Translations under genes and position numbers: made by a program
Notes under the pieces: generated by a model
Database searches by the model: none
The model's input: the letters and a program-made list of their open reading frames with translations, nothing else
What the model was told of the DNA's origin: nothing
In this document: one piece after another, positions 1 through 64,000 of the stretch
Layout: each line of letters starts with the position of its first letter
How positions within the stretch are numbered: the stretch's first letter is position 1
Origin: Psilocybe cubensis
Lineage: Eukaryota
Reading direction: 5' to 3'
NCBI GenBank assembly: GCA_017499595.2
Contig: CM039000.1
Span: 1,178,001-1,242,000 of the forward strand
DNA length: 64,000 nt

Positions 1-38
1 AGGCGGTCCTCTGAACGAAAAAGTCTTAACGACCCCAC

Positions 39-586
39 TCACACAGCTGCTTCAACTTCTGCAATCTCTACTTCACTGGTGTCTGGGTGAGATATGGATT
101 TTTGAGACGCAAGTTGACGAGAATATAGACGTTGACGACGAGATGAAAGTTGATTGTCTTGTGTTCGAGTCCATCTTCTACGCGTAAAGCTATTAAAATA
201 TTCGGCAATGGGCCAATTGTCTTCATAGTCCTTGAGGGCAGGATCCAAATTGAGCATCTATAGAGACAAAAGAAATAAATATGCTAGGAGACATGGTGAA
301 AGCACAAGCAGGTTAACATACCACAGCAACCACTTTTTCCCATGCATCGGTGTCTTGCTCTAGATGTGGTTTTGAACTATCGAGAGATTTTGCAAGTTTT
401 CGAACACGCGCCTGCAGTCGAAGTACGTAGTTAATAATGAAAATACAAAAAATCGACCATAAAAGTTTCAACCTTGAAGATATAGAATTTAGATGGGGAG
501 TGAGTTTTCTTCATTTCCTCCTGCAGAACTTTGAGGGAAGTCCTATATAAAGTTTTCCTAGGCCTTTTGATTTTTGCAATCTCCAT
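39..586 (-). CDS. Small lineage-specific hypothetical protein (3 exons; 5' end uncertain)
   Basis: Spliced reading MEIAKIKRPRKTLYRTSLKVLQEEMKKTHSPSKFYIFK / ARVRKLAKSLDSSKPHLEQDTDAWEKVVAV / MLNLDPALKDYEDNWPIAEYF... with GT-AG introns. No family recognised. Confidence 0.4.
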
Positions 587-1009
587 ACAGTGCTATTGGT
601 ATGTCTAAATATGATTGAGGGGGTGAGGTCGAGTTGATTGTGGTCTATGAGTGAATCTAGAAATTTGATTGAAGGTCTGGGTAGTGACGGCAGTTGGACG
701 GCAGCCTCAACAAGGTTTCGGCAAGTGCTTTGCTTCATCGCCATTTCCCGCAGTTTTGCTGATTCTTGTATAGATGCCCTTCATGGGATTATTCACCATA
801 AGATAACATGAATAAATCTAGTGAATGTTGCATCATGATCTGCACAGTGCTAGGTATGAATATACTAGTGTAATAACCTAATCTTTCAAATATGAATTGC
901 GACCAGAGACGTGGACTACCTATCTCCCCACCTTTGAAGCTTGAAAGTCAAAGGTAAAAAAATGGTGAAAATAGTTCCCCTCGTGGATGAATGCAGGAAG
1001 TTTGCATCA

Positions 1010-2606
1010 CTATGTCTGAAAATGAAATATACCTCGATCAATGTCGAATGCGATTTGTAACAAAAACTTTTGAAAATCTCCCAGTCGGCTTAGCATGGGT
1101 GAGTTCAGTACCACTTCACGATCGACTTTATCCTCAAATGGAACCTCGGGGAATGTGATTCCGAAGGCTGGAGGGGATGTCCTAGGCGACGCCGACGACG
1201 AAGGCGCAGCCATGGTCTTGCGCAACAATGTAAAATGCTCTTCGGATTTGAACCCTAGATGGACCAGAACGGGGATGAGCTCACCCATATTTTGATGGTG
1301 CATATACGCATGGATTGTATGGCAAGCGCGGTTGATGCGAACGGGTAGGTGGTTCTCGCGACGAGTTTCCGGGAGTGAATCAGAGGATTTTGGGCAAGGA
1401 ATTTGTTCAATCGTTGGCAGCATCGTCGGCGTGAGTGCCCTGGGTGGAGTGATTGAGGTTGACATTTGTGAAAGCGAAGGATCTGAGTCTCGTAAAAGAT
1501 CCACCAAGCGAGAATGTGTAAGATCCACTTTGCGCAGTAACGTTCTCAAAACCTTTTTCGACTAATGCATTGAACCAGAAGCATGTTAACGCTTTGGTAT
1601 CAAATTGTCAGGAAAGAAACAACTTACAAACATGTCTGCAAATATGGCTGACTCTTCCTCCTTTGTGTAGGTGGGGGTTATGGCCGGGACAGTGCTGTAA
1701 AACCATAGTAGATAAATCCTAATAGGCCAATAGTTTGTGTATTTCTCAAAATGTCCAGGAACGACGGAGCATATCTAGTAGAGGTACTAATGATTTAATG
1801 AGTTGCAGGTCGTGAATGACATTATTTACCGATGCAATAATCTTTTCAAGCGCGGCTGCGTCCGGTTCAGGGTGGCAGAAGTGATTACACGATTTGTCGA
1901 CGAGAGCATCCTGTGCGGTCAGGCAGCAAACGTTAAAGCATTGACAGTGTATTAAGATAAAAAAATTACACACCATGAGACTTCCAAATAGCGCATCATC
2001 TTCATCGTCGTCCAATTGCATTGCATACTGGAGACTCACTCTAAAATCAAAATAGCCGTAGTTGATGAATTTGGTTTCGTCCTTGGAAGCTGGAGCGGAT
2101 ATATGCAGCAATTCGTCCAAGCCAGAAGTTGAAGTGAAAATATCTGCAGAGACGTTTCCATTCATGAACAAGCGTAACAGTCGCCACTTTGTACAGACAT
2201 CCATTTTGGTCGCAGGGACATGATCAACAAAAAAAGCTTCAAGAGTCGACCTCTTCATCCTCAGTATGAGGTCGAGATGTTGATCAAAGCGGACTCCAAT
2301 CATCGCCAGAGCAGCGAGTAGTTCTTCGTCCTTTACAAATTCACGTAAACGACCATTATAGACAGGATCAGCAATACATGAGGTGTCGCATTGAATGCAC
2401 GATACGATGACTGGTGCTGTTGTGACATTCTGAGGAATGAGTGGTGGTGATGTTGTAGAAAGGCTGGGATGAGCCCTTTTCGTTGTGCTTCTAGCGGCGA
2501 AGGCGGCATCGCTGGAGCTGCGCCGATTTTGTAAGTCAGACTGGGATTGGTCGACCAGTGATGATGCTCCAGACGATTGCGGATTGTTGGTGCTGGAAGA
2601 TGTCAT
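1010..2606 (-). CDS. Hypothetical multi-exon protein
   Basis: Two long same-strand ORFs (1746-2606, 1010-1549) separated by intron-like segments. S/T-rich N-terminus, no recognisable domain. Confidence 0.5.
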
Positions 2607-3391
2607 TCGAAATTAGGGCCCGAGGTACATTCATCAACGAAATCGATGACTGACCTATATGTACGTACAGCTACAATTTCAACTTCGCTGCTATCATCGC
2701 GAGATGGGCCCCCTTTGCTAACATATTTTTCTCGATTCTTTCGCTTTCTGCACCTTTCCATGGTGTAGGTATCAAAATACTCTTGTATGGGCCAATGATC
2801 CTCGTAAAGGTCAAGAGACGGATGTAAGGAGAGTATCTACGCATCCGCAAGAAGAGGTCACTGAAAATTGAAGAACAAAAGCAAAAGGACCCACCTTATC
2901 CACAAAAGTCGCCCATTTTACGGGGTTTTGTTTACTTCGCATTGTAAAAGCGTCCAAATCCTGTGAGTTCAACCTAACATCTCGCTGAACAATGAGAAAT
3001 AATCAGTATGCAAACGACGTATAATGAACTCCAGTACTTTAAATCGGTTGAAAGACATTTGGGTCGGATGGGTTTTCAACATCGCGTTTTGCAATATGAG
3101 ACGGGCTCGAATACACAAACGTTTCCAAGGTTTCTTAATTTTTGAAGTCATTTTGAGAAGTTTGAGAAATCAATGGTTGACACAAGGCTGAGTGTGCTCT
3201 TTATAACCAGTAGGGCACAACGATATAGTTAGCCTATCATTGGCATAAAGGCCAAGGTTTGATTCGTATCCCGACTTTCATACAAGCTTTTAAGATTCTC
3301 AGCATCGTGTTGATCATATGAGTCAATAAATCGTTACATGCCGAAACTTGTCGTTTCCGATTTCAAAAAGAATCGTTCGAAGCTCTACATC

Positions 3392-4352
3392 TCAACAAAA
3401 TCTGTCGCTACAAAGGAAGTCAGGACAAGATAATTCTCCGAGTGTTCACAAGAAAATACCTTTTCAGCTTTGCCCGACGATCAAGCATAGCCTCTGCTAA
3501 GCGACCCTCCTTCCGAGCTTTTTTCAGCTCCTTCTTGTCTTCTGAAGAAACCACGGAGCGTCCAGCGCCCCATGCTTGGAATTGACGGCTGTGGATGCAA
3601 CGTGAGCACAATGCTATATTACAGAAGCGTTGCTCAGGGACTTACTTAACATTTGTCTCATCAATACCGACTGACGACATCTGCCCGTCCTTCTTCTTCT
3701 TCTCCTCTTCATGGGCCTCCTTTTGATACTTGTACTGCACCTTTACCCAGAAGCGTTCAGCGAAGCCTACTTCCTCACTGTCACCGCGTAGGTTGAGAAC
3801 ACCACCAGCTGCCTCATGAACACTCAGATACTTCTCATAAACATTCATGAAAGCGACCATTCCATCTGGTAAGACTACTGGTGTCCACTCCTCTTGAGGA
3901 CCACGAGCATCGCGGTCTGCAGAGACAATGCCATGCGCATCACACGAGAGAAATTTCCCTTCCCCTGTACCGGTACGGAGGTTTATGGTCGCTGAGCCCG
4001 CTACACGAGTGATTACCCAGACCTGAGCAACATCTGTCGGCGTGCGGTCAAGGAGCTTGACAGGTTCTGCTGTTTCTTCAGACTTGTCCTTGTCAAGGGA
4101 TTGTAGAGCAATTCGATTTGTTGTAGAATTAAAATTGATAGATATCGGGGAAGGATCTGATGGATGCACAATAAATGTCGGCCCACGAAGCTCGTTCACA
4201 GATTCTGGCAAGACCCAAGTCTCAGGATCTTTGTCGTCTGCCTTCCGCTTTGAACTTCCAACCCTCTCGTCACCATCCTCACGCTTTCTCTTCTTCTTCG
4301 TCTTCTCTCCTTTGAATTTGAGCTTCGTAGAGCGGATAGCTTGGTCGGGCAT
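3392..4352 (-). CDS. FRG1: FRG1-like protein (fascin-like domain)
   Basis: N-terminal KLKFKGEKTKKKRK, GKFLSCDAHGIVSADRDARGPQEEW, and C-terminal exons LKKARKEGRLAEAMLDRRAKLK / SDRFC* typical of FRG1. Confidence 0.9.
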
Positions 4353-4515
4353 AGAGGTAGTAGTGAATTGAGGAACAGTGACGCATGAACTTGACGCGAG
4401 CGAAGGAGAGAGTCACATGACTCAAATCTGGACCGTGGGAAGGATCTCCCCAAGCAGCCTCACCAACGTCCTCCCTCATCGACCCCGCCGACCTCAAGAC
4501 ACCCCCTCCGACAAA

Positions 4516-5247
4516 ATGAAGTTCAACGCCGGTGCGTATCGTCTGCTATGCGTCCAGGGAGAACCCATGGCCGATCTCTGCGTGATTGGAGACTTTCCCG
4601 ACGAGATTTGAGCTGGATGGGATTTTGGACTTTTGGATGACGGTTTGGAACGCCGTTCTGACGAATTGCCTTGCAGACGTCTCCTCCTCGCGGCGCAAAT
4701 CGCGCAAGGCCCACTTCGCGGCCCCCTCCTCCATCCGCCGCAAGATCATGTCCTCGGCCCTCTCCAAGGAGCTCCGCGCCAAACACAACGTGAGCTATTG
4801 CTCATTCGGTTAGAAGGATCTTTGGAAAGTGACTCAAAATTTGCTGTTATCCAGGCTCGCTCCCTCCCCGTCCGCAAAGATGACGAAGTCCGCATTGTCC
4901 GAGGCAAATACAAGGGTCGTGAGGGCAAGGTTACACAGGTGTACCGCAAGAAGTGGGTTATCCACGTCGACCGTGTCCAGCGCGACAAGTCAAATGGTGC
5001 CACTGCCCCCATTGGAATCCACCCCAGCAACGTCGTCATCACCACCATCAAGCTCGACAATGACCGGTGCGTTCTTGTATAGTGGGAATATCACGATTCA
5101 AAAATCTCATATGCTTTATGGTTTAGACGGGCTATCTTGGAGAGGAAGAACCGCAAGGCTGCTGCGTCTGCTGACGTCGAGATGGTCGAGGTGCGTAGCA
5201 ATACTCTCATTATTCAAGATCCGTATATCTAATATCATCTTCAGTAA
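4516..5247 (+). CDS. RPL26: 60S ribosomal protein L26 (uL24)
   Basis: [39 protein letters not shown]...[25 protein letters not shown]...[10 protein letters not shown]. Four introns; the last exon supplies only TAA (5245-5247). Confidence 0.97.
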
Positions 5248-5485
5248 ATCGATTCATTTTTTTGTTCGTTGGGTGACGCTGTCTTCATATCATAAAATGA
5301 CAACTTGTGCATATGCCTACATTTTCTGCAATGCTACATGTCCATGCTTTCCACTCCCATATGCTGTAAGCCATTAATTTCATTATGTGACATTAGGAAC
5401 TGCGGAAGCGGGGGGAACATGTTGTACCATAAGAGACTACCAAATCCATTGCGTTTGAGAACGTCCGAAAAAGTGATGATTTGAG

Positions 5486-6548
5486 TTAGAAGATAACATC
5501 AGCGTCTTTCCCGCTCAGCAAATCTGTGCTCTCTTCATCATCAACTCCTACCGAAGGCTCTACCGCTGCCGGTGTCTGGCCATTGTTTTTCTGGTCCAAG
5601 GCTTCTGTTTCCCTGATGGTTTCTCGGGTAGCTGCATCTCGTTTCTTCTTCCCTTGGACCTTTTTCAGTCTGGATCAAATTTTGTTAATCTTCTCGTCAG
5701 CGAGAGACTTGATAGAATCGCACCTAAAGAATTCCTCTCTGTCCATTTCATCCAACTCGCTCATAATATACTTGATGGTATTGTCCAGTCGAGGCATGAT
5801 GACATGTTCGATTGCGTTGACCCTACGATTCGTTGCCCGAATGACTTCATCCAAGATGGTGAAAGCAGTTTGCAGCGAAGCGAGCTCCACCAGAGTTTCA
5901 ATCGCCTTCGCATACACCTCTTTCGCCTTGATAATCTGCTGTCCTCCTCTCCCCAACCCAGTAAGATTGAAATCTACACACACAAAAAAAAGTGACGTCG
6001 GTGTATTAGAAAAAATATGACTGATAATAGTAAGGCTAAAATAAAATGGTTAAAGAGCGCACCTGAGCCGGAAACACGTTCCACTTCGAACGCGGGCAGG
6101 ATGACGCCGGATACGTTGTCCTGCTTTGCTTTGACGCGGAATGTGGCTTGTTTGGCTTGTTCTTGGACGAGATAGGCGATGTCGCCCGTCGCATATGTCA
6201 CCTCCGCCATCGAGAACGAGGCCACTTGCATCACCTTGCCCATCTTCCTCTTCGCCTAATGCTGAACTCATCAGCTACAAAACTCAACAGAACGCGCGAA
6301 CGGGGGGTGAGGCAGGTAGACAAAAAGGAAAATAAAAAAGGATGGATGGAAGGATGGAATGTAGTCAATGTTGCACGTATACGTACCTCATCGACCTTCT
6401 TCAGGATGGTGCGGAATCGAGTCGTCAGTGCGTCCCGCTTCTTCGCGAGTAGGGAGTGTCCGGTCTGCGCCCCTTTCAGCCGCAGCTTGGTGTTGGTGAG
6501 GGCCATGCGCGTGGCGAACACATTCTCGCGGGCTCCTGCGCCAGACAT
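5486..6548 (-). CDS. VMA8: V-type ATPase subunit D
   Basis: [67 protein letters not shown]...DREEFFR; ends DADVIF*. Confidence 0.96.
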
Positions 6549-6675
6549 GGTGGTTGCGGATGTAGATGCGAACCGTGATAGGGTGACCCGGATACCAGAG
6601 AGGAGCGGTAAAGGGAACACAAACTGGGACGATAAAGCGTTGCATGAGACCTGTGAATATTAAACACTTCCATCC

Positions 6676-6748
6676 GGGGGCATAGCTCAGTTGGGAGAGC
6701 AGTAGACTGAAGTTCTAAAGGTCCCGCGTTCGATCCGCGGTGCCCCCA
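6676..6748 (+). tRNA. tRNA-Phe(GAA), intronless (copy 1)
   Basis: Acceptor stem GGGGGCA/TGCCCCC, D-arm GCTC/GAGC, anticodon loop CTGAAGT, T-loop TTCGATC, followed by a TTTTT Pol III terminator. Confidence 0.97.
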
Positions 6749-6893
6749 TCTTTTTGCATTTATTTCCGTTGCGCAGAATTTTTACAAAAGCTAACTTTAC
6801 AACCATATACATCACTGGATTTTCACAACTCTTATGTTCAGAGAAACTCTTTTCATTACAGGGTAATCACATTATCTATAATAGATACAATGT

Positions 6894-8236
6894 CTATGCT
6901 ATCGTGTACTTTCCGTAGTTTTTCTCCGGATCGAATACCTGGTTAAAGTATTAGACAAAGAGGTATGTAGGCAAGGGTGATTAACTCACCTCCCAGCGCG
7001 ACGCAGGGAAAATATGTTTATTCCTTTGGTAATAGCTTCGCTCGACGACCTTGCCGGCGTGCGATTCGTCCTTTTCCTTTGTCGCGTCAGCCAGTAGACG
7101 CACGTCGTCGTGGACGTCAAAGTTGAATAAAGGACCTGATTTGCCACGGGCTTTGTTGACGATGAAGTCGTAGAATGTGTAGTGCTGAAGAGGATGGGAG
7201 GTTAGAATGTGTGTGATACATGATTGGGTTGTGGGATGTTACGAACGTGTGGTATGATTAGGTCCTCCTGCGGTTTTTTAGATATAGTATTGGGGATGTG
7301 AGAGAGTTAGAGCTTACCTTTACATACATAAGATTGTCGACGCTTACGCCACGAAGTTCTGGGAATTGGGCGCGGCATTTCTCGAGGAAGGTTGCGATAT
7401 CGTCGCCCTTCTTGCACTGTTGACAATTTCAATTTAGACTACCCATAGAAGACGCAACAACAGCATCATCAAAAAAAAAAAAAAAAAAAAAACGCACCTG
7501 GACACTCTTCCTATGCCCGCTTCCGTCCCAGTATGAGTACACAATCTCGATATCCTCTTTCTTCATTGCGTCCTGCTTCGCGAGCCATTCGAGACGCAGC
7601 CGCTCGCGTTCTTTGCGCTCGGCTTCTTCGCGTTCGCGGTCTGGGAGGAAGGATGTGTCGACGTTTGGGTTCTTTTTCAGTCTGCTGCGTTTAGGGGCGG
7701 GTTGGTCGGCGGTGTCGTCCTGGGCTTCGTCGCTGTTCGCCTTGGGCTCGCCGGACACGTCCTCGCCCTCCTCGTCGTCCATGGCGAAAGATAACTTTGA
7801 CTTGGCGGTTTTCTTGCGCTTCTTCGCTTTCTTTGCTTCATCTCTAAACAGATCCTCCACATCCTATAAGCCATCCATCCTTTCTTCACATAGAGGTATA
7901 AAAGGGAGGGGAGGGAGGAAGGGAAAGGGGAAGGGGATAAAGTATAACGGGGAAAACATACTTGAGGTCATTCGATTTGGCCGCCTCGCGCGCCTTGGCC
8001 TCTTCAAGCTCCTTGCGCATCTGCTGAAAATCCTCGAGCTTGACGAGGCCGACGGTGCTGTTCTTGAGTGTATCCTCCATCGAGTCGTTCTGCCCGACGA
8101 AGCGGTTGGCGGAGGGACGAGCCTTTTCGGTCTCGTTTATGAGCGACTGCTTTTGCCGCTCGTATTCCTCGCGCATTTGCATGCGCTGTTTGGCGAAGGC
8201 TTCTTCGCGCCAGTTGTCGGGTTTGTTTGTGGACAT
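6894..8236 (-). CDS. XAP5: XAP5/FAM50 family nuclear protein
   Basis: [60 protein letters not shown] and [13 protein letters not shown] motifs across exons. Confidence 0.93.
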
Positions 8237-8469
8237 GGTGGGTACTAGACCTGGAGGTGGGTTGGGATTTGGGATGTGGGTTGGGGGTGTGGATGGAGAT
8301 GGAGATGGAGATGGAAACAAAGTTGCTGTGCCCTCATGCCCGGTGCCGGCAGGTGCGAGCTGAGTTTTGTCGGAGGTTTAATTCTTGACCCTTTCCACAC
8401 CCGTGATCCTGGCCTTCCTTGAAATAATTTAACAACCCCGTCAACGTTGTCCGGCGTCGAGCGAGCGCA

Positions 8470-9065
8470 ATGGTGCATATCCTAGGCATCAACCTTCCAG
8501 ATAACCAGGTCGCCAGGGTAAGTCGTCCCGCACCACACCCTCTCTCCCCCAGCAAAAAAGTGGCCGTTTTTTTCTGACGCAAATGCACACCCGAACCTAG
8601 TTCGCCCTGACGAAGATATTCGGCGTCGGGCACCATACCGCGCACCGCATCTGCGCACGACTGCAAGTCCACGACCGATGCCGCGTGCGCGACCTCTCGC
8701 CGTTCCAAGTGACATCCCTCGCGTCGTTCCTGTCCTCACCTAGCACCGCCCCGGCACTCCCGCGCTACCCGCTCGCGCGCGCGGACTATGTGCCCCCCTC
8801 ACCCACGAGTGTGTCGACGCAGGAGCTCCAGGCGCGGTTCATGGAGCTGCATAAGGCGAAAGAGGCCAAGGCTAGCTCGGACCCGTTGAGGAATTTGAGG
8901 ATCGAGTCGGAGTTGAGGAGGGAGATTAGGGAGAATATTGGGCATCAGAGGATGATTGGGAGTTATGTGGGTAGGAGGCATGCGATGCATTTGCCGGTTA
9001 GGGGACAGAATACGCAGAATAATGCGAAGACGGCGAAGAAGCTCAATAGGCTCGACAGGTATTAG
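8470..9065 (+). CDS. SWS2: Mitochondrial ribosomal protein S13 (uS13m)
   Basis: MVHILGINLPDNQVAR / FALTKIFGVGHHTAHRICAR...IGSYVGRRHAMHLPVRGQNTQNNAKTA; one intron at 8518-8600. Confidence 0.93.
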
Positions 9066-9354
9066 TTGGTGGAGGAGGAGGAGGAGGTGGTGGTGGTGGT
9101 TTTTGGGTAGATGGTGCTTCGCTGTTGTGTGCTATTGCTATACTACAGGAATGCATAGACTCGCTGCATTCCCTCTTAATACTTTTCTCTCTCTCAAAAA
9201 GACTCTGTATATCGTTTGTAAAATTCGCAGAGAGAACTGCCGCCTCGGGCAAAATGTGAATCAGGGCCGTGACATCACGCGTTCTACCAGTACTGCATCT
9301 TTGCAACTTGATCGCAAACCACAACACAATCCCAACCCCAATACGCGAAGCTCA

Positions 9355-10305
<951 letters not shown>

Positions 10306-11068
10306 CTGGGGATTATACTGGAGTTTGCTGTTTGGAGTTTGGTGTTTGGTGTTTTGAGTTTGGGGATCGAGTGGAATTTGGATCGTTGGCATTTTTTTTT
10401 TGTACTAAATAATATAATTTCCTTCCAGTTCAGACGAGTTCAGATGCTGTTCCTTTTTTTTTATGTTTTACTATATGTTTTTGTTTTTTTGCATTTTGCA
10501 CACACCCTTCAACCACACCCACACACACATACAACACCTCGTGCAATTGTATTTGATTAAAAATGAATAACACTACATATACTTCATGGCTGTTCGTTTT
10601 TTCGCCTTTATGATTTTCTTGGATGAAGTGAATGAAGGAGTTGACTTGCGATCAAACTCAGTTCCAAGTGATCGACCTGGACCTGCTGCTGCTGCTGCCT
10701 AAATTAGACACCAAATTACTTTTCTCTTCTCTTCCTGCCTCCATCCCCTCCGCCCATCCATACCACCTGCTTACCACCTTCATCTCTTCATCTCTCCATC
10801 TCATTCTCTTTTTGGATTTTAGACCTGAGCGCGAGCTTCAGGACACACCACCACCACCAACTAAAATTTAGTAAAAAGTCTCTGTACTCGAATCTCGGTT
10901 TCGATTGTACACATCTGCAGACTACACCCTCCCCTCACACACTCACACACTTCGATTTTTCATTGATCACGCGAAAAAGAAAAGACAGTACGAGTTGTAC
11001 TTGGATATTTGAACGGACGGGACACTTGGGAAAGGATAGAAAAGAAAGGGTAAACGTTAACGATAACG

Positions 11069-13343
11069 ATGTCACGACCGGAACTACAGGCGCCCCCAGA
11101 AATCGTGCGTGTCCTGTTTTTTTTGCCCTTGTGATGTTACCAACTATTGTATTTGTCTTTGCCCTGCCTGTTCTTACCTTGCACTTGTCTTTGCCATACC
11201 ATACCATATCCTCGTCCTCGTCCACATCCTCATCTTCATGTCGCTTTCTCTCTCCTTTACCGGCCACCATGACCCTCAACCTCTGCCGCTCACTCTGCAC
11301 TCTGCACTCTTCACTCTGCATTCGCTATCTTCCGTTCTGGCCCTGCTCGTGTGTGCGGCGATCGTCCTCGTCCTCGTCCTCGTCCTCGTGGCTCGTGTTC
11401 GTGGTGTAGTATTACGGCGATGCGGAAGCGAAGAAGTATACTTCCAAGTACGTTTTTCTATTTCGTATTTTCTTTGTGTGTTTTTTTTGGTTTTTTGGTT
11501 CCCTACTTTTTTTTTTGGGTGGGTTGGGTTGGGGTGGATGGGTTGGGTCTGAGGCTATGGCTGAAGCTGAGGCGAGTTTTGTACGTGGATGTGGATGTGG
11601 GCTTTGATGTTGTTTTTGGGATGGGATGGGTATGGTGTGGTGTGTTATGTGTTATATCGCGCCGTGAGGAGTGAGGATAGGATGAAGAAGATAGAGTGAT
11701 CTTTCTATCTCACTCTCGATCCTCGATCCACCCATCTATCTATCTATCTATCTACTCGATGCAAAACACCGTCCTTCCATCCACTCATCCACTCTTCCTC
11801 ACAGCACCCGCAACCAACAAATCCAAGCAGACATGACATACCGCGCCCTCGAACTCCTCAACCTCCCGCCCGGCCAACCCGCGTTCTTATTAGACATTGG
11901 ATGTGGCTCGGGCCTTTCGGGCGAGATTTTGGATGAGGAGGGGTATTTGTGGGCGGGGGTCGATGTTGCGCCTAGTATGTTGGGTGAGTTTTTTTTGTGG
12001 GTTTTGATTTTTTTGTGGTTTTTTTGTGGTGGTTTTTGGTGGTTTTTGGAGGTTTTTTGGGGGGGTTTTTTGGGGGTTTTTTGGAGGGGTGTTTTGGAGG
12101 GTTTTTGGAGGTTTTTTTGGAGGGGTGTTTTGTTTTGTGGGTTTTTTGGAGGGTGTTTTGGAGGGGTTTTTTGGAGGGTTTTTTGGAGGGTTTTTTTGGA
12201 GGGTTTTTTGGAGGATGCAAGAAGCAAGATGGAGTGTATAATTTTTATTTTTGACGCTCGAGTTCGAGATCTTGCCAATCTTTTCTCTCTTTCTTTCTTT
12301 CATTCTTTCCTTTCCTTTTTTTTGCTTACTTGTTTTTCGATTCTTTCCATCTCTGACGGATCTGATACTGATATATATATTTTTTTATCTTTTTTATTTT
12401 GATTTGGAACGAAAAGAGGTGGCGCTTGAGCGAGAAGTCGAAGGTGATCTGTTCCTGCAAGATATAGGACAAGGATTCGGGTTCAGACCTGGTAGCTTCG
12501 ACGGTGCAATCAGGTTCGTCCTCCCTCGCACTCACTCTAAAAAACCAAAACCAAAACCAAAACCAAAACCAACCAACCCCTCCCTCCCCCCTCTTTCCCT
12601 CTTCACACACACACACACACAGCATATCCGTAATCCAATGGCTCCTCAACGCCGAAACATCCCACCCAACCTCCTCACCCCCGCACCGCCTCCAGCGCTT
12701 CTTCACAACTCTCCACTCATCCCTCCGCTCGCCCTCCCGCGCGGTATTGCAATTTTACCCGAGCAGTGATGAGCAGGTGCAGATGATTGCGGGGGTGGCG
12801 CGGAAGGCGGGGTTTGGGGGCGGGGTGGTGGTTGATTATCCGAATTCGAGGAGGGCGAGGAAGGTGTTTTTGTGTTTGTTTGTTGGGGGTGGTGGGGGTG
12901 GGGGGAGTGGGAGTGGGCAGGGAGGGGGGAAAGGGGAGGAGGAGCTGCCGAAGGGCTTGGAGGGAGAGGAGGAGGAGAGTGCGCGGGTGAGGTTTGAGAG
13001 GAGACGTGAGAGGGAACGTGCAAAGGCGAAAGGAGGGAAGAGGAAGGCGGTTAAAGATCGTGATTGGATTTTGAAGAAGAAAGAGGTGGGTGCTTGTTTT
13101 CTTGGATTTTTCGTTTCTTTTTCTCGTTTCTTCGTTTGTTTTTTTGTTTTGTTTTTTTTTTTTTTGTTTTTGGCTTTTTTTGGCTTTTTTTTCCTAATGG
13201 TGTCTCTGACTGACTGATCATTTACTTTTTATCCCTCCCTCCTTTTTTTTCGGACGGGTGAATAGTTGTATAGGAGAAGAGGCAAAGAGGGCGTCCCGCA
13301 CGATTCAAAGTTCACAGGAAGGAAGCGCAAGTCGTTTTTCTGA
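11069..13343 (+). CDS. BUD23: 18S rRNA m7G methyltransferase Bud23/WBSCR22
   Basis: MSRPELQAPPEI / YYGDAEAKKYTS / LLDIGCGSGLSGEIL / DIGQGFGFRPGSFDGAIS / AVLQFYP...AGFGGGVVVDYPNS / DSKFTGRKRKSFF*. Introns are enlarged by repeats. Confidence 0.96.
11990..12213 (+). repeat. Degenerate (T4-6GGAGGG)n G/T minisatellite in BUD23 intron 3
   Basis: Repeated TTTTTGGAGGG-like units with essentially no C, inside intron 11984-12416. Confidence 0.9.
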
Positions 13344-13392
13344 GTATGAGATATGAGATCGCGTCGGGCGTCGCGAGTTGGGGTTTATACAT

Positions 13393-13480
13393 TGTCGCAG
13401 TGTCGCAGTATCGCAGTATCGCGGTGTCACAGTATCGCAGTATCGCAGTATCGCAGTATCGCAATATCGCAGTGTCGCAG
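13393..13480 (+). repeat. Octamer tandem repeat (TRTCGCAG)x11
   Basis: Eleven contiguous 8-nt units (tgtcgcag/tatcgcag with single variants), 50 nt after the BUD23 stop. Confidence 0.92.
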
Positions 13481-13922
13481 TGTATGTCTCAAGCTTCAAG
13501 AATTAATATCAGCGCCTTCATTCTTATTTTTCTGGTATAGGAGGATGAGGATGAGGATGAGGATGAGCGTGGTCGTGGTCGTGGTCGATGGTAAAGTCAA
13601 TGGAACGGCGAAGGTAACACATGTGCATAGAGAGTCAGAGACATAGAGACATACAAACTCTTTTTTTTTTTTTTTTTTTCATATTTCTTTTTTCCATGTT
13701 TCTTTTTTGGTTGAGCGGTTGAGTGGTGAGAAGGATGAGTGGATGTTGATAGTGCGAAGAGGTATGTATGTGTTATATGAGTATGTGAGTATGTGAGTAT
13801 GTGTGTATGTGTACTTTTCCCCTCGCCCTCCCCCTCCTTCTCCTCCCCATCCCTCAATCCCCAATACCCAACCCAACCCCCTCCCCTCCCCTCATCTAAA
13901 CAACCCCCCCACACGCGCACCC

Positions 13923-15593
13923 TCACCTAAACAACCCCCCCACCCCCTCAACCGCCCCCCGCGGATCCTCAGCATGCAAGATAAAAAAGCCCTGGAGAGC
14001 AGCCATGCTCACGCGCCGGCCTGCGTCCATCTCGGATTGGATTGTGTGTGCGAGGGATTTGGAGAGGGATGCGATGTCGAGGTCGAGGTCCGGGGATGTG
14101 GGTGGGGGTGATTCCGTTGATGGCGTCGACGGGGACGTTGTCGCTGAGGACGTAGAACCAGAACCAGCACCAGCACCATAAAACCGCTCGAAAAGCACAC
14201 ACGCCTGCGCCGGCACCGCGTCGTCGATGAGCACGCCCATATCCACGCGGCCGGGTCTGACGAGCGCGGGGTCGAGCCGGGCAAAGTGGTTGGTGGTCAT
14301 GAAGACGAGGCGGGCGGATGCGGACGAGGCGACGCCGTCGAGTGCGTTGAGGAGGCCGGAGAATGTTATTGATGATTGGTAGCTGTGTCAGGGAAGGGGT
14401 TAGTGAGTGAGGGGGAGTGAGGGGGAGAAAAGAAAGAAGGACGCACCCGTCTTCAGTCGTCTGGGCGCGGCGGTTGAACGCGGCGTCGACGTCCTCGATG
14501 AGGACGAAGCTGCGCTCGGGGGCGTTGGCGAGGAGGTGGAAGAGTTTGTCGTCGGTGAGGCCGCGCTCGGAGAGGTTGAGGACGCAGATGTCGTAGCTTA
14601 GTTCGCCGGCGAGGGATTGGATGAAGGAGGTTTTGCCGGAGCCTGGGGGGCCGTGGAGGAGGTAGCCGCGGCGGTAGGGGATGCCTGTGTGTGTGTGGGT
14701 TAGTTTTCAAGGGAGGAGGGGAGGGGAAGGCGTACCGCGGTCTGCGTACCACTCTCGACGACTCAGAAAAGTGCGCAGGTCTCTCTCGATCCCCTCTGCG
14801 ACGCCCGGCGCGAGGACAACGCTCTTTAAAGGGCGCTTCGCGCGCGGCAGGCCAAACGGGCGCCACTCGGTGCCCCAGGCAGTATGCACCACCAACCGCC
14901 CCTCCTGGCCCTTCATCGCCGCATCGCGCGCGTCAGCGAGGAGAAGAGGGAAGACGGCGCGCGCGGGGGAGAGCGCGGTGAGTGTGAGTGTCTCCCAGGG
15001 CTGGCCGGACATGAGCGCCTGCGCGCGCGCGTCGCGTTCGCGGGAGAGACGCATCCAGTGCCCGGCGTAGTGGATGTAGTGTGTGCCCGGACCGGCGACG
15101 AGGCGGAATGCGGCGGAGGAGGAGCCGTTGGGGTGCGTTTGGAGGCTGGTTTCGACGGAGAGGTTGTGTGAGCGGGTGAGCGTGGATGTGAGCCGGCGGG
15201 TGAGCGGGTTTAGGGAGGGTGAAGGTGGGTGGTGGGCGAGCCAGGCGAGGAGCCACTCGTAGGATTTGTCTTTGTTGTTTAGTTCTAGTGTCACGAGCAT
15301 CCGCCGTTGGAGCGCTGCTGAGCCTACCACCAGCGATTTGCGTAGGATCGAGAGGCCGACGCCCAGGCCCTGTGTCTGTTAGATATTGTGATAGAGAGCT
15401 GGGAAGAGGCGTACCATGAGGCCAAAGCCGGCTTGGAAGTAGGGACTGCACTTGATGAGAGCTCAGCGGGAGTACACGCGCACTGGGCAAAAACGCACTT
15501 GTCATTGAGAAACGACTGGATAAATGAGGAGGATTCCGCCGGCAAGGGCAGCGCTACTTGTGCAGCCGCCGGGACATGTTCGGGGTGCTGCAT
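13923..15593 (-). CDS. BCS1: Mitochondrial AAA chaperone Bcs1
   Basis: [62 protein letters not shown] (Walker A), MTTNH...[21 protein letters not shown]. Confidence 0.96.
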
Positions 15594-15791
15594 AAAGTCT
15601 CTGTCAAAATATAAAAACACACAAAATTTGGCTTGTAGATTTGAAAAGAAACATCTCGACAATTCGACATCACGAGTCGCGCGTTTCCGCCACTCAAATT
15701 AGGTAATTAAAAACGCGTCTTTGAACTTCTTTTCTTCCTCCTCTTTTTTCTGCTTCTTTCTCCTTTCTGTGACACTCTCAAACCACACACG

Positions 15792-18700
15792 ATGAGGCGT
15801 ACGCCCAACTCGTTAAATCTCGACGACGCACTGTCCATCCTCGGCCTCGAGGTCCGTGTCACCTTTGTTCAACTCGTTGCTTATTACCATTCGCTGTCTG
15901 TTTCTCACCTTTTTTCTAATTCTAACAGAAAGGCACATCGCTCGAAGCTGAAGTCGTCAAAACGGCGTATAAACAGGTCTGTTCCTCTTCCCTTCTTCCC
16001 TCTTTCAACTAGCACTAACACCCCTCTCCCCTCACACCCTTACACCCCCTCCCCCCTCGCACACAAAAAAACATAAACACATAAACACAAAGATGTCCCT
16101 CCGCACACACCCAGACAAAAACCCCGACAACCCAGACGCAACAGCCGCATTCCAGCGCGTAGGCGAGGCGTACCGCGTTCTCGTCGAGCATGTCGAGCGG
16201 TCCTCCTCTGCTTCCTCCTTTTCCCAGTTCTCCCAGTTCTCTTCGTCCCAGTTCTCTTCGTCCCAGTTCTCTTCCTCTTCCTTTTCGCAGTTCACCTCTT
16301 CATTTCCACACCCATTTTTCAGCGGGTTCGGGTCCGGGTTCGGGTTCGCGCCCTTCGCTGGAGGACCCGGACACGCGCATGGGGGACATGGACGAGAGCA
16401 TAAATGCGAACACTGCTCCGAAATGTCAGCTGACGAGGCGTTTGCATATGAGTTTTATGGCTACAGCTACGGTGATGATGATGATGAGGATTTTTATGGG
16501 TTTTATGGTGACGAGTTTGAATATGACGAGGATGAAGAGGATTATGAGGATGATGATGAGGAGGATGAGGGGGAGGGGGAGGATTATGAGGAGGGGGAAA
16601 GGGAGGGGCGTGGAAGTGGAAATGGAAGTGGGGGATATGCAAAGGGAAATGCAAATGGAAGTGCAAAGGGAAATGGAAATGGAAATGCAAAGGGAAATGC
16701 AAAGGGAAAGGGAAAGGGGAAGGGAAAAGAGAGGTACTTTGAAGAGGACGAGGACGAGGACGACGAGGATTTGGCGTTTTATATGTGAGTTTTTTTGCTC
16801 TCTTTTTCTTTTCGTTTTTTTGTCTTTGGGTTTTCTTTGCTTTTCGTTGTTTTTCTTTTTTTTTGTTTTCTTTTTCTATGGCTTGGTTTTTTCTTTGGTT
16901 TTTTTTTGTGGTTTGTGGGTTTGTGGGTTTGTGGTTTTGCGCTTTTTTTTTTTTTTTTTTTTTGGGGGGGGGGGGGGTTTGGTTTGTGGTTTTTTGTCTG
17001 CCGTTTCGCGGTTTGGCATTTTGGTCGGTGGTTTTGCAGTTTTGCGGTTTTGCGGTTTGGTCGGTGTCTGTGTTTGGTTTATGTTTGGTTTATGTTTGGT
17101 GTTTGGTGCTGCCATTTCGAATGGGGATGCGGATGCGGATGGGAAAGTGGATAAGCGCCCATCACGTCTGATGTCTGATGGTCGTGTGAGCGGTTGTGCG
17201 TGTATGTGTATGCACACGCCAACGGCTTCCTTCCTTCCTTGCTTCCTTTCCTTTCCTTTCCTTTCCTTTCCTTTCCTTTCATTTCTTTACGTATCAATAT
17301 CTTAACATGGGTATCAATATCTTAACATGGAACCATCATCATCTAACATTTTTTATACAGGCACATATTTGAACGGATTATGGCTGGGAAGATGTACCAT
17401 TCCGGATGGCGCTCCGGCGGCAGCGGGGGCGGTGGTGGTGGTGGTGGTGGTGGTGGGATGCCACCGAGGGGGAGGGGAAACCCGAAGGGAAATCCACATC
17501 GTAATCGTAAGTATCCATTATTATTATCATTATCATTATCACCATTCTTTTTTCTTCTTTCATTCTTTTTGGTTTTGGTTTTATATGGTCAACAACTAAT
17601 ACCCTGATACATACACTCAAACAGACACCAAACCCCCCACCCAAAACCCCAACCCCAACCAAAATCAAACAAAAGCCCAAAAACAATCCAAAGCCGAACA
17701 ACAATCCTACGAAGCACACCTTAAACGCACACGCGCAGAACAGGAAGCAGCTGAAGAGAGGAGACGGTGGGAGGATCAGGTGCGGAGGGAGAGGAGGGTG
17801 CGGGGGAGGGAGGAAGGTGGGTTTTAGGTTTTTTTCTGGGTTTTTGTGTTTTTGGTTGGGATTTTTTGGGGATTTTTTGGGGGGTTTTTTGGGAGGGGGG
17901 GGGGTTTGTGTTTTTGGTTGGGTTTTGGTTTTTTTTGGGAGGGTTTTTTGTGATTTTTTTTTGGGTTGGATTTTTGGCGCTTGGGCGCTTAAGCTTAGCG
18001 CTAAGCCTTGGACGGAGGTTTTGTGGGTTGGTGACTCGGTGATATCATAATGCTATTTTTAGAGTTGACTTGGGGGATTTTTTGTTTCGTGGTCGTGTTT
18101 TGCACTTGTGCCTACAGTTGCAGTTGCAGTTGCAGTTGCAGTTGCGCTTGCTTGCGAGTTTCTCCGTTCTTTTTTCGTCTTTCGTTCGGGGTGGAGTTTG
18201 GTTTTATCTCCCACCCTCTTTATCTCTCTTTCGTTTTATTTTTTTTTCAAACAAAAATCTAACCTACCTCTCTTTCCCCACCCCCTCTCCCCACCCACCC
18301 CTCCTCCCCCAACACACCCATCTACACAGCACACCTCGCCTCCCAAACCCGCCAAAAAGCCAAATCCAAATCCGAATCCAAAAAAACGCAACGGGCACAC
18401 GCGGACGCGGAGCGGCGCGCGGTGGAGGAGGAGAGGGCGAGGGTGGAGAGGGAGAGGAAGCAGGGTGTGAGGAGTTGGGTTTTTGAGTGTGCGAGGATGT
18501 GTGGGGGGGCGGAGGCGGGTGGGGGAGGGGGTGGTGGGGATGCGAAGGGGAATGTGATGGGAAAAGATAGTGGGAAGGGGAATGCAGGTGCGGGAGGAGG
18601 AGGGAAGAAGAAGGACGCAAAAGGAAATGGAAAAAGCAAAAGCAAGGGCGGGAACGTACCCACTAGTGGAAGGGATGCGGCGGTTGAAGAGGTGAAACGC

Positions 18701-20373
18701 GGGGTGTGGGAGGATGGTGTGGATGTGTGTGGGGGCGAGTTTTTGGACCGTCGTGTGCGTGCTAACGCGCGAGTGAATGTGGATGGGGATGCGAGTGCGA
18801 GTGCGGGTGGGGATGCGAATGGGGATGGAGAGAAGAAGGAGAATGCCAATGGAGCGAAGGAGAAGGAGGATGTGGATGAGAAAGAGACGCTTCTCCATAT
18901 CGCTGCGAAACGTGGCGATTTGGAGTTGGTTAGGTGGTTAGATGCGCATAGTACGTTCTTTTTTCCTCCTCCTCGATTTCGCGTGATTAGATAACTAACT
19001 AACTAACTTGCCCAACTTACCCAATTTACCCATCCCAATCCAATCCAACTCGATCCAACCCATCCCAATCCAACCCATCCCAACTTATCGGATTTACCCA
19101 ACCCAACCCGACCTAAACACACACACGAAACCCAACAAAAAAAACAGGTGCAGACCCCGAAGAACGCGACACGTGCGGACACACGCCGTTCCATGCCGCG
19201 CTGCGGTGTGGGCGCGTGGATGTAGCGCTGTATTTTGTGGAGGAGGCGTATCCTGTCGGTGAGCGGGATTCGAGGGGGGTTTATGTGCTTGGTTCTGCGG
19301 TGGATGAGGAGGAGGAGGAGGAGGAGGAGGAGGAGGAGGAAGAGGATAAAGAAGAAGAGGGAGAGCAGGAGAGGGAGGGGGATGGGAATGGGGAGGGGGA
19401 TGGGAATGGGAATGGAAGGGAGGAGCAAAGCAAGGATACGTTGTTAACTCTTGCGATTGGATCAGGCGAGCCGGAGCTCGTGTGGCTCGTTCTGGAGAAG
19501 ATGGGGCCGTTCAGGCCTGAGAGGGAGGAGGTGAGGCGGATGTATGTGGATTTGTGTGTGCGTGCTGGGGGTGAGAATGGGTATGAGAGTAAGGACAAGG
19601 ATAAGGATATGAAGGAGGGGGAGAAGGAGAAGTGGGGTGATATTGTGAAGCTTTTGGAGAAGTATTCGGGTGGTGCTGGAGAGGACGAGGAACAGGAACA
19701 GGAAGAGCAGGAGGAGGAGGAGAGTGTGCCAATACCGATGCCTGGTTCAGTGCCGTTGTTTGCCCAAGGAAAGGGAAAGGCGAATAAGCACCACCAACAA
19801 CAACAGCATCATCAACAACAGCAGCAGCAGCAAAAGCATGAGAAGAGGCCGGCGAAAGTGGATACGCAGGCGCAGGCGCGGCAGAACCAAAACCAAAACC
19901 AGAACCAGAACAAATATAAAGGCAAGAATCAGAAGAGTGCGGTGCCTTTGTCGCCTACGGGTACGTCTTCGACGACGACGGCGGCGGCGGCGTTGGCGTC
20001 GGGTGGGCAGAGGGGGTATCGGCAGCAGCAGCAGCAGCAGCAGAACCAGAATCGAGGTTCGAATCAGAGGCAAAGCAGGGATTACCAGAATCAGAATCAG
20101 AATAATTCTCAGAATCAGAACCAGAGAGAAGGACAGACGCAAAGGCAGAGGGGGTACCAGCATAACCAGACACAAAACCAGACACAGTACGCTGCGCAGG
20201 AGCGAGTGCAGGAGCCGGTACATGGACATGGACAAGCACAGGGACAAGCACGGGGGAAGGGGTATTATAGAGGTAGAGGGAGGGGCGGGGGAAGGGGGAG
20301 AGGGCGAGGTGGTGCGCAGCCGGGTCCGGGTCATATTCATACTCATGGTGCGCAGGGACGCGATGTTTATTAA
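15792..20373 (+). CDS. J-domain (DnaJ) plus ankyrin-repeat protein with expanded low-complexity tracts
   Basis: J-domain [34 protein letters not shown] (HPD motif); ankyrin repeats ETLLHIAAKRGDLELVRWL and GHTPFHAALRCGRVDVALYF. Frame followed by hand across the GT-AG junctions stays open. Confidence 0.88.
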
Positions 20374-21241
20374 GGCCTGAGGATGAGGCTTGGAATTTGG
20401 GTGCCAGGGTGGTCATGGCAAGCAAGTCTGCCTACGTTGTGGTTGTGGGAAGTACTTTGTATCGCCAACCTTGAAGATTGAGCTTGCGGACTTGGACTTG
20501 GACGCGGACGCGGAACCCTTTGCGTTTTTCGTCGGTTGCCGCGATTTCGACCTGGGTCTGGGTTTGAGAGTTTGAGAGCTTGCGGTTGCAGTTGATTGAT
20601 TTGGGTTCGGATCTGGGCGCGGGCTGGTGTTTTGTTTGCATCTGCATCTGCATCTGCGTTTGCATCTGCGTTTGTGTTTGTGTTTGTTGCTGTGGGTCCT
20701 TTTGCCCTTTTGATCTTTCCAGTCCTTCGTCCTTCGTCTTTTCCAATCCTTTCTTGCCTCGGGCGCGGTCGTCTTCGTCTTCGTGCAGTCTTTATACTGT
20801 CATGGGCTTTTTGCCTTGTTATTTCGCTTGTTTGAAAAAAATCAAGTTTGTTCTGTCGCTTTGCTTCGCCTGCATCCATCCACCTATCCGTCCATTCATT
20901 CATTCATTCATTCATTCTGCTTTCGCTTTTGCTTTCGCACTTTTATCATCTGTATATATTAATAGTTCCGTGAAACGTATCATTGCATTATATTTTTTCG
21001 TGTTGTCTGTCTATGTTAGTACTATAGTCTTGTTTTTTTGTTTTTGGAGTGTGGTTTTTAATTCAGGTGGTGGTGTTTTTAAAAGCTAATATTTTAATTT
21101 CAATGTACATACTGTTTTTTGTTTTTTGCATCTGTGGTGTTATCTTTTTTTTATGGTGTCGTATAGTTTTTTTGTTCATTTTCATAATCGTTATCGTCGT
21201 CGTCGTTATCATTTATTTTATTTTACTTCACTCGTATATTC

Positions 21242-21837
21242 TAGTGTTGCCGCCAGAGCGCAGTCACTCTGCAGTGACTGTGACTGCACTCTGTTTTTTC
21301 ATTCTCCGACACACTTCACAGCGCAACAAAGTCGCAGTGAAGTGCTCTGCAAAGTGTGCCGTAAATTGCAGTGTTGGATAATCTAGACTAAATATGGAAG
21401 TATTACATGCATTTTTGTCGAATACATGAGAATGTTCGGGATACTTACTATATTTGGAGGATATTTATTGCACATGACCTTTATCTATCTAGATAAGATT
21501 GCAATAAAATATTCAACAGTGCACGTGGTCCAGGTCCCTTTCATCTTGTCGTCGACACACATTTCTGCTTGGTTTTCGCTGGATTTGTTGCGAAAAGTCA
21601 AAAAAATTGCTACATTGAAGTGCCTTGGACTATTAGTACACTGACTGAGCAAATATATATAGACAAAATGACTTGCAAAGCGTCAACCTTTCGTCGACCA
21701 TTTTATGAGGTCGAGACGGTGAATGACATCACAAACACTTCACAGCACTTCACAGGGACTGTGATCACTGTGAAGCGTGTCACAGTCGCCCAAAAATGGC
21801 TTCACTGTCACTGCACTGCACTCTGGCGGCAACACTA
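21242..21837. mobile_element. Non-autonomous hAT-type DNA transposon (MITE), 596 bp
   Basis: TIR TAGTGTTGCCGCCAGAG(C/T)GCAGT at both ends (17 bp perfect, 23 bp with one mismatch). Identical 8-bp TSD GTATATTC at 21234-21241 and 21838-21845. Subterminal CACTTCACAG/CAGTGA repeats; no transposase ORF. Confidence 0.92.
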
Positions 21838-23603
21838 GTATATTCTTGGTATCATTACAAGACAGTTCAATTGAATTTTAGTTCAAATTCTACTTTTCTC
21901 CCTTGTTGTATAATCATAATCATAATCATTTCATAAATGATACATAATACATGCGTTTTCTTTCATTTATATTGTTCGCAGCCGCACTGTAGTACAGGTA
22001 CTGTACATAGCCGTGTTGTATATCACTCTTTATCTATTAAATTAAAATAGTATTAATTCCGAGTCATTGAAGATGATGTGCTGATTTGTTCATTTGTTCA
22101 TGTTCATGTTCATACGGTTCATTTTAGACTCGGGTGTGCAATTATATTGCAGCCTCAGGTTTTTTTGGGACATTTCGGTGACATGGACATGTTTTTCTTT
22201 TAGTTTTCTTTTAGTTTTCTTTTAGTTAAGGTTTGGTTTGGTTTCATTGTCGGTTAAGAGTAGCTTAGAAGTGTTACAGGTACAGGTATGTCGTTTGCTA
22301 TTTACGGTTATAGTTGTTGTGAGTTGTGAGTTGTGAGTCCGAGTCCTCAGTCGTGAATCGGGGAGGACATGAGGTTTGCTGGTAGTGGTATAGAGTCCGG
22401 AGTGATATTATCATTCTTCTATGTTGGTAATGTACTACTGTCTGTTGTTCAAATTGTAGGTAGAGTAGAATTTGTATATTCCTGCTGTGCTGCTGCCGCG
22501 ATGCTTGACAAAGAGCGTGCTTCGTCCCATCGTCCCATTGGACCCTTGCCCTTGCCCTTTCCCTGAACATCCTTTTATTTTAATTGAATTCAGTTTGAAA
22601 CGGACATGAGGTCTCTGCTAGGGGGGTCATGACATCAAGGCAAGTAATGTCCCATGTAAAATGAATGAATGAATGAAGTTTGACATTCAACTTGATGACA
22701 ATGCGGAGAACTTGAGTTTGAGTTTGAGTTTGATCGCCTTCATCATATCATCACTATGAGAGGAAATGAGGTGAGGTTGAAGGGACCGAGGGAGTCATGA
22801 CAGAATGTTATTTTTGTTTTTAATTTGAATTTTTAATTTTTGAATGTTTTAGGGTTTTGCTTTTGCCCTTTTTTGCGGTTCAATTGTAGTGAGTTTCTCC
22901 CATGGGTCTGGTCTTGCTCAACCCCGTCCCTGGTCAGAGTAGGGATTAGAAATTAGAGATTGGATGCTACGATGCATAATGCACCGTGCACTGTGCACCA
23001 AGAACCAGAGTCAGTCAGAGTTAGGATTCGTAATTGTGAATCCCTGCGTCATAGCTGACGACAAATCTGCCACCGTTGAAGTGACGGTACAATGACATCG
23101 CTCTTATCTTCCTCCGAGTCCAAGTTGTTATCTGGTTTTCGGTTTATCTGGCATATTAGACCCGATTTTGAAAGATGAAGGATCTTCGCTGATCCAGAAG
23201 AGCGCAAGAGCCATCTTCTGCCCTTCTGCTCGTTTTCGCGTTTGCACTGGCCTCCCCGTGGGGTCCAGGTGAAGGGTCCTGCACATCGTTCCTTCCGTTT
23301 ACCATTCAGTGCAATGTGCATTGACCCCATTTTTTCCAAAGTCGCCGGGATCGCCGGGACGCCGGGCCGGCGAGTGTGACTTCCATATTGGGACGTGGGG
23401 AGGCTGGAGCCCTCTGGAGGAAACACGCGCAAATACTAGGGACCCTCCAACCTGAACCGTGACTAGACTCGCGTTCGTCCATTCCAATTTAACGAACCTC
23501 TCTCTCTCTCTTGTAAAGTCAAGAAAGAAAAGAAAAGAAAAGAAAAGGCGACCTGACCAGTGACCAGCGAGCGCTTGGCTTGTAGACGTTCATTACATTC
23601 AAT

Positions 23604-25383
23604 ATGGGTCGGTTAGCAGAGATGCAGAGGAAGCTCTTGGAGGTACGTGTGGTTTTTGTGGTTGTTTTCTTTGCTTTTTTGCTTTTTTTGCTGACGCGGA
23701 GGGATGTATGTGTTGTTGTTGGTATTAGCAAATGATGGGTCCTGAGGCTATGGGTGTGGCCAATGCCAATCTGGTCTGGTCGGACGAGAAAGTGTGCAGG
23801 AACTTTTTGTGTGGGACGTGTCCTCATGCGCTGTTCACTAATACTGTGAGTTGCCCCCCTCTTCCCTTCTTCCCCTTCCCCTTCCCTTCCCATGCCATGC
23901 CCATTACAATACCAATACCAATACCACATCACCCCTTGTCCTTTTTGTTCGGTGTTCGAGAGGTCATCCGCTCATTTCGTTTTTCATTCATTCTTCCGGT
24001 TCCTTCTATTTCACACTGCGCATGGGCTCCTCTTCACGCTTTGCACTGCAATATAATCCCTTGTCTTCTCTCTTCCATCTGTGCTGATGCCTTTGCCTTT
24101 GCCTTTTGCTGACCTCCTTCCTTCCTTCCTTCCTTCCTTCCTTGTTCGTTCGTGATGCGTGATGGTGATGCGTTGAAACGGCGACTTAGAAAATGGACCT
24201 GGGAGCCTGTCCCAAATCACACACGGAGCGACTCAAGACCGAGTACCTCGCTGCGAAGGAGGCAGACCCTAACAACCCTATATTCAATCGGTTCCAGATG
24301 GAATATGAGGCCAACATCTTTGCCTTTGTTGATGAGTGTGATCGGAGGATTCGCGCGGCACACCGTAGGCTCGAGAAGACGCCCGAGGAGAACGCGAAAA
24401 CTACTAATTTGGTATGTTGCATTTTTTTTTGTGTTTTTGAGCTGTACCTTTTTTGCGCGGGTGTTTCAGTTTCAGTGCGTGATATTAATTCTTTTTTTGG
24501 GTGCTTGTAGATGAGGGAAATTGCGGAAATTGAGTTGGCTATTCAAGGAGGGACGGAGAAGATTGAGTCGCTTGGTAGGTGTTCCGTGTTGTGTGTGCGA
24601 GTCATGCTTACGCGTCTGGTTTTGTCTCTTTTTAGGTGAACAAGGAAAGGTTGACGAATCTATGCGCGAGATGGCGGCTATTGAGGCGTTGAAGAGTGAA
24701 AAGGCCGACAAGGAGGTGAGCCGACTACTGCTTATATCCGTGGATGACTGTGTTTCTGACTCAAGGAAACACGCAGCGCGAGTTGCAACAACTCACCGAT
24801 ACATCTGGCGCTTCAGGCCACCAAAAGCTACGCGTCTGTGACGTCTGCGGTGCTTACCTATCCGTTCTCGACTCTGACCGTCGTCTCGCGGATCATTTTG
24901 GCGGTAAAGTGCGTAAACCCAAACTTCTGCGCTTCCCACGCGCAAGCTCAAAAGTTTCAATTAACATTTCTGACTGATGCGAACCGACTTTGCCATTTTT
25001 TTTATTTGAAATGTTTCTCTCCGACCTATCTAGATGCATCTAGGGTACCATGAGCTGAGAAATATGCTCGGAAAGTTTAAGGAAGAGCGTGAGAAGAGGA
25101 AGATGAACCCCCCTAGCTCAGCGCCGTCTGCGGGATCTGGCGCAGCGCCGCCGTCGGGGCCACCGCGACCTGGGGGAGGCGACTACCGCTCGTCGCGCGG
25201 GGGAGACGATTATAGGGACCGGGGCGAGCGAGAACGGGGTGGAGGGTACGACCGACCGTCTTCACGATACGAGTAAGTCGTGTATGCCTCGTTCCTGTAT
25301 TGATTTCTCGTGCTGATCCGTGGGGTAGCAGCGACAGACGCAGGGACAGAGAGCGCTCGAGAAGCCCGAGACGGAGATTCTGA
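23604..25383 (+). CDS. LUC7: U1 snRNP-associated splicing factor Luc7
   Basis: MGRLAEMQRKLLE; VCRNFLCGTCPHALFTNTKMDLGACPKSH; QKLRVCDVCGAYLSVLDSDRRLADHFGGKMHLGY; RS-rich tail. Confidence 0.96.
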
Positions 25384-25801
25384 ATGGGTGATGAGACTGG
25401 CGGGGATGGAGGGAAGGGAAGGTGAAGTGTAAGGGAAAATTAAGATTTAGCATGTACAAGGTTGAGATTCCGGCGTTGTTTGTGTTTTCTTTATTATTCT
25501 GTAATAGTTATATTATTCAAGTGGGAGTCAGGTGTGCCAGTAAGGCAGGATCATCGATGTGAATTTGATGCATCGTACCGTGTGACATATGTGACGACAT
25601 GCTAACTGACGGAGCTTGATCTGCAAATCTGGCCCTTGACATTGCCACCATAGTCCCGGTAATCTGACTGGCTCTTGTCCACAACCACCACCACAGAGCC
25701 CTCCGTCCACGCTACCAACAACCACGACCCTCTCATAACAATCCTCTCTTCCCCTATATCTAGGGTCTCCTACAGCCGCCAAGGCTGCTAGTCTGTCTGG
25801 T

Positions 25802-28800
25802 ATGGACATGATCGTCCACTACGACCAGGACCCAACGCTAGCCTCCAGCATCGGCGAGATGGACACCACCCCCATCATCCCCCAGCTCGCCCCAGACGAC
25901 ATCCTCCAGGCACCCTTTATGTCCCCCTCTCACCCGGAGCTTGGCGTCCACCCCGCGACGGGCATGCCCATGCTTTTGCCGCCCCAGGACCAGAATCTCG
26001 CCTTCCTCGCAAGCCCACAGGCCCAAGAGCTTGCCGTGAACGGCTTCACCCCCGCAATGCATCTCCCGCTATCAGACCTGCAGATGCCCCCCGTGAATGT
26101 GTTTATGAACGCTCAGATGGAGCCGGCCCTGGATGCGCTATCCGCGACGACCCCTTATGATATGGGCTTGGTCCCGGACCCATTTGCGATGGTGGCGACG
26201 GATGCGGCTCCTGCGGACGTGCGCACGCTTTCGGCGTCGCCGCCCCAGTCCCAGGTCCCCTCGCCGTCCGTGCACGGCTCGTCCTCGTCTTATGGCGCAG
26301 GGGTTACGTCCTCGCTTGAATCTGCACTGGAGCCGGTGACTGCCCATGCGAGCCGAAGTAGGGCGAATACGTCCCTGTCGCCGCCGTCTTCGTTCCCGTC
26401 TTTGTCACCACAGAGTTTGCATAATGGGGCTACGGAGTACCCGACATCTATTAGTCCAGGGAGCAGCACTACCACTAGCGCGCTCGAAGAGTCCATTTCG
26501 CAACAACAGCCCCAGACGCTGATAGGCAAGCTACTGAAGGAGTAAGTTTTATCTTTTTTGTTTCTTTTTTTCCCTCATTTAGTCTATCTTCGCTTGTTTT
26601 TTTGGCGGGAAAAATAATAACATGTGATTTAGTATCGCAATTACTGCAATCGATGCCGGGGATGCGTTCGAGCACTGTAACGGGCCCGAGCAAACAACAA
26701 AAGTGGGCGAACTCAAAGATCGCATCGAGCAGGTGATGCAAATGCTCAGGACGATGGATGTGAATGCGCCAGAAACGCATTCGTATGTGATTCCTCCGCC
26801 TCCTGTGCCTGTTGCACACCCTTCACAAACATCTATGCCTCATTATGCGCCCCCTCCTTTCCCTCCATCTGATAATAAAGGTGTTGAGCAGTCAAATCAT
26901 CTCGGCGTATCGGATCAATCTCGCAAACGATGTGCCTCTGAATTGGAGGAGCACCGATCCGTAAAATCTCTGAAGCGGGAGCCTCAAGACGATGTACCAC
27001 TCACTCTATCTATGCAAGAAACCACCACGTCTCCGTCTGCATCTGGCTTGGCTTTTCCTCCTTCTACCACCTATTCAATACCCGTAGTGCCAGTGGTTCC
27101 GAAGTCACGGCCACCGTCACGACCTCCGACCCCTCCATCCGCATTTGTGGCGAATAACTCCTTTGGCACGATCAAACAAACACCTTCTGTCCCTGCCGCA
27201 AGTCCCGCATTTATTTCAGGAACATCTGCCAATGGCTCGTTGCCTGCGGTCCCGCCGCCACCTTTTCATGCCTGGACGGAACCCATCGTGCCAACGAGAC
27301 ACCACCATTCGCTGTCCGCAGGATCCGTCCCTGGACCTCTCAGCAATTTGGGTGGGCTGTCAACGGTTTCTTCTAGTAGCGCTTTTGCTCCTATTGGTCT
27401 CCAGGCCCCTGTCGGCCAGCCTCTCACGAACCCGCAACCTGGCGGGACTCCTCCGACGATCACACCTACGATCGGGAGAATGTCGCGTTCGGGCTCGATA
27501 AGTGGAACAAACTTCAGGAACATGTACAATAGTTTCTCATTCACCGAGCAACCTTATTCTGAAGCCCCTGGGACGTATCATGGACAGAAAGTGGCCAGCT
27601 CTTCGACACGCGGGGGCGGTCAGGCGAATTGGCATATGGGACCTGAGAATGCTGGCACGAGTTCGTCTGCCACTGGTGTATCTGCCACTCCTAGAAAGAC
27701 TGCCTCGTTTTCGATACACGCACAATCGCACTCGCACAATTCCCCCTCCGATGAGGAAGACGAAGATGACGATTCGGATTCCGATGAGAGCACGTCTGGG
27801 AAAACAATCCCTCATCATGTGAGTTTTTCTATTCTCTTCTTCGTCCCTTCCATTCGCGCTATCTTCTGCTACTTCTCTGCTTCTTCTGAGTTGGATTTTT
27901 TTTTTGCTTCTTTCTCTCTCTTTTTTGTGAACTAAAAATATGTTTTTCTTCGATGTGTTGTGGTTGATTCGTGTTACGTCGATGATGATGACTGACGTGT
28001 GCGTAATGCGTTTTTGTTTTATTTTTAGGGTTCGGGCGATCGACACTCTGCATCAGGTGCATCGGACTTGCCTCCGGAATATATCCTCGATGTCGATAGG
28101 ATTTTCTTTGAATTTTTAAACAAGTTGTGCTCTAATTGTGAGTACATACTTTTCTTTTTTTGGTGTTTTCTCCGTGGTATTAGGGGTCTAAATGATCGTT
28201 GCTAGTGGACGCGACCGATGCAAAAGGCGAACAAATCCATCAGACTCTTATGGCGAAGAAGATGCAGCGTCTTGATGAATCGCCAGACTTTCGTCCTTTC
28301 AAGTTCCGGATACAGGCGTTTACCAATGCGTTCATGGACGAAGTCGGTGTTCGCTTTATCTTCCTTGTCTTCCATGTAATCTCATCATCGTTCATCAGCT
28401 CATGCTTAACGGGTATAGCTCCGATAAAATACCCATGAAAAAGGTGAGGGTTTATCAAAAAGGCGTGCATGCTTAAAAAGGCGTCTTGATTGCTGATCGC
28501 GATTGTGATTCCAAAGGCCCGAAATTACCTGTGGAGACAGAAATATATTCTCCGGTTCAATGAGGATGGGAAGAAAGCTAAATCCAAAGGTAATCATATA
28601 TGGAACGTGGAAGCGAAGAAAACTGGAGAAGGGCAGTGGGAGTTTAGACCCTTCCAGAGGAAGCTGGCGGGGAACCCACCCAACGTTGCGTATTGTGGAT
28701 TGCGCTGGTCGTGGAAGCCGCATATATGGCACCCGCAATGCTCGTTTAAAAAGGTGCCGGTCACTTACAGCTCGCCGTCGTTACCGTCCTGGCTGTCGTG

Positions 28801-29816
28801 GAAAGGCGGAGAGTTGTCTGGTACACCTCCTCCTGATGCTGTAGATTGTCAGATAACTGCTATCGCCAAGGTAAAGCATTCTTTTTTTTTTGCTCTCTTA
28901 TCTATCCTCGATCGACTTGAGGCGCTGATTTGGCACATGGCTTTCGTTTTGATGTTTTCAGTTCATGGTTGATGGCAAGGAGGACCAGGTTTCTACTACT
29001 TTTACTATATCTATTGCGCCGGTCTCTGCTCTTGATTCGGTGAACTACTCACGTTCCCGCCGTCCCTCTTTTGCATCCGACCCGCCACCCCCAAAACGCA
29101 GCACAAGTGATTCGGCACTCTTTCAAATTCCGTTAAGGTATGCCACCTCCAAGTTTTTTCCATTCCCACTCATCATTGATTTGGTTTTTTCAAAATATGT
29201 TAGAGCCGACCCACGAATGAATCGTGCCGAAAATTCTACACACGTTATCCGGGTTTTGCAAAATGTTGCGATGCGCGTTACCAGCGAAGCAGAATCGCAG
29301 TTTGTTTCCCAGTCGCCTCCTAAAGAAGGCAAGCTTCAGGATCTCGTTAAACAAAAGCATGTCCTAGAACAGACCGTTCACGCGTACGACAAGGCAATTT
29401 CGGGCCAGGGACACATGGACTCGCGCCGACTGGCTGTCGCGGCCCAGCATGTCGTGCTGCAGGCTGCGCAGACCGTTATCGCAGACCGCACCGTCGCCAA
29501 CGGCGGAGCTTCCGTCCCTCAACCAGAAACCGTGGCCATCCAAAACATCTCTGTCAGCGAATTGACGGACAAGACGCAGGATGCTATTGCGCAGGCTGTC
29601 AAGATCAACGGCACGGCGTCAAACGAGGTGGACATCATCGTGAAGGCGACGTCGATTTTGAAGTCGCAGACGCCCGTGCTGGACACGATCCCGCCTGTAG
29701 TTGTTGCCGCTGCCCTACCCCCTCCGCCGCGGGGGCTGCCGTCGGCCGTTGTGCCGTCCAGGATTGCATCTACTTTCCCATCATCCAATTTATCGCCTCT
29801 ACCTGAATATACGTAG
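25802..29816 (+). CDS. Large uncharacterised protein: P/S-rich N-terminus, basic conserved-looking core, putative Ig-like (He_PIG-like) module
   Basis: Chain of long ORFs joined by GT-AG introns. Core MAKKMQRLDESPDFRPFKFRIQAFTNAF and RFNEDGKKAKSKGNHIWNV; SLPSWLSWKGGELSGTPP resembles He_PIG/cadherin-like repeats. Confidence 0.75.
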
Positions 29817-31537
29817 AGGGGAAGGTTACTCTCACTATTTTGACCCTTTGCGTCATTCATGCATCCATATCCATATCCCAAGTCCATGTACATATCCATC
29901 ACCATTTCCCCACCCCATCCTCCACTTATCATTGTTTACTAAGCTACCGAACTGTTGCGTCTTGTTATTTGGGGTCAATTGGGACATTGCTCTCTTATGA
30001 TATTAGAGAGAGAAGCTCTTTTTTCTTTTTCTTTTTTTCCTTCTTCTTTTCATTTTTTTGGTCTCTGTCGTACATTAGAAGGTTAGGATTTTTTTCCCCA
30101 AGGGTCTGCTGATTTGCTTGTTCCTGTATATGTCTCTTTTTTTACTCTCCTCGTCCTTGTTTGTTCCATCTCTTTTTTTTGGGGTTGTCGATCAGGTCTC
30201 ACTCACTAGGTTACTGTTAAGTACTACTACTCACAAAAGGCACCATGAAATTTTTTCTTTTTTGTACTAATACCATTTTGTTGTGAGAACGCCATTGTTC
30301 TTTTTTGTTTTTTGTGCCCAAGAATTTCAGGGTCGTTGTATGTATTCTAAATTCTAATTGAAAAGGTTATTTTCTTCTACTTCTTATCAGAGTTGAAATA
30401 GGGTGGGCAACAAACATTCATCTCTTTACTCAGCTAGTCTGATTTTTCGCCTGATCGCTTCAATATCGATTTTTATCAGGACGCTCAACGACGCAAGCTG
30501 CGCATACCCGGATTAGTTGGGCTGTCTTTCAAAATTCAACCTGAAAAGATTCGCTAGAAAATAGTTTTTGGAAAGGGTCGGGCGCTGTTAAACGTAAATG
30601 CGTCGGCGTCGGGGTTGAGTGACATTGTGCCTACTGTCATTTCGAAAAGCATGTTGTGCGGATGGTGTCAGAATCAGTAGGAATTGTAGGGACGCACGAT
30701 TCGGTGACCGCACCAATGCGCATACATTCTTCATTTCAGGGACAAGGGACATATAGGGTTAAGCATTTAGCCAGTCGCGGTTAGCGTATTTTTAGGCTTC
30801 AGCTAATCTGACATTCTCGCATCATGCGCTTCAAAGTTCAATCTGATTTCGATGGGTAGATGCTTAACAATGACAGTTGACTTCATGAGAGCAAATATGT
30901 CCATATGCCACCAGCCTTCAGCTTCCCGGTTCTCGTCATCGATGTCGAATTCGGATTCACTACCGGACCATGGTAATAACATGCAACCACTTGATCTGCT
31001 GGGAAATTGGTAGCAAAACCATATGTGTAGAGCATGATCAGGGGCTTCCGGGAGCATTGGCGAAGGACTTGGAAGTTCTAATTATAGTCGTTAACTAACA
31101 CCATCACAATTAGGCGCCCAGCTCCTAATTAGGTACTGTGGAGTTATGCTGCAAAGAAAGCAAAGGTACTAGCAGCAGCACCAAAAATGCCTTTGCAACA
31201 CTTTACAGGCGAATACACGCTCGACGTACAGTCCGACAGGCAAATGATCTTAAGCCGGAGGAATGTCCACAAAAAGGTGCTTCAAAAATATCTTGCTTAA
31301 CGTTTTCTCATGATTTACCGAGTAGCAGAAGTTATGGAGTAATATACTCTCATACAGAATCTGGTGGCAGCAGCTGTAGCCTGAGTAAGAGGAAATAGCA
31401 TTGTTTGGGCGATGAATTCAGAATGGCTCCTCGTCTAAAATCTTATAAAAGGGTCGAGGAGTGTCCTCTAGAATCAGCAGCTCAAGCTCTAAACCACTCA
31501 AAGCGTGCTAAAGAAAATCAGCAGTCAAAAAGTCAAG

Positions 31538-32154
31538 ATGATATTTTCTTACAAGGCTTTAATACTTGCCGTCTTCCCTTTGGCGACCTCCGTCATCGGG
31601 GCAACCCTCCCTGTACGCCCCATTTTCATTACACTACACGATAGCACAGCTAACGGTTATTACAGTTAGAGTCCCGCCAGACGTGCACACTGACCTGCGG
31701 CAATGTTGCAGATTCTCTGCCGTTCATCCAGTCCTTCTCTCAATCAGGATCGGACCACTTCTACACCACCAGTACCACTGAGAATGCCCAGTTTGCTGCT
31801 AAGGGTTACGCCCCCCAAGGGGTTGCAGGACGCATCTTCCCTACTCAAGAGCCTGGAACTGTCCCATTTTTCCGTCTCTTCAACGCAGGTTGGATTGACC
31901 ACACATACACTGCCAACCAGCAATTGCGTTCTGCAGAGATCAACATCACCAAGCCACCCTACGCCGATGATACCATTGCAGGATATGTCTACCTCGATGG
32001 ATCGTGCCCGGGGACCATTCCTCTGTTTTGGGCATTCAGCACGTCGATCACCGACTCTTTCTTTACGACTGATTTGGCGGAATACGATTCGGCTATCAGT
32101 AGCGGTGTTTACAACGGACAGGGTATCGCAGCATACATATACCCAGCTGCTTGA
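31538..32154 (+). CDS. Small secreted protein with three DHFYTT-like repeats (DUF5648-like)
   Basis: Signal-peptide exon MIFSYKALILAVFPLATSVIGATLP, intron 31613-31664, then LESRQTC...DHFYTT...GYAPQGVAGRIF...DHTYT...DSFFTT...GIAAYIYPAA*. TATAAAA at 31444. Confidence 0.82.
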
Positions 32155-32652
32155 AGTGGTTTGCAATTTATTGTCGAGACATGCATTAGCCCAGTGATGG
32201 TACAATTATTGGCTACTAGTCGGCTTTATTATATTTCTTTGCTCGATGTTCGACGATGGTATTTAAATGGTTAATATATATCATAGTAACCTCAAATCTG
32301 TGTGTTTAGACTGAATCCTGGTTCTTATGTTCAATGGCTGCTGCCAAAAGGTTACTGCATGACGTATACGCAGGAGAGAAATGAGGTCAGGAATCTATTA
32401 GATCATTTACAGCATCTACACAGTAGTATATTTATAACCCATAGAAACAGCATAATAGCAAGGTGAAAAGCAATTTCGGAATATCCACGCAGGCGGAAAA
32501 GTAGACACGACTGGTGTCAGTAGTTGACAGTAGAATATCAAGGCAAAAATAGGGACACATCTTGGCAGAAACGCAAGATATGCAGGGTGTCCGTTTTTGT
32601 CTAATAAGAGCACCCTTGGGGACACAGCTCGACATGATTTACCAGGACAATT

Positions 32653-35600
32653 TTACGAGAATGGGGTTTCGCACATCTCGCAAGACACTGCATCAGGCCC
32701 ATTCGAGAACGTGCATGCGAGACAGGGCTTTTCTTCCACCAAGTTAGTAAAGGTCGGTCCTGGAGTACGTTCAGGAGAGCTCGATCCTACGCAACCCAAC
32801 AGTGTGCCTCCAAACCCTCGGCCTTCACGCCTCTTCTTCGAAGGAGGCTCGTCAGAATCAGAGGTAATCTCGAGGATCTCAGTTTGTTCCTTTAAATCAA
32901 TGATGTCGTTCGGTGAAATCTTGAGGATGGCTACTGTTTCCGCATTGTCTTCCAACTCGCGGCCTTGGTAAAAAAGACGCTGACATATGGTAGGAATAGA
33001 AAACTCTTCGTTCGCCTGTCAAGATTCAGTAGGCATTTTCGTTTAGAAAATAGGTGCCAGATATCGCACCATCATTTTCAGCTCTTTGACTGTCGTAGCC
33101 TTAGACACCTGTACCCTTCTTCGCTGGCCTTGCTCTTTCATTTGCCGTAAACGACGCGACTGTCGTGATCCGTCGGTATTTCGGCCATATGTGGCTGGTT
33201 TAGGTTTTATTTTCGGTGGTGACTCAGAGTCAATGTTTGACGATTTGGGCTCTTCCGGACCACGTATTCGAATATAAATCTCCGCGGTCTCCCATTCTGT
33301 TTTCCTGGGATATGTTGATGATAAAAATAGGAAACCAAAAAGGGATGATCATGTCACTCTTACCTTCTCAAACGACATTCATGACAGACTGGAATAGAAT
33401 GTTCATATCGCTCTCTTCTACCTTCCGAAATCTTGGTTAGCTCTATCACAGGCCCTCCTGGGTATCTAAATTATATTTGATGATCAAGCCGGATCGGTAA
33501 TCAATGATAGTGAGACCTACATCGATTGTAATTCATCCCAATGATTTCTTTCGATGATCAGGATAGTCGAATCCAAGTCGTTAGTACAATTTGGGTCAAA
33601 TATTAGATGATCATGTTGGCAGAGAAAGATCTTGTTATCCACTATTTCGGGTCTGGTATTGTCTGTAGGGTTATTGACCCAGCGTCTCCAAGCTCTGATG
33701 AATTGAGAGGGTATGACCGCACACGGAACCTTATCAGATTCATTGGTCCACACATCGAGAGAGGATTGGTCAATAAACTTCAATCGACACTGCCATCAAA
33801 AGTACAGGGGAGTAAGAATAAAGCAACTCAAACGATAGTTAAATACTCGCCTTTTCCTCCTCCGCCTTTCTTCGTATTTCCTTCTTGTCTTCTTTCGATA
33901 TGTGTACTTCAGCGTCGCATACCGCACAAGTCTCCGTATTACTAGAAGGGGGTTTCCAAGCTGGGAAAATGTCACTGAGAAGTTGCATTGCCTACATAGC
34001 GTCCATCGATAAGCTGCGGCACGTTTCAGGATGAGAGATGACCATGAACCCACCTCAACGGATATTTTTCGCCGATTTATCGTGTTAAGTGTTAATCCAT
34101 CATGCTCGCATAAGACATGATTGCGAAACTCTCCAGAATCAGGTCCGGGATCTTTCACAGATGGGATGTGCATTTTCGGCTTCATCAATTTCCAGTCTAC
34201 AAACACAGAAAATTGACAAGGTGAAAAGAACAGTACGACTGAAAAACTCTTACCCTTCACCCATTTTTTTGATATCCAGTAACCTAGCTCATCGTCCGCC
34301 ACAGAAGAGATTTCATCGAACTGCTTGACTTGTTTCGGGTGATCAAGTTCATATAGTTTTTCTGAAGATAATCCATGTAAGCAAAAGGGGTAACGAGAAT
34401 GTGAAAAATAGCACCTTTGAAAATTGATTCAACGCAAGTGGAACAAGCGTCATGGGGTCGAAGTAAGGGTTCAAAAGTGCAATTTGTTGTGTTCACAATT
34501 TCGTTGTACATTCGCTAGAAAAGCATGGGTCAGCACTTGAGTGCAGATATTAACAGTGAAATTTACCAACCTGGTTTATTCGTTTGATGTCTTTGAATTT
34601 TTGAGGATCGATTAGGCCGTGCTCGCATGTAATGTCCGCATTAGAGATCACGATGGGCAACTCGGTGCCTTTGGTTGGCGTCGGCGAGTTCGATTTGGCG
34701 CGGCTGGGATTGTCCACCGCGGAATCCAATCCACTTTCTTTAAGCATAGCAGAAACACAATCTTCCGACAGCCATGATTCCAAAGCTTGCCTGCTAACAA
34801 CCACGGAATCCTCCTTCACAAGATGAAGCGAGCCCGTGAATGAAAGGAGCCCTATTCTGTGGCAAGAAATTGACCTACCGAATCATTGTGCAATGACCAA
34901 TTACGGTAGATATTGCGAACCTTGTGGCATAGTTCTTGAAACCTGGATTTTGCATCCTCTTCCCTAGTTATGGAGACGTCGACTAAGAACTTGTTCAAGT
35001 GAGAGGCTAATAACTTATGCTTACTTTTCCTTATAATGTTTACAAGCATTTTCATGCTCCGCGTTCAAAGTCTGAATTACTTCCATAGCTCGGACAGGAG
35101 GCTCTGATAGCAGAGAAACAGGTGTTACAGAAGAATTGGGATTTGATACTGCCGTTGCATTTGACTTTTTCGCATATATCAGCATATATGCATCCTTGGA
35201 AGTGATTAAACTGGATTGAATTTAGTCGTTAATCGTCGCCAACGAAAGTTCAAATACCTTGGTTTGTTAGTGGAAGGCTTTGAAGAAGAGGATATTTTTT
35301 CAGTTTTGATTCTAAAGGCAAAGGTCGTCACGAGATCAGACATAGAGATGAGGAGTGGAAGACTATGCATACTCGACAATTTCGTCATCGCTGTCTTCGA
35401 TACGTTTTCGTTTTCTGGCATTAATTCGGTTCTTACGAACCTGTAGTTGGTCTAGCCTTCACGTTTAGTTAGCTACATTGGTATGTTTCAAATCAATTGA
35501 TGCACTTTTCTTCACTGTCTTCGTGGGTTTGGGGTGCAAACTTGTCGCCCAATGTTGTTATCCGAGTGACAGTTTCGTCATTGAATTGGTACCACGATTT

Positions 35601-37410
35601 ATATCTGTACAAAAGCAATAAAAACGGGAGATGCATCCACAGACAACCAGAAAAAGCTCACTCTGCATCGTGAACCTGTGCCTCGTAATGGCCATGGTAT
35701 GCACTAGTTCCCTTGTGGAGAAGAATTCCTCGGAGCTCATAGATATTGTCTTCATTATCAGCTGAAGAAGGCTTTTTTCGAGCATTCTTCGAGCCAATAT
35801 ATTTTTGCATATCGAGAACTAGTGGAAATGCGATAGAATGCTTGGACTTCTTCCGTTCCATGGTGGAAACATCATACACAAAACGTAACAAAGAGAAATG
35901 AAGAACAGGTGGAAGTTGCCGGAGCTCCGTGTAGCGTGTAGCGTCTTGTAAAGATTCGCAACGAGAACAGAAATACCTAAGCAAAATTAACGAGAGAAGA
36001 GTAGACTCAGAACGCAGTTGCATACTTGTTGTCCCCAGATAGGGTTTCTGGTAATAGAGACGCAGCAATGCGGTCCTCCAATGTGGAGTTATTCTACCAA
36101 GGGAAAGAGGTTAACCTATTCCTTGAGGAAGGGGAGAGATCGAGTCATACATCGAAACTTATTTCGACCTCGAGGAAATCTGAAGGCCTTTCCGACCGAT
36201 TTTTACACGAGTGACATATAGTTCCATACGCTTGACTTCCTTGAAACTGAAGTATGCTTAAGCTTGTTGCTACTGAATGATCCTTCCGAAAAAGGCTTAC
36301 CTGTTCCGTGATGAGAGATTTAACAGCGGAAGTCTGTTTCTTGAATTCGACATCCAGGTGAGACATGAAAAGCTTCGAGAACCTGCAACACATGTGTAAG
36401 AGAAGACTGGCGACATGTCCAAATTCAGTGGCACTCACTCCTGAGCATCTTGTTGTTCGGATGCTCGCAGTTGCAAGCTTTCCACGAGTTTTGTGGGGTT
36501 GAAAGATTTCTGGTTGCCTTTTTGAAGAGCTGCAAATGTGACTTGAAGTTGAAATATGGGCGATTCCTACAGACAACCTTGTTGTGAAGGCTTCCTGATC
36601 AACAGCTTGTGTAGCACGAGTCATACTTTGTATTTTTCCACTTGTACGCCTTCTGGAGGCTCGCAACTAAATACACCTGATCGAAATGCCAGATCTCGAT
36701 ACCACACCTGACAGAATTATTAAGAATTCAACGCTGCATGCCGAAGAGATTATATTGCTTAATTACCTGAAGAGAAGCGTTTGCATAACATGTGGCACCA
36801 AGATTCTTCAAGGAAGCAGACCGTGTTACAGATGTCAATAGAACATTAACAATACAAACGAACCTTCAACCCTACTGGCAGATCTACTTCGCGGGTATTT
36901 TGACAAGGGTCTCTTCCAAGCTTTGCAAATTTGAACAGCTTGTCTTCCGGTGCATCTTCGAGGATAACAAATGGATATAAATTCGATCTTGACTTATTTT
37001 GGCGTACCTTCATCTTCCCAAGATTCTTGCCCCAGATAGTTCAGACAATTCGGGTTGGTTTTGCAGTCCTTTTTGGAGCATGATAGAGTATCATCATCTG
37101 ATATTACTATAATATCTTCCACAAGTTCTCCATTGGTATTCGTGATTGAGGAAGAAGAGGGGGGTTCGGGTAAAATATCGTCTTGTTGAGAGTACTTGTT
37201 ACGACAGAACGCGTTGTTATTTCTACGAGATAGGTTGCAGGCCGAAAGACGATGATCCAAAGTTATTTGTTCAGGTTCGACGACCTGCGAACCAACCCAG
37301 CCCCAAGGAGAGGAACTAGAAGCCCCTGGAATGGCATCGCGCTTCAATTTTTCGCCAGGAGGAAGTCCTTTCTGCGGCGAGGACGCGTTTCTTTTGCGTT
37401 TGGGCGCCAT
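32653..37410 (-). CDS. Ubiquitin-specific protease, USP48-like, with C-terminal RanBP2/NZF-type zinc finger
   Basis: CKTNPNCLNYLG, NLGATCYAN (Cys box), YELRGILLHKGTSAYHGHY (His box), repeated CEHG motifs, CLACTFSNGPDAVSCEMC. Confidence 0.92.
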
Positions 37411-37740
37411 TAAAATCAGAGCTGTGGCAGATATGAGCTTGGGTAGAGGGAGAGATGGTGGTGGTGGTGGTCAAGAAACCACAATGGCCCCTCCCAATTT
37501 GGGACACAATTTCACCAACGATCATGATCGACTTCGGCTTCATTGTATGAACGGCACGTTACACCTAACCTAAGTTAACATTGGCCAGTGACCACCTCCG
37601 AAAATTGGATCCTTCACAAATACTCTACGTCCTCCTCCGTCAGCAGTTCAAGGCCCGATCTACGGTACTTAGTAATCATTCACGGAATTTAGGCTGCTGG
37701 CCTGCCTTGTCATTACATCACATTATCCCCGTCACAGTCA

Positions 37741-40208
37741 ATGAACAACGACGCTGTCGAGACGGTGCCAAAGTTCAAACGCGTGCTTCAAAAGCTGAAG
37801 ACAGCGTTACGGCCAGATGGAAACATTCACGAGAAGCGCATACGGAGACGACTGAAGCTTGTGAACCTTATAACACGTCGTTTAAAGACACTTAAGTGCG
37901 TGTCCTGGTTGACCTCAAATGGCCTGCCATGAATTGAGCTGTGTTCTCTAGAATAGTCTTATTTATTGCAGGGTACCTATGGATGGTCCTCATACCTTTT
38001 CCTCACTTAGGCCGAGGTACATACATTGACGAAAATGCGCTTCAGCCGGGACAAGTAAGCCAAAACCAGTCGCTACTACTCTTCTCTCATCGTTTCTATC
38101 TGCAGGTAAACACACAGTGGAATTGGGGAGATGTACACGTCGCAGATCGGTATCTCGAACAATTGGAACATATTCGCGATGCGAATTACACGAGTGTGCA
38201 GTGAGAACATCTACAGTCTCTTTTCGGTGGCTCAAACTCACCACCTTGCCAGACGAGCAAACTGGTTGCGCGAGGAGTTTGGCAAACTTGGGTTGTCATC
38301 GTCGACACAGAAATATACCTTCGCTACAAGTACATCCGTGCGTTCATTCTTACCTTCACTGGATTCAGTCGTTGATTCTCTGTGCTTCACAGAACTCTAC
38401 AGGAACGAATGCATACGCAATTATCGCATCTCCCCGTCATTCTGGTGTGGAAGCAATGGTTATCAGTGCTTCATGGTTAAGCAGGATCGATGAGGGACAG
38501 GGTATGATCAATATACGAGGTGTTTCCACAGTTTTGGCTCTGGCAGGTTTCTTAAAACGTCAGTATCTCTTTAGTCATCGCCCGCCATATTCTTAGGGTT
38601 TTGTTCAGGTTATTCGTACTGGGGAAAGGATATAGTGCTGGTAATAAGCGACGACTATCTGGAAGGGATGCAGGCATGGCTTGGGGAATATCATGGTGTA
38701 TCGCAATCTGGTAATGTCATACAGCTTCTGCTCGACATTCGAAAGCTGATTCGTAGCAGGCCTCAATGCAGAACCCTTGAAACTGACCTCAGGAGTAATT
38801 TGGACTGCTCTAAATATTGACTATCCCGGGCATTCTTTTTCCCATTTGGGAATTTTCTTTGGTTAGTATTCTTGCTATAGTACAACTGATTTCAAATTGA
38901 GCTAATAGCTCTTCAGAGGGCCTTAATGGGCGTCTACCTAATCAAGACCTTGTCAATTCAGTAGAAAGAATTGCTAGATGGACTGCTCGGGTACCAGTCA
39001 TTCTATACGACCATTTGGACCCCAGGGAAGATGCATCAGCAAATGCCGCATTTTCTTGGATGCCCAAAGCGCTTTATGACATTGGCGATGTTAAGACATA
39101 CTTGTACCAAGCCAGAAATGTTATACGTAATGTTGGATACCAATATAATGGCCGCGGCAGCGGTGTACACGGTCTTTTCCATCAGTACGTTTTGTTGCTC
39201 AAGTCATCAACGTACAAACTGACCCTTTATCCTCAGGTTCAGAATTGATGCAATCACCATTTTCGCAGTTCCTGCCACAGGCCCACACGGATTCCATGCC
39301 ATAGGAAGGTGAAGACGCATGTTTTAAACAAGTATCAATGACTAACATTCCTGGTAGCATTGTCGAATCAACACTGCGCACGATGAACAACATGCTTGAG
39401 CGGCTACATGCTTCGTTCTTTTTCTATATCCTCACAAGCCCTCAAAGATTCCTCAAAATTGGCCTTTTCCTACCGAGTGCCATTCTCATTAGCGTGGCGA
39501 TGATGTTCCATGGGTTGAGCACATGGGTTGACGCTGCCTGGGTGCAAGAGGGTATTTCAGACGAAGGCACTGAAAAATCTTCCACTTCCACCCCAATAAA
39601 GTGGAGACAACGCTCCAGGCCCGTCATCCAGGTGGTGTGCATCATGGCAGCAACACACATTCTAGGATTCGGTTTATTCAAATTGGTATCAAGCGCCCCC
39701 TTTATCAACAATTACAAGGTAAAACCCTGGCACCCTTCATTTTTTGCATTTATCAAGTAGCTCACAAAATGACAAAATTTTGCAGACTCTTTCACCCGTC
39801 ATTTTCGCAGGCTTTGCTGGATTTCCTCTAATAACTGGGATGGTATTCCATTCTTCTTCCTCCACCACCGATGTAGCACCGCTATCCTCCATTCTCAAAG
39901 CCTTGAACCTCTGCTTCGCCTCAACAGTCATATCCATTATCACCGTGCTCAACTTCTCTCTAGCAGCATCTCTAACAATACCCCTCGGGCTTCCACTAGT
40001 GGCCTCTTCACCATCGCCTTCGATGCCCCTTCGCGTGGCTAAGTACAGCGTTTATTCTGTCCTAGCGCTTGGCTGGCTCCTTTTTTCCCAGGACGAGATG
40101 ATCAAGTCCATTTGGTACTGGGAAAGTTTGCGAGTTTGGTTTGCGCCGTTTGTGTGCATTGTATATACACCGTTAGTACTACAAGCTGGTATATCGTGCA
40201 TTCTATGA
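37741..40208 (+). CDS. GAA1: GPI transamidase subunit Gaa1
   Basis: TYIDENALQPG, PRHSGVEAMVISASW, WGKDIVLVISD, EGLNGRLPNQDLVN, NNMLERLHASFFFY; C-terminal TM helices. Confidence 0.95.
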
Positions 40209-40334
40209 ATGTAATTTATTGATATTGTTGTAATTCTGATATATTGAGAGTTTATTACCAATACAATGTGGTAAGATGTAAAGCGCACAAAAAATACAAA
40301 TGCGAAGGATAAGATAAGTTAATCGTCAGCTAAA

Positions 40335-42056
40335 CTAGCTCATGTCCATTTCCGATTCATCTCCAAATAAGTCCCCATCATCGTCCCCACCACCTCCAGG
40401 ACCATGACCACCATTATCTGGGTCTGTATCCTCAACAGTTTCCATAGGAAGACCCTCTTTTTTCAACCTCTGCCGTTCCTTGAGCTCGTCACGCTGCGCT
40501 GACTTCATTTCCAGATCAGCAGTAAGTTTCTTGAGAGCATCTTCAAAGCGTTTCTGTACGTCATCACGTCAGGGACTGCACCAGACACAGACAATAGAAT
40601 ACGTACCCTGATAAGAGGGTTGGCTGAGCTCGCAATCTCATTCCGCTTCTTCGCAACCGCCGCCTCCAAATCCCGTATTTCTTCACTGAGCAACTTCCTC
40701 GCCTGCGTCTCTTCATCGTCTTCATCCTCGCTCTCTTCCTCTTCACTCTCGTCGTCTTCCTCATCCTCATCGTCGCCATCTTCCTCATCCTCGTTTTCTA
40801 ATGCCAGGTTCAGCTCGGCCGCCAGGTCCTCGTCAATATCCCCTTCTTGCTCATCATCATCATTGTCTACGCTCGCAGCTTCTCCGTCGTCCTCTTCGTC
40901 GCCCTCTCCTAGGTCACCTGGGGTCATTCCTTCGCCTAGGTCTGATACTGCAGGCGTTGGCGCGTCTAGAGGTGCCTCCTGCTCTATCAGCTCCGAGTCT
41001 GACAAGTCAGGATTGACATTTTCAAGTACATCTATGTAGCGAGAGAATTAGATTTTCGTCGAGGATCATGAAATATGAGATAGAACGGCTTACCATATTT
41101 TACTTCCGTCGCCATTGCATCTTCGTCGAGTAGCCTCTCAACTTCCTGCTCTACGCTTTCGATTGTCTAGAGTACATGCGTAAGAAAAGATAGATTAGTG
41201 ATACAGTACAACGTACCCGTCTGTTGACACGTTTTCGGAACCTCCTTTTCCTGACGTGGTGCAATGGAGGTGTGATTCCGTGGGGCCATATGAACTCGTC
41301 GATATTAAAGTTCTTGTCCTTCTGTAACTGATCTTCACTTGCAATCTTTTTGTCGACGACGAGCATCTGTAGAGTTGGTTACTATATTAGATCACGAATT
41401 TGTTCGGAAGACGGTGTTTCAACCTGACATATATCTGCGACTTTGAACATTTGCTTATTGTCCAACGTCTTTTGGGATTCAATGACGCACGGAAGGTCGA
41501 CTAGTTTGGCAGAATATGTGTTGTTTCCAATGTGGAACACCGCGCGCCGTGAATCTAAGCGCAATTGAGCAGCTGCATACAGGAGAGCCACGACTAGGGC
41601 AGTAAGCACACCTTTAAATTTGAACCATATGTCATTCCCCACTTCGCGCGAAGCGATTGCCTTCCTCAGCTTCTCACAATCTTCTCCGGGAGGCATACGC
41701 AGAATAAACTGTTCCTCAAACGCCAGATCCTCGTCATCCGAGTCAAGCTCTCTGTCATACTGTCCGAGGAAAGACATCCCCGGTGCCATCGACGCCGCCT
41801 TGTCGCTCAGCTTGAGCTTGAGCTTCGGCTGTGGTTTCGACCGCAGCGTCGAGGACCGCATCGACCGCTCGTTCGGGTCGGTGGAAACATGACTTCCGCT
41901 GCGTAGGCGCGAAGTGCTGGGTCCGCTGTCGGCGCCGTTAATGTTGCGCTCTGCGACAGTTTTGGGTCGGCTGCTGGGCGTATAGGCAGCGTCGGCGTGT
42001 GTTGAGGGACCGGCATCGTTGTCAAAGTCGTCTACGACAATAACGTCATCATCCAT
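40335..42056 (-). CDS. TAF7: TFIID subunit Taf7 (TAFII55_N)
   Basis: [63 protein letters not shown]; acidic C-terminus. Confidence 0.95.
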
Positions 42057-42345
42057 AGTGAGTGGCTGAGAAGCAGTGATTGGTTGTGGCAAGACTTGAA
42101 ATTGTCGCGGTAGAACGCGTTTTGTATCTTGGCTGTCGAAACAAGCGTATTGTGATGAAAGATGAGAGCTGAAGCGCTGACGGACCGGGTCACGGTTATG
42201 GCGGAGATCAAAACCCCTGTTACTGGCACTGACCCGGAGACCACCAAGGGTTCCAGGATTTATTTTCAGGTCCTTTCTGCACTCACAGTTCTTATGAAAT
42301 ACGGGATATTACATTGTTAAAAATGCGGTACTTTTATCATGACAC

Positions 42346-43754
42346 CTAACTACTTGATGTGTCCACATCCTCCTCTACCTCCTCTTCTGGGGACAGGAGA
42401 ATGACATCTTCCTCTTCCCCTGCCACTTCCTCATTACTCTCTGTAGCAGGTACCCGAACGATTTCAATGTGCTGAGCCATCAACATACCATACACCACCA
42501 AAGACCCAAGCGCCGCACCCACGAACCCCCAGCGCATCCGCCTGAATTGCAAGTCCTCTGGCGTCTCCTCCGGCTTTTTAGACGATGACTTGGAAGATGA
42601 TTTCGGGAATGCGGGTATGATGGCCCATAACGAGGAAGAAGGGGCGTCGTACGAGAGTTGAGATGTGTTAGATCCCAGTGCTACAGCGTGTACTTTCCGG
42701 GAGTGTGTGAGCAGGGTTGGATACGACTCCGTTAATAGGTCTTTGACCATAGGATCTGAAAATGGAGGATATACAAGGAGGAGAATATGTGCAGCCACTA
42801 TAACATCCACGGTAGATAGCCTATGAAAAGTTGGATTCGGTCAGGAAAGAATTCTTCATGGAAAGGGATATACAGACTTGTCTTGAAACACGAATCTTTT
42901 ACCACCCAGAAGCTCGCTGTAAATATCTAGCTCATAACCAGCTTTCGCCAGAACCTACAAGACATTTAACGGAGGCCTTAAGACAGATTTCAATACCGTA
43001 CCTTCTCCTTGTCAAAAGCTTGCGACAGAGTCGTGTTGGCGCTGAGTTTTGCCCTCTCCGCAGGCTTCACGTCTCTGGGAAACTTCTCCTTCTGTGATTT
43101 CTCTTCCTCGACGACCTGCCTCCACAAACCAGCAGCAACTAATCTTGGGTAATAACTATTTCTCATCCTCCTAGGCACGTAATATTTCTGGGGCACGGGG
43201 AACATGGATGCCAACGCAGGATGCGTCATCTTCACCCAATTCTCCCCGTTCGCGTATAACGTATGAAACTGTCAACAACAAAAGTGTCCAGCTAAACAAA
43301 AAGGAATATTAAAATAAGAAATAACGCACCACCAAGTCACCAAGGTGAGACTCCGCATGCGCGACCCACGCCGTTTTCTGCGCCCTCTCCGACGCAGTCA
43401 ACCGCACATCCAAATTCGCATCCGGGTACGTTTTATAATCCTCATTCCGCAGACCCGATACATACTTAACGATCCCGGCAAACGATCCAACCGAGTACTG
43501 CCCGTGGACAAGGAAAGGCAGCTGTCCTGGCCAAGGGTCCCATTCAACGCTGCGCCGAGGGAGAAGAGATAGGGCTACACACCGGTGGGCGACGAGTCCG
43601 GGTTTGCACACTCGACAAGGCTGTATTTTCCGGGGATGGCGAGTTGGAGATAAAGCACTGTCGCGAGACAGTGTGGGTCGAAGGAGGGCAAGTCCCATTG
43701 GCCTGGCCAGATGTGTAAGACTAACCCAGACGTCGGGAGTGTCTCAGAGTCCAT
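42346..43754 (-). CDS. SAM37: Metaxin/Sam37 (Tom37) mitochondrial outer-membrane protein
   Basis: MDSETLPTSGLVLHIWPGQWDLPSFDPHCLATVLYLQL...ANPDSSPTGQLPFL; GST-like C-part PSTVDVIVAAHI; C-terminal TM segment. Confidence 0.85.
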
Positions 43755-44427
43755 GCTGTTGGTATAATTATGAGAAAACGATGGTGTGGGTTAGGTGGCA
43801 ATCCTGGTAAATGTCAATACAGCAGTAGGGGTAGAGTACGGACGTCGACGTCAAGATCAACAATGCAAACCAGCCGAAAGTCTTGGGCAAGACGCGCTAT
43901 TTCCAATTGATTCCCGGCCGCGTGCCGCCGAATATGCACCGAAGACGCGACGCGTCTCCCAAAATTCCATTACCTTTTTCTCGTGTTTTCAGTATATAAC
44001 ATACAATAAACTGGTATATTTATTTAAATGCATATACTACTTTGCATCTACTAAGTATGGAATCCTGACAGTAACTTGAAGAGCAAGGTAGTATGGTTTC
44101 ATGAACATAGCCTGGTCCTGCAGTGCAAAATCGTAAAAGAGAACAGACAAACAGATAGCAAGCGAGAAAAAGCATAGCAATTCGGACCTGAGGGAAAGCA
44201 AGGAAAGCAACGAGAACGACGTGAGAAGCGACGCAAGCGTCGGCTCCTTTGTTTAAGGATATGCTACTAGACAAAGCAAAAGAGAAAACGGGGAAAGCAT
44301 AATGGTTTATGAGACGGTGTTTAGCGAGGAAAGCAGAACAAAGAAAAAGATGACAAAGACCATATAAAACAGCAAAAATCCATGATAAAACAAGCTGACG
44401 TCATAAATTGTTCGTTAATCGCATAGT

Positions 44428-45973
44428 TCATTTAGAGAACGTGAATGAGTCGTCAGGGTCGGTGAATGGGGAATCAGGATTAGACATTGGGGTGCTGATC
44501 GACGATGAGGATCCTTGAGAAGACTGGGAGGATTGCGGTTTTCGCTGCCGTCGTTGAGGAACAACCGGCTTCGATTCGACCCTTTTAGAGGGATTAACGA
44601 TGTCCTGGAAATCCGAGAGTTGAGGGAGTCCAGCTTGTTCAGCAAAGTCGATGTTGAGGCGGGGTAAAAAGAATTCGGTATCTCCGCGATACACTCCATC
44701 TTTACCCGGAACCTGCACTGTTTCTGTCCAGCTGGCTGCCCTACGCAATTCAGCAGAAGGGCGACGATAGTTAGAAGGGTACGCGGGATAAGGAATCTTG
44801 GAATAGGGTCAATCAATCAAAATTTAACAACCACCAGAACAACACGTACACTGCGCTCAGGGAACAGTGGGTCAGGTGGAGGAAACAGAGCTTCGATAGA
44901 TGTTTCAATCTTGGGACGCTTATATGGAGAACTGGGGTTATCCCGATCACTGAGGTCAGTATCTGTTTCATCTAACTCCTCTACCTTAGCAGAGACGCGA
45001 CGCGGCACAGGAGGAAGGCTGTTTGAAATCCTTCGAGAAACGACTCTGCTGGGTGCCCGGCTCACATTAGGTGTCGGGAGAGCACTCGGAGTAGGCAAAG
45101 TAGATATCTTCGACTCTTCAACAGCAATGCCTTGAGATTCCAAGAAATCTTCCAGAAACCAAAGGATGAGACTATAAATCGCGTTCAGCAGCGATTTAAA
45201 CTTACCCTTTGAACGATAGCGAAAGACAAATGTGACATATGAACTGGGTTTTTTCAGCTCCGGGTTCTCGTGGTTCACTACATCATAGGTATAATCCTCC
45301 CGTTCATGTACACGAACTTCTTCTCCAAAACTAGTAGTTGGTCGTTGAGAAGAGCGTGCCAAATATCCCATTGGCGAAGGTGGCTTACCCGATACACAAG
45401 TCCTCTGGTTTCCTCTTGCCTAAAAGCGTTTTTGGAGCTGGGTCAATTCGATTCGCCGGTTTGTCCCTGGCGACGCGTCTGATTCTTTTTATCTTGAGAA
45501 TTATCATGCCCGCTTCATTACTGGACGACGGGGTAGTGGGAGATATCATCTTGCCAGGAACTAAAAACATAATTAATCGCGTCATTAGAGGCGTACTATC
45601 ACAACTTACATTTCTCTTCGACCTTCTGGAACATAAATGGACGCTCAGTCGACATAGAAGTCCTGACACCGCCCCTTGAAGCAATACCATTTCCGAACAG
45701 AAACCTGCCCGGAACGGTCAATCCATCCAGTACGATGAACGAGCAGGTATCTATTCCCCCTCCCTGATCTTGCCAGTAGATGGTGAACGTCTAGAAACAG
45801 TTAATATGTGATGCCACTGGGCCACTGAGTTTGTTCAGACGCCGTACCTGGCCCACCTCCCCTGCGATCCAGCAGGAAACCCGATGCGCGCTTTCGTCGA
45901 CGGCCACGAGGTATTCCGGGGTGGCCTTGCCTTGGACTTGAATCCAGGCTGTAAAACCACGATGGGCGAGCAT
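44428..45973 (-). CDS. Agaricomycete conserved hypothetical protein (DUF7918-like)
   Basis: MLAHRGFTAWIQVQGKATPEYLV...VSCWIAGEVGQ / FTIYWQD...FIVLDG; GMIILKIKR; YVTFVFRYRSK. Family assigned from memory of the motif pattern. Confidence 0.7.
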
Positions 45974-46326
45974 GGTAAATGTTCAGGTGAGTGGAAAAGT
46001 CAAACGCCGGAGAAGGGCGAACTCGACAGGGCACTTGAGCCCTCCAGGATTGCAGAAACTTATATAGCGGGAAGTAGTTAGCAACGAGTGGACCGAGCGA
46101 GCGCCAGAAAGGGTGCGTACTAGCGACTGTGACAAAGAAATGAGGGGATGTAATTCTGACTTGCGTCAATGATCAAAAAAGCCACCTCATGTTGGTTGGT
46201 TCAACTTTTTCGGTGTTATCGCTTGCCAAATGCGGATCACCGATCGCGTTGTCATATCACGTGCGCGGAGTCAATCTGCAGTGTCGCGGACTTTGCCAAT
46301 GCAAGAAAGGGTCCACTGCATTACAA

Positions 46327-47797
46327 ATGCGACCTAGCTTCGTACCATTCTCTTTCTTACGTTTAGTTGCTACGCGTCCTCTTGCACGGCCTAATCTTCT
46401 GTTCATACGCGATACCCTTTCTCCAATCTATACAAGACCTCTCTCTTTGTCCATGGCTCCAGTCGCGCGTACCTCCTCCAAGCGTAAAGTTGACGACGAC
46501 TCCAATGATTCAGATCAGGAGGAAGGGCCCTCCCAGGCATCTCAGTCTTCAACAAAAAAGGCGCGAAAGGACAACTCTGTGCCTACCAACCTACCAACCA
46601 ACAAAGTTTTGCCCGTCAAAATTGTCCTCCCTCCCAAACCAAGTGGTACTTTGCGAATTGCATCATGGAACGTGTCTGGACTTGCCGCTAGTGAAAAGAA
46701 GGTAGGTCCTCCTCGCGGTTTAATTGAAATGTACGCGTCAATGCTCTTGTCACCAGGGATTCAAATTTTATGTGGAAGCAGAAGACGCCGACATTCTCAT
46801 CCTGACCGAAACAAAAGTATGGAATAATCAACACATACAGACAGGCTTATGAATGAAAACATCTGTTAGCTGAACAAACCATCGGACGACTTTGCACTCA
46901 AAAAGAGATACCCACACCAATATTGGTCGATATCTGCGAAAAAAGGCTACGGTAAGTTCGCGCCTATGCATTTTCCTTTGACTTGACAACGTGTATGGTA
47001 GCTGGCACGGCCGTGTTGTCCAAGCACAAGGCTCTCAGTGTGGACCAGACTATTCCAGGTCATCCGGATCCTGAGTCAGTAAAAGGTCGCATCGTCACCT
47101 TGGAGTTTGAATCATGCTACCTTGTCGGCACATATGTCGTAAATGCAGGACAAGGCCTCAAAGTGAGTTCTTTTCAATATACTTCATATGAGTGTCGCAA
47201 ATAATTGTTCACACTTCCAACAGACTCTCGAAGAAAAGAAGACTTGGAATAAGCACTTCTTTGCACACATGAACGAGCTTGACAAAAAGAAACCCGTCAT
47301 CTGGGCAGGCGACCTTAACGTCGCTCCTACAGAACTAGACCTTGCGAACCCCAAAACAAACTGGAACAAAACGGCAGGCTACACAGAGGCGGAGACATCA
47401 GCATTCAAGAACTTCCTCAATGCATCCGAGCCATCTGGCGGGAACAAGTTTTTAGATATCTGGAGGACCCTTAACCCTGAAAGGCGGGCATACACATACT
47501 TCTCATATCGGTTCAACTGTAGAGCGAAAGGCCTTGGATGGAGAATTGATGGGTGTATGTCTTCAACTTAGATGATACTATCTCCAAGTAAATGGCTGAC
47601 TTGACGTCTTTGATTGCACAGTCGTCCTCAGTGAGCGTTTCAAAGATCGAGTATCGACGGTAATTTTCGCATATTTCACAGTCCCTTATTATTGTGTGTT
47701 AATGCCCTTTTCTCTCTAACAGTGCGATATCCGTGATGAGATATACGGTGCCTCAGACCACGTCCCGGTGGTATTAGACATAACTGGGGATCTCTGA
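46327..47797 (+). CDS. Exonuclease III / APE1-type AP endonuclease
   Basis: LRIASWNVSGL, DILILTETK, KKGYAGTAVLSK, GRIVTLEF, YVVNAG, IWAGDLNVAP, YTYFSYRFNCRAKGLGWRID, GASDHVPV. Alternative in-frame ATG at 46453. Confidence 0.95.
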
Positions 47798-48029
47798 CAC
47801 GCTGACACTCCTCAGCGCCTATTTTTTACTTCTGCTTCCCATAATGGCTGTTGATTGTACATATCGCGTGCTCTGAATCTATTCTCACCTCAGGACCGTC
47901 GAAATTTCTTGGGAGAGGTCTTACATTCAATCCCTGGGCGACCATCTGGACTTCATCACTGACTTTGCGCTATGTACAGGCTGAGTGCGCCTGAAAATGC
48001 GGTGGCATATTTATATTCTCCATGCATCG

Positions 48030-48102
48030 GGGGGCATAGCTCAGTTGGGAGAGCAGTAGACTGAAGTTCTAAAGGTCCCGCGTTCGATCCGCGGTGCCCC
48101 CA
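48030..48102 (+). tRNA. tRNA-Phe(GAA) copy 2
   Basis: 73 nt identical to copy 1, followed by TTTTTT. Confidence 0.97.
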
Positions 48103-48262
48103 TTTTTTGGCCCTTTACGCGCTCGTCAACGTTGACCCACACAACCGAGGACGCGTCTCACGCACGTCGGTCACAGAAGTTACCCATCCCACACGAGCTT
48201 TTGTTGACTTGTGAAATTTGATTTTAACATCGGGTACGACTAAATTGGCTCACCTCTTCATC

Positions 48263-48335
48263 GGGGGCATAGCTCAGTTGGGAGAGCAGTAGACTGAAGT
48301 TCTAAAGGTCCCGCGTTCGATCCGCGGTGCCCCCA
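48263..48335 (+). tRNA. tRNA-Phe(GAA) copy 3
   Basis: 73 nt identical to copy 1, followed by TCTTTTTGCA. Confidence 0.97.
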
Positions 48336-48985
48336 TCTTTTTGCACTTCGAATCTCACAGATGGTTTTCCCAGACATCTGCTCGCAGTGAAGCTGCGTCT
48401 GTTTCCTTGCTGATGAACATTAGGAAATGCTATGCAGAATGTTTTGTACTGAGTGTCGATTTCATACCGCGGGTGCCTTTTTATTGTGGATGTGCATTTT
48501 AAATACGTCCAGAAACATGTCTACCACCTGTTGTTGGGTTTACCCATTACTATGGCCCAAGATCTCTACACGGGCTACTGCTGTATGTCCCGATTAGGGA
48601 AGGTATTTTCTAAATATAGGTATGGTCGCCATTGTAGGACCGAAATTGGATTTACCATATAAAACCTTGCACCATAGTGAGAAGCTGAAAAGCGCTTAAA
48701 CTTTTTTTGATTTTTTCGGAGTTTCTCTAAAACATAGGCTAGTTTACCATACAGTTTCATGTAGTTGCTTCCAAAAGCACTCGCTGACAGCGTAAGCTGC
48801 GTTATGATTGATAACTTTTGTATACTAGACAATGAGTAACTGAGCACTATAAGTAAATGTTCATTATGGTATTAATGCTGTCTATTGACAGTCAATGATG
48901 TAAAGAAGAGAAGGATAAAATCAATCAACCTATCCAGCCTAGAAGCGAAAAAATATTACGGTCAAAGTTTGCCTTTGAGTAAAGC

Positions 48986-51576
48986 TTATGAGCTAGGAGA
49001 TTTGGGTGTTTCTTTACGTGGGGGCCAAGACAAACAGGTTCGGCGAAGATCAGGCGAGTCCAAGGCAACTACAAAATCCCCAGCCTCTTCAGATGGATCA
49101 GAGATGCCATGCCTGCAGGTTATACATCGTTCAGTAAAGGAAGAAATTGAAATATCAGCCACTGTGGGCAGAAAAAAACATACTCAGACATGACGTGCGT
49201 CCGCAGACTAACACTGTTTCCTTTTACATGGCAACGGGTACAGGCCATCCCCAAGTACATGTAGTCAGCTCGCTGTCGGGCCACAACTTCTCCCATTCGT
49301 ACTCGGATCAACTGAGCCTGGTCCTCGGGAAGAAGAAAAAAATTCAACTTCTTCAAACTGGAAATTCTGTTATGACACGTCATTAAATGGTTGGGCTGCC
49401 AAAAAACCAGAGGGTAAGGAACAAAACAGCAGAGAGTCAAACAACGACGTACCACTGCGCTCCATTGTAACATAAAGCGACCTAAATGAGGGTTATTACA
49501 ATCATGGCACTCGAAAATGGGATCCGCTTCTTCCATCCGAGAAAAACTGGTAGTTGCGGGGTCAAAGCCGCTAAGAGTGACTACCTCTTCCAAAATCTCG
49601 TGTGCCCAAGTATTGAATGTGATTTGCCCGCTTGCATTCCAAGGAGTTTTATCTGTAAGTTCTGTAAACACACTTAACTCAGCCGAGAATACCGAAAGAT
49701 TAAAAGGAACCGTCGGTTCGTAGGCGCCTTTGTGAACTAGAATTCGCGGGTAACGGATGTCGCAACACATTCCACAGTCGAAAACCGTGGTCGCCAGACT
49801 GAGTAGCGCGGTGCGTTCAAGGCCATGCTTTTCCCCACAACTGGCTTCGACCATTGTTACTAGTTCGTCTTCAATGCCATCCTGCAGCTGCTGGAGAATG
49901 ACAGGCAGTTTTGCACGGATAGGATCAAGATGAGATAAGTCCTGTAGATCTTTTGAGTTGATCATGAAGTCCAGAACTTCTGGATGATTAAAGATATCGC
50001 CAATATCCAGAGCAACAGCATCTGGACGTATGGTGGACCTATATTCATCGACAAGTTCCTCCAAAATCGGTATCCGGCTACTGAGGACATCAAAAAGAAT
50101 GTCGGTCAATCGCTCCTTTCTATAGCTTTCCAAAGTGCGCTCAAGGATTGGAAGTAAGGCCTGAATGACTGAGGAGCTATTAGCGCTAACAAAGTTCAAG
50201 AAAACAAGAGGCTCACCCGATTCTGTAAGATTCTTTTGGCAGGCCATCATCAGGAATACATTTTGCGAGATTAATGAGCAATTGTTTTCCCGCATGTGTG
50301 AAATTTCTTCTTCCCATCCCATTTGCGCAAGGCGATCTTCAACCCTGTCAAGGATTGAATACCGATCATATGGAGGTAGTGGGTGTACGTACAGTTTAGC
50401 GCGATTACACAACATAGCTATCCTCTGGTCTAAAAGGCAGTCTTCATAATTCTGATACCACATTTCACAACGAATGGAATGCTGATATGGTTCGTCAAGT
50501 AAACGAGTATAGTTCCAGGTTTCTGCTTACCATCAATATTTCTTTTCGCTTTGCTATTTCTTTCTCGAGCCATTTTTCTTTATTTTCTGCTGCTTCGTAG
50601 TCCCGTTCCCACTGTTGTTCTAAGCTGCAGTAAACATACATTTTAACCTTTCCGCGGCGCCCTGTGCAAAATTTAATTGGAGACGTGTGTAGTGACGCTT
50701 GGTATTACATGCCTGAGACTAAAAGTCTGGGGCGCAGAGAGATCAACTCCTCCATGCCTGATCGATTACGGTCAACCCGACCCACTATAGGAAGAAACCT
50801 ATAAAACATTCATAACTAAATGATTCAAAGTGGTACTACTACTAATACTCACCTGCCATCCATGCATCTAGTACATATTCTAAACCGAGCAGCCCAGACA
50901 GTTTTGATACCTTTGAGGTTACGGAGGCAAAACTGCAGAAAGTGGAGACATTTGAACAACTAGCATGTTTAACTTGTAGGTCAAGACATACGTGACAGTG
51001 CTTTTCAAAAGCCAAGCTCGCATATTGCGGTTCACTTAGATCATCAGGACATTCAGGGAGCTTCGGGATAATATTTGACCTTGCAGCTTTCCAAATTGGC
51101 CAAGATTTTCTCGACATGAGGAATTTGCGTGTCATTTTGCAGGTCCGTGCCAGGTGAAGCAAATCAAGCGGGTCCAGATAGCCAAAAATCTTGAACGAAG
51201 GTTGTCGACACCACAAAAGTTTCAAAGACAGCCTGTTACGTACCTCATGAAGTACGTCGACATTCATGTCAAGTAGGTCCTGCAAGCACCCTCGTGTTCC
51301 GCGCCTTTTCTTTACCGATGGAAGTTGTCCTGGAGCCTTGTTACGCTTTGCCCGCTTCCTCTTGCCATAGGATTTACTGCCCTTGGTGTTGTTACTATAG
51401 TCAGAATCTTGGTCTGTGTCTGGGTCGCATATTGCAGATTCATCATCTTCCACAACAAAACCTGCATCACCTCCAGCCCCAGGGTCACGGTTGGCAACTT
51501 CAGACAAGCTTGAAGGCCCTGCTGCACTGTTTGTCATTGTCGCTTTGTTTGCAATTCGTGTAGACCTCCGAGTCAT
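48986..51576 (-). CDS. F-box protein with Cys/His-rich C-terminus (paralog 1)
   Basis: [29 protein letters not shown] (F-box); [38 protein letters not shown]...H...HGISDPSE. Confidence 0.85.
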
Positions 51577-52127
51577 GATTCGGGAATGGGGTGTTTGAAT
51601 AATAGTGTACTTGAGCAAAAAATAGATTGGGACCGTTTGGGACAGAATGTAACTTTGTCGCTATGTTTTATCCGCGACACGTCCCGTCACATAAAAGTAT
51701 ACTCGTGTCGTCACACTTAATGACGCGTCGTGTAACACCCCTAGCCCCTATGTTGAGGGTCCGCTGAGATTGCTCGCAATGCCTAAAAATTGGTCCTGTA
51801 AAAAGACATCCAGGCTGTCATAATTAGCACTACAAAATGGCTAGCTATTTAACTTATGTAGCTAAAGTACTGGGATGTGGGGTAGGTGATACAACAAATC
51901 AAATCAATCACTAGGAAAAACCATGTCATTGATTATTCGTGTACTAGTACTACATAATACTACTTCTATGATTTGCTATAACACTATGTACACAAGACCG
52001 TATAAGTTTTAGTCCAGCTAACAAATAGATCTATATAAATCCTCCGATCCTAATCCTGTCAGGATAAGCCTAAAAGTATAATGAAGACCCCATTAACCAG
52101 AATGGTGCTCGGGACATTGAAGAACAT

Positions 52128-54865
52128 TTAAGATGTGGGCACATAATGTACAGGATGTATGGGCTCATCTTCATCTCTTGGGGGCCAAGCACGGTAGGTG
52201 ATTGCCAGAGTGGGTGCGTCTGGGGAGCACACAAAGTCGCCAGCAGCCTCTGACGGTTTCGCGACTCCGTGGCTGAGCAATCGGTTCTGTCAGCAAAAAC
52301 GGTAACAACGAAGATGCATGGGCCGCAAAATACATACATATCTTTAATATGCTGACAGACTCGAACAATAGTTCCCCTGAAACGACAGAGGGTGCAGAGC
52401 ATATAGTTGTAGGCGTCAGACGCTCGTTTCCTGTGATATTCTTCATCGAGTCGGCCTTTGAGTACGTTCGCGAAGTCACCCCCAAGCGTGGTGAGTCTCA
52501 TAGTGTCTCGCCACTGCCCTTTATGGCATTGAAAAGCATGGGCGGGCTGAAAGAGCATCAAAGAGTCAAGGCCAAAATAAATAAAAAAGAAGAAGAAACT
52601 CACCACCGCATCCCAGCGCATTACCATCCTACCTTTGTGCATGTCATTGCATGATATACACTCAATAACTGGTGAGACCCTATTCATTAGGGCCGCAGTA
52701 GTTGTGTCAGGGTTGAATCCACATAAGGTGAGGACGTGGTCCATGATCCAGTGGGTGTCGACATCGTACATGATACGACCATTCGTGTTCCAGGGGATTC
52801 TGCCTACAGCATCCGCAATCACCGAGAGCTCAGACTCGGGCGCTGAGACATCAGTAGGCACCTCAACCAGCTCGGTTGCACATCCATGCCAAATAACGCG
52901 TGGATAACGGATGACGTCCAGAGTCCTAGGTTCCCTATATTGGGCAGCCTCGCAACTAAACGTCGTGGTAGCCAGAGTGAGAAGCGTATTAACGTCAAGG
53001 CCATGTGCAGAGCCACGGACAGCTTGAACCATTTGAACCAGTTGGCGAGCGATTTCCTGTAGTGTTTCGAGTTCGAACTGGGGAAATTGGGGCAGTAAAT
53101 CCTCTAGGCGTGGTTCCCATTCTGTTGGGCTGAGTAGAAGGTTCATGACGGCTCGTTGAGAGTAGATATTTCCTATGTCCAGAGGAATGATGCTTGGACC
53201 AATGGTAGGCCTGTACGAGTTGACGATTCGGTGAAGCCTTCTTGCGCGTGCCTGTAAACATTGCGTGCGGATCCGTTTTAGTCTCCATTCCTTGTAAACT
53301 TTCAAATACGTAGTCAGAGTGGGAAGCAATTTCCGCGTGGCTGTAGTTTTCGTCAGAATACATCAAATACAACCACATAGACTCGATACATACAGCGGTC
53401 CGTGAGTTCTTTCTGGCACCCTTGGTATAGTGGTACTATAAATTTGTCCACAACGTCTTCATCATCTGGTTGGTTTCCCATGTCGTCAAGTTCGATTCCC
53501 CACCCCATCTCTCGGAGAAGATCTAATATTCTGCGGAAGAGTAAGAACTAAATGTATTAAGTGAGATAAAAGCGAACGTACTTGTCCACACGCGTTTGGA
53601 CCAACGCATTTTCTTCTTCCTCCTTTTTCTTTTTATATTCGCTATACCACGCTTTGCAAGCCTCAGAATGCTGTTGTACCTTGTTTAGTAAGAATGACAG
53701 GCATAGCAAGGTAATTATCTTACTTCTATAATTTTCTTGCCCATCTCAATCTTCTCCTGCGCCCATCTCTCTTTATCCGGTGCCATTGAATATTCCTCTA
53801 CCCATTTTTTTTCCACAGCAAAGTTATAGTAAGTCCGATTATGACTCCGAGGACCATGACCTGTAAAATATATATTGAATGGATGCGAGCAGCGCAGATT
53901 GTCTAATTGACATACCGACAGACCGTACAAAGTGTGGTACATAAGGGCGAACGCTCTTGGGCAACGCGGGTGGGCCACCCTTTATCGAGCGAAATCTAAA
54001 TGCACAACAAGGTTTAACATCATCTCGGGCAATCTGAAAATGATATCATCTACGCACTTGCCGCCGTTACATTGACTGCAGATTCTAACCCGCGAAGTCC
54101 AGTAAATGATGATGATACTCGAATGGCGTAGGCAGAACTGTACAGGGGGCTCAGTATGAGTTTTTGGATGGGATAATGATGGTTTGAGATGGGACGTACA
54201 TGGCAATGCTTCTCAAAAACCAAATTCGCGTACTGTGGCTCGCTCAAGTCATCCGGGCAGTCGGGCAGCCCAGAAATATTCTCCCGCGCCTTTTTCCATT
54301 CAAGCCTCGAATTTTTGGACATCAAGAAATCGCGCATCTTTTTATCCGTCCGTGCCATATGTAGCAGATCAACTGGGTCCAAATAGCTTAAAACCTAACA
54401 GAAAAAAAGCCCATTTCACATCGTAAGGACACTGGAAAATGAACTGGGGACTGCACTGCGCACCTCACGAAACAACTCCTCAGGAAAAATCTTCATCAGG
54501 TCGACCAAGCGTCCTTCCGAATCTGAACCTCGCAACTTCTTCGTCGTAAGCTCGCCTGGAGCGCTGTCCGACACCGTGCGCTTGCGCTTCGGTCCAGCTG
54601 CCTTTGTCTTCCCCTTCTTCTTGTCCTGCGCTGATGTTGCTGCGACACTTTGCTCATCGGTAGAGGCAGCGGCTGCTACTATCACCGATCCGCGGCTGTC
54701 ATCCTGACCATCGCCTGCGATGGTGGTTTCAGTGGCATGCTCCAAGCCTGTATCTGTAACAGTTTCGGCGGTCGCGCTAGCGGTATCAGCTGGGATACTA
54801 CTACCCGACGGCGCCTGTCCAAGTTCAACCTGCGAACTCTGTCTAGACAGTTGAGGAAGCATCAT
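52128..54865 (-). CDS. F-box protein with Cys/His-rich C-terminus (paralog 2)
   Basis: [65 protein letters not shown]...H...HGVAKPSE; similar intron positions to paralog 1. Confidence 0.85.
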
Positions 54866-55490
54866 GATGCCAGCGGATGAGTATGAAAGTGTACGTTCAA
54901 AGTCAAGAGGTAAAATTCACCCAAAAAGATATACATATCTATATATACGCGCGCGATTGTATGCTTTGAGGATGCGGTCGTTTTGTTTTTAGTGACATAG
55001 TGTCCCATTAATCGGTGTCAATAGGCGCCGCCCCTTTGTGTGTGTGTGCAAAGGGGCATGAGTCACCATCTTGTGATCATTGTGATCCAATATACGCGTC
55101 GACGCGACGTGTCACATTTTGACGCGCCGCGTGACAATCACTGACTCCTGTCTTTTGTGCTAATTAACGCAAAGCAAATCGACGCAAAAGAGTCGATTAC
55201 CTTCGAAAATGACTCAGAAAAAACATGCGCTTTTATATGAAAGGCATTAACTTAGCATTTTGAAATTATAGCTTTTTGATTTGGATGGACATTCTTTCGT
55301 AGACGTGCATTCAAACTATGCTCTTTGTCCTCCTCATTACAATTCAAGTTTCTTGGCCAAATCTACAGGAAAAAGGGCACTGACGTGCGTCCCATGACAC
55401 GCGAACCTGCTAACAGCCTATCAAAACGATCCAATTCCATCGTTTAATGTGGTGCAGACCGCGAACGCACGGAAACAAGAGACTTTCACC

Positions 55491-55563
55491 GGGGGCATAG
55501 CTCAGTTGGGAGAGCAGTAGACTGAAGTTCTAAAGGTCCCGCGTTCGATCCGCGGTGCCCCCA
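55491..55563 (+). tRNA. tRNA-Phe(GAA) copy 4
   Basis: 73 nt identical to copy 1, followed by TCCTTTTGCA. Confidence 0.97.
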
Positions 55564-55804
55564 TCCTTTTGCATCTTCTTTTCTTTCCAGTTCTTCATCG
55601 TTCTTAGGGTTATTCAGAGTTGCCTTGCTTATTTGAATTAAGTATTTTTTGTATAAGATGATCTGTTTTCATTCATTTTGCAAACCAGTGTGTTATACAA
55701 CACCGTCTTGGGTACAGTGTCCGTATACTAGTAGGGGAATCAGTATACACTCATAGAAGACCAGTTCTTCCAAGTCCAAACCACGAAGATTGAGTGGTTC
55801 AAAA

Positions 55805-57307
55805 CTAGTATTCTCCGAAGCGGACGTGACCAGTCTGTTCTGCGTGGGCTCGAGCACCCTTCTCGCCTTTAAGCCCCTGTCCGCATTGCTACAATAAAGA
55901 GAAAAGATTAGCAACGATATCGTATGACAGTTAATAATGCAGAAGTCCATTAATTGAAGCAACGGGATCTACGTCTTGCGACGATCCCTTCTTCATGGAC
56001 GCGATACGAAATGAAAAATGGTAAATCGCACCTCGCATCTGAGATCAAACGTCGAGGTATTAGTGAAGGCCTTTTTGGAGCGAAGGATGTCTGCGAGCTT
56101 CTTCGCTGCGACGAGGATAGGATCCGAGTTATCGTCACCTGAAAGCTACAAAGGAGGTGTAGTCGTATGAGACCACTGGGATGAATTACTGTCTTGAGCA
56201 AAATAAAAACTCTTACGATAGGGAAAAGTGTCTGGTGCCACTCGTCAGGGGCATCGGCCATGGGTGCGAGAGTCGCGGCGTCGTAGTGTATGCCCGAGTA
56301 GATGAGGATCGCGCGCATGCCCGAAGCGGCGCCGTGCTCGCCCGGCGAGAAGTGGTCGATCCGTCCCGTTTCGACGTCGATGCTGGCTATCTCGGCCGAG
56401 TAGTGCGCTGCTATGATACTAAGCTCAATCGCGCCTCCCCAGGAAGTGGGCTTGGTAATTGTGGCGATATATTGGGAAGGTGGCATTCTAATTCGGGAAT
56501 GGGAGGGCGCGATATGGGATATCAGCGAATTTCGTTTCGTGTGCCCTAGGTAAGACAATGGCTCACCCGAGAATAGCTTCGTTATAGGTCTCTGGGTTGT
56601 TACGGATGCCATCTGCTACGACTAGAAGACAAGTCGAATGTCAAGATACTGGGTCATATGGGCCGATAACGCGTACTTTTGCGAATCTGCTGAGCTTTCG
56701 ATATGCTCTGTTCGAACACAAGTGCTACTGATGAGAAGAGACACGAGTTGTCGTCTGGAACAATCTATATTGCCGACGTGATAAGCAGTCGCTCGTCAAA
56801 TGAGGATACATGCGCACCCGATGTACGAGGAAGCTGCCATCGACCTCTACGCTGTCTGGCCCGGACGACTGGACTGGAGGAGATGGTTGTACTGGCACAG
56901 ATCGTGGTATCGGAGCAGGAGCGGTGTATGTTTGGGTAGGTGCTGGGGCTAGTGGGGACCTCGCTGGGACGGAAGACGACTGGGATTGGGGAGGGGGGGC
57001 CTGGTCTGAAGAGGCCTCGTTAACGATGATCTGGTCTCCCCGCTGCAGACCCAGGGCCTGAAGTGGAAGATCAGGAACTATAGTTAGCTGGCGGGGCGGG
57101 TATCCGGCCTTGACTGGCGTACGAGCAAAGTTGATTATGAGAGAACCAGAGGTAGATCAGGAAAGACTAACGAATCTGGCGCGAGGGAAGGATGTTTGTG
57201 GTTGCATAGATTTCTTGCTGAAGGTCGAGGATGGTGAAGTCGGGTGCGTCCAAGAGAACCTCGATGGTGGACACGCCCTTTGGATGGCGAAGGCGCACAG
57301 GGGCCAT
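55805..57307 (-). CDS. OTU1: OTU deubiquitinase Otu1/YOD1
   Basis: MAPVRLRHPKG (UBX-like), VPDDNSCLFSSV, WGGAIELSI, LIYSGIHYDA, C-terminal CGQGLKGEKGARAHAEQTGHVRFGEY* zinc finger. Confidence 0.95.
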
Positions 57308-57556
57308 GGCTATGATGGATGATCGCAACAGAGGAGCGCAAGCGTCGTCATCTATTGTGTCCTATTTGGCTAATATTGTATGCCAAGAACATCCCAAAGT
57401 GGGGCACTTCCATATGTAGAATACAGTCGATGAACGCATGAAGCGCAGTTGCCTTAGATCGAAGTACATGATCCGTCATTGCATTTGGGCGTGCGTTAAT
57501 TGCCCCAACCCATGCGCGCTCCAACTCGTCATGCCTCCATTTATTATCTCATTTAC

Positions 57557-57590
57557 TTACGTCACTTATTCTCGTCCAGCGCCTATAAAA
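57557..57590 (+). promoter_or_regulatory. CRE-like site and TATA box of HSP12
   Basis: TTACGTCA at 57557-57564 and TATAAAA at 57584-57590, upstream of a probable 5'UTR intron (GTTAGC...TTGCAG, ~57657-57706). Confidence 0.5.
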
Positions 57591-57727
57591 CCCAGCATAT
57601 CTTCCTCGTTTCTTCATTATCCAACTCTCTCAACAACTTCATACACCACAACCAAGGTTAGCCTCTTCTACTCAACCATTGACTTGAAGCTTATCTGCCT
57701 TGCAGCCAATAAATTTTTATCATCAAC

Positions 57728-58097
57728 ATGTCAGACGCCGGACGCCAATCTTTCACCGACAAAGCTGGTGCCGCTATGAAGGTACGCCCATCTCTGCTTT
57801 GTCGCGCCATCTCGCTAACTGGACGTAATCGATAGCCCGACTCCCAGAAGAGCACCATGGAACAAGCTGGTGACTTTATCAAGGGCAAGACTGATTCTGC
57901 CGCATCGACCATGCAGCCCAACGTCAGTATCCATTGATTTCTCTTCCATCGTAATATTTTTCTCAATCCTTCCACAGAGCCAGAAGTCGGGCAGCCAAAG
58001 GGTCGGAGACACCATGAGCGGAAACTCCAACGACAACCAGGACTCTCTCCTCAACAAGGCCAAGAACGCTGTCGGCATGGGCAACAACAACGCTTAA
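57728..58097 (+). CDS. HSP12: Hsp9/Hsp12 small stress protein
   Basis: MSDAGRQSFTDKAGAAMK / PDSQKSTMEQAGDFIKGKTDSAASTMQPN / SQKSGSQRVGD... two introns. Confidence 0.92.
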
Positions 58098-58601
58098 ATT
58101 GCCTGCTCGGTGCCAAATGGTCTCCGAATTGTAACTTTTACTTTGCTTTGGGGCTCAATTGCTCGTAACCTGTATCATGTGCCGCTTTATAAATTGTAAA
58201 CCAATAAATTCGCAATAATTTGTTGACAACCTGTTTTACGACCTTTGCAAAATCGGCTTGATACCGTATAAACTTGAAATATCAGTAATTAATGGTATGC
58301 ATATTAGTTTTGTTGGATTATATGCGTCCTCCTTAACAATTAGAACCTTCTTCAACCCAATCTTTTCTACGGTTAGGAATAGCCTTTATGTTTTCTGTCA
58401 ATGGTTTGACTGCTCTAATCATCAGGGGCTATTATTTAGGGGCTATCACGCGTCGCGTCTCTCTTGTGTGACTATACGTGTTGTGTGACATCGCGCGAAA
58501 TGAAGTAGTAATGCCACCGAAACTTTTAGGGTTCAGGTTGACTTTTAGAAATCGCAGGCAAGCGTTGGTCCTTTTCTTGAACCGTCACCGCATTTCCATC
58601 C

Positions 58602-60999
58602 ATGTCCAAAAGAATTTGGCACAAAAAGCCTCCTCGAGAGGCAGCCACCAACAGCGAGGCCACAGAAAGTTCTGCAGTCAACCAAGATGGTGTTGCTAAT
58701 ACCGATGCTGAACCCGTGCCACCACCCCCAGTTGAAGCAGAGGAAAAACCGAAAAACGGCACGGAATCGAAAAAATCGTCGAAAAAGAACAAGAAGAGGA
58801 AGCGGAACGACCGCAATGCTCAAGACCAACCACCGACCAAAAAACCTCGAGCGGAACCAAAAGGCATTTTAAAATTTATCGACTTGAACATCGATGTCTT
58901 GTACGAGGTACGTCTGAACTTCCCTTCACCAAAAGAAAGGACATGTATCATGCGATGAACGACGTACGATTGTAGATTTTTGGTTATTTGGAACCAGTCG
59001 ACGTGTTGCATCTGAGTAGGGCGTCCAAAGCGGCCAGCGATTTTCTGATGTCCGAAAACTTGTTTCGCGACGCGCGTGTTCAAACACTGTTCTTTGTAGG
59101 TTCCCGCCGTTGGCCTCACGCGACCATTATTCTTTCCCACACATGCGAGATCTACGCACACTTGTTCCCCAACTTATAGTTATGAAAAAAGTTTGCGTAA
59201 GCAGCTGGCCGAGACATGGTGTGTAGGTGCATAGTATTAGCTGACATGGTTTTTCTGACTGTCCTTCCCAAGTATACGAAGAAAAACCGCAAAAATTCTA
59301 TTCCCTTTTACAGGACAGGCAATGGAAGACGGAATTTGAGAAGGCTGAAAACAAAGATGCATGGGTAGAGCAAGAAATAGCAAAGTTTACCAAAATCCAC
59401 GAGGTAAGAAAACATAACTCTGGAGCACTTCGTCTCTAATTTGACAAAACCCGTAATAGCACGCTCGGGAATGTGAGAAATGGTATATAGCATATGAAGA
59501 ATACCTTGAAGAGCGAAAGGAAGAACTGATTATGACTCGCAATGTTAAGTAAGTACCGGCAAACCCACATCGTTTTCTCATCTGCTCACACTTTTAAATT
59601 ATAAAGCGTTGTGAACCGCCTTCGCGAGATGGGGTGGGCTACCGAAGTTGATTCCATATTAAGGCAGGACCCTTCAAAGCTCTATCATCGTAGTTTGATG
59701 CTTCGTTTTGGCATCACGCAATGTGACGAGAAAGGTATGTTTCTCGCCATCTTAACCTACATCCTCATAATGCCATTGTAGTGGTGATTGAGCAGTTGGC
59801 CGAAACGTTTGTTTCTTCGCTGTTGGCGCCCCGCAGGGAGATGATGCAGGCTAGAGCACGACAGGTGTTCCTGGAGCGCCGGCTGCTAGTGTTAAAAAAA
59901 CTTGTCGCTGAGTATCAGTTGACCGTTGCGCCCAGTGATGTCACTTTCAACATGGGCCAATTATGCACGCATCCAGAGATCAGCGATCTCCTTCTCAGCT
60001 CTCCCGAAGCGACGGACCCAGTGGTCCATCTTGAGCCCCTACGCACCAGACTGCCCGAAATCGCGGATAAAATGGAGTTGAGCATGCGAGACACAGTTAC
60101 AGCGTTGGTTAAATCTGTTCGCGGACAATGCTACCACGTTAGTGAAGACGCGCTTCTCACCCTGGCCGTCGCGACGTTCAAATGTAAGCGGTGCCCGTCG
60201 TCGAGTGTGGAAGCGCACGACATCCGCTATCCAGCAGTGCTAGCTCACCGCTGCGCCGTTCGTAAACCCGACGGGCACCTCCGTGCACCCAAAGAGACTC
60301 CAAGCGCGCTATCAATCACAGTCGAGAAACTGACAGAGGAGACGCCGTGGAACGCGTATAACTGCATCACGTACAACCTGGCTGCACACAACATTTTAAC
60401 AAAGCTGCTCGCGCGTTTTGAACTGTCTCCTTTGACGACGCACGTCTCTGAGATGGATTGGCGTGACCCGGTGTTCGAGTGTCTCGCTTGCAACGACCCT
60501 CATCGTGGCCGATGCATGCTTCGATGGCGTGCAGTAGTGCGTTATTTTTTTTTGCTATCTTCTGCTGGTTATACCCACTTACCCCTTTTCCTCTCGGTAG
60601 GTAGCACACGTGAAACAAAAACATACCCCTTCCATTGTATCAGAATTTCGCATCCTAGATGACGAAGAAGCTGCGAAAGTGAAGTTACGAATGGACGAAG
60701 AGATGGCCCGAAACCGCGCCAAAGCAGATTACATGGGCATGTCCTGTTCCCACTGCGGGCAAAAAGGAAATCCAGTATCGCTTCGCGAACATTGTCGTAC
60801 CAAGTACGTGTTACAACCGCATTCTCTTTTTTTTTTGATCTCGTACAGCAATGACTGAGAAATGTTGTGCAGACATGGTATCCGTCGTCCGTCGGAGAGG
60901 AATGGCGATTTTGACATCGCATTGGACTCCAATACCATTCCACAAATATTCTATAGTTGGCCCCCGCAGGAGGATCCTACAGACTCGGACGACGATTGA
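58602..60999 (+). pseudogene. F-box paralog 3, probably disrupted
   Basis: F-box FIDLNIDVLYE/IFGYLEPVDVLHLSR and the shared C-terminal motifs are present. The WKxAR...[10 protein letters not shown]...HCH block is missing and exon 2 runs into TAG at 59177-59179. Confidence 0.6.
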
Positions 61000-61130
61000 G
61001 TTTGTTTTAATGACGTTAATAATTATTATAGACATTTCAACTTTAAATTATGCTCCATGATCGAAGAACCTCGACAGACAAAAACTTGCTTGCTGTAGAA
61101 CCGAAATATTACAGACGCTTGGTCAAAAAA

Positions 61131-61203
61131 TGGGGGCACCGCGGATCGAACGCGGGACCTTTAGAACTTCAGTCTACTGCTCTCCCAACTGAGCTATGCC
61201 CCC
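61131..61203 (-). tRNA. tRNA-Phe(GAA) copy 5
   Basis: Exact reverse complement of copy 1; T-run terminator (AAAAAA on +). Confidence 0.97.
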
Positions 61204-61548
61204 ATGGATAATGGGTAAGACATCGTCACTCGCCGTCTCGCGTGCAGTTCGGAACGGTTTGTGCGTGCATCATTAGAGCAAACAATCAAGGGAATGAAAA
61301 CAGACGACGCGTTGGAGATTAGGGCCCTGGTGTGAGTGTCCATACGATGCCCGGTATTGGCTCACCCAATGGTGTCTGCAAGGTCCATCTATGAAGCTAG
61401 AGTTAGGCGGATAGCGAGAGATGTTGAGGGAATTCATTTTCAAACAAAACTACGCCCAAAGACCGACCATACCAGCCTAAATATTAAATGCGGAGTCGAA
61501 TTACAAAAATCGACGGTATTGAAGAATAAATGACAAGGCCTTTCGAAA

Positions 61549-62704
61549 TTAAACTTTAATGTAGAGATCAATAGGTCTGCTGAATCCTGAGTAAAGGAGA
61601 AGAGTGCGTCAGCTACTCTTCGTGGTACTCTTGAGTCCTGATGTGCTCACCTCCTTCACCAACTGTCCCAAAATGTTGAGGATGTCCAAAGCCGATCTCT
61701 CTTAGGATAGCTTCGAAATCTGAGGGTCTGATCACTAGGTTTTTACCGTTTTCTTTCAGTTTCTATATAGTTAACAGTGCCAATTGAGTAAATAATCCTA
61801 GGACATATTGTATAACATGACTGACCTGATTCATTCGCTTTGCCTTCGCATATGATTCCCAGGGCTGTGGCTCCAACACGAAGCTTCCGCCGGGCTTGAG
61901 TACTGCGTACACTCGTCGAAAGAAAAGTTTAAGACCCTCGTCGCCTTCATTTAAATGTATCCACTTCGATATTGAGAACCTAGTACCGTATTCAGAATGT
62001 AGTGAGGAGAGAAAGACTCAACGAAACGTACGCAATAACCACGTTATAGCCTTCTGAATCCTCAGGGATGTCCGTTCTCATCCAATCTGCTGTACGAAAG
62101 GAGACGTTGTGCGGAAACACATTTTTTCCTCTGTTTGAAGATGGGGGAATAGGCAGTGAACCGAATTCATGTTCGCAAGATGCAGGAAAATAATGACGTA
62201 TGGGCTGAGTATCGTTGACCTGTGAAGAACCCTCATCCTGCAACTTCCGTCTTTTTCTTGGTTTGGAGTCACCAGAAGTTAGATCGTCCTCTTCGTTTGA
62301 TGTACGTGGGTATGTGGGTGCTTGACACGACCAAACAGCGCGTCTCCGTCGCCACGCATTAGTGATCAAGCTTTCGTCAATGTCAACGCCCACGACCAAG
62401 TGTGCACCATACGATTGAGCTAGCCCACTGCCTAAGTTAGTCAAGAAGACGCATATTACACGTTATACGTACCTATTTCACAGGTCACCCATCCCTCATT
62501 GCATCCAATGTCCAGTACTCGCGCTCCCTTAAACAATCCTGAGGGAAGTGAAAGCAAGCGCTCATCGTTGCGAAACGGTCGTTTCGAATAATACCTGGAG
62601 TTCGAGTGAAACAATGAAAGTCAATCCATCGATAATTGAGGATTCATAAGACTCGATTACCCATGATAATTCCCGTGCGTCGGAACGCTAGAGACAGTAG
62701 ACAT
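61549..62704 (-). CDS. BIN3: Bin3/MePCE-family RNA methylphosphate capping methyltransferase
   Basis: [82 protein letters not shown]. Confidence 0.92.
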
Positions 62705-62907
62705 GAAAACGCATATGTAGCCATAATAATGGACGCGTCGGGACAAAACTGGCAAGTAGTCCTGCCGTTCGTTCGGCACGACGCATATTAGGCAAATGAA
62801 AGTTTGGCAGCAAATGCATTTAAATGTTCAACTGCAGTTACTGTCCACATATTCAAGTCAGATTCCATGACTGTAGCGCTGGAATAAAAGGATGAAATGT
62901 AAAAAAA

Positions 62908-62980
62908 TGGGGGCACCGCGGATCGAACGCGGGACCTTTAGAACTTCAGTCTACTGCTCTCCCAACTGAGCTATGCCCCC
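62908..62980 (-). tRNA. tRNA-Phe(GAA) copy 6
   Basis: Exact reverse complement of copy 1; T-run terminator. Confidence 0.97.
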
Positions 62981-63101
62981 ATTCATTAACGATGGTATTA
63001 AAGCAATATTTTTTCGCTGGGAAACTTGACGCGTTGGGCGTCTAATTGAAATGACTTAGGACTACAGTAGCGCGGGAAGAATGTATCTTTCTACTTGTTC
63101 T

Positions 63102-64000
63102 CTACGCTACTTTGATTACGACCTTTCCAACGTGCTTCTGCAACTCAAGGTAGGCATACGCGGCAATAGCATCATCAAAATTGAAAACCTTATCAATCAC
63201 AGGCCTTGTGACTTCAGGGTTTGCAAGTATGAGTCAGTTCATGCTGTTGAACCTAACATTCGAAAATACAAATTTTGGATATGTTTTACAACAGAAAATG
63301 TGAAGCTTACTGTTCAACAGAACCGATTGAGATTCCCCGTAAAGTTACTGCGTTCACCAGTAAGGGAAATACTACACTAGCTTCACCACCCTGTATAACC
63401 ATTTTGTTAAATTAGGAGCGTCTGGAAAACACTAACTTGCACTTACAGATGCAATGAACCCGATAACTTGGACGTACCCACTTCCTGTTTTGGCTGATTT
63501 TATTGACCTTTCTAGAGTGCCTTGACCTCCTACCTGGATCAAAAGTTATTACTTGGTAGCTATAACATGCTCGGGCTGACGGAAACAAAATGACGCACTT
63601 CAATTATGTGATCTGCTCCCTCTCCGTTGGTCTTGAACCAAAAAATTTAGACAGTATTTATCTGTTTGTAATGATCACATACAATTTTCATAACTTCTTC
63701 GTCCCAGTTAGGTGTCTTGTTGTAGTTGATGAGGTGCTTTGCTCCATGTTTTGCAGCTATCTTCAATTTGTCGTCAGATGATGAAGTGGCAATGACGGTC
63801 GCTCCAGCGGCAGCAGCAAACTGTAATGCAAAGCTGTGTATATGAGACCCACGACCATCAGTATTTATCTTTATGAATAACAAGGATAGGCAGTAGATTA
63901 AAACTTACATAGAAACACTGCCCGTTCCCAACACCAAAACAAAGTCTCCCGCTTTGATTGGGGTAGGTCCATGAAGAGCGTTGTATGCTATGAGGCCAGC
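63102..64000 (-). pseudogene. Zinc-type alcohol dehydrogenase-like / MDR oxidoreductase, 3' part (5' end outside window), with in-frame TGA
   Basis: AGLIAYNAL..VLVLGTGSVS, GATVIATSSSDDKL, INYNKTPNWDEEV, GADHIIEVGG, HVGKVVIKV*. The last exon reads QFNSMN*LILANPEVTRPVIDKVF (TGA at 63234-63236). Confidence 0.7.

What the first reader, a model, noticed from the sequence alone, without database searches (positions are those of the whole stretch)
7850..20950. Kilobase-scale oscillating C/A versus G/T strand skew phased to exon-intron structure
Seen: the + strand alternates between C/A(C/T)-rich and G/T(G/A)-rich blocks of a few hundred bp. C-to-G switches fall mostly inside exons: ~8830 (S13), ~11900 and ~12770 (BUD23), ~14030 and ~14930 (BCS1), ~16400, ~17750, ~18410 and ~19200 (J-ankyrin). 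G-to-C switches fall in introns or intergenic DNA (~11700, ~12520, ~13815, ~17590, ~18250, ~18980). The rule holds for + and - strand genes and reaches synonymous sites: BUD23 exon 12623-13086 uses C-ending codons in its first half and G/T-ending codons in its second. The 32-64 kb genes show nothing like it. Inference: a local strand-asymmetric mutation or repair process with many fixed centres, such as recurrent DSB resection and fill-in at hotspots, dense origins, or R-loop/G4 formation. The alternative is selection for fold-back of C-rich and G-rich halves in pre-mRNA. I know of no named system that explains it.
Basis: partly seen in the sequence, partly recalled or inferred. Interest (0 to 1): 0.8.

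Follow-up and report, generated by a model that had tools for sequence, protein, structure and literature searches.

The report
Exon-phased strand-skew blocks in fungal genes
In a 13-kb stretch of six ordinary fungal housekeeping genes the DNA switches every few hundred bases between G/T-rich and C/A-rich, even at silent codon positions and in step with exons and introns; the pattern is real and I found no published description of it.

Summary
Between about 7.85 and 20.95 kb the + strand is built of 27 abrupt blocks (0.1-1.5 kb) that nearly lack C or nearly lack G. The longest C-free run is 245 nt. Independent runs hold the same sequence, and spliced contigs confirm six introns. The skew persists at fourfold sites, where G goes with T and C with A. 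It is phased to exons (circular-shift P 0.005-0.03; 10 of 10 long exons rise from C to G).

The same domain has raised silent-site GC, about 5 tandem-repeat rows per kb (0-0.36 elsewhere), 2-8-fold longer introns, and many G4 motifs.

Five of the genes are syntenic in a distant fungal clade from metagenomes. Those orthologs carry a weaker copy of the same silent-site landscape, but their flanking genes do not.

RNA fold-back is not supported: folding energy equals that of shuffles. Sense-transcription coupling fits poorly.

My best reading (0.4) is a DNA-level, strand-asymmetric mutation or repair bias anchored to gene architecture. It runs hot in this unstable domain, and splicing constraints fix part of its sign. 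The double-strand-break-hotspot version fits the polarity but not the block shape. I found no published description in seven searches. Interest 0.7.

The parts
7850..20950 (.). Domain of intense block-wise G-versus-C exclusivity. It holds 27 switches, high GC4, about 5 tandem-repeat rows per kb and 1.76 G4 motifs per kb. The left edge lies at about 7.6-7.9 kb inside the XAP5 gene. The right edge lies at an AT-rich stretch before a MITE.
6894..8236 (-). XAP5-family gene with 5 exons in my model. Exon 1 and the 5' region are C-rich in sense (G-block 7890-8376 on the + strand).
   Evidence: Pfam XAP5 E 4.7e-25 on exon 6990-7184. The model has an open frame. The exon 1/2 junction is inferred with a weak GTTTTC donor. 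Orthologs are present in relatives.
8470..9065 (+). Ribosomal protein S13 family gene. It has 2 exons, an 83-nt intron, and a C>G switch at 8806 inside exon 2.
   Evidence: Pfam Ribosomal_S13; intron seen as a GT..AG joint in spliced contigs
9355..10305 (+). TRAPP (Bet3-like) subunit gene with 4 exons. It is inverted relative to the other four genes when compared with the relatives.
   Evidence: Pfam TRAPP; model, with introns inferred; orientation
11069..13343 (+). BUD23/WBSCR22-type methyltransferase gene. It has 6 exons and introns of 305, 357, 433, 109 and 180 nt. C>G switches lie at 11880 and 12760 inside exons 3 and 5.
   Evidence: Pfam WBS_methylT; three long introns seen as GT..AG joints; model; the relatives' gene spans about 1.14 kb, and I read 5 introns of about 50-65 nt at the same places by eye in L009
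13923..15593 (-). BCS1 AAA-ATPase gene with 5 exons and short introns. Its mRNA is C-rich for most of its length and G-rich at its 3' end (13812-14033).
   Evidence: Pfam BCS1_N and AAA; two introns seen as CT..AC joints; model
15792..20373 (+). J-domain protein with long low-complexity stretches and a weak ankyrin match. It has 7 exons and introns of 77, 116, 576, 118, 513 and 197 nt. C>G switches lie at 16320, 17732, 18392 and 19197 in exons.
   Evidence: Pfam DnaJ E 1.8e-8; Ank_3 below cut-off. The model is inferred from an open frame and GT..AG ends only. No listed RNA joint supports it.
11973..12217 (+). The longest C-free run (245 nt). It consists of G/T tandem repeats (unit about GGTTTTTTGGAG, 16 copies) at the 5' part of BUD23 intron 3.
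   Evidence: held unchanged in contigs of another study
17837..17977 (+). C-free run of 141 nt. It consists of G/T repeats at the 5' part of J-domain gene intron 5 and is 74% like the BUD23 intron 3 repeats over 80 nt.
12529..12621 (+). G-free run of 93 nt that fills BUD23 intron 4 up to the 3' splice-site AG. It includes (AAAACC)5.
18234..18328 (+). G-free run of 95 nt that ends at the 3' splice-site AG of J-domain gene intron 5.
12507..12760 (+). C-block (GC skew -0.70). It covers all of intron 4 plus the first 138 nt of BUD23 exon 5, which encode conserved residues with C- and A-ending codons.
12761..13811 (+). G-block (GC skew +0.47). It covers the rest of BUD23 exon 5 (G- and T-ending codons, with a Gly/Glu-rich insert), intron 5, exon 6 and the 3' flank.
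13812..14033 (+). C-block (GC skew -0.67) over the 3' end of BCS1 and its flank. Together with the block before it, both convergent genes end G-rich in sense.
15588..16320 (+). C-block (GC skew -0.41). It covers the J-domain gene promoter, exons 1-2, introns 1-2 and the first 228 nt of exon 3.
17490..17732 (+). C-block (GC skew -0.62). It covers intron 4 and the first 108 nt of exon 5 of the J-domain gene.
18202..18392 (+). C-block (GC skew -0.84). It covers the last 128 nt of intron 5 and the first 63 nt of exon 6.
18945..19197 (+). C-block (GC skew -0.53). It covers intron 6 and the first 50 nt of exon 7. A 1.5-kb G-block (19198-20696) follows.

Best explanation
This is a roughly 13-kb chromosomal domain in which every weakly constrained site has been pushed toward G+T or toward C+A on a given strand. 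That includes introns, spacers, third codon positions and replaceable residues. The result is abrupt blocks of 0.1-1.5 kb.

The sign of each block follows a template anchored to gene architecture. In sense orientation the DNA is C-rich at gene starts, in the last 200 nt or less of introns, and in the first 50-230 nt of exons. It is G-rich in exon ends, in the first part of long introns, and at gene ends. A weaker copy of this template exists in the orthologous five-gene cluster of a distant fungal clade, so the template is old.

In this lineage and this domain the template has been amplified, close to saturation in introns. Alongside it came a rise in silent-site GC, a large excess of tandem repeats, 2-8-fold intron expansion and low-complexity inserts in the proteins.

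I read this as the accumulated footprint of a strand-asymmetric mutation or repair process, in which one strand is repeatedly left single-stranded and resynthesised with errors, as happens around recombination-initiating breaks. The process would be tied to gene architecture and unusually active here. Splicing constraints, namely AG-free zones before 3' splice sites of the + strand genes, would fix part of the sign.

Shown: the blocks, their reach to silent sites, the keto/amino character, the phasing, the co-occurring features, and the weak conserved copy. Inferred: that the cause is mutational, that single-strand exposure is the chemistry, and that recombination is the trigger.
For: 1. Free sites are keto/amino. 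At fourfold sites C-blocks carry C and A, and G-blocks carry G and T. The same holds at residues identical to the ortholog: GC skew -0.34, +0.43 and +0.56, and TA skew -0.27, -0.14 and +0.48. The correlation of GC skew with TA skew is +0.56 at third positions and +0.41 in non-coding DNA, but -0.28 at positions 1+2. This is the pattern expected from C>T plus A>G on one strand. It also matches the C>N and A>N excess on the exposed strand beside human meiotic breaks (PMC7615360, passages read).

2. The polarity fits break geometry. All 5 G>C switches in intergenic DNA have G/T to the left and C/A to the right, whether the spacer is divergent, convergent or tandem.

3. There is a regional shift independent of orientation. 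Sense fourfold skew in the window is -0.44 (XAP5, - strand), -0.39 (BCS1, -), +0.16, +0.36 and +0.13 (three + genes). The relatives show -0.15..-0.39, -0.18..+0.04, -0.14..-0.21, -0.13..+0.25 and -0.12..-0.36 (plus one short locus at +0.12). So four of five genes moved clearly toward + strand G.

4. Hallmarks of a hot, unstable domain co-occur.
- GC4 is 0.60-0.84, against 0.36-0.57 (one 0.70) in 13 control ORFs and 0.46-0.68 in relatives.
- Tandem Repeats Finder gives 4.96 rows per kb covering 15.2% of bases. The rest of the window gives 0-0.36 per kb and four relatives' loci give 0-0.10.
- BUD23 introns are 109-433 nt, against about 50-65 nt at the same five positions in L009 (positions and lengths read by eye).
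- Other strains' depth falls to 0-9 over 16.7-18.0 kb, and haplotypes are mosaic (0 to 5% divergence per 1-2 kb piece).

5. It is not a general splicing need. A neighbouring + gene with five RNA-supported introns has G/T-rich or mixed introns.

6. The template is old.
- In windows of 30 aligned codons, third-position skew correlates between the window and relatives (r 0.30-0.48).
- The partial r given positions 1+2 is 0.48, 0.39, 0.38 and 0.13.
- Exon-internal rise is +0.18 in the window (10 of 10 exons) and +0.09 in the relatives' cluster (26 of 32 ORFs, p 9e-5, loci not independent).
- The rise is +0.02 in 29 window ORFs outside the region and +0.01 in 36 flank ORFs of relatives.

7. AG-free zones before the 3' splice site have a median of 108 nt in the 15 introns of + genes. 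The 5 control introns have a median of 33 nt and the 8 introns of - genes 32 nt.
Against: - Blocks are square: both switch types reach about +-0.5 within 25 bp. Break-centred exposure should decay with distance.
- In long G-blocks (12761-13811, 16321-17212, 19198-20696) the skew is strongest next to the C>G switch.
- Thirteen centres in 13 kb would have overlapping resection tracts, which predicts a uniform net sign between neighbours.
- C-blocks are much shorter than G-blocks from 11.4 kb on (about 210 versus 730 nt, my means). Break geometry is symmetric.
- There is no sequence-context signature of a deaminase or of methylation: CpG o/e is 1.09-1.14 and TC is 0.90.
- The orientation-independence argument rests on two - strand genes. 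One of them (XAP5) lies within the relatives' range.
- Six window-specific differences in one G-block show no trend toward G/T (my reading of the 40 of 648 listed rows). Unpolarised differences to another strain are 191 toward G/T against 164 toward C/A (my sums).
- All six genes end G-rich in sense. Five clearly begin C-rich in sense, and the sixth begins at a block border. That is equally what a transcript-level rule predicts.
- Some C-blocks are C/T-rich, not C/A-rich (10390-11387, 17213-17358, 20697-20950).
- No recombination, break, R-loop or expression map was available.
- No whole genome is held, so the claim that the domain is unusually hot is untested.
Confidence: 0.4

Rival explanations
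1. RNA-level selection on splicing and exon definition. Once the introns had expanded, splice sites needed stronger compositional marking. That meant a G-poor, AG-free, unstructured zone across each 3' splice site and a G-rich zone across each 5' splice site (G-runs, purine-rich enhancers). Synonymous sites and free residues were recruited to provide it.
For: - Blocks straddle splice sites in transcript sense. 9-10 of 15 3' splice sites of + genes lie in C-blocks, which occupy 35% of the region (my count).
- AG-free zones before the 3' splice site have a median of 108 nt, against 33 nt in controls. Four introns are AG-free throughout.
- G-free runs of 93 and 95 nt end exactly at the acceptor AG.
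- AG o/e is 0.80 in C-blocks.
- All six genes end G-rich in sense. Five clearly begin C-rich in sense and the sixth begins at a block border.
- The drop in skew across introns and the rise inside exons also appear, more weakly, in the relatives' orthologs.
- Selection against spurious AG near acceptors is published (PMC10946897, search listing and abstract start only).
Against: - The first exon AG comes at a median of +18 nt, so AG avoidance does not explain the 50-230 nt of G-poor exon starts.
- A neighbouring gene with five confirmed introns shows no such marking: D is positive at 1 of 5 introns (my arithmetic).
- BET3 introns 2 and 3 are G/T-rich throughout.
- It does not explain the skew across a 1.2-kb exon or in spacers, the rise in GC4, the tandem-repeat excess, or the opposite net skew of + and - strand genes.
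- BCS1 has only short introns, yet its silent sites are strongly skewed.
Confidence: 0.25
2. Self-amplifying low complexity (slippage, templated or dislocation mutagenesis, 'cryptic simplicity'). A local excess of one base type, imposed by the protein sequence, is copied into neighbouring free sites and spreads into adjacent introns. Blocks therefore straddle splice sites without any link to strands or RNA.
For: - Tandem repeats cover 15.2% of the domain, against 0-1% elsewhere in the window and 0-0.4% in relatives.
- Repeats lie in introns, spacers and coding DNA.
- Similar G/T repeats lie in four long introns of two genes.
- Third-position skew follows the skew of positions 1+2 in the same 30 codons (r 0.53, slope 0.74). 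The 127 control windows give r 0.00. Relatives give r 0.42-0.56.
- It explains abrupt borders, and it explains why introns take the sign of the adjoining exon end.
Against: - Free sites are keto/amino while positions 1+2 are purine/pyrimidine (r +0.56 versus -0.28). In G-blocks fourfold sites gain T, not A. Copying neighbours would not do that.
- The correlation of third-position skew between species survives control for positions 1+2 in 3 of 4 relatives.
- Slippage makes indels, not substitutions at isolated silent sites of conserved residues.
- It does not explain why 10 of 10 long exons rise in the same direction.
Confidence: 0.15
3. Transcription-coupled feedback through R-loops or G-quadruplexes. 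A G-rich non-template strand favours R-loops, which expose that strand to deamination. It then becomes still richer in G and T, giving bistable blocks.
For: - G4 motifs number 23 in the domain (1.76 per kb) against 0-0.18 per kb elsewhere.
- G-blocks are on the non-template strand in the four + genes.
- Positive feedback would give sharp borders.
- GC skew favours R-loops (review PMC10030826, passages read).
Against: - The two - strand genes are shifted the wrong way: their non-template strand is C-rich.
- Gene 5' ends are C-rich in sense. That is the opposite of R-loop-prone promoters.
- It gives no cause for the G-free C-blocks in + genes.
- No RNA or R-loop map was available.
Confidence: 0.12
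4. Artefact of assembly, of chemical conversion of the DNA, or of a chimeric contig.
For: Blocks free of C or of G resemble converted DNA at first sight. Depth of other strains is low at 16.7-18.0 kb.
Against: - 11 runs of 4 studies hold the stretch or part of it.
- Contigs of another study match 10980-12533 with 3 differences and 11951-12533 with none. Raw reads of a further study cover all 30 bins.
- Reading frames are intact and encode conserved domains.
- Six introns are spliced at GT..AG in spliced contigs.
- The XAP5 gene spans the left edge of the domain. Five genes are syntenic with relatives.
Confidence: 0.01

Closest known systems
[quoted passage not shown] 2021, PMC8256042; sections 5, 10 and 11 and passages read)
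   Same: Both show intense, abruptly changing GC and TA skews inside functional coding DNA. The skews are strongest and correlated at third codon positions, with G+T and C+A stretches within 1 kb of each other. Both have effects on amino-acid composition (Gly/Val/Trp versus Pro/Thr/His/Gln). In both the mechanism is unknown and a link to gene conversion is proposed.
   Different: GRINS are defined as repeats over 500 bp long with more than 80% identity inside bacterial polyketide-synthase clusters, with some seen in amoebae and choanoflagellates. Here the DNA is single-copy, made of nuclear fungal housekeeping genes with introns. The blocks are phased to exons and introns, and no long repeat is present.
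Strand-asymmetric mutagenesis beside meiotic double-strand-break hotspots (Hinch et al. 2023, PMC7615360; passages read)
   Same: The polarity matches: the strand that stays single after resection (forward strand to the left, reverse strand to the right) loses C and A. Indels, template switching and tandem-repeat instability occur in the same places.
   Different: In humans this is a mutation-rate signal around short-lived hotspots, with flanks of 1-2 kb and off-centre peaks. It leaves no compositional footprint. Here the composition is nearly saturated, the blocks are square and 0.1-1.5 kb long, the putative centres lie about 1 kb apart, and no break map exists.
Splicing-coupled and exon/intron strand asymmetries (Touchon et al. 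2004; Zhang et al. 2008; both known to me only through the review PMC10030826, passages read)
   Same: In both, strand composition is tied to splice sites and differs in sign between parts of the transcript.
   Different: The published patterns contrast whole exons with whole introns (introns with T>A and G>C) or concern the immediate intron ends. The review says they do not carry over to yeast. Here the blocks straddle splice sites, flip inside exons, and reach silent sites 50-230 nt into exons.
Runaway GC-biased evolution in gene clusters (gerbils, PMC7403616; passages read)
   Same: Both are lineage-specific local domains in which silent-site GC rises, all substitution classes rise, and protein sequences are dragged along. 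That case is attributed to clustered recombination hotspots.
   Different: In that paper 'GC skew' means AT-to-GC bias, not a strand asymmetry. It describes no G-versus-C block structure and no exon phasing.
Single-strand-exposure skew of animal mitochondrial DNA and replication-origin skew jumps (recalled, not read here)
   Same: One strand becomes G+T-rich through C>T and A>G while single-stranded. The effect is visible at fourfold sites whatever the gene orientation.
   Different: Those patterns have one or two switch points per replicon, or per tens to hundreds of kb. This one has 27 in 13 kb.

Membership tests
GRINS | Mean absolute GC and TA skew above 0.15 in 150-nt windows | tested here: met
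   0.38 and 0.29 in 7850-20950, against 0.13-0.18 and 0.14-0.19 elsewhere in the window
GRINS | GC and TA skews correlated, most marked at third codon positions | tested here: met
   r +0.56 at third positions and +0.41 in non-coding DNA, but only +0.14 over all sites and -0.28 at positions 1+2
GRINS | Duplicated region over 500 bp with more than 80% identity to another region of the same cluster | tested here: not met
   The only direct-repeat family of 60 nt or more is an 80-nt G/T low-complexity family at 60-74% identity
Meiotic break-hotspot strand asymmetry | Exposed-strand polarity: forward strand depleted of C and A to the left of the centre, reverse strand to the right | tested here: inconclusive
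   The sign fits if the 13 G>C switches are the centres. The centres themselves are not known.
Meiotic break-hotspot strand asymmetry | Centres coincide with mapped break or recombination-initiation sites | not testable with these tools
   No recombination or break map exists, and no whole genome is held
Meiotic break-hotspot strand asymmetry | Effect graded with distance from the centre over the resection length | tested here: not met
   Blocks are square, at about +-0.5 within 25 bp of both switch types. Long G-blocks are most skewed at their far end.
Meiotic break-hotspot strand asymmetry | Accompanying indel and tandem-repeat instability, and GC-biased conversion | tested here: met
   Tandem Repeats Finder gives 4.96 rows per kb against 0-0.36. 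GC4 is 0.60-0.84 against 0.36-0.57, with one control at 0.70.
Transcription-associated strand asymmetry (non-template strand exposure, R-loops) | Sign follows the transcribed strand: the non-template strand gains G and T, strongest downstream of the start | tested here: not met
   The two - strand genes are C-rich on their non-template strand, with sense fourfold skew -0.44 and -0.39. Gene 5' ends are C-rich in sense.
Replication-origin skew jumps | Upward jumps at origins spaced tens of kb or more apart, with gradual decline between them | tested here: not met
   There are 14 upward and 13 downward jumps in 13.1 kb, and both kinds are abrupt
Splicing-coupled strand asymmetry | Asymmetry anchored at splice sites in transcript sense | tested here: met
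   Circular-shift P 0.005-0.03. AG-free zones have a median of 108 nt before 3' splice sites of + genes. Skew drops across introns in the window and in relatives.
Splicing-coupled strand asymmetry | Confined to intron ends, or a whole-exon versus whole-intron contrast | tested here: not met
   Blocks straddle splice sites. 10 of 14 C>G switches are inside exons, 50-230 nt from the acceptor.
Intron-bridging complementary repeats (RNA fold-back; the teleost AC/GT example is recalled) | Register-specific complementary arms that stabilise the fold beyond what composition gives | tested here: not met
   Of the 25 inverted-repeat pairs listed out of 59, 20 are 70-77% complementary. One is 79% and four short ones (19-23 nt) are 86-89%. 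They occur in both arrangements. Native MFE z against block and whole shuffles (12 each) is -3.1/-1.8, -1.0/-0.8 and +0.6/+0.1 in three segments.

The most novel reading that the evidence does not exclude
Silent sites, introns and spacers of this conserved five-gene cluster record the positions and strand geometry of recombination-initiating breaks, or of another recurrent single-strand exposure. Those positions have stayed fixed in promoters, terminators and introns since before two distant fungal lineages split. In one lineage the process ran away, nearly saturating introns with G/T-only or C/A-only sequence, recoding exons half by half, expanding introns and rewriting free parts of the proteins. 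This would be the first compositional, exon-phased footprint of break-repair strand asymmetry in a nuclear genome. It would also be a eukaryotic, non-repeat counterpart of GRINS.
Probability: 0.2. Interest if true: 0.85.

Novelty: new variant of a known kind. Interest (0 to 1): 0.7.

Why it matters
Strand-asymmetric mutagenesis near breaks is known as a rate effect in human trios, and GRINS are known as an unexplained bacterial oddity. Neither has a eukaryotic case in which the bias has accumulated to near saturation in single-copy housekeeping genes.

Here the bias flips codon choice inside exons, changes amino acids, lengthens introns several-fold and seeds G-quadruplex and tandem-repeat sequence, yet the genes stay intact and spliced.

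If the cause is mutational, the locus is a natural recorder of where one strand is exposed. That makes the long-term effect of break repair on gene structure testable with existing population data. If the cause is selection on splicing, it would show synonymous sites up to 230 nt into exons being used as a splicing code. Either way it warns that codon-usage and selection tests can be badly misled locally.

Tried and rejected
- Whole genome: none is held, so no genome-wide scan was possible.
- Earlier notes of this scan by place, by sequence and by one word set returned nothing.
- Sequencing runs: no RNA holder listed. One run that the tool guessed to be RNA gave contigs with GT..AG joints. I used those for intron coordinates only.
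- RNA fold-back:
  - Native energy was not lower than that of shuffles in 2 of 3 segments.
  - Inverted repeats are compositional only.
- Deaminase or methylation context: CpG, GpC and TpC observed/expected lie within 0.9-1.14 in blocks.
- Regex intron candidates as a generality test were noisy:
  - 7 candidates in the region gave mean D +0.49.
  - 42 candidates elsewhere in the window gave about +0.02.
  - Six relatives' loci gave -0.10 to +0.12.
  - None of the sets outside the region was significant.
- Site-by-site G/C agreement between the window and relatives at fourfold sites is weak (odds ratio 1.3-1.75, p 0.06-0.2). Only the 30-codon scale shows conservation.
- Replaced residues carry more G-C at positions 1+2 in G-blocks (+0.25 to +0.29) and less in C-blocks (-0.17 to -0.23). 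The blocks were defined on the same sequence, so part of this is circular, and I give it little weight.
- Polarising strain differences: only 40 of 648 rows were listed, which is too few.
- GRINS membership was rejected because there are no repeats.
- Mating-type or other special loci: nothing in the long ORFs suggested one, and I did not pursue it.
- Organism identity was not pursued.
- Literature: seven searches found no description of exon-phased G/T versus C/A blocks in a fungal nuclear genome. Supplements were not consulted.

Full report
**What is there**

Between about 7.85 and 20.95 kb the + strand alternates between stretches that almost lack C and stretches that almost lack G.

- In 200-bp windows the mean absolute GC skew is 0.28, 0.33 and 0.46 in the three 4-kb bins of 8-20 kb. 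It is 0.07-0.19 in the other thirteen bins. It reaches 1.00 at 12000-12199.
- The region holds 33 runs of 40 nt or more free of C (20) or of G (13). The longest are 245 nt (11973-12217) and 141 nt. Shuffles that keep 1-kb composition give 0.5 such runs on average and at most 2 (n = 200). The remaining 50.9 kb of the window holds 9.
- A zig-zag segmentation of the cumulative G-C walk finds 14 C>G and 13 G>C switches in the region.
- Both kinds of switch are abrupt, about +-0.5 within 25 bp, so the pattern is a square wave and not a sawtooth.

**It is not an artefact**

- Eleven runs from four studies hold the stretch or part of it.
- Contigs from a study other than the best holder cover 10980-12533 with 3 differences and 11951-12533 with none. 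That span includes the C-free block.
- Raw reads of a further study cover all 30 bins, thinly over 16.7-18.0 kb.
- Contigs of one run skip GT..AG introns at six places in the region. These are 8518-8600, 11105-11409, 11448-11804, 11984-12416, 14383-14446 and 14685-14735. The long introns of BUD23 are therefore really spliced.

**Genes**

With those joints, open frames and GT..AG ends I built models for six genes. Pfam supports the names.

| Gene | Strand | Coordinates |
|---|---|---|
| XAP5 family | - | 6894-8236 |
| Ribosomal protein S13 family | + | 8470-9065 |
| TRAPP/Bet3 | + | 9355-10305 |
| BUD23-type methyltransferase | + | 11069-13343 |
| BCS1 | - | 13923-15593 |
| J-domain protein with long low-complexity parts | + | 15792-20373 |

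The ankyrin match of the last gene is below Pfam's cut-off. The J-domain gene model and one XAP5 junction are inferred only.

**Phasing and silent sites**

- Ten of 14 C>G switches lie in coding exons. Nine of 13 G>C switches lie outside them, and the other four sit 6-17 nt from an exon edge. Exons make up 52% of the region.
- Circular shifts of the annotation give P = 0.03 for the counts. For a continuous statistic they give z = 3.6 and P = 0.005.
- All 10 exons of 210 nt or more rise from C to G.
- At 1113 fourfold sites the GC skew runs from -0.68 to +0.67 with the skew of neighbouring non-third sites (Spearman 0.33, p 1e-21). A accompanies C, and T accompanies G.
- The same holds at residues identical to the ortholog in relatives, so the effect is not confined to low-complexity inserts.
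- GC and TA skews correlate at +0.56 at third positions and +0.41 in non-coding DNA, but -0.28 at positions 1+2. Free sites are therefore keto versus amino, while constrained sites are purine versus pyrimidine.

**Anatomy in transcript sense**

- All six genes end in a G-rich block in sense. Five clearly begin in a C-rich block, and the BCS1 coding start sits at a block border.
- In the + strand genes, introns of up to about 200 nt are often wholly C-rich. Long introns begin with G/T repeats and end with 130-200 nt of G-poor sequence that runs on for 50-230 nt into the next exon.
- Zones free of AG before the 3' splice site have a median of 108 nt in the 15 introns of + genes. The medians are 33 nt in 5 confirmed introns of a neighbouring gene and 32 nt in 8 introns of the - genes. 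Two G-free runs of 93 and 95 nt end exactly at the acceptor AG.
- A (C-block, G-block) pair is its own reverse complement. The same look on both strands is therefore automatic and cannot by itself separate DNA-level from RNA-level causes.

**What else marks the domain**

- Silent-site GC (GC4) is 0.60-0.84 in the six genes and 0.36-0.57 (one 0.70) in 13 long control ORFs.
- Tandem Repeats Finder gives 65 rows here (4.96 per kb, 15.2% of bases). The rest of the window gives 0-0.36 per kb.
- G4 motifs number 23 (1.76 per kb) against 0-0.18 per kb elsewhere.
- Other strains' depth collapses over 16.7-18.0 kb. Their contigs are mosaic, identical over some 1-2 kb pieces and 2-5% different over others.

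**Relatives**

A metagenome scan with one BCS1 exon found 11 fungal loci at 57-60% amino-acid identity. They are 84-97% alike among themselves, so they count as one clade and one independent comparison.

- The order BCS1-BUD23-BET3-mS13-XAP5 is kept, with BET3 inverted. The J-domain gene and the other window genes are not there.
- These loci have ordinary skew (mean 0.14-0.19) and almost no tandem repeats (0-0.10 rows per kb in the four long loci tested).
- BUD23 spans about 1.14 kb in them. In L009 I read five introns of about 50-65 nt at the same five positions as in the window, by eye from the sequence.
- GC4 is 0.46-0.68.

The intense form is therefore derived in the window's lineage. Against the relatives' baseline, silent sites moved toward G on the window's + strand. 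The shift is clear in three + genes and in BCS1 (-). XAP5 (-) lies within the relatives' range.

A weak copy of the landscape does exist in the relatives.

- In windows of 30 aligned codons, third-position skew correlates between the window and a relative (r 0.30-0.48). After controlling for positions 1+2, r is 0.48, 0.39, 0.38 and 0.13.
- Skew rises inside the orthologous coding stretches: +0.09, 26 of 32 positive, p 9e-5 (loci not independent). It drops across their introns.
- Flank ORFs of the relatives (+0.01, n = 36) and window ORFs outside the domain (+0.02, n = 29) show no rise.
- Third-position skew follows the skew of positions 1+2 in the region (r 0.53) and in the relatives' five genes (r 0.42-0.56). 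It does so more weakly in their flank ORFs (r 0.39, frames unverified), and not at all in the window's control ORFs (r 0.00, n = 127).

**Mechanism**

*RNA fold-back is not supported.* Most inverted repeats are 70-77% complementary and occur in both arrangements. Native folding energy is not lower than that of block-wise or whole shuffles in two of three segments.

*A general splicing requirement is not supported.* The neighbouring gene with five confirmed introns has G/T-rich or mixed introns.

*Sense-transcription coupling fits poorly.* The two - strand genes are C-rich on their non-template strand, and gene 5' ends are C-rich in sense.

*The break-repair model fits the chemistry and polarity.* Three features match what is reported beside human meiotic breaks: the keto/amino pattern at free sites, the polarity at all intergenic G>C switches, and the company of GC rise, repeats and indels. 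There, the strand left single after resection loses C and A, and template switching and tandem-repeat changes abound (PMC7615360, passages read).

*It fails on shape.*
- The blocks are square.
- The skew in long G-blocks is strongest at the far end.
- C-blocks are much shorter than G-blocks from 11.4 kb on.
- Thirteen centres in 13 kb would overlap.
- No deaminase-like context is seen.

*Slippage alone* explains the repeats and the spread of a sign into introns. It does not explain the T that accompanies G at silent sites.

My best reading, at 0.4, is a DNA-level strand-asymmetric mutation or repair bias whose sign is anchored to gene architecture. It is amplified in this unstable, probably recombination-hot domain, and splicing constraints (AG-free acceptor zones) fix part of the sign. 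The chemistry and the trigger are inferred, not shown.

**Comparison with what is known**

- The closest phenomenon is GRINS in bacterial polyketide-synthase genes. These show intense, abrupt, correlated GC/TA skews at third positions with unknown cause (PMC8256042, sections read). The locus fails the defining repeat criterion. It also adds introns and exon phasing.
- Published exon/intron and splicing-coupled asymmetries contrast whole exons with whole introns, or concern intron ends (review PMC10030826, passages read). Here the blocks straddle splice sites.
- Local runaway GC domains (PMC7403616, passages read) share the GC rise and the protein drag, but not the strand blocks.
- Seven literature searches found no description of this pattern. 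Supplements were not seen.

**Verdict**

The feature is a new variant of a known kind (local intense strand skew), with an old, gene-anchored template and a lineage-specific runaway.

Noticed in passing
window 6676-6748, 48030-48102, 48263-48335, 55491-55563 (+); 61130-61204, 62907-62981 (-): Six tRNA-Phe(GAA) genes lie in one 64-kb window. The one at 6676-6748 sits just left of the skewed domain and explains a local doubling of read depth.
   Followed up: no
window 21242-21837: A roughly 600-bp element with terminal inverted repeats and an apparent 8-bp target duplication (GTATATTC), read by eye. Its depth in other runs is about ten times that of its surroundings, and loose ends fall exactly at both borders. 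It looks like a high-copy MITE and sits just right of the skewed domain.
   Followed up: partly
window 9355-10305 versus L002, L006, L009, L011: The TRAPP/Bet3 gene is inverted relative to its four syntenic neighbours when the window is compared with the metagenome relatives.
   Followed up: no
window 11984-12063, 13131-13210, 16889-16968, 17817-17896: Four long introns of two genes carry similar runs of G(2-7)T(5-8) repeats. Two of these runs start right at the 5' splice site and are 74% alike over 80 nt. Whether this is shared descent (an intron-borne element) or convergence of low complexity is open.
   Followed up: no
window 7800-21000, all six frames: The skewed domain holds many long stop-free frames on both strands and in several frames at once. 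Blocks poor in A or in T and G have few stop codons. ORF length is therefore no guide to genes here.
   Followed up: no
window 14083-14169: A contig of the run guessed to be RNA skips 85 nt with CG..GC ends, inside the low-complexity Ser/Thr/Pro part of the last BCS1 exon. This may be a strain indel or an assembly slip in a repeat. It is not a canonical intron.
   Followed up: no
window 16672-18005: Depth of three other strains' data falls to 0-9 over introns 3-5 of the J-domain gene. These repeat-rich introns seem to differ strongly in sequence or length between strains.
   Followed up: no
window 22000-27900 and 40400-41000: Weaker patches of the same kind of skew lie outside the finding. Examples are C-block 23821-24141 (skew -0.50) and G-blocks around 23.5 and 25.0-25.6 kb. 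An ORF at 25739-26542 has GC4 of 0.70.
   Followed up: partly
window 7470-7493: An A run of about 23 nt on the + strand lies in XAP5 intron 2, about where the skewed domain begins. Other runs' contigs break there.
   Followed up: no
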